DNA of 64,000 nt, from positions 22,076-86,075 of the forward strand of contig NMRA01000564.1 in NCBI GenBank assembly GCA_002633005.1, read 5' to 3'. Made by a program: the position numbers and the translations under genes. The notes under the pieces were generated by a model. It saw nothing but the letters and a program-made list of their open reading frames with translations. It searched no databases and was not told the DNA's origin. Below are positions 1 through 64,000 of this stretch, in pieces; positions within the stretch are counted from its first letter, which is position 1, and each line of letters opens with the position of its first letter. Origin of the DNA: Phoronis australis. Its lineage: Eukaryota > Animalia > Phoronida.

Positions 1-147
1 TGACTGTTGACATTGAGGTCACTGTATGCATATGTACTGTACTGCAAGGCTGCCGAGGTCACGTGTATTTGTTATATTTATATCTAAGAAGGAAGACAGT
101 CATTTCATGTTAATGTGTTCTCGGTACACGTATGCTATCATTGAAAT

Positions 148-548
148 CATAGATTATAAACAATAGATTCGCAACTCCGACATTTTCTTCCGTACTCTCC
201 AAAATTATTTGGTTCATTTCCGGTTAGTATATTGTAACTGCAAATTCTCGCATCTATTTTACTGTCCAGAACAAAGAAAACAAAATAGCAATTTCGGCAT
301 TGAAACGCTGCTCAAAATCTTAAAATAGTAGAAATATTGGTATCGCGAGTACTTTTAGCAATGCTACTATCACCCGACCACACAACAGCCGACCAAGATT
401 GGCAGACGACGTACTGGCCAAAAATAATACCAGATAATTTGGCCAGGTGTCGCTAGTGCATAATGACGTAACGTTGTATGGAAGAGCACGTACGGATTTC
501 GTCCATTGAATGTATACGGTGTTGGCGGTCTATGTACTATAGTCTATG
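148..548. mobile_element. MITE with imperfect TIRs CATAGA(C/T)TAT..CAACTCCG
   Basis: The ends are inverted complements, and the right ~170 bp recur at 26400-26569. Confidence 0.65.
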
Positions 549-697
549 GTGAAATTGAGCATTTAAAAAGCATGTTACGCTACGTTGCCTTCCGTGGCAA
601 TGACAACATGACAATACCAGAGTATATGCATGACATGCATACGCTCATGCATTTGAACCGCAAACAAATCATAACGAATTTGCTATTTTAACAGCCC

Positions 698-1223
698 TTA
701 AAGAGGCGTGGAACGCAAAATCTCCTCAAAGTAACTTGTAGACAATTCCTGGCGAATGTCCTCGCAATGTCTAGTACAGTGCAATTTACTTTCCCTTGTG
801 AGAAAATGTCCAAAAAATGACAAAATTTTTGAGATACGCGCGACGGAAAAACTTTCCAATCTCCCTCCCAATTATGATGCATGCGCGCATGTACTCACAG
901 TCAGTTGCTTGAAGTCACTTGAGGTCAAATTTCACATACTCCATATAAGGAAAATGTGCTACGTCTATCTGTTGCCATACCAAATAAGGAGACGTGGTTC
1001 ACCTTGTGGTAGAAAATTCGACGATGTTGGGAGCAGTTGACAGTTCGTTTTTTTGAAATTTGAAGCTAAAAGAAAATATTTTGATATCAAAAGAATTTAA
1101 AGATCTTTACAAACAAACCCTAAAAATACCTAGTGAGCAGGTTGAATTCTGTTTCAGTGGCAGAGAACCGTTTTCAATATTGCAATTATTTTAAGCTGTT
1201 TATCGCGTTCCAGGCCTCTTTAA
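698..1223 (+). mobile_element. Kolobok-like MITE family K1 (TTAA|AGAGGC.TGGAACGC..GCGTTCCAGGCCTCT|TTAA)
   Basis: TTAA flanks, AG..CT termini and TIRs; further copies near 9990-10341 and 10583-11130. Confidence 0.75.
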
Positions 1224-1260
1224 TGAGTATTTACGAGTAAGCACATCCTTTCCTTGATAG

Positions 1261-1590
1261 ATGGTCCCACAAAGGTGATCTTATTTGAGGAAGCCAGTCA
1301 AAACCAGGACGCATACAAGGACACGATATTGGTGGTTGATCAGCAATTTTACAAAATTAAATGCGCGACTGACGCCGTTCATCCTGCCGCTAGTGTGGAA
1401 TGGACGTTTCCCGGAGACAAGGAAGTCGGTCAGGTGTGGAACGTTACCAATGCAAGCGGTGTACTATTCCACAAGAGCATCTCGTTTACTGCTAATTTGT
1501 TCCACAACGGGAAGACACTAACATGCGAGGCAGCAAACGTCAGAGATGTCCTGCTAAGTGTGAAGAAGAAGATGGCCATTGATGTCACAT
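1261..1590 (+). CDS. Receptor exon, Ig-like domain A
   Basis: tag|AT GGT CCC ... GTC ACA T|gttagt; KIKC..WTF..LTCEAAN Ig Cys/Trp/Cys pattern. Confidence 0.85.
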
Positions 1591-4500
1591 GTTAGTAAAT
1601 GTAAATGTGCAACGAACGCCTATGTGTACAATGTTTTCCCCACACAACTTGGCGTGAATATTGACACGCTGAAAACAACTGACAGAATTCACTTATTCTG
1701 AATTACCAGAAGCTCTGGAACAGTAGGACCAATAGACGAGTAAATAAATATTGTTTCAACTTATTCACGAACGGATTCTCACAATAATTGAATGCACTCT
1801 ATACCGTCAAATTTATTGCCAGGTGCTGGAATTGGTAAAAACTCTCAAAGGTGTTTTTCCAACATATGTAGTTCATGAAACTGAAAGTGCTGATAAAGCG
1901 CTGAATGAGTTGATAAATGTACTGTAAAAACAATTCATGTCACAGTTTAAAAATGTGACGGTTGTGTACTAGAATGTTAATTAAGGTACTATTTGTTTTG
2001 TCTTCGTAACAAACTTTTTTGCTCTAACTATAGATGGGCCTAAGTTTCTGGAGTTCATCGATCCTCAGGATAAACTTAAAAGCCACGGTACGTCAACAAT
2101 CACAGTAGTTGATGGACAAGACATCAGCGTGGAGTGTCGCACGGATGGCGTGAACCCGGGCGCCTATGTGGAGTGGACAACTACAGATCACGTGACGCAG
2201 GATGATTCAACTAGAAATGGTTCCTTGACTGCTGCGATGGTCTATTCAAGGAAAGTCCACATTCTTGCCAGACCATCGTTAAACCTCCGAACTATTAACT
2301 ACTCGTCATGGAACATTAGACATCAGCAGTTTCGCCTAGAACGTTCCTTACAGATTCGTGTTCTATGTGAGTTATTGCCATATTACGACCGTGATTTCGC
2401 TTCGCAAAAGAAAGATAGCAAAGGAAACGTCTACGAGTTCTCATGTGGCATTTTATACAACAACAGACGGTCTGGTCAGGATTGTGGCCATTTATTTAAT
2501 ATGCATGTTTACATCTCCATCCGATGAGCCGTTTTCTATTAATTAGCAAAATATTAAAGCGCAAAATACTGCTGTATCGGCCAATCACGAGCATTCTCTA
2601 TAAGCGAGCAGAATCTGAAAAGTTGTGCTATTAAAATGTAGCTTTGTCGAGATAAAAATGCAAGTCTGGTGTCATATGTTGGCTGAGGGAAAGAGATCAT
2701 ATTATGGAGATAGATTAAAAGCATCACGAGCGTTGACATGTGAATTTGCGGAGACAGCTTACGTGTACCAGGCGTAACATTGCACTCTTTCACGATATCT
2801 AGCACTGTCGAATGTTGCATAACTTGGCTTCTCATTGGTTAAAGTAATGAGACCGATTTGATAACATTCAATCTTTCCCATTCGTTGAAATCTGCGGAGC
2901 CCCTTTCAATTTACAGTTACCGAGTATGGCGACCACCTTTGACTTGATTAGTTGCATTTTATTATAACGGTTAGTAATCGAAGTAAACCGGCAAAAACAA
3001 GGGATCCTCGATACAGTGGCTTAAGCCCAAACAAGTATAGTGCATAAAGGCGTGTGCAAGTGATGGCGATGTGATAGGTATACTTCTGATCAAGGCATGC
3101 GCATTGATGCCCACACACGGAATTCCGTGTGTCGTTCATCATGTTTCCACCGGTTCATTTTTCAGTGTAGGTGGCGCTGTGTCAGAGGGTAGCATAACTT
3201 CTGCCTCCTGGCCGGAAGTTATCTGAGCGCTGCATAACTAATATCTTCTTAGAAGAATTTTGGGATTTTATGGTTTTAAGTCTGAAACATTCCGGGAGGC
3301 TCCACAGAACTGATAGCAATTCGTGCTGTTGTCGTGTGGATGTTTACCACTGGAAATTAAAATCATAAAACAATAAATGCCGATTGATACATGTATGCTC
3401 GATCATGTCAATAATTAAAACAACCAGGATAGTAATGGTGTAACGCTGTGACTCAAAGTGCTTCTCTTGGTCTTCTAACAGACTACGCACTGTTGCAGAT
3501 GGTCCCGGCAATTTGACCATTTCACACACTGGCGGGATATTGGAAAACAGAACGTTTTACGTCACTGAAGGCGAAAGATACAGTCTCACCTGTTCCACAG
3601 ATGATGTGTATCCGTCCGGAAATATATCCTGGATATATTCCATTGGAAATACAAGGGATCTTGGCATCGGTCACCTTAGCAACGGAGCACTAAATTATTC
3701 GTTGACCATCGACTTTGTTGCCAACGCTAGTCAGAATGGTCTAGAACTCAGTTGTAAGGGAGTTAATAACGAAGCGAACTCGCTGAACAAAACGGAGACA
3801 ATATTGTTGAATGTAACGTGTAAGTGATTCTTAATAACTGTATGGAACCCGAAAAGGTCTAACTTCCTGTGCAGACATTTAATATGTAAGGCATTTTAAA
3901 GCGTTCCTGCAATCAATTTTGCACTTTTTGATGTTTTAAAGACGTGTAATCTAATATTCAGTAACACAACATCTAAACTCACAACCCATTTTTAGCAAAT
4001 AATTGAGGAATTTCAAACTTTAAAGAACAATTTAATTGATGATTTTTTTGGTTTCCCGCCCCGTGATGTCATCAGTGGAAGACGTTGATCTATTTACTGT
4101 TTATATTCAATGGTGGATAGTAGGGATTTTGTAAGTTACAAAGACTTTGAGAGCAAGCATGATGAATAATATGAAGGCACGCATGGAGATGGGGGCTAAG
4201 ACAACACTCAGACCATTATGTGAAACAGACTTTGCGTGTTTGAGGCCGTACGAATTCAACCCTTCCGCCTCGGCATCTTCAGCGCGAGTGAAACCGAATC
4301 GAAGCATACAAAGTCTGCGGACAATCGTGATTTCAGAGTGGTAAATAAAGCCTTTTTGTGAATAACAATTTAATTTTCTAACCAATACAGAGTTCAGAAA
4401 TATATGTCTAGAACTGTAAGTCTAGGAAAAGTTTCACTCTGACTGTCACATACAGTTGAGAATAGCGGTCACTGATTTTATTTCTTCGAATGCAGAGTGC

Positions 4501-7500
4501 ATTTCTCAGGAGTGATCATATCCAATTATAGTGACGGTAACTGGAGTTTATTTCTGGTAAATGATACTCGTTTTTCTCTCGTCTGTTCCAAATTAATGAT
4601 AGCTTTGTATCATTGTGATTTGTTGATTATTTCGGTCCAGTGTCCCGACTCCAGCTTCTGTACCGGCTCCATTCGTGACCTCAAACTATTTGCGTGGAAT
4701 GTATATCCCATTTTCTACTATTGTGCATTGACGTATATGTGGATAGCGTGCATTCTAACAAAATTTTAAAACAAGAATAGAGTAATGACATTATAATGCA
4801 GTCACATTCATTATCTCATTCACAATTTGATGCTGAGGCCCACACTCAATATATGCCTGGCTCTGCGATCTGAGGTTCTTTTGGAAACAAAAAAACTAAA
4901 TTGTCTGTCTGATTGCTATCACTGCATCCTTCATACATGCAACTTTTCACAAAACTCATTCGAACTCAGTTTTCGAGACCACTACGATTGGTGTAGAACA
5001 ACACAATGGCGGAGACCGGATCCACTGATGACGTCACACAATTTTTTATTTTTCTTGCGTTTATTTCTTGATTAAAAGTACGCAAATTGAAAAGGAAATG
5101 CATAAGACGTATTACCAGAATTGTTCGTAACCATTATGTGAAGGATTTTATACCGTTGCCGAGAAACAGCACAATAATAATTGGGTAATTGGAATACTAG
5201 GGCTCTACATAAAGAACGGCAGCTAATCGTTTGTAATGTTAAAAATATAACGGCTCTCGAAACACTGTATTTTCAGTCGGACCGAGTGCATTGGTTCTTT
5301 CTACATCTTCCTCGAGTTGCTTTGTCGACAGTGGCATTCTGTATATTGCTGAATACACTTCCTGTAGAATCGACTGCAGTACAACGCCATCTTGTCCGCT
5401 TGTGCTGGTCAGCTGGAACAGTTCTTCCGTTGGAGTCATCAAATCCCTAGATACCTCTCCTAAGCTGACTGAAAACTCTGGCCACGTTTATTCTCGTGTG
5501 ATGGACTACCACCCACGGTCACCGATTAAAGGCGTAACTGAGTTCGAATGCTCCGCCAACAACACAGTCAGTGGTCGTCAAGTTAGGTCAACAGTGTCGG
5601 TTCAGGTTGCGTGTAAGTTGTGTAATATTTGGAACTGGAACTTGATTGCATTCGCAAACAGTGTTCTGTCAAAGAAACAAATTTGTAATTTAGTGAACTA
5701 ACAATCATTGCCGTTCTCATGAATGTACAAGAGCTATATTTTTCTTCTTTGAACCAACAATCATAGTCGTTTTCATGAATTTACAAGAGCTACATTTTTT
5801 CTTTTTAACCTTTTCGAAAGTGAAAATGGTCAAATTGTATAAAAAGTCAGCATTCATGTTACTGCACGTACGTATGATTCAATTATAAATGCTGGTGCTT
5901 GTCTGTACAATGACGTAGTAATGTAAAGCAAAGATTTTCAACAATAATACGTGTGTTATTTTATTTTAGACTGCATTAGCATAAATCATCATTTATTTAA
6001 TATGTTTAATTTAGGAGATTGTTTAACTTCCATGAGACCAGAACCTTTATAGAGATGTTTCCTTTTACACCATGTCTGCAAAACGTCCGATATGGTGGTT
6101 TATTTTTTTATTTCAGACGGGCCACGCAGCTTACAACTAAGTTCCTTAGCGGGTAATCTTCAGCAATATAACGAGTCTCAATGGGGATTTGAGGTTTTTG
6201 ACAACCAGACCTATATCTTAAAATGCCTCACCGATGCCGTCAAACCATCGCTGCTCACTTTCGACGTCACTGCCGACTTCGGTGAAGAAAAACCGATCGT
6301 CTCACTTCGGTCAGCACAGAAAAATATCTTTACGAAGGAACTTGTTTTTACGGCCACAAAAGAACATAATTTCAAGCAAGTCATTTTCCACGCAGTCAAT
6401 GGTGTCGACAGAACCATGCATGCGACTGCAGCTGTTACCATAAAAGTTATATGTGAGTCTTTATGCAATTTAAATGTGTTGCTCTTGAAGTGGCTATACC
6501 TAAGCGTTCCGTCGCTAAACAGCATCTTGAGACAACGTATTTTAATTAAACCTGTCTCAAGTTACAGTTTTGCCAGGGCTTCGAAGGTACTCGCACTTCG
6601 TTACTGTTTGTTAACAGGGTCTAACCAATAAGTACTGTACAAGGTGGCTTGCCGCGTCATAACGATTTATGAATTGAGTGCAGTGTCAGGTCTTTGCAAA
6701 ACCCAGAAGTCACCATCCAATGAGTAAGTAACAAGCGGCCAGTTCATAGGGAAATTGTCAGTCTTTTGGATGAAACTCTCCGGGACCAAGACAAAAGACG
6801 TCACACTTGTGAGATCCATGCGACAGTCGTGAGCGCGTCGCATGGTTATCGCCTATTGTTTTCCTTTGAAAGCATGAAAATTTTGAGACGTCCAGTTGAG
6901 AAAACAGATCAAGTTTGAGTCTAATACTGGAATAAAAACTTACAAAAATTAGCGACGTTGCGTCCGCATCTCACGGACTTCAGTTTGGCTTGTGACGTTA
7001 TCGTTATTCTGGCCAATTGGTGGCGTTTTGGCTAAACGGCGCGGCATTGACGTCAGTACACCATCCCATACGTGTAACAAATTGAATCGTAAACCGCCTC
7101 TTTTATTTGAAGAGGGACTCTCAATGCCCTCATGGAGAGCTTCCTTTACACCCCTTTTGAACCAGTTATCCTCTGCCGCTGAAAGTGTGATGCACAAAAA
7201 CCCTATCGATTACAATAGTACACCCTCAAAACTAAAAATAGCCATTTCTTTTAGACGGCTGTGACTTTTTATATTCTACAGTTTCAGAGCCAGTACGTTC
7301 CCGCTGTTCATTTCCAATTCCATTACGCGGTGATCAATAGAACAACACTAAGACAAAAACATAACACAAGAGGTTACAGATTGTAGTAGGGACCCCTTCA
7401 GGCTTCTCAGACACTAGGGAGGTGTCCAGACTGGCGGGACTATTTCGAATCGTTGCTAGAGCTGACCATCTCAATGAATACAACAATCTAGCACGATTCT

Positions 7501-10500
7501 GCACCGCAAACATAAACACAGCGAGAGATCAAGTGAGACAAGTGTACACTATTCAATCTTAAAAATCTTCCTATTCCGCGGTATGTCAGGTCGCGATCAG
7601 CCAATCAGATTCATCATTAGCATGCAAGCTTTCAGATGTACAAAATTATACATGTGTGTACCGTAAGTACTTGGGAATGTATTGGAATGATCTACTTATC
7701 GTGATGCCTAATTTTTGTTTTCTTTTTGAGAAGTTTATCAAAGCACTTGAAAATCCCATGAACAAAAATAGAACTCAATACACTGACCTCTACTTTTCAT
7801 AGTATTGACATTATTGTGCTTATGAGCTGAGACCTTTGTTTTCGTCAAACTTCAGACGGTCCAAGCAGAATTGCTCTCGTTCTTTCCGGTCAGAATGGAC
7901 AATTATGGAAGTTGAGACTTGGCCAAGCTTACACTTTCGTTTGCGAAGTTGACGAGGTATACCCTAACGTCGCGTTTTCGTGGTTTCCACCCGGTGTTGC
8001 TCGACGTAGATCCAAAGGCAAAGGACAGTTTGGAGGCGTATTGTACAAAAGCTATATGGAGAAGAACTTGACCAGCACCGACCATCACATTGGATGTGAA
8101 GCAAAGAACACCTATCACGAATCGTTTGCCTTAGAAGTGAACACCACAGTTTTTCATAAAGGTGAGCTGTACTTACGTGTTGGGATGGAAAATAACCTCA
8201 ATGAATCCATTAGGGGTAAATTTGCTCAGCCTGGCATAAAAACACGGCATAGGACATATACACGTAGAAAAAAGGCAAATAGCTGACTTGCGAAATAGCC
8301 GCACGCTATTTTGAAATTCACTAACCCGCCAAAGGACGTTCAAATGCCATGTAATGCGGACGGGAAGTTTCAACCTACTGGTTTAAAAGCCGGCAAATTC
8401 CACTGTTATCGGGTGAAATGTACTAATGTCTTACAAGAAAAGGCAAACCTTTGGAATTGTTCCATATACATGTCCCTCTTAAAGGAAACAACGGCGACAA
8501 AGCAAGTAGCTGCGACTGATGAAACGGTACAATTTCGATCCCAGCCGGTGTCAATAAGATAAAATAAGTCAATGAACATACAGATGTAAGCTAATCAACC
8601 AATTGGAGGGACTGACAGTGGAATGTATTGCTGTTTTAACTTAATGAACCATTACATGTATGTTGTCGTTGAATCTGTGTCCACCAAATCTGAGCCGGGA
8701 TCAACCGGAAGTCACTATCGTGCTTCCATTACCGTAGAGAGCGCCAATATGGAGAGTCTTCTATTTTAAAAGGATCATGACTCAGAACATGATGGACAAA
8801 AACCTCATTAAAGTGATAACACTAAATACAAATTCCGAGTTGCATTATCTTTCTTTTAGCTTTATTTGCATTTGGCATAATTTCTTGTACACACACTGCG
8901 TGTCGTGTTGTTGCTCTTTCCAAAGAACGCATTCACTCAATAGTTACAGCATTACCATTATTGGAGACGGCAGTTCCATCGCCGTTTTTTCACTGATAGA
9001 AAATGTCAATATCAGGAACAGAAGTAGCTCCGTGACCACGCCTCTAAAATCCAGTTAAGATACTCGCTAACTCGTGATCCTGGACAAGCAGGCATCAGAC
9101 GCGGGTGCGCTGATTACCCAGACACTGATCCGTCGGCGTGTTCGGAACTGGCATGTTTTTATGAAGCATTTTTGGCGCGTGTCTGCTGTTTTGGAACTCG
9201 GGACGTGAATTGTATTCGGTGGCTTGAACATCTACTATTCCCTTCAGTTGATGGTAGCTGGGGACTCTGGAGTGACTGGGACAATTGTACTGCATCGTGC
9301 GGGAACGGTGCCATCTACCGGCGGCGAACATGCGACAGTCCTGCACCACGTCATGGTGGGAGGATATGCGCTGGTGACAGCACACAGTCTGCCAGCTGTT
9401 CAGTGCCCACTTCATGCCTTCGTAAGACCTTATGTTTTGGTGGTGAAATGACGCTAAATATGATATTGCTTTAATAAAAACGCGTTTCAAATAGCTGATT
9501 TCTAACAATTGAAATTATTCTACAGTACGGGTGATCTCTGGATGAAATTACTATGTAAGCTAGTTTACCACAAAGTGATTTTAAATAGGCACGGAACGCA
9601 AAAGCTCGCCAAAAATGTGTTTTAAATTATAACTGACGAAAGTACCATTTCGCAAAGTCTGGTACAGAGTAATTCCCTTTCCCCTGTGAGGGAATTTCCA
9701 GAATAAAATTACAAAATTCACGATTTTTGAAAATGCTCGAAGGATAAACTCTTTACTCACCACAGAGTTTCTTATCTCCCTCTGCGTTCATAGTAATTCG
9801 AAAAACACGTGACTGATAAGACGGATATTAACAGCAGATTATCGTGCGTGATTGCACTCCGACTCTGAGGTTGACAGCACAGTATTGGGCAAGCCAATGA
9901 AGCAAACAAATTTCCAAAAAGAATTCCAAGTGTATATTAGAATATACTTGAATTCTGCAATACTTGTATAAATAATTTTAAGCAGTAAACACATCAGTTG
10001 CTTCTTAATCGGACTGGCTGCTGCTTGAATTGTTTTGTTAACATCAAAGGTCAAAAATTACACTTCCCATATAAGGGAAATGTGTTTTTGTATGTCCTGC
10101 CATTCTCAGCAAGGAGACATACTTTGCCGTTGGGAGAAAAATTGACGAAGTGGAAAGCAGTTGGCAGATCTATTTTAAATTTGAAACTAAACGAAAAATG
10201 CTTTGATATTAACAAAGATTCAAAATTTTACGAAAAAAGGTAAAAAAATGCCTGCTGAGCAGGTTAAATTCTGTTTCAGTGGCTGAGAACCACTTTGAAT
10301 ATAGCAATTTAGTCTGCTTATCGCGTTCCAGGCCTCTTTAAGAGTGTCTATACTTATCAATCAGGCAAAGATTCTTTAAAATTACTACTTCAGGTCTGAC
10401 TGACGGAAGCACTGCTCAAAACTGTCTTCGTATTAATTTTTTTAACAAATTAACTTAATATTCTAAAAGCAACAAAACACTGTTAATTAAGGATTACAGC

Positions 10501-13500
10501 CATGTTTGGTGACATGGTCTTAGGGTTTCTTCAACAATATATCAAACATGTACGTCAAAGAAGGTCTAACTGCAGCCATATTTTAAAGAGCCCTGGCACG
10601 CAATAAACATACTAAAATGCTATATTGAAAGTGGTTCTCTGCTACTGAAACAAAATTCAACCTGCTCACCTGCTATTTTTAACGTGTAGGTTTGTTCGGA
10701 AAGATTTTTAATTTTTGTGGACTTCAAAGAATTTTCTTTTATTTTCAAGTTTCAAAAAGCGATATGTCAACTGCTCGCCACTTCTTCGTTTTTTCTCCCA
10801 CAAGGCAAAGCACTTCTCCTTATTTAGTATAGCAAGACATAGATGAAGCAAATTTCCCTTATATGGGAAGTGTGGCTTTTGATTTCAAGCGACTTCAAGG
10901 AATCGACTGAACGCATGTGCGCATTTATCACAAGTCGTTGGGAGATTACAAACTCTCGTGGTAACCACAGTATTTCATTCGCGCGTATTTCAAAATTGTG
11001 AATTTTGTCATTTTTTGGACATTTCCTCCCAGGAGAAGGTGAATTACTCTCTACTAGACGTTGCAAGATCGTACTTTCTTAAGGAATTGTTTTGTGTTTT
11101 TAAAATGTCTATCGCGTGTTCAAATTAAATACGTCTGTCTGTCTCATTGGGTATACGAAGGTTATGCTTTCTCCCGTGAACAATCATGTATTTCAGAGAC
11201 ATCTCCGTTGCTCGTGGGAAGCTTGACAGCCGTCGTAATAATAGTTGGGGTTGCGATTTTGTTGATTATCGCGTGGAGACGCAAACGTAAGATACACCAC
11301 GAGAAAGCCTTGTGCGAGGCTCCAGAGATATATGCTGGCGACAGGGGCGCAGAACATACGGAACTAGAGAAAAAAGTATTGAGTTTATCCCCATCGTTGC
11401 TGCAATCCTCCAATGAAGACCTTTGTATGACTGATAGCTTGGTAAACGTTGTAGATAGGCAGTCAGACTTCGTCAAACTAGGAGGAACAGTTTTAAATGA
11501 GACAGATCTGAAGAAACTGGGGGTTGATTTGTCGGTAAATGCACTTTCAGACTTGTCTCGGAAATTGGCAGTTGAAGTTAGTTCAAGGTCTACTAAAGAG
11601 TTGGAAACAGCATCTGAAGATAAATGTTTGAAGCCTTGCAATCGAGGAAGTAAATCCAGCTTGCGACGGAAAAGCAATGACGAAGATCGCAAACCTTATG
11701 AAGGTATTTTGACGACGGCACGGGATATTTTTTCTAAACTGAAAAGTAAAATAACTCCAATCAATGCAGACAAGCCAAAGCAGTTGACAGTGGACAACGG
11801 GAAAGGGCCTAAAGTTGATTTAACGGATGTCAAGCAAATCAACGCTGCCATATTTGGAGTACTAGAACTGTTTAAGTTTATTGGTATGGACATTTCAAAT
11901 CTAAAAGCTGCAACACTTTTTGAACAAGTTGAGCTGACGGAGCCTGTGGTGACACGGTGGGCACAAACGGTTGGAATTAATCTGGAAGAGATTTCACGCG
12001 TTAACTCAGCCACCGAAACAGAAATGGAATGGATTCAAGATGCAGGTATAGAAATGCTAAAACGCGGAGGAATTGACATATCTACACAATTTGGAAGAAA
12101 ATTGGGCAAAATGCCAGCAAATGGCACGACTTTTCTCAAAAACATCGGCGTAGACCTGAGCAGGCATGCCCAAGTTAACTTGAAGGAGAACCATGGTCTC
12201 AAGATAACGCGAGAAATTGGAATAGAATTGTTGAAAATGAGAGGCTATGACGTTCGTAGAATCGCTGAATATAAATTGACTGTTGACGATTCGGCCTCAG
12301 CACAAAAGAATCTTCAAAATATGGGCTTGGATTTGAGGAAATATAGCAAACCCAGTATCAAGCCTAATGTTGACCTCCGAAAAGAGAGTATGCAGATAGC
12401 TAATGAGTTGCTGGTACAACTTCACATAGACATCTTTTCTAAACGTAAACTAAAAGTAAAAATAAATACATTTGATGAGCGCGAGCCCATTAACCAGGGA
12501 GATAAATTAATTATCAATTATCAGTCAAAAAAGGAAAGGATTTTACAGCAGTTTGGAATAGAACTCATTCAAAAAGCAGGTATTGACCTACAAAAAGCAA
12601 TTGGAAAAAGCCTTAATGAAAGCCCAACTGTCGACATCCTGACACCAGAGGGCGTTAAGGCATTGGAAGAGGTAGGCGTACAGTATGCAAAAGTGGCGAC
12701 TTGTGAACTTATATCTCAGTTCGAAATTGACCTTCTCAGGTATGCCGCTATTCAATTGTTACTGCATGCTAACGTGGATTTGGGGTCTGCAACCAAATTT
12801 TTGTTAACTGGTGGATTTCCGACCGCGGTTTTAACGCCTCTTCTCAAGTTTATGGGCATCAGCTTAAAACGCAATGCGAAGGCTTTGAAAAGGGACAAAC
12901 TCGCGAGCTCTATTACTCAGCAAGCTGGTATTGAATTACTGAAGAGGACCGGTATAGACATCACACAGTTTATTCAAACTGTATCAGAAAAGCGTCCTGA
13001 GGATACTAATAACCCAGAAGCGCGACGAGTATTGAAAGGATGTGGCTTAGATCGAATTCAACTCGATATCGAAGTGTCGAAGTCCAAACATGAAGCTATT
13101 GGATTTCTTAGGTCAACGAGCTTGCGGCTCTTACGGAAGACTGGGGTCGATTTGGATCCAAGCTCAAACAGGCTCGTAAAAATGGTAGATATTCATACAC
13201 CGTTAGGTAACGCACTTGTTAAACATTTTGGTGTAAATTTTGATGTACTTGATAAAACAGAGCGCGTTGATAAACGAATGTGGGATAATATTCGATTAGC
13301 TGCATTTGAACTCCTCAAAACTACCGGAGTAGACCTTACCAAATTGGCTGACTTGGATATTAACCTAATACACAAGATCAATATACGGCAACACGAAACA
13401 CGGCTTCAGGAAGTTGGAATTGACCTCAACAAAATGGATTTCACACGGACTACACACTTGGAAATAGACGCCATCCGACAGGCTGGGGTTGAGTTAATGA

Positions 13501-16500
13501 AACACGCAAGAATCGATATATCCACGGCTAATCCTAACGATTTGATCGACAATTCTTTCCACGTAATATCTCCAGAAGTGAATGAAACGCTGAAACTTAT
13601 GGGCATAGACATTGACAAGGCATCAACGGTTTGCTCCAAAAGTCAAAATGAGAGAATGTTGATTTTGAAAGCAGGTATAGAAATTCTGCGGTTGACAGGA
13701 ATTGACTTGCAAATGTATGTTAACGCCATAAAGTCTGAGTGTAAAAGTAATCAGAAGAGTCTGCCTTGTGAGATAGAGTTACTAAAGACTTATGGCATAG
13801 ACCTTGAACGCCACGAGAGATTAGCGATGGTAGAACCATCATTGCTCGACTTAACTATGCAAGCGGCCATAAGGCTCCTTCAATCGACTGATATCGATTT
13901 GAGAAAGGGGGAGTCATGGAAATCTCCAAACGTTGAGCCATCGTCACTTTTGTCCGCTTTCTCCATAAACGCTCTCTGCGACATTGGTATTGATCTTGAA
14001 AGGCATGCCGAAATTGAGAAAAAAACTCCACAAATATTTCATTTGACAGCGCGTGCCGGTCTAGAACTCATTAGACGAACTGGTGTGGATACTAAAAAAG
14101 TGGAGCATTTGTTGGGTGCCGAAGAAAAGAAGATCAATGAGATACTCACAGAACAGCGCTTAGAAATCCTTAGAAATGTTGGAATTGACATGCAACGGCA
14201 CAACGAGGCTGACCTATCACTTCAAGATTTACTTGATATCACATTTCACGCCGGCATTGAATTGCTGAAGCGAGCTCAGATTAACCCCCAATTTATTCAC
14301 GCAATCGTTGACGAAGCAAGCAAACAATCATCGCAAACTGAAATGCCGGTGGAAGATCTTCTGAATCACCTTTTGTCGGTGGGAATAAACTTGCCGAAGC
14401 ACTTAAGCACTGCTAACCATACGAGTATGGAATTGACAAAACTGGCAGGGGTTGAGCTGCTCAAGCACTGTGGAATCGACATAACAAAGCTGAAAGGATT
14501 CAGCTATAAACAAACTACTTTTTTTGACAAACCCTCATTATTGAAAAACAAGCAGCTTCCGGAACTAGGCATAAACCTACTAGCACAAACGAGAGAACAC
14601 ATGCGAGATCATTTGAGGAAACAGTTGACTAGACAAGCCGGGTTGGAATTATTAAAGCGCTCGGGCGTCAACTTAATTGCAGAAAATGACGAACTGGCAC
14701 AGCCTAACATTTTTGACTTGTCTTGTCAATTATCTACTAACATTTTAGCCAGCATGGGAATAGACCTTGTCGCACATTCCATAATAGACTTATCTAAAAA
14801 GAATAACCTGCTGCTTACTCAAGACTTGGGATTTGAGCTCCTAAGACGAACTGGAATTGATTTGCGGTACGTTAACTACAAAGATTTAAGTTCTCTGAGA
14901 GGATCGGTGGATATGAAAAAACATAGAGCAGACATGCTTGAAGTAGGAGTAGATATATCGATGAATCAGATGGCGTGCCTGCCGAAAGCAATTGTCTCCA
15001 ACGTGACGAGGCAAATTGCATTAGAACTTCTCAAACGTAAACAACTTCTGGACAATGAGTACACCACCACTGTCATTAAGAACGATTTAAAGGCTCTTGG
15101 AATCAACATATCAAAGCTTAATAGCATGGACTTATCAAAGAAAAGGTTTATCGACCTGGCGCAACTGGCGGCAGTACATCTACTGAAAGAAACGGGGGTG
15201 GATTTGACTAGACTTGATATTAACGTTCTAAAAAGTCGCCGAAGAATGGATATTGAGAGCGAAAGCGCAATATCAAAGCTACTCAAACTTGGCGTTAATC
15301 TTCAAAGACACAGGGATTTGGATTTGGCGACCCACTTTGCGCTAGACGTCACGCGACAGGCTGCGTTAGAAGTTCTTAAGATAGGTGGAGTAGACCTTAA
15401 ACCTGACGATGGTTTGACACTCAGTATGATAACAGGGCTTGATTTGAAAACGGGCTTTGGAAAGCAGGTCATGAATGAGTTAGGTATTAACTTAGATCAG
15501 CTTAGAAATTCAGATCTGCCAACTCGGCTAATCGGTAATCTTTGCTTTGAAGCTGGTATCCAGCTTATGATGAGATCAGGCATAAATATGAACCCGCAGT
15601 TATTGTGTGATATTAAGTGCCTAAGCGGTAGATATTCTGCACAGGATATGTTCAAGCACCACGAAAACAGCCTTAAGCGTGTTGGTCTTGATTTAAGCAA
15701 ACATCCAGGGCGCCGTTTCTTAGAAAAATGTGGAACTGATTCGGCGTGTAAGACAGGAATCGCGGTACTAAAACGTGCTAAGATTGACTTAGATCCAGGC
15801 ATTTCATTGTTGCGCCTTGAGACACCAGCGAATGTTACAGATCGATTAAAATTGATGGGTTTCGATCGATCATTTGACCAAACAACAGACACATTCACCT
15901 TGAAAGATAAAAGTGCAATCCAAGTTGTTGTCATGCGCTTGATGAAGATCACTGGTATAGATGTCAAACAACTTAAAACGCTTGATCTCAGTCAAATTAA
16001 AGTTGAAATGAGTCACTTGAAAAGACAAGAAAATATTCGTATCGGAATAGATTTGTTAAAGTATCGCAAAGCTTTCCCTCTAAATATTGTGGGGAAACAA
16101 ATAGCCTATATGGCTGGAACTGAGTTGCTTAAACGGACTGTGGTTAACTATACCACAGAAGATTACGATCGCTCAAACAGGTTGATGGGTGCTGACGTTT
16201 CAAGAAGAGAAGTTCATAGTATGTTACTCAACATGGGAATCGACTTAACACTACACGCGGGCATTGAGATGAACGAAGAAAATTCACGACTCACAGCGGA
16301 AGCCGCGTTTAAAGTGTTGCTTAGTTTGGGTCTTGATTTGAAGAAATTTACTGAAACGCTTTCGGATGATGCACTCCAAAATAATATACCTAGGAAACTG
16401 CAGAAAAAGGTGAGCAAAAGGATAGGACTTGATTTAAAAACGTGCTTATCTTATAGGCTTTCCAATGCAACAGATGTAGTATTGCTAAGGGACGCTACCG

Positions 16501-19346
16501 CAAATCTATTGAAGTTTGCAGTCAGTATCAATGAGACGAGTGCACCTAAAGCGGAAGTAGCACAAGAACAAATCGTAAGAGAAACCAAGAAGACCGAGGA
16601 CACTGTCGCTGCAGAAAAGAAGCTTGGTGAGCTGTTGAAGCATCTGGAAGAATCTGGAAATCGGTTGAAACTTTTGGGAATTGACCTATCGATAAAAAAT
16701 TCATTGTCAGCCCCGAAACAAAACTGCCTGAGAGTAATTGCTCTCAGTGAATTGTTGCTCCACATGGGAGTTAGCGTCAGAAAAATTAAGGACGCCAAAA
16801 TAGATGATGTCGAGGCGCATGAGCGAAAATTGTTGAAAAACATAGGTATAGACATGGACATTTTTGATCAAGGGTTTCCCATTATTAAAGGTGCAAAGCA
16901 TGTACTCATACAAGCCGGAATAGACTTACTTAAACGCTCTGGCATCGATCTCACCACGGAACAGTACCAACAAGTAAACAAGCTGACAGGCATCGATATG
17001 TTAACCAAATCGTATTTGGCAATCTTAAATAAACTGGGAATTGATATGGCTAGACATGCGAGAATCAGTCAGAACGGAGGCACGAGTGTTTTGACCAAGC
17101 ACGCTGCTATTGAAATTTTACGGATACTTGGTCTTGACCTGAAAAAAATAACCGGGCTGTTCGCAGCTGGCCCTTGCACAGAGAGCCCATCAAAAGAAAT
17201 GAAACAAGAAATCAAGAAGATTGGAGTAGATTTGGATATATGTTTGTCTCGTCCACTTTCTACTGGGTTGGATGTCTTGCTGCTAATGGATGTTGTGCTG
17301 ACCTTGATCGCCAGCATTGACGTGAGACAAGGCGTAGCTTCACCAATGTCTTTAGATAAAACACAACCACCCGGTTCAAGTATTCAAGCCCAAGCGAAAG
17401 CAAGTGCGGCAAGCGAGTCAAGTGAATCGAGCACAGAAGAAAGTAGCATGGATTCAAGTGAAACTGGGTTAACTGAAAAAACTCAAATCATTCACGACGA
17501 AACAATAGTAGATACGGCAGAGGAGTCAAGCACGGAAGAGGAGTCAAGCACGGAAGAGGAGTCAAGCACGGAAGAGGAGTCGAGTACGGAAGAGGAGTCG
17601 AGCACAGAAGATGGTGGAAGTGATGAAGGTATTAATATGACTTTTCAAGAAACTAAAAACATAACAAAAATTCAAATAAACGCATCATCGGACGAGGAAG
17701 TTGAAGCCAGTGAAGAAGAGACGTCGACCGAAGAAAGTGAAGATGATGGCAGCCCAACACTGACTGCTCGGGAAACTAAAGAGACAAGAACAAGATCAGA
17801 TGAGTCAGACGAAATGGGGTCGACAAAAGAAGATGATAGAAGTGATGAGGCAAGTGAATCTAATGAAGAAGAGTCGACTACAGAAGATGGCGACAACGAT
17901 GATTCTGAAGACGAAGGCGATCAGAAACCATTTAGACCAATACACTTTTTAAAAAAACTGTCGAGTGATCAATCCATACTGGAATATTTGAAAAGAACTG
18001 CGTTTGTTGATTTTTCAAAATGCCGCCCAGTGTGTGAGGAGGATGTCAAACTGATTAAGTCTGCTGCCACGTGGTTACTTCAGAGAAGTGGTGGCAAACA
18101 ATCGTCTTTGAAAGATCTGATTCCTTCGAAGCCAGTCGCGATTACCGACAGACACCACATCGAGAGGTTAAAGCAAATGGGAATAGATATTAATGAGATG
18201 AGGCTGCTAAAGTTAGAGGAAGCAGACGAAATACTTTTTGTGAAGCTGGCTGGGCTTGAGCTGTTGAATCGTGTTGGTATCAATACGAAATGCCATATTG
18301 AAGAGCTTGAAAGCGACAAAGATGCTATTCGTGCTTGCTCGCGTGTTTTGAAGAACACAACGATAAGCAAGTCGGACTTGCCAAAAAAGAAGTCTAAGTC
18401 CAGTGGCACACAAATACAAAATATTAGCGCAGGAGAATTAATGCGCAACTTTGGTGCAGAACTCCTAAAAAGAGCGGGGATTAATCCAACGCTTTTGCTC
18501 AACAATATGAAACCCAAAGTAGATTTGAGATCATCGAAGTGTATTACCAAGCTTAGAATGTTTGGCATAGACCTTGAAAAGCACGCAAGGAGTAACGTAC
18601 ACTCACAAGATGGGCATAATTTGTCGATTCAGGCAGGGCTAGAGTTACTAAAAAGAGTGGGCGTGAGCATTAAGAAGTTAAAAGGATTTGTTAAGCCGAA
18701 GCAAGTGGACGATCCAGTTCTACTTGCGGCGGGATTAGATTTAAAGACCCACTCAAAAATGGACCTAGGTATACCAGAAAACTTTGCAGTCACAAAAGAA
18801 GCCGGAGCTGAGCTTCTACGTCGAGCTTCTGTGAACGTGAAAAAACAACTTGCTTTCAAGCGTGCCAAACAAAAGATCCGGAACATAGACTTTGAGTCTG
18901 GTGTCGTTACTGAACAAATGAAAAAAATTGGCATCGACCTCGAAAAGTTTTCGAAGGGAAATCAGCAGACAACAGCAGGACGTGAAGTAAATCTCTCGGT
19001 AGGTCTTGAGCTAATTAAGAGGTCAGGCGTGACAAAAGATGTGTTGACTGAAATTCGTGCACTGGATTCATCTGACAAGTGCAATAAATCGGCAACGAAA
19101 GTGGGTGCATTACATCAAACAGAGATCCCCATATTGCAATCGCGTTTAACTTCTAAGGGCGCCAATCCAAAGCTGCCAAAATATGAAATTACTAATCGCA
19201 AAAACAATAGAAACAGTCGTTCTTTGAACACGTCAAGTTCACAGGCAAATAAATTGTATGAGATTTCGACTGAAACTGCTGTGAAGAAGAAAACAAACAC
19301 CAAAAAGACGCCCCCTGTTATTGCATTCCTACGAGAACTTAATTGA
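1261..19346 (+). CDS. 5'-partial giant type I membrane receptor: >=6 Ig-like domains + TSP1 + TM + ~2690-aa helical-repeat cytoplasmic tail (spliced gene)
   Basis: Exons 1261-1590, 2034-2366, 3499-3819, 5277-5612, 6117-6452, 7856-8161, 9248-9421 and 11197-19346 all have AG/GT borders and phase-1 junctions. They join in frame (>=3428 aa), and the Ig junctions recreate Y/F-G-P linkers. No signal peptide exon is in the window. Confidence 0.85.
2034..2366 (+). CDS. Receptor exon, Ig-like domain B (second Cys replaced by Tyr)
   Basis: tag|AT GGG CCT ... CTA T|gtgagt; SVECRTDGVNP..VEW..INYSSWN. Confidence 0.8.
3499..3819 (+). CDS. Receptor exon, Ig-like domain C
   Basis: cag|AT GGT CCC ... ACG T|gtaagt; SLTCSTDDVYP..ISW..NGLELSCKGVN. 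Confidence 0.88.
3896..5105. mobile_element. Decayed TTAA-AG TIR element (Kolobok-like) with an internal KolX-like PYEFNP motif
   Basis: Inverted subterminal motifs gtgatgtcatcagtgga (~4062) and tccactgatgacgtcac (~5021); degenerate terminal inverted match; LRPYEFNP at ~4240. Confidence 0.42.
5277..5612 (+). CDS. Receptor exon, Ig-like domain D
   Basis: cag|TC GGA CCG ... GCG T|gtaagt; IDCSTTPSCP..VSW..FECSANN. Confidence 0.83.
6117..6452 (+). CDS. Receptor exon, Ig-like domain E (lacks the second Cys and the core Trp)
   Basis: cag|AC GGG CCA ... ATA T|gtgagt; ILKCLTDAVKP..FTATKEHNFKQVIFHAVN, which aligns by eye with domain A. Confidence 0.8.
6940..7190 (-). mobile_element. Penelope-like retroelement fragment (C-terminal part of the GIY-YIG endonuclease)
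   Basis: EDNWFKRGVKEAL..ESPSSNKRGGLRFNL resembles the typical PLE motif ExxWFERGVKEAI..PSLNRGGGLR. Confidence 0.72.
7856..8161 (+). CDS. Receptor exon, Ig-like domain F
   Basis: cag|AC GGT CCA ... AAA G|gtgagc; FVCEVDEVYP..FSW..IGCEAKN. Confidence 0.83.
9248..9421 (+). CDS. Receptor exon, thrombospondin type-1 repeat (TSP1)
   Basis: cag|TT GAT ... CTT C|gtaaga; [43 protein letters not shown] is a canonical TSP1 with WxxWxxW. Confidence 0.92.
9990..10341 (+). mobile_element. Kolobok-like MITE K1, 5'-truncated copy
   Basis: Matches ~900-1223, including the terminus gcgttccaggcctctttaa. Confidence 0.72.
10583..11130 (-). mobile_element. Kolobok-like MITE K1, inverted copy
   Basis: Begins ttaaagagccctggcacgc and is the reverse complement of 698-1223 along its length. 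Confidence 0.72.
11197..19346 (+). CDS. Receptor terminal exon (8150 nt): TM helix + giant repeat-containing cytoplasmic domain
   Basis: tttcag|AG ACA phase-1 acceptor; TM LLVGSLTAVVIIVGVAILLIIAW (11208-11276) followed by RRKRK; open frame to TGA at 19344-19346. Confidence 0.88.
17520..17609 (+). repeat. Coding 18-bp minisatellite (GAGGAGTCAAGCACGGAA)x5 encoding EESSTE
   Basis: Five near-identical in-frame units read directly from the sequence. Confidence 0.9.
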
Positions 19347-19577
19347 AGACGACATCTCGTCTTCGTGCAAATGTGTGAAAGTTGAACCATGTACTGTCTA
19401 TTTAATGCAGACAACTGCGGTTTGGTGTCATGTTTGCCTTTTGGATCGACGATTTCCCAGACGTATAATGAAAAGCTGTTCTCATCATTTCTGCTCTAGT
19501 TACGCCATGTGACGAGAAGAATTGATGTTATGTTTGCGTTTTTCAAACTCAGAAATATATAAACTGATTAGTTATCG

Positions 19578-19583
19578 TTTATT
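19578..19583 (-). terminator. Candidate poly(A) signal AATAAA for ABCB1
   Basis: TTTATT on the plus strand ~250 nt beyond the ABCB1 stop codon. Confidence 0.45.
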
Positions 19584-19833
19584 ATTAAGCAAAAATCCTG
19601 CATAAATCTTGGTTATTGATATGTCTAATATTAATGTCTAATTTGACTTTAACCAAGACACACAACATATGAACTGTGTCAAGTTGATTACTAAGTAAAC
19701 ATAACAAAACATGCAGCAGACAAAGGAAAATGAGCCGACGCTGTAGGTAGATGATGGCAAAACGATAACGAGCATCGATATAGCTATGAGCAATATCCAG
19801 TTCTTGTAGATGTGTACAGTAGTGATGTCTCGA

Positions 19834-46995
<27,162 letters not shown>

Positions 46996-49900
46996 ATTGA
47001 ATAGGTCCTCAAACCCTCTTTATACATACGCTGGTATCCTGGTTATTTTGTTCTGTTTCTGAAACAAATATACCCTGCCATGATGGTCACGAGCACAAAA
47101 TTAATGAAATCCATTCGATCACGCAGTGTTCGTTACTTTCACGAGGATCTGTGTATTTAGAACCAGTCAGTGGTTTCGTAGCTCATAATTGAGTTCTAAG
47201 TTAATAGACGTACATACGAATTATTGCTGACGGAAGAAGGCTCAGATTTACTAAATATTCATATATTATTAAGAGTGAACCTATGAACCTATCAATCCTC
47301 GGTGACCACAGAAAGCTCATGACGTGTACGAAAACAATGCCCGATGAAAATCTTTGCAATTTCCGCAAACAAGAAAGTTTCACCCGATGCTTACAATTCT
47401 GTTTCTTCATTCTGTAAGCTAGGCGTGCGCAGTAAATGACTTCTCAACAAAAGAACAAAATATGAACCAATTCCAAAGTTGATGAATATCGTATTTAAAA
47501 TTAATGGCCATAGAACTCGTTGTCTCCCTTACTGGCATTTTGTAACAATGTAATTAAAATCCTGCTCTCAGCGCTGACGTTTCAAAATGGAGAAGTTTTA
47601 GGCTCAAAGAAGACGTTAAACACGTGGCCATTTATTTTCGGTTATATTATGAGACCACTGATACTTCTGTTCTTTGGGTAAAACGTAATTCTGTGACTTT
47701 CGCTACGGTTTGTTGTTGCCCGGTTTGCCGTGGAAGACCACTTATAAGCCACTCGGATGACGGTGCGAATGTGCTGACCGTTGTCAGGCGGCCAGAATCA
47801 TCATCCCCTGACCGAGTGAAAAAAGTTAGCGAGCAGACTATGCCAGCACATCAAATAGACGATCTAAAAGACCAGAGAATCAGACGAAAGAGCCATCCGT
47901 GGTCTTACACTAAAAGAAATGTAGTATATCCTTCGGACACGTCAGGTTTCATCTGCCTCGGGAGTGCGATGTTCTCTCTTTATCGAAATAATCCGACATT
48001 GCCCTAAAAATCGTTCTATTGTACATTGTGATTGGAAAAGAGTGTTAAGAAGTCGACACTCAGCGCTAAGTAACATACCGTTTACTTCCCACAGCAACTT
48101 TGACGCTTAGAAGAATCATGAAACGTTATCACTGTTGTGAAGAACAACGCCTTCAAGCCCAACCTAGCAACGATAATCTCAGATCTTACTATTCTAATAT
48201 GTGGAACCATAAGTAGGAAGGGCTGAGACTGCCCTTGACCGAAAATTTATTCTGAGCTAATGATGAGAAATACAAGCTTTCAAAAACAAGAAATCTAAAC
48301 ACAAGTTTAAATAGGACTTTTAAATTCAAGTAGTACCGTTAACACTAGAGTTGACGTGAGGATTCTTATAGAACTAACACTTGAAAAGTTACTTGTCTTT
48401 TTCAATACGGGTATACAAGCCTGTATGTCCTCGACAACGTTGCTTTTTCCGGGAAAGCAATAGTCACAGACATTGGTAAATTCAAAACTAGTCGCAAGCA
48501 AGAGGGCTAAAGGTGGGTGTTTGCCCTCTTGTCCAAATCACCCGTTCAAAAACTGATCATAGTTCAAAAATTCGTCCTAAACGTTATATTGGGAAGAAAG
48601 CACATGGTTTAACAAGTTTTACGTCAAAGCAGGCATGGGCGATTTTTTGAAACGTGGGTCTTTCAACGGAAAACACATTATGAAACATAAATGGATGTTT
48701 GGTTAGATGACAATTCAACACAAATAATGATATAGTGATTAAGGCCCATGGGCGTATATTTTGGGATCTGTGAACGAAATTCGCCTGTAAGAACGTGAGG
48801 AACGCCATCAAATCATTTGCAGCGGACATACAATATACATCAAGCAGCTGATCAGAGCCACCATCAAGGGCCCGGGTATATGCAGATTTCGTGATCTTCT
48901 TGTCAAATTACCAAATATAATGTGGTGGTGTTGAATCACCGAAAAACACTGCAGGCTGATAGATGGACATGTCCCTGAAAGAAGTCGTGTTCTTACCTCA
49001 ACCTTAATACGCAATTCCTCGCCGCTTAAATTTCTGTGGTCTCACAGTTATGCTACGATCTATCAAGTACTCACTCTACCATACGGAAACTGATCAGACG
49101 GGTGCTTGTGCACTTGGATGTCGCGTTATCAAAACTTTATCAGACAAATGAGGCATCGGCTTTGTGTGCACTGAGGCTCTATGTTGATCTACATGGCAGA
49201 TTTATTCACCAAATGAGCTTATGGGCGGGAGAGATTAAAGTTGGAGTTTGATGTTTGATTCCACATAAACGCAGTTAGAGTCTGGCAATATATGTCGATA
49301 GCGCATTTAGTTTTAATTGCGTCACTTTTTGAACTATTTTTGATACATGCGATACGATATCTGTGGAATGTGCCTTTGGCACACATCCAAATGGCGGAGG
49401 ACTTTATAAAACCTGAATGCACGAGACAGACATTCATATCTCCAACTGTTAAAATATGTACCCTGTGATATTTGCACCAACATAGAATTAATGTTTCGCT
49501 TTCGTACAAATTCCTCGATGAGTAGTTTCTGTTGTGGACATGTGGATGAACTGAAACGATGTCAAGTCGTGTGGGACAGATTAAAGATCCAGTGGTGTCT
49601 CACGGTTATGGGAAATAACTTAATTAAGAAGAATAACTTGAGAAAGAAAAGGTCCTGCCGACAGCATAGCCAAGACGTGTTATTTTTGCCTATTAAGGAA
49701 AATCATAGTTTTTGCGGCCGAAAATCGCAATGTTGTCGAATGATTTAGACTCTTTTACGTTATTAGCTCTGACCCGAGTTATTACAAATACCCAAATCTA
49801 TCTGTTGTCTGCCACACATTCGTTGAAATCAAGGTGGGTGTTTTCTTTCAATCTAAAGATTTGATTGAAGTATTCTACTATTTTTAAAACGCGTGATTCG

Positions 49901-50973
49901 ACTCAGCGGTGAAACGTTCGGTTGCCGATGCGGTGGAGTATTTCGATTCCTTGTTACTCATGCCAATTTCTGTAAAATTACTCATCTCGCTGAGAATATC
50001 CCTTTAATTTATAAAACTGTTATAACATGGCAGAGAGAGAATATGAGTGTTCACGTGCCAGAAGCGTTCGTTTGAAAACAGTAATATTCAAACGCCATGT
50101 GAATAAAAAAGCATGTCGTGAACACGTCCACTAAAACAAGAAACTGTAGGAACACCGCATTTATCCACCTTCACTCTTATCAGGCTTCTATTGTGAGTCA
50201 GCATGCGTGAATAATAGGCTGATAAGCCACCTCTGGAACTACTTTTGGCTGAATGGATGACCAGGCCATAAAATGATAATTAGCCAAGAGCAGTTACTAT
50301 AATGCAACAAAGAATAATGTCTTGCATCACCTAGCCTTGGTGGAAAGCTTTATACTGTATTGGCTCAAACAAACGCTTAGAAAAATTCATTTCACGGTGA
50401 GGGGACGCTTATTGTAGTGAGCCTACGGCAGTTGAAACCCGGTTTCCCAAACGGGTAAAATCGGAAGCTAGGATTCATCAAATTTACGNATCCGTCAGGC
50501 ACATTTGCTGCCTCGTTTTCGTGACACTGGGGCTTCACATGTTTTGTGTTGTTGTCTGGTTCTTTACAATTTTTTCGCGGTTGCATTACTCTATTCGTCT
50601 TTCCAATGCCATTGAAGTATTCCTGCTGCCCTGTGGGCTGCATCTCCGACGTGAAAAAAGTTTGATAAATTGGACAAATACCCGTGGATGCGTGACTCTG
50701 AAATTCTTCGCCTTCCCGGCATCAATGAGAGACACGAAAATGTACCTGACTTCCAAAACTAGATTACGCTTTCTTATCTCCCGGACAAAGGAGAGTTCTA
50801 TCGCCGTGTAATCCGGGACTGCCCTATTGACCTGTCGTCAGGATTTTGACCGGCTGGCGGCTTGACTGACCAAATAAAACGCAGCATTCTTGACACACCT
50901 TCGTCTGCGTTTCCAAGCCGCCATTTTACCGGACAAACAACACGGCTGTAGTTCAAGAAATTGTGCGATAAGA

Positions 50974-51183
50974 ATGGTGAAGCGGTGTCGCTATAGAGCG
51001 GTGTAATTCCGACAGCCATTATGCAGCTAGAGAAGAATATCCCGTCGCTTTTTGGGCATTCCCTAAACCGAAAAGTGTTTGTGTAACCGATGGCTCAAAC
51101 TGTGTGGACGGCCACACGAGCAGCTGAACTTGGCAATGCTGCTTGATTACTTGAAGGTTAAACACAAATATATTTGTTCCAAG
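50974..51183 (+). pseudogene. Decayed THAP-domain transposon ORF remnant
   Basis: MVKRCRY..CNSDSHY..FWAFPKPK..CNRWLKLCGRPHEQLN..YICSK across frameshifts, a C2CH THAP pattern. Confidence 0.68.
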
Positions 51184-52084
51184 ATACGTACTTTTCCTTT
51201 TACTAACTACAGTGTATTCCTATCTGATTTCGATTCCGGAGTTTCACTCGTCTGGCCGCATTTGTCTCGGCACGTGGTGGATCCCAGCACTAGCCCTACA
51301 TGTAGCTGTAGTCCCCGGAAAATGTTGTTTTTAAGGACATTTTTATTATTTTTCAATTTTGTCAGAATGGGCGTGTCGTTTTGTTTCTTAGCAAATGTGA
51401 TGTGCATTCTTTTATTATTCATATACCCGTAGGATAGCATTCAACTGAACTTCTATCCAAAATTCACAGAGTTCGATCGGCACACGGGAGGCACTGGATT
51501 TCTGAACTCAAAGCCTTATTCGAACTGTTGTCACCAAAAAATAAACAGTTAAAATACGTTTTGTTGAGAACCTCTATGCGGTAATGTTAACATTTTCCAG
51601 AAAAATTTCTTGTTCCCAACACCGTTTTATCAGAAGTGCCTTCTGGCCGTTTTAATGACGGATTTCTTTAAGTGCAAGACTGAATTCTTGGGAAGAAAAC
51701 GTGAACAGAACAGCATGACTTTACTTAGACAAGCGATAGAACAATTAAAAGGGTGTGAATTCAATATTCCACAAGATTTTTTCAGAAAAGTCGAGAGAGG
51801 CCACACAGAAGTTTAGCGCACACGTTCTCGCAGTAAGGAACGCAGTGAAAATGCACATGTGAACGTCAACAAAGTGGCTATTGATAATATGACGAACATG
51901 TACAAGTATGATTATGAATGCAGTGAGATTAAAGAAGTTCAGAGAAAGGAGTCTTTCTTTTTGTACTGCTGGAACTTATATGGTTTAAAAATTCAATAAA
52001 CAAGACAACATAAAATATCTGTTGTTAAGACACTCTGATATTACAGACCGGACGATCGTCCCACAAATAAAAAAATCCATGTTC

Positions 52085-52400
52085 AATGCAACGTTTCGTC
52101 TTTTCATTAGACATCATCAGGATCATATTTACAACAATTTAGGACAACAAGTGTCAACATACATCTCAGGTAACATCCATAAATGGAAGTGAGAGATACA
52201 GGCAATATAGTTAGTAGCTGGTCATCACCATTGTTGCAGGGTCACTGACCTCTGCATGTTATTCAGAGAATCAGTGGCATGCTGGTTCTGAATGGCCAAT
52301 TGCTCTTTAATGTACAATAACTCCTTATTGGGCTCTCTGCAGATGTTACTGTGGCCAAAAACTGATTTAATTTGATATTACAAGTCTATAAGACACCTTG
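52085..52400 (-). mobile_element. Penelope-like 3' fragment: GIY-YIG tail + hammerhead-like motif
   Basis: ICREPNKELLYIKEQLAI..SLN followed by CTGATGA-T-GTCT..AGAC-GAAAC at 52120-52092. Confidence 0.5.
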
Positions 52401-53639
52401 GCAAGTTGAAAAAACGAATGTGATGGGAACGGTTATGAATATTTTGTTAAAGTCATACAAAAACGACGTAGTATAAAGAAATTCAGGTGGTACATAACTA
52501 CTTTTTGTAAAACGAGGCGTTTCGTGAATCGAACGTGCATAAAAATTTTGAAAATTGATTCGCTGTAGTACAAATTTTTGTCAAAATATGAGTCGGTAAT
52601 TACTGTGTCGGCAATTAATTCAAAGTAATGCAATGTTTCGGGCGATTTGAATGCACGCACAGTAGACATGGACGAGTTTATTAGTTCTGACGACGATGTT
52701 CACTTCAGTGAAATGAGTTTGACCTCCTGGGGGTATGAACGCGATATTGCACAAAACGCCTGTTGTGGAGACGGCAATTACAACCAGCACATACTTTAGA
52801 ATTGTTGTTTTTATGCAAATCACCACTGTTACGTATGGTCAATGAAAGGGCTGGTAAAGATGAGCGTTCCAGGTTGCACAACATGTATAGTTAAAAATGA
52901 CCGGAGCGTTGGTAGATTACGTCACTTGACGGGCCTGATCTCATGCTATCATCGTTTACTAATTTTGACGGTGAGGAACAGGTAGATTCGGATCGTTGCT
53001 CTCTTCAATTTAAGTTAGATAATGCTATTCGAAATACAGACGGTAACAGAATTGACTCCGCTTCCAACAAAATATAAAAAGGTTAAACTGAGGTGATAAT
53101 CATAGAGTACAATGTCATGCAATTGAGTTTTGTCGGACTCCGCATATAGACCAAGCACCGAATAACAAAACATAACGAACAAACTGTGTTTTCTGTGTTC
53201 CCTACATGATAATCAAAATTAAAAGACATCAGACTGGTCGACTTAGGAAGTTTCCAAACAGAGCCACGAATACAGATAGCTGAAAAGTGGGTGCATTTTG
53301 AGTTTTGTGTCAGTGAGCAACCAGGGTTGCGTTCAGTTTTCGCAAGAAACCCGCAAAAACGTAAGGTCGCGCAAAATTTGACAAAAAATTATACACCAAA
53401 CATTACAACTGAAACACGTGATTGGTCACACTAGCTGATTTCTTATAATGCCTCACCCTGGCACTCTGACACGGTTACGAGACTCCAACTCTTCCGCCCA
53501 GGTCACGTGTACTTGACCTGGTTTGTTTTTACAACAGTGCTTATCGGTTCATGATTAATTATCAATTTTTGCACCATATCCGAAAGACATGCATATGTAC
53601 TGACATTCGAGTACCTAGGTGGTGTTGTACTTAAAAGGC

Positions 53640-53840
53640 AACTATATGTTGAATCTACTATCGGCCGACTGGTGTATCCGGGTTTTTAGTCATGGACAGT
53701 TCAAGATTTGGTTGTTCATGCAGTAGTTCTTTGTTGATTTCATAGTTGTGGGTCGTGCTAGACTCTTCGAATTCGTCGGTGGAGTTTATGGTAGTCTCTC
53801 TTTAGGTTTTTCTCTTGTCATGATATTTTTTACCATTACT
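53640..53840 (-). mobile_element. Possible Penelope RT remnant
   Basis: KPGYTSRPIVDSTYS resembles the PLE RT motif HKxxxPxRPIVS; heavily degenerate. Confidence 0.35.
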
Positions 53841-56207
53841 AATTGGATTGGTGACTGAGAAAACGACATTGCATTGATTGTTGCTGTTTAATAAGCGCTA
53901 CAAGGAACTCAATTCACGTCTGAAATTAAACGAATATAGGTTTGTACCTAACTTGTGCTTATAGATGTCATCGGACAGCTAAGCATGAGATGACTTACGT
54001 TTAATATGTTAACGAACACTTCCAGGGCTGTTGACAATTCGCTCCCGCTTTTATTTTTCGCTTCGTTGATTTAGGAATATAAGAGCCATGTTGAAAGATA
54101 TGTCATCACAGCATGTGCTCTCCGCGGTTTGATAACTCGTTATCCTTTCTGTGGGCATCTCCAGATCATACCTACAGCAACTGTTACGGCTTATAGACAT
54201 CACTGAGAACATACGTTTGAAAAACGTAGTGACCGAGGGGATATGGACTTGGTGTGATTTACAGTTATGAAGACAGAGACAAGGCAGCGAAAGTAGGAAA
54301 TTGTGTGTGGTTTGTAACATTTCATGCGAACTTACACATGGCTGAAGGGTGCCGTGTTAACTTAACACCTACAGCAGATATTCAGTGCTGTTATAATACG
54401 TCTAGTTTCTGGTCATACATTTTTCCAAGCCATCGTCGAATGAGACCGTAATTCTACTTCCAACCAACTAATTATACTTTTATTTATTGTAGCATTTATG
54501 ATACGGGGATTGACGAGGAAACGTAACAAACACAAAATCGAAGCCGTAGCCTTAGAAGGCTGTCTCATCCAACAATAATCACAATGAAACTACGTTTTTT
54601 GCCGTAAAACCGAATCTATTCCTTTAAATTTTCGTGTTCACTACAAGCAGAAACAAGCTGATTTTGATCTTCAACCTAAGTGATCAATACGAATTTTACG
54701 CATTTCATCGACCTGTGCCACATTGAATCTATCCGCCCCCCTTTCCAAAGGCAGAGTATCAGACTCTAACTAAGTCAAGATAGGTCCGTGAGTGGAGAGC
54801 AAAACAAAATAATCGTCAAGTTTGTTCGCTTTATCAATTGCGCTTGATTTAAATATGGGAAAATTTACTTCATAGAAAATTCACCATTAATACAGAAAAA
54901 GCAACAAAGTAACGTTTACATACATGTAGTGTTATTCCGACACTCACCTTGTTCTTCTGATACCAAAATTTAACTGTGGAGAAATGGATGCGTGTCATAA
55001 CATGCAATCGTCTCGTTTAATCAGTTCGAATGGTTCGCTTCGTCCAAAGTGTGCTCGGTAGGGACGCAAAACGTTTATCTTAACTAACTGCAATACCTCA
55101 ATATCTGTTGTGTGGCACGGGAACTGGACTGAAAATTACAATATTAAACTTACACTTGTGTAAATGTATTACGATTTACGTTGAGCCCTGGCACATGGAT
55201 CCAGTTAGTTGTGTTAACTCGTGTTGTTTGATAAGATAGGCAAAGATTAATATTACGATTATTAATTGGACTGCGTTTATTCAGCCTGTTGACATTTTTG
55301 GACAGAAGTTGACAACAGTTCTGTAAAGTAATGATTCGGCTTTTTGTCGATTATGGATTTTATTGGCCGCGCGTAAACAGAGTATGACACCCAGTGTATT
55401 TCTAAACCAATCGGAATGTTCTCGTTCGAATAACGAGCTCCTGACAGGCTTCAGAACAGAGTACAAACTGGCACAGATTTCGGGTTGTATAAAACTTCAA
55501 GTAGTAGTAATGGTAAAAAACGCGTGATAAGACCTTAATCATAGAAACCACGAGCTTCGGAAATAGGGTGATCAGGGTCCCCGGCATAACATAATTTTCC
55601 AGTGCCTGCGTTAGAAACGATGACACACGCTCACTCGATATTCCAGCCAAAATACCTAAACCACTGGCAAGCTGAACTTTTCTGTCTTTATTCGACACAC
55701 ACAAAGTAACAACAAAATCGTCACCGCGAGAAAACAGCAGATGAACACAATCCCGAAAAATTGTGCACTCATTTCAAAAATGTGTTCAACGGCATTTTAC
55801 TACGGTGAAAAATCAGTGTTAGGGACAGCAAACGCGTGTTGGTGTTTGGGTGGAAACGACTTTTTGAAGATATTGGCTTTGATTAATATAAAATGGCAAA
55901 ATCAGTCGTGTTTTTGTGATATCCTTCGAAATAGTCGAACTCACAAATTTAGTGGCCTAGTATGTGTAAGTTAACTGAAATCGAGGCGGTGACCTCAGGT
56001 TTTTGCTGGGCATTGAAAATGGCTATCGCTGGTCGAATAGACCTGCAACCCAGACGTGCTCTCAGCACTGATCGAGACCTAGTTTCTTGTGAGAAAAGTC
56101 AGAACTCGCAAGACCTCGGTGAGATATCGCTGCATTGTGTATTGCAAACGATATACTAGTTCCCTATGCGAGTTCCTTGCGTCTACAAAACTACCCAGGT
56201 TAAACCG

Positions 56208-56356
56208 GGTGTGCGTTCAGTAGACGGTAGGACCTACGCTAGGACCTAACTAATGCCTAGTCAAAGTCACGTGTTTTCATTTAAAATACACGGCAATTTC
56301 TCACGCAATCTCGCGAAGTCTTGCTTTTTAGCGAGGTCCTAGCGTTACTGAACGGG
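56208..56356. mobile_element. Small MITE-like inverted repeat
   Basis: cgttcagta..cgctaggacct versus aggtcctagcgttactgaacg. Confidence 0.45.
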
Positions 56357-57610
56357 AGGCGGGCTTCTTACACAAATCGACCTCGTAGCGAAAGAGTAAA
56401 GGAAACAACAGGAAAGGGCACACACCTGAAACCCTACACCCGTTCACTGTATAAACCTGGCATGAATTTATATTTTACCCGTAGTCTACCGCTCAACTCA
56501 TTGTTCACCTGAGCCATGACTCGGGTGGTGCGGTATACTGGCCTTTCCAGAGACTGGGCGTAAAAAAGCCGTGCACTAATCTCTAAAGCGCATGAGAAAC
56601 GGAGGCGAAAACCGAAGCTCTCGGATACGGAACTTGGCGTTGGACTGCCGCGCGAGACCAGTTAATAGAGAGTGCGACGTTCCGTTAACTTATACTTTTG
56701 TTTATACTTTTAAAGATGTATTTGCATGCTCCTAACAATGATAATGTTTAGCAGGAACTAACCGATAATGCTATTTAAACATTATCTACGCTAAACAAAA
56801 TGCAGTTGTATTCATTGACAACTTGTAAGTGTGACAACAAAAATTTCCACAAATAAGTGACCTTTACAATAAAAAGTATCTTGGGGGCTTGCATAACCTC
56901 ACCATGCAGTGTTATTCCGTAACACTGCGTCACGATAACGAAACTCGTTTTTAAAAACAATTGGCAATTTTCAATCTACTTCATAATCACGTCATCGCTA
57001 TATGTTGTGTTTCTAACTAATATGATCAAGCAATCACAGAGTTAAGGAACTCGTGTACAAGTTTCACCTTAAGTTGCATGTAAAAGTATCAGCTATCTTC
57101 AAAATGTGTGCGAGATTTGAACTTACTTTAAATACTACTTTTCCTAAGCGTAAGTTGAAAACTTGTATTTTATTTTATTAATTTGAGTAATACTTAGTCG
57201 TTTGAGTGCCTCACATAGGGTGACATGTGGTATAAATCAGAGCTTGAAGTCCACCCATTACATCATTTGGAGGGAAACTTGTAAATAATTTGTGCATACA
57301 AAGTACTTATTTAGTTAGATTTTATGGTATTCCTTTCATATTAGCAAGTGAAACATCAAAAACTAAGAAAATGCGTGGTGGGAACTCTTTAAGCTTGTAG
57401 TACGACAATAACGCGATTTTAGTCTGACAGTTCATAATTCAATGGCACACGTTCTTCTCTCGGACGCGGCAAAAGGTACTGCATTGGAACTCTTGCCGGT
57501 GCACATTATAGCGAACATTAAAAACTATGTTTTTCCCTTCATTGCTGTCACTTATATACTCCTACCATTAGAACAAAAACATCTGGCGCGTCGTGGGACA
57601 TGTACAGCAC

Positions 57611-58915
57611 TTAAAGGAGAATGCCACACGATTTAATTAGTCTTTTTTATCGTGTTAATCGGTCTATATCCACATCACCTCGTATACGGTCGATCTTACC
57701 TCGCCGAGAGGTGTCGCGTTAACCTATGAGGAAAGTGAGAAATGACGCAGCGAAGTCAGTGCTTCTTCTCAAGAGCTCGGGAGTGCCACTATGGTGTGGT
57801 GTATCGTTCCCTCTTGTACGAACTATGAAGCTGCAAGGAAAGTGGGTATATCATTTTTTCGATTTCTTCGAGAGCCCATAATGCTTTGGAAGTGGCTCGC
57901 GGTAGTGGAGAATGAAAAGTACACGTCGTTAATACCAAGTATGAGGCCGTGAAACTTCGCCGTGCCTGTCAGTGGCCTGCATTTCGTCGGATCGGTTGTT
58001 GATCAGTTTTTGATTATCAGAATTGTAGTTGGCCATGAAAACATTAAACAATTACAATTAATTCGAGGCGTGAGAACATCACGTTTTATATGACCTGTTT
58101 TGATGACTGGCTCGTTCGTGAGGCTTCTGTTTGGTCCTCTGGGTGTAGGATGTTTTCGACAGTTCTTTTTCTCAGCCCTCTAAACAACGTCGTAAGCACA
58201 CCTCTGCTTAGATGCGGTGCAAAATTAGGATGGTCCGTGAGACATATTTGCACTTCTCCAAGAAGGCGTTTCACGTGCGAAATTTCGTGGCAGCAAACGC
58301 AAGCGTCAGTCGTTTCCATTATCGTGCAGTTAGCTCCGCACAGACACTATGAGAATTCATTCAAACGGTTTTCAGAACTATTCATATGTTCCGTTGTCTG
58401 TGCACATTCACGGAGCCTGTGGAACCTAGCGATCGACCTGTGAAGTTTTCGTCGGATGAGCAATCGCCTAAGTCGGGATTGCGAGTTGCCACGCTAACGT
58501 TTATTATTGTGCGCTCTGTTTCAAAATGAATTATTCTCACCCTAACCAATGCTTACACAAAACTGGAACAAAGTCTGTCTCATTAGATACAATTTGTAAT
58601 CCCTTGCAGTGTTCGTGAGTGCAAATGTTTTGAGAAGCCAGCAATGATTAAATCACAGCGTTACCGGGTTTAGATGCAATAAACCAATTGACCGGAGACC
58701 GAGGCCGTGTGAGCTCATGCTAATTCAGTGTTTGCTGACAGAAAGCTGTTGTGAAACAATAACTCGACTTTATATCCCATGGTCAGATGTTAGGGGATTC
58801 TTTATTTAGATATTCATATACATAATTGAAATCTTTGTTACTGGACAACTTTTGCACTGACGGTTCTGTGGAAGGGTAACCTGACTTCGCAGCCCCCCTC
58901 CCCCCCCCCGACTAA
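57611..58915 (+). mobile_element. Kolobok-like deletion derivative K2: THAP remnant (+) converging on a P2X7-ballast-like/KolX remnant (-)
   Basis: TTAA|AGGAGAATGCCAC terminus; MVWCIVPSCTNY..GISFFRF..KWL..GLHF at ~57791-57990; NRLNEFS*CLCGANCTIMETTDACVCCHEI..CLTDHPNF on the minus strand at ~58220-58370. Confidence 0.78.
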
Positions 58916-60296
58916 CGTGCTAGTCAGAGGTAAGTTCGTGATGTCTTCAGTCCCACTGCGATGGACCTGATCGGGTTCGAGCCACTGGCCGGGATAGCAA
59001 GCGATTTGTGTGTTTAGAACTGAAAAAAATCGCAAGTCTAAAATCACAACACACAGCTATGTTCTCCTGTCTGTATTTCATGGAAGAAATATTTGAATTT
59101 ATCACCGAACGGACTCCAAAACTCCCGCGATCGACTTTGGTAACATGGCCCTACCGAACTTTGTAGGCTACGGTACGTTGAAATACCAAAAAAATCCTTA
59201 ACAGCGAAATAGAACAACACGTTTGTTCAGCAACTCGATGTATTTGTAAGGGTTTTACATCGAATTTGATGATTTATTGGTGTAAAACGATGAATTCAAG
59301 TGATAAGCTTACACCAGTAAGCATGTTGTGAACTGCTGAACAGACTGCATTCGAACCGCTGACGTCATTGGTTAATTTCAACACCTCCGTCTACCGTCAG
59401 GTGTCAGATAAAAGAGCTGAACTGCTATTATGGAGTAGAACTACTCGATCGAAATTGATACAAACTAGGTTGTTTTTAGGGTGGTATTCTCTTTTAACTG
59501 ACGTGTGTTGCTGCAGTGCACTCATTATTTTTGTGCCTTGCAAAGACTGCGGTACGAACGCATCGTTGGACAATGAAAATCGATCATGGTTAATTCCCTA
59601 CATGTATATGCACAAACTTATTGTTAATTCGACGAAAACTGCAAATCTGGCAGATCACGGAGGGGAACTACTCTGATTCAACCGTGAATTAGTATTTAAG
59701 AAAACAGTGTTGCGAAAAATACATGTAACAGCTTTAGAAAGTCTTTAATAAATTAATGTACAAGGTTTCAGCAAATGCCAATCGATAATGTTTGGGAAAC
59801 CGGTGACAAACAAACCCGGTTTGTAGCAAAAACACGGGACGATGGCGACATGAACAGTCCGCGCTATTAGCAAATCTGGTGGTGAAATAACATGTCTTAC
59901 ACATATATTGTTCAGACCATAGACATCACAATATAACAAGGCCAGTCTGAGGTTGGGAGCCTCAGATCTAGTCTTCACAACTCAATAATCAATAAATATA
60001 TCTAACTGCAACATATAAGGAGTTAATTTAACTGTTTGTATGAAATGAAAATAAGCATGTAAACAGTCCACATTCACAAACCTATACAGAAGGAAATCAA
60101 TATTAATCTCATTTTTGTTTATTGTATGTTGAGTCAGACCTCATGTGAAAGTTGACATTCCAGTTGTTGTAATTGAATGTATCGTTAGTTTTTAATTAAC
60201 TGGCTAAGTTTTTGCTCATGCAAAACGATATGATTTTTAGATGTTGAATTGTAATCTTCTGTGAGTCAAACACTTTAAAGAACACCACCCCATCCC

Positions 60297-60406
60297 TGCG
60301 TGCGTTCGTGCGCCTGTGCGTATGCGCGTGCATGCGTGTGTCTGTGTGTATGTGCGTGCGTGCGTTCGTGCTTGCTTACTTGCCCGCCTAAGTGCCCGCG
60401 TGCGTG
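60297..60406. repeat. Degenerate (TGCG)n/(TG)n microsatellite
   Basis: tgcgtgcgttcgtgcgcctgtgcgtatgcgcgtg... Confidence 0.8.
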
Positions 60407-60801
60407 ATTATATGCTTTCTCTGTTCCTGTGTAAGTGGCCGGTGGCCTGTTTACAAGGAGTATAAATTTGTCATTACCGAAGCTGAAATGTTAACTTTTT
60501 TGTTACACTACTTGTGCAGATGAGAGTCTCAAGAGAATCTGGATACAACAAACATATGGCTTGGAAGTAAAATTGTCTGTGAAAATTGATTCAATATGAA
60601 AAAGTATGTCTTTTGAATTTTTGTTAGTAGATTTCTGCACTCAATTTATCTGGCAGGGGCGCGATGGCAAAATTAAAATGAATGCGGCATGTTTAGGATA
60701 AGATAAGGGGGAGGTTCAAATGGTTAATATTTCTAGTGAGCCTTTAAAGTCATCTTGACCCGTAGATATCTTGGCAGTCTCGTATCTAAACGTGTCCTGT
60801 T

Positions 60802-61076
60802 CATGCGTGTACCCAGCCTAAAAAAGAGGGGCTCGAATTTTTGAGAATGTGGACCTTTTACTAAGTTTCACGGGGAACTTTCAGAGCTATGAATTGTGCA
60901 TACGCCAAATTTTGGTAGTCCCTGCTTTTCAGTGGACTTTTGTCTCGCTTTCTACCTTTTTGGAGTTGTTGTTTCTCCGAGGCGGACCTTTTTGCCCACT
61001 TCGACAAATTGGGGGAGAGCTCGTTCGAGCACCCCGAGCCCCCCCCCCCCCCTCCCACTCACTGGGTGCGCGCATG
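60802..61076. mobile_element. CATG..CATG MITE with 5-bp TSD CTGTT
   Basis: CATGCGTGTACCCAG..CTGGGTGCGCGCATG flanked by CTGTT on both sides. Confidence 0.75.
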
Positions 61077-64000
61077 CTGTTACTTTAGTCACTTCATCCG
61101 TGTTTAAAAAGTTTGCCTCTTTCAGAAAGGATAATGTGACAACTCGTTTCTGCACGACGTATCCAGGAGCACGATGACAGTTTATGACAAATTTATTTTT
61201 CATTAGTAAAGAGGACCCTGTATCAGGCATTGTTACTTTACCGAATAGTGACTCGGAGATCAAAGGTAAAAGTATTTTATAAGCTATTGTAAAGTGATAT
61301 TAGATGTATTAGAGATTAATACACTTGTGATGAGAATGTTATATATTTATGCTATACGGTATGCGTATACCTAGTGCATGATGTGAAAACCAATTCTATA
61401 AAATACAATTGTGCTTGCCGCTTCTTTTCTTAGAAGTCTATTTCAAAGTATTACGGTAAGACATGTTATGTAACTAGTTTTATGACGGTAAAGGACCTGG
61501 TTCTGGTCGATTTTTATGTCTTATTTTCACAACCGGGTATAGCTCAAACTAGGCGACTACAAAGTTAATGTAATAATCCAACCATAAACACATTGTTAGA
61601 TAAGTGTATGTGCCGATTTGAACCCTACATATATTTTTGGACTTGTGAATATTAGGCCATGTCATGCAACCACGCAACTCTGGTGCTATGTCTACTTTAT
61701 GCATACGTAGTTCGAGTGGTGTCGATAAGCTTTCATACAACACTATAATAAGACCAAAACGCATATTTGGGTCTGTTTTTTTCGGGGGGAATCGAGATGG
61801 CAGTGTGGTATTTTTTAATTGCTCATTTTTCAAAAAATCCACCAGAGAGCAAAAATGATGCAGAATTTGTTTCTTTGTTCAGCGCTTGTGACATCCAGGA
61901 GTTTCAATATTTGCTTATCCTTGCTAACGTGCCTTTTCTGCGGCTGTATATCACGATAGTGGGCTTATTTTAAGTCTGTGAGTGCAGGTCTCAAAATAAG
62001 CCGGGCACAGATCAGAACAAACTTCGCTTTTTGGTCTTTCATAGTCTTTTTAAACTGTTGTTTCATCTGCTTTTGTAAAGTGACTGCTGAAATATATCCC
62101 GTCTTTATCTCTGTCATTACATAAAGTCGGTACTTCTGAACTGATCTCGAATACATCACTTTATCAAAGAATCACAGTTTTTAAATAGAACGATCATGAA
62201 ACCGGTTAGATTTCAAGATAAAATAATGCCTCTGTCCCACTATTGTCAAGAAAAGTTTGGTATAATTAAATAATTTAAACGAGATTTTCAACATTATCTA
62301 AGTGTGACGGGAGCGCCGTCTATTGATGGAGTCGTGAGTAAAGACGTGTCGTCAGTTAAGACCAGAAGCCGAGTGGGTTATTATATTTTAAAGAGGTGTA
62401 AGATGGTCAATTCCTTATTATGGAACGAAATTTTTAGCTGCATTTTGATTGGTTTTTACACTTAACTTGAGACCCCTATTTTAGCGTAATTTGGAACACT
62501 CGCGGTGCGAATACGCCTATAAAAATGGGCCTCTCACGCTAAAACTTCGGATTCTACAGGGTCTCGCTTCTATCTGGTAAGAATCTCAACTTTTTAACTC
62601 TATCGGGTCTCGTTACTATCCGGTTAGAGCCTCAACTTCTCAACTTTTAGCTTTTACTTTAATTTACAAATTTTTCATTACTCAACTTTAGGTACTGACT
62701 TAGGCGATTTGGGAACCTTTCCAAACCTATTGAGGGTACAATGACGACGGGAGCTAATGATCTGTTGTAAGTTTGTATAGCTTTGTATTTTATATTTAGC
62801 GCATAATAAACTCAGTATATTTATCTACTTTTCTTTTGTTTCTCTCTCTATAAGTTGTCACCATGGTTCTCTCGTATGCGATTCAAACGAGTGAAAAAGT
62901 ACACAACGCTGCAAATATTTTTATCGGTTACGAACAGTCGACATTATTTTTAGATACCAAGTAGATCGGTACTGGTCACTCCGCCGATTTCCGTTACAGA
63001 AGGAAAAGAATGGTATGGCTTTCATGTTTTCAACATTACAGGAACTCTTCAAATATTTGGAAAATATGACAACTTGACAAGATTTTAAGAGTGAAGTACG
63101 GCTCACAGCAGGCAAAAATGCCCAGAGGGGTGATAAACCCAATGTCACCGATTTTAACCATACTATGCATTTTAGTTACCTTTGGGATGATAAACAAAAC
63201 AGTAAAGTCCAATCTCATTTTACCTTGTTTAAGGGGGAGAAATCAGGGAGCCTCTATTTTGGGGGTATGCCATGTAATGAACTCGCCGAAAATGCCTTAT
63301 TTGCACTGCACATTAAAAAGTATCGGGGCACAAGATCATTATTTGTTTGTAATTTTTAAATAAAGCAAGTCTTCGGCTTTACAAAGATGTTAAACAATAC
63401 TCATTAACTCTGCCGCTAAGTTAAAAATTTCAGGCATAATGTATAGAGGGGTCAGAGGTTAACATAGCATTGCAATTTCGCTACATTTTGAGCCCGTATA
63501 TCTCAGCTGGCACAACACTGATCAACACCAAACTTTTACACAAGACGTTTCTATCTTATTGCTGTTGGTTAATACAATAAAATTTTCTGGCGCTGAGCAT
63601 TTTTCTATACAAATTGCAAGATTGCGACAACCACCTGAGAGGAAATTACCTTCAATACCGATACCTGCTTGGAACATTACAACACCAGTAAAGTGCATAG
63701 TTTTGATTCAAAAGTTGATTTATTAATATTTAGTTAAGTTTCATTAAGTCAGGCGCAATTGTTTAAGGTATTTTTCCTTTTTAACTAAAAATCCGCGTTT
63801 TTCGTGAACCCAGTATCCAACAACAGGTGTCACTTTACTAGTGGTGGCAAAATGGTTGATCCTGACTTGCTGTGTTATCTGCTAGTATCATGGAGTGTGA
63901 TGAAGTGTATGGAACCTCAAAAGAATGTACTCTGCACATGTGTGAAATCTTGATGCGGCATAAAGTGAGTACCAAACCACCGCACCTACAGACTGTGCGG

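What the first reader, a model, noticed from the sequence alone, without database searches (positions are those of the whole stretch)
11845..19040. Apparently novel ~60-65-aa bipartite helical repeat, ~35 copies
Seen: motif A [QE]AG[ILV]ELL[KR]R[TS]G[IV]DL alternates with motif B L[KR]x[MILV]G[IV]DLxxH. Examples are QAGIELLKRTGIDI, QAGLELLKRSGVNL, LKLMGIDI and LRMFGIDLEKH. I count ~30 A motifs before the acidic spacer and ~6 after it. The copies are highly diverged in DNA yet have no stop codon over 8 kb, which implies long-standing selection. Inference: helix-Gly-turn units stack into a solenoid or beads-on-a-string rod. The LxxhGh cap is reminiscent of mTERF, SAM and UBA helices, but spacing and consensus do not let me assign a family.
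Basis: partly seen in the sequence, partly recalled or inferred. Interest (0 to 1): 0.85.

Follow-up and report, generated by a model that had tools for sequence, protein, structure and literature searches.

The report
Giant helical-repeat tail of Ig receptor
One 8-kb exon of an expressed animal gene encodes the roughly 300-kDa tail of an immunoglobulin-type membrane receptor; the tail holds 29 copies of a 64-residue repeat that matches no described repeat family and is predicted to be helical, and it likely forms a long scaffold under the cell membrane.

Summary
Window 11197-19346 (+) is one uninterrupted, transcribed exon. RNA reads splice it to six upstream Ig-like exons and one thrombospondin type 1 (TSP1) exon. 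It encodes a membrane helix and then a tail of about 2,690 residues.

A profile of the unit finds 29 copies of a 64-residue repeat, 24 before and 5 after an acidic Ser/Thr/Glu spacer, plus 6 fragments. Each unit is two homologous 32-residue halves: A (L-T-R-Q-A-G-I-E-L-L-K-R-T-G-I-D-L) and B (L-K-x-h-G-I-D-L-x-K-H). Periodicity is far above shuffles. The DNA copies are diverged, with units about 24% identical.

No family could be assigned:
- Pfam gave no repeat family.
- PDB sequence searches gave nothing.
- A profile search of 1.84 billion proteins gave only motif-level hits.

Best reading: the tail is a new helical-repeat family on an IgSF/TSP1 receptor, likely a submembrane scaffold. Still open: whether units stack into a rod or form separate beads, what the tail binds, and whether orthologues exist. 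Eukaryote coverage of the searchable data was thin.

The parts
1260..1590 (+). Ig-like exon 1 of those in the window. The gene's 5' part lies upstream of the window. The exon's 5' edge is not fixed by a read joint.
   Evidence: The donor at 1590 joins to 2034. The frame is open and the exon aligns with the five other Ig exons. The Ig-exon profile finds it at 1263-1589.
2034..2366 (+). Ig-like exon 2
   Evidence: GT..AG joints 1590>2034 and 2366>3499. Pfam Ig_3 at E 0.0009, below the curated cut-off.
3499..3819 (+). Ig-like exon 3
   Evidence: Joints. Pfam C2-set_2 at 20.7 bits against a cut-off of 21.
5277..5612 (+). Ig-like exon 4
   Evidence: Joints. Aligns with the other Ig exons.
6117..6452 (+). 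Ig-like exon 5
   Evidence: Joints; alignment.
7856..8159 (+). Ig-like exon 6
   Evidence: Joints; alignment. The profile of the six exons matches SYG-2 Ig domains in the PDB at E 2.6e-13.
9246..9421 (+). Thrombospondin type 1 repeat exon
   Evidence: Pfam TSP_1 at E 5.5e-12, 46.1 bits against a cut-off of 21.6. Joints 8159>9246 and 9421>11197.
11197..19346 (+). Giant last coding exon (8,150 nt), ending with stop codon TGA at 19344-19346
   Evidence: The acceptor tttcag|A is at 11196/11197. The joint 9421>11197 is seen in 10 reads of run X5 and 6 of X6. RNA depth is continuous at 4-18 over all bins from 11340 to 19343 in X5 and X6, and no internal joint is listed. The stop codon was read.
11208..11276 (+). 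Transmembrane helix LLVGSLTAVVIIVGVAILLIIAW (residues 50-72 of the ORF), followed by RRKRK
   Evidence: Read from the translation. Topology is inferred from the positive-inside rule and from the Ig/TSP1 exons lying upstream.
11277..12002 (+). Juxtamembrane region before the arrays (residues 73-314), holding two fragmentary repeat hits
   Evidence: HMM fragments at 146-160 and 268-313. Pfam finds nothing here.
12003..16559 (+). Repeat array 1 (residues 315-1833): 21 units scoring 7.9 bits or more, plus degenerate copies. It ends in a cap-like segment, CLSYRLSNATDVVLLRD.
16638..17384 (+). Repeat array 2 (residues 1860-2108): 3 units plus the same cap-like end. It is a block duplicate of residues 1595-1833.
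   Evidence: BLASTP gives 40% identity over 146 aa, E 4e-31. Segment BLAST gives 30-36% over 182-193 aa.
17385..18035 (+). Acidic Ser/Thr/Glu/Asp-rich spacer (about residues 2109-2325), including an 18-nt tandem repeat at 17514-17611 that encodes (TEEESS)n
   Evidence: Residues 2101-2325 have pI 4.05 and net charge -50. Tandem Repeats Finder row; repeat families D1, D2 and D8.
18045..19031 (+). Repeat array 3 (residues 2329-2657): 5 units plus one fragment
   Evidence: Pfam GIDA_C_1st matches one stretch here, residues 2414-2481.
19032..19343 (+). Basic Lys/Asn/Ser/Thr-rich C-terminal tail (residues 2658-2761)
   Evidence: Residues 2661-2761 have pI 10.2. No Pfam family above its cut-off.

Best explanation
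Window 11197-19346 (+) is the giant last coding exon of a spliced, transcribed gene. It encodes a transmembrane helix followed by a tail of about 2,690 residues that is predicted to be cytoplasmic. The tail holds 29 copies of a 64-residue repeat that are predicted to fold as helical modules and likely stack into long rods serving as a submembrane scaffold.

Shown:
- The exon is joined by GT..AG splices to six Ig-like exons and one TSP1 exon. The protein is therefore a type I IgSF/TSP1 receptor whose 5' part lies outside the window.
- The repeat is real and strongly periodic.
- Each unit consists of two homologous 32-residue halves.
- Conservation sits in two helix-plus-cap motifs (A: L-T-R-Q-A-G-I-E-L-L-K-R-T-G-I-D-L; B: L-K-x-h-G-I-D-L-x-K-H). 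The remaining columns are at chance-level identity but keep their length.
- The units form three arrays, separated by a short linker and by a 225-residue acidic spacer. Two of the arrays end in the same cap-like hydrophobic segment.

Predicted (AlphaFold2, using alignments of paralogous units only):
- Each unit has a helix of about 20 residues through motif A, closed by Gly.
- A variable segment follows, then a helix of about 10 residues through motif B, closed by G-I-D-L.
- Two units form one compact body.

Inferred:
- G ends a helix, the next hydrophobic residue packs inward and Asp caps the following helix. The motifs would then be structural rather than catalytic.
- The mildly basic arrays (pI 9-9.8) and the acidic spacer (which likely can be phosphorylated) would give a long, multivalent platform linking extracellular Ig/TSP1 adhesion to the cell cortex.
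- The binding partner is unknown.
For: Gene model and expression:
- Seven GT..AG joints on the + strand; stranded reads in runs X5 and X6; none in X7.
- One open frame runs across all joined exons.
- TSP_1 at 46.1 bits.
- The Ig-exon profile matches SYG-2, IrreC, MDGA1 and Robo Ig domains, best E 2.6e-13.

Repeat: under the observation check.
- Halves A and B are homologous: hhalign probability 93%, E 2.7e-7.
- Units are on average 23.7% identical (range 10-43%) whatever their distance apart. Motif columns are 37.6% identical and other columns 10%.
- Regular spacing despite unconstrained sequence: 31 of 60 anchor spacings are 29-33 residues. This fits a geometric constraint such as stacking.
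- Cap-like ends are shared by two arrays.

Fold:
- The two-unit model has pLDDT 82.9 and pTM 0.79, and all five models score 75-83.
- It shows helices at 2-21, 43-53, 63-85 and 108-116.

Charge pattern.
Against: - The four-unit model is weak (pLDDT 66.5, pTM 0.45), with pLDDT below 50 in the variable segments 95-113 and 222-235. Stacking beyond two units is therefore not shown.
- Both models rest on alignments of 7 and 12 paralogous segments from this one protein. Coordinates and PAE could not be inspected.
- No orthologue was found in any collection, so conservation between species is untested.
- Of the 8 RNA-versus-assembly differences listed inside the ORF, 7 change the residue. That table is truncated: 30 rows for the 20-kb stretch are not shown. 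None of the 6 differences inside the arrays or pre-array removes a motif Gly or Asp.
- No partner, localisation or phenotype data exist. The scaffold function is inference from architecture only.
- Cytoplasmic topology is inferred; no signal peptide was seen because the 5' end is outside the window.
Confidence: 0.5

Rival explanations
1. Beads on a string. Each 64-residue unit, or each pair of units, is an independent small helical domain, and the variable segments are flexible linkers. The tail would then be an extensible tether or spring rather than a rigid rod.
For: In the four-unit model, confidence collapses in the variable segments (pLDDT below 50 at 95-113 and 222-235) and pTM is 0.45. 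Non-motif columns are at about 10% identity.
Against: Two units give one compact body with pTM 0.79. Linker length is tightly kept: 31 of 60 spacings are 29-33 residues, which free linkers need not do. Two arrays share a cap-like terminal segment.
Confidence: 0.25
2. Multivalent short-motif array. The tail is largely disordered, and the A and B motifs are about 58 amphipathic docking helices that fold only when they bind a common partner.
For: Conservation is confined to two short motifs of 11-17 residues. No known fold was matched. Protein language-model recognition is low, 929 and 1117.
Against: The conserved positions are mostly hydrophobic, Gly or Asp, which is typical of a packed core and helix caps. 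AlphaFold2 gives a compact, confident two-unit fold without any partner. Period and length are tightly kept.
Confidence: 0.08
3. A highly diverged ankyrin-repeat array. Each 32-residue half would be a degenerate 33-residue ankyrin repeat that kept only the second helix and the G-x-D-h loop.
For: The period is 32 against 33. One ankyrin protein (P0008) was among the 7 hits of the profile search (Ank_2 at 5.5e-57). hhalign of the A half against P0008's five repeats gives probability 85.5% over 19 columns, covering the second ankyrin helix and loop.
Against: P0008 was picked from 1.84 billion proteins because it matched, so the score is biased upward. The B half gives only 39%. No Pfam ankyrin model matches the protein at E<=1 or any of 21 units at E<=10. 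The consensus has no T-P-L-H or first-helix signature. AlphaFold2 predicts one helix of about 20 residues where ankyrin has two short antiparallel helices. No ankyrin structure is listed by Foldseek or VIA-align.
Confidence: 0.07
4. Not a real protein feature: a chance open frame, an assembly artefact or a non-coding repeat.
For: No homologue in any searched collection.
Against: P(no stop) is 3e-83. The exon is transcribed and spliced in frame to Ig and TSP1 exons in two RNA runs. Four DNA runs hold 96-99% of its words, although they are from one study and two may be the source of the assembly. The motifs occur only in this frame.
Confidence: 0.01

Closest known systems
Ankyrin repeat (33 residues; Pfam PF00023, PF12796)
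   Same: Near-identical period (32 against 33). A helix ending in L-L-K-x-x-G followed by h-D-h. The A half aligns to the second ankyrin helix and loop of one ankyrin protein.
   Different: No T-P-L-H or first-helix signature. No Pfam ankyrin hit. One long helix is predicted instead of a helix pair. Two alternating sub-types form a 64-residue super-repeat. No ankyrin structure appears among the fold-search rows.
Helix-Gly-h-Asp cap motifs in Clp_N (PF02861), mTERF, the B5 domain, TetR N-termini and helicase-associated repeats
   Same: The short motif 'L-x-x-h-G-h-D-h', meaning a helix C-cap followed by the N-cap of the next helix. It gives weak, sub-threshold hits to Clp_N and B5, to TetR, Dps-like protein and EPSP synthase in the PDB, and to bacterial repeat proteins P0003, P0004, P0006 and P0007.
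   Different: All hits cover only 10-25 residues. Clp_N scores 12.9-13.7 bits against a cut-off of 20.7, and 2 of 21 units match at best E 0.023. No mTERF hit at all. The likeness to mTERF is recalled, not tested beyond Pfam.
MnmG/GidA C-terminal helical domain (Pfam PF21680, GIDA_C_1st)
   Same: One stretch, residues 2414-2481, scores 30.2 bits (E 7.7e-7), above the curated cut-off of 24.7.
   Different: Only 1 place in the 2,761-residue protein matches, and no single unit does. The MnmG enzyme context is absent. MnmG is not among the fold-search rows. I read it as a match to two cap motifs at the right spacing.
UNC5-type and SYG-2/nephrin-type IgSF receptors (architecture recalled from the literature)
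   Same: A type I layout: tandem Ig domains, then TSP1 next to the membrane, then one membrane helix. The Ig exons are closest to SYG-2 Ig domains in the PDB.
   Different: The tail has no ZU5, UPA or death domain and no other Pfam domain. At about 300 kDa it is many times longer, and it is built from the new repeat.
Giant repeat scaffolds encoded by single large exons (nebulin, Xin repeats, AHNAK, ALMS1; recalled, not tested)
   Same: Dozens of diverged short repeats in one very large exon, giving a long multivalent cytoskeletal or cortical scaffold. This is a resemblance of design only.
   Different: No sequence relation. Those proteins are not membrane-anchored Ig/TSP1 receptors, and their repeat lengths and motifs differ.

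Membership tests
Ankyrin repeat | Match to Pfam ankyrin models (Ank, Ank_2 to Ank_5) | tested here: not met
   No ankyrin family appears for the whole protein at E<=1 or for 21 single units at E<=10.
Ankyrin repeat | T-P-L-H motif and first short helix at the start of each repeat | tested here: not met
   The column table of 29 units shows no conserved T, P or H at the corresponding positions. hhalign covers only ankyrin positions 14-32.
Ankyrin repeat | L-shaped pair of antiparallel helices plus a beta-hairpin, stacked into a solenoid | tested here: inconclusive
   AlphaFold2 predicts one helix of about 20 residues per A half. No ankyrin chain is listed by Foldseek or VIA-align, but an unlisted family is not excluded and the model is only a prediction.
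mTERF, PPR, TPR, HEAT and Armadillo repeats | Match to the family's Pfam model | tested here: not met
   None is listed at E<=1 for the protein or at E<=10 for 21 units.
Clp_N (double Clp-N motif) | Pfam PF02861 at or above its cut-off of 20.7 bits | tested here: not met
   12.9 and 13.7 bits. 2 of 21 units match, at best E 0.023. The hit covers only about 20 profile positions.
GIDA_C_1st (MnmG C-terminal helical domain) | Pfam PF21680 at or above its cut-off of 24.7 bits | tested here: met
   30.2 bits at residues 2414-2481, and 29.3 bits on the C-terminal piece. This is a single stretch only.
GIDA_C_1st (MnmG C-terminal helical domain) | Context of an MnmG enzyme (FAD-binding GIDA domain upstream), with the match recurring as the repeat's own family | tested here: not met
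   No GIDA domain in the protein. 0 of 21 single units match PF21680 at E<=10.
Thrombospondin type 1 repeat | Pfam PF00090 at or above its cut-off of 21.6 bits | tested here: met
   46.1 bits, E 5.5e-12, on exon 9246-9421.
Immunoglobulin superfamily domain | Match to Ig models or to solved Ig domains, with the Cys...Trp...Cys pattern | tested here: met
   Single exons stay just below the Pfam cut-offs (Ig_3 at 20.1 bits against 30; C2-set_2 at 20.7 against 21). The six-exon profile matches SYG-2 Ig domains at E 2.6e-13, and IrreC, MDGA1 and Robo. The first Cys is invariant.
UNC5 receptor family | Cytoplasmic ZU5-UPA-death domain cassette | tested here: not met
   None of these Pfam families appears in the 2,761-residue product at E<=1.

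The most novel reading that the evidence does not exclude
The unit is a previously undescribed alpha-helical repeat fold: a 32-residue half closed by a G-h-D-h cap, alternating in two flavours to make a 64-residue super-repeat. It has no neighbour in the PDB. It builds a 300-kDa cytoplasmic rod on an IgSF/TSP1 adhesion receptor, which would be a new, lineage-restricted way of coupling cell-surface recognition to the cell cortex.
Probability: 0.4. Interest if true: 0.7.

Novelty: new variant of a known kind. Interest (0 to 1): 0.55.

Why it matters
Tandem helical repeats such as ankyrin, HEAT, TPR, PPR and TALE are among the most reused building plans in biology and protein design, and each new family has brought a new geometry and binding mode. 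This one has 58 half-units in a single transcribed exon. Its two-unit model is confident yet resembles no solved structure. It sits where no such array is known: as the tail of an Ig/TSP1 membrane receptor.

If the fold and the stacking are confirmed, it would add a repeat class. It would also pose a clear cell-biology question: what does a 300-kDa rod under an adhesion receptor hold on to?

If relatives turn up in well-annotated eukaryote proteomes that could not be searched here, it becomes an ordinary lineage-specific expansion of an unnamed family.

Tried and rejected
Searches that found nothing:
- Word-indexed protein search with residues 300-2100, candidate lengths 1,518-4,832 aa: nothing at E<=0.001.
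- ESM Atlas with 700 aa and with 127 aa: no usable hit, recognition 929 and 1117.
- Rfam on the whole window: 0 matches.
- No whole genome is held for this window.
- Earlier findings of this scan by place, sequence and words: nothing.
- Profile search of 1,835,955,588 representative proteins with the 64-column unit profile: 7 hits at E<=0.001 (1 at <=1e-10, 0 at <=1e-30). All are unrelated repeat proteins sharing only L-x-x-h-G-V/I-D-L: a SET-domain protein, ResIII/DEAD helicases with C-terminal repeats, a bacterial Ig-like protein and an ankyrin protein. Because this search reads every protein of any length, I ran no further search on 'shorter' or 'longer' forms.
- Metagenome contig scan. The alignment was too diverged to make patterns. 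The single 697-aa protein gave 297 pattern matches, none confirmed.
- PDB by sequence, with the whole protein and with the unit profile: nothing below E 0.017.
- Foldseek against the PDB: best E 3.1 for the four-unit model and 4.1 for the two-unit model.
- Paper searches for architecture words (8 unrelated papers, listing only) and for motif strings (0 and 0 papers). My statement that the repeat is not in print rests only on these three searches.

Other attempts:
- Sequencing-run search: no RNA holder is listed by the index. Expression was shown instead by laying raw reads.
- A first multi-unit alignment of overlapping windows only tiled identical stretches and was discarded.
- Self-BLAST of the whole protein returned no off-diagonal rows and was replaced by segment BLAST.
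- An ABCB exon search meant to place the organism gave at best 48% identity to oyster, seadragon and spider ABCB1-like proteins, so the lineage stays unplaced.

Rejected idea: an ancestral 16-residue unit. The lag-8 and lag-16 signals come from L10/L18/L26 and G15-I-E-L / G23-I-D-L inside motif A. Extra G-h-D-h copies at +16 occur in only two or three units.
Full report
**1. The observation**

The window has one outstanding open frame, 11061-19346 on the + strand, with 2,761 codons. Only one other ORF, of 179 aa, lies outside it at a threshold of 150 aa. From base composition the chance of 2,761 codons without a stop is 3e-83. The other five frames of the same DNA carry 56-242 stops and none of the motifs.

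- Motif A, at 9 or more of its 14 positions, occurs 24 times (20 before the acidic spacer, 4 after). It occurs 0 times in 200 shuffles.
- Motif B, at 6 or more of 8 positions, occurs 28 times (25 + 3), against a shuffle mean of 0.075.

A looser anchor, G-h-[DNSQ]-h, occurs 61 times against 4.3 in shuffles. Of the 60 successive spacings, 31 are 29-33 residues (17 exactly 32) and 6 are 62-67. Substitution-matrix autocorrelation peaks at lags 8, 16, 24, 32 and 64 (z = 10.0, 7.6, 6.7, 9.6, 6.5), against a shuffle maximum of 4.9.

A profile built from 21 hand-anchored units gives 35 domain rows in the protein, and 29 of them score 7.9 bits or more. Eight of those 29 were not in the training set and score 7.9-28.8 bits. 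The best score in 20 shuffled proteins was 2.7 bits.

At DNA level nothing repeats except an 18-nt x 5.4 array in the acidic spacer and motif-sized matches of 20-44 nt at 60-80% identity. The anchor glycine uses all four codons.

**2. What the exon belongs to**

Three RNA-seq runs carrying the same species label were laid on window 1-20000. Two of them, X5 and X6, cover 11340-19343 continuously at depth 4-18. The strand bias fits an RNA on the + strand. The third run, X7, has no reads there.

Seven GT..AG joints link exons ending or starting at 1590>2034, 2366>3499, 3819>5277, 5612>6117, 6452>7856, 8159>9246 and 9421>11197. No joint is listed inside the big exon. Its acceptor is tttcag|A at 11197 and its stop is TGA at 19344-19346. 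Joined at these points, the exons read in one open frame.

The six upstream exons of 304-336 nt are paralogous, with an invariant first Cys and about 20-28% identity. Singly they stay just below the Pfam Ig cut-offs. As a profile they match solved Ig domains of SYG-2 (E 2.6e-13), IrreC, MDGA1 and Robo. No further Ig exon lies in 1-11200, so the 5' end of the gene is outside the window.

Exon 9246-9421 is a thrombospondin type 1 repeat (46.1 bits against a cut-off of 21.6). The big exon opens with a 23-residue hydrophobic helix followed by RRKRK. By the positive-inside rule, and with Ig and TSP1 domains on the other side, the remaining 2,690 or so residues would be cytoplasmic. This topology is an inference. 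The tail is about 299 kDa.

An ABCB1-like transporter gene converges on the minus strand from about 19.8 kb.

**3. Anatomy of the repeat**

The column table of the 29 units gives these consensus features:
- Positions 10-26: L-T-[RQK]-Q-A-G-I-E-L-L-K-R-T-G-I-D-L. Ala is present in 22 of 28 units, Leu18 and Leu19 in 24 of 29 each, and Gly23 in 23 of 29.
- Positions 51-61: L-K-x-[IMV]-G-I-D-L-x-K-H. Gly55 is present in 28 of 29 units, Asp57 in 22 of 29 and His61 in 12 of 28.

The two halves are homologous (hhalign probability 93%, E 2.7e-7). The basic repeat is therefore 32 residues, and the 64-residue unit is an A/B super-repeat.

The lag-8 signal comes from inside motif A, where G-I-E-L is followed eight residues later by G-I-D-L and leucines sit at positions 10, 18 and 26.

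Units are 23.7% identical on average (range 10-43%), whether adjacent or twelve apart. Motif columns are 37.6% identical and the rest 10%. The array is therefore old or fast-evolving, with no recent unit duplication.

There is one exception. Residues 1595-1833 and 1868-2108 are a block duplicate (30-40% identity, E down to 4e-31). Each copy ends in a shared hydrophobic segment, C-L-S-x-x-L-S-x-x-x-D-V-x-L-L-x-D, after which the repeats stop.

The tail is thus organised as follows:
- a juxtamembrane region (residues 73-314);
- array 1 (315-1833; 21 units);
- array 2 (1860-2108; 3 units);
- an acidic Ser/Thr/Glu/Asp spacer (pI 4.05, net charge -50);
- array 3 (2329-2657; 5 units);
- a basic tail (pI 10.2).

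The arrays are mildly basic, with pI 9.0-9.8.

**4. Search for relatives and for a family**

Pfam on the whole product at E<=1 lists four families. None is a repeat family. Only GIDA_C_1st exceeds its cut-off (30.2 against 24.7 bits), and it does so at a single stretch, 2414-2481. Scanning 21 single units at E<=10 gives no recurring family; Clp_N matches 2 of 21 units at best E 0.023.

PDB sequence searches with the protein and with the unit profile give nothing below E 0.017. The rows are 10-25-residue matches to helix-Gly-h-Asp turns in TetR, a Dps-like protein and EPSP synthase.

The unit profile was run against 1.84 billion representative proteins. An orthologue with many units would score hundreds of bits. 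The search gave only 7 hits at E<=0.001. Pfam shows these belong to unrelated families: SET, ResIII/DEAD helicases, bacterial Ig-like and ankyrin.

That library does hold annotated animal proteins. Oyster, seadragon and spider ABCB1-like proteins were returned for the neighbouring gene, at 37-48% identity. The same result shows that this organism's lineage is poorly represented, so the lack of orthologues is weak evidence.

The word-indexed search, the ESM Atlas, the metagenome contigs, the scan's earlier findings and three paper searches gave nothing.

**5. Predicted structure**

No orthologues were available, so the alignments for AlphaFold2 were built from non-overlapping paralogous segments of this protein.

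Four units (residues 1051-1305, 7 rows) gave pLDDT 66.5 and pTM 0.45. The model is all-helical, with pLDDT below 50 in the variable segments after motif A.

Two units (residues 1116-1242, 12 rows) gave pLDDT 82.9 and pTM 0.79, with all five models at 75-83. Each unit shows:
- a helix of about 20 residues running through motif A and ending before Gly23;
- an irregular or short-helical variable segment;
- a helix of about 10 residues through motif B, ending before Gly55.

Single bridge residues are marked just after each cap, at model positions 30, 56, 91 and 119. Their pairing cannot be read from the output.

**6. How it most likely works**

Shown: the gene model, the expression, the Ig/TSP1/membrane-helix head, the repeat statistics, the A/B homology and the array layout.

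Predicted: the helical modules and the compact packing of two units.

Inferred:
- Gly ends each helix, the next hydrophobic residue packs inward and Asp caps the following helix, so the motifs are structural.
- The strictly kept unit length, despite free sequence in the variable segment, together with the cap-like ends of two arrays, fits units that stack into rods. I prefer this (0.5) over independent beads (0.25).
- The whole tail would be a long multivalent scaffold linking Ig/TSP1-mediated recognition outside the cell to the cortex inside. The acidic spacer, which likely can be phosphorylated, would act as a hinge or regulatory element between basic arrays.

No partner is known.

Evidence against: the four-unit model is weak and there are no orthologues. 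In addition, 7 of the 8 listed differences between the RNA reads and the assembly inside the ORF change the amino acid. That list is truncated, and none of these changes removes a motif Gly or Asp.

**7. Comparison with known families**

The nearest look-alike is the ankyrin repeat. The period is almost the same, and the A half aligns with the second ankyrin helix plus loop of one ankyrin protein (85.5% over 19 columns). That protein was selected from 1.84 billion because it matched, and the B half gives only 39%. There is no T-P-L-H or first helix, no Pfam ankyrin hit, and the predicted helix geometry differs. I put a derived-ankyrin origin at 0.07.

The cap motif itself is widespread (Clp_N, B5, TetR, mTERF-like and helicase-associated repeats) and does not define a family.

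The head resembles UNC5-type and SYG-2/nephrin-type receptors, but the tail has none of their cytoplasmic domains.

As a design, dozens of diverged short repeats in one giant exon recall nebulin, Xin, AHNAK or ALMS1. That comparison is recalled from the literature and was not tested.

**8. Verdict**

This is a real, expressed feature. It is a new helical-repeat family as far as Pfam (2025 copy), the PDB (2026 copy) and the searchable protein collections can tell, and it sits in an unprecedented place.

I rate it 'new variant of a known kind', the known kind being alpha-helical tandem repeats. Interest is 0.55. The score is limited by the missing orthologues, the thin eukaryote coverage of the tools and the untested function.

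**9. Not available**

Noticed in passing
window 19834-45175, minus strand: Exons of an ABCB1/P-glycoprotein-like ABC transporter converge on the giant exon. Walker and signature motifs are visible in ORF pieces at 19834-20130, 24057-24383 and 33293-33610. One transmembrane exon is 46-48% identical to oyster and seadragon ABCB1-like proteins. RNA reads on the opposite strand begin right after the giant exon's stop (bin 19344-20000).
   Followed up: partly
window 46353-46894: A long imperfect trinucleotide microsatellite. It reads as poly-His, poly-Asp, poly-Met or poly-Ile runs depending on frame and strand.
   Followed up: no
window about 150-189, 894-929, 3159-3191 and 6867-6898 (introns): Short segments covered by reads on both strands in all three RNA runs, including X7, which lacks the gene. 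Many loose ends lead into different sequences. They look like copies of interspersed repeats transcribed from many loci.
   Followed up: no
window 8331 > 2826 (run X6, 3 reads) and 6943/7019 (run X6): A 'goes back 5506' joint between Ig-exon regions, and an opposite-strand joint. These could be a back-splice (circular RNA), template switching between paralogous Ig exons, or an inverted repeat. Support is minimal.
   Followed up: no
window about 50488-50490: An ambiguous base (N) in the assembly, seen as X in ORF translations on both strands.
   Followed up: no
window 17514-17611: The only young DNA repeat in the exon: an 18-nt unit x 5.4 at 93% matches, encoding (TEEESS)n in the acidic spacer. 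It could vary in length between individuals.
   Followed up: partly
window 15843-16559 versus 16662-17384 (residues 1595-1833 versus 1868-2108): A block duplication of about 240 residues within the tail (30-40% identity), much closer than the roughly 24% between ordinary units. Both copies end with the same cap-like segment.
   Followed up: yes
window 11634-11635: Two adjacent differences between the RNA reads and the assembly (C>A and C>T, 6 of 7 and 6 of 8 reads) in one codon, Pro192. Taken singly they would give Thr or Leu; if on the same reads, the codon would become ATT (Ile).
   Followed up: partly
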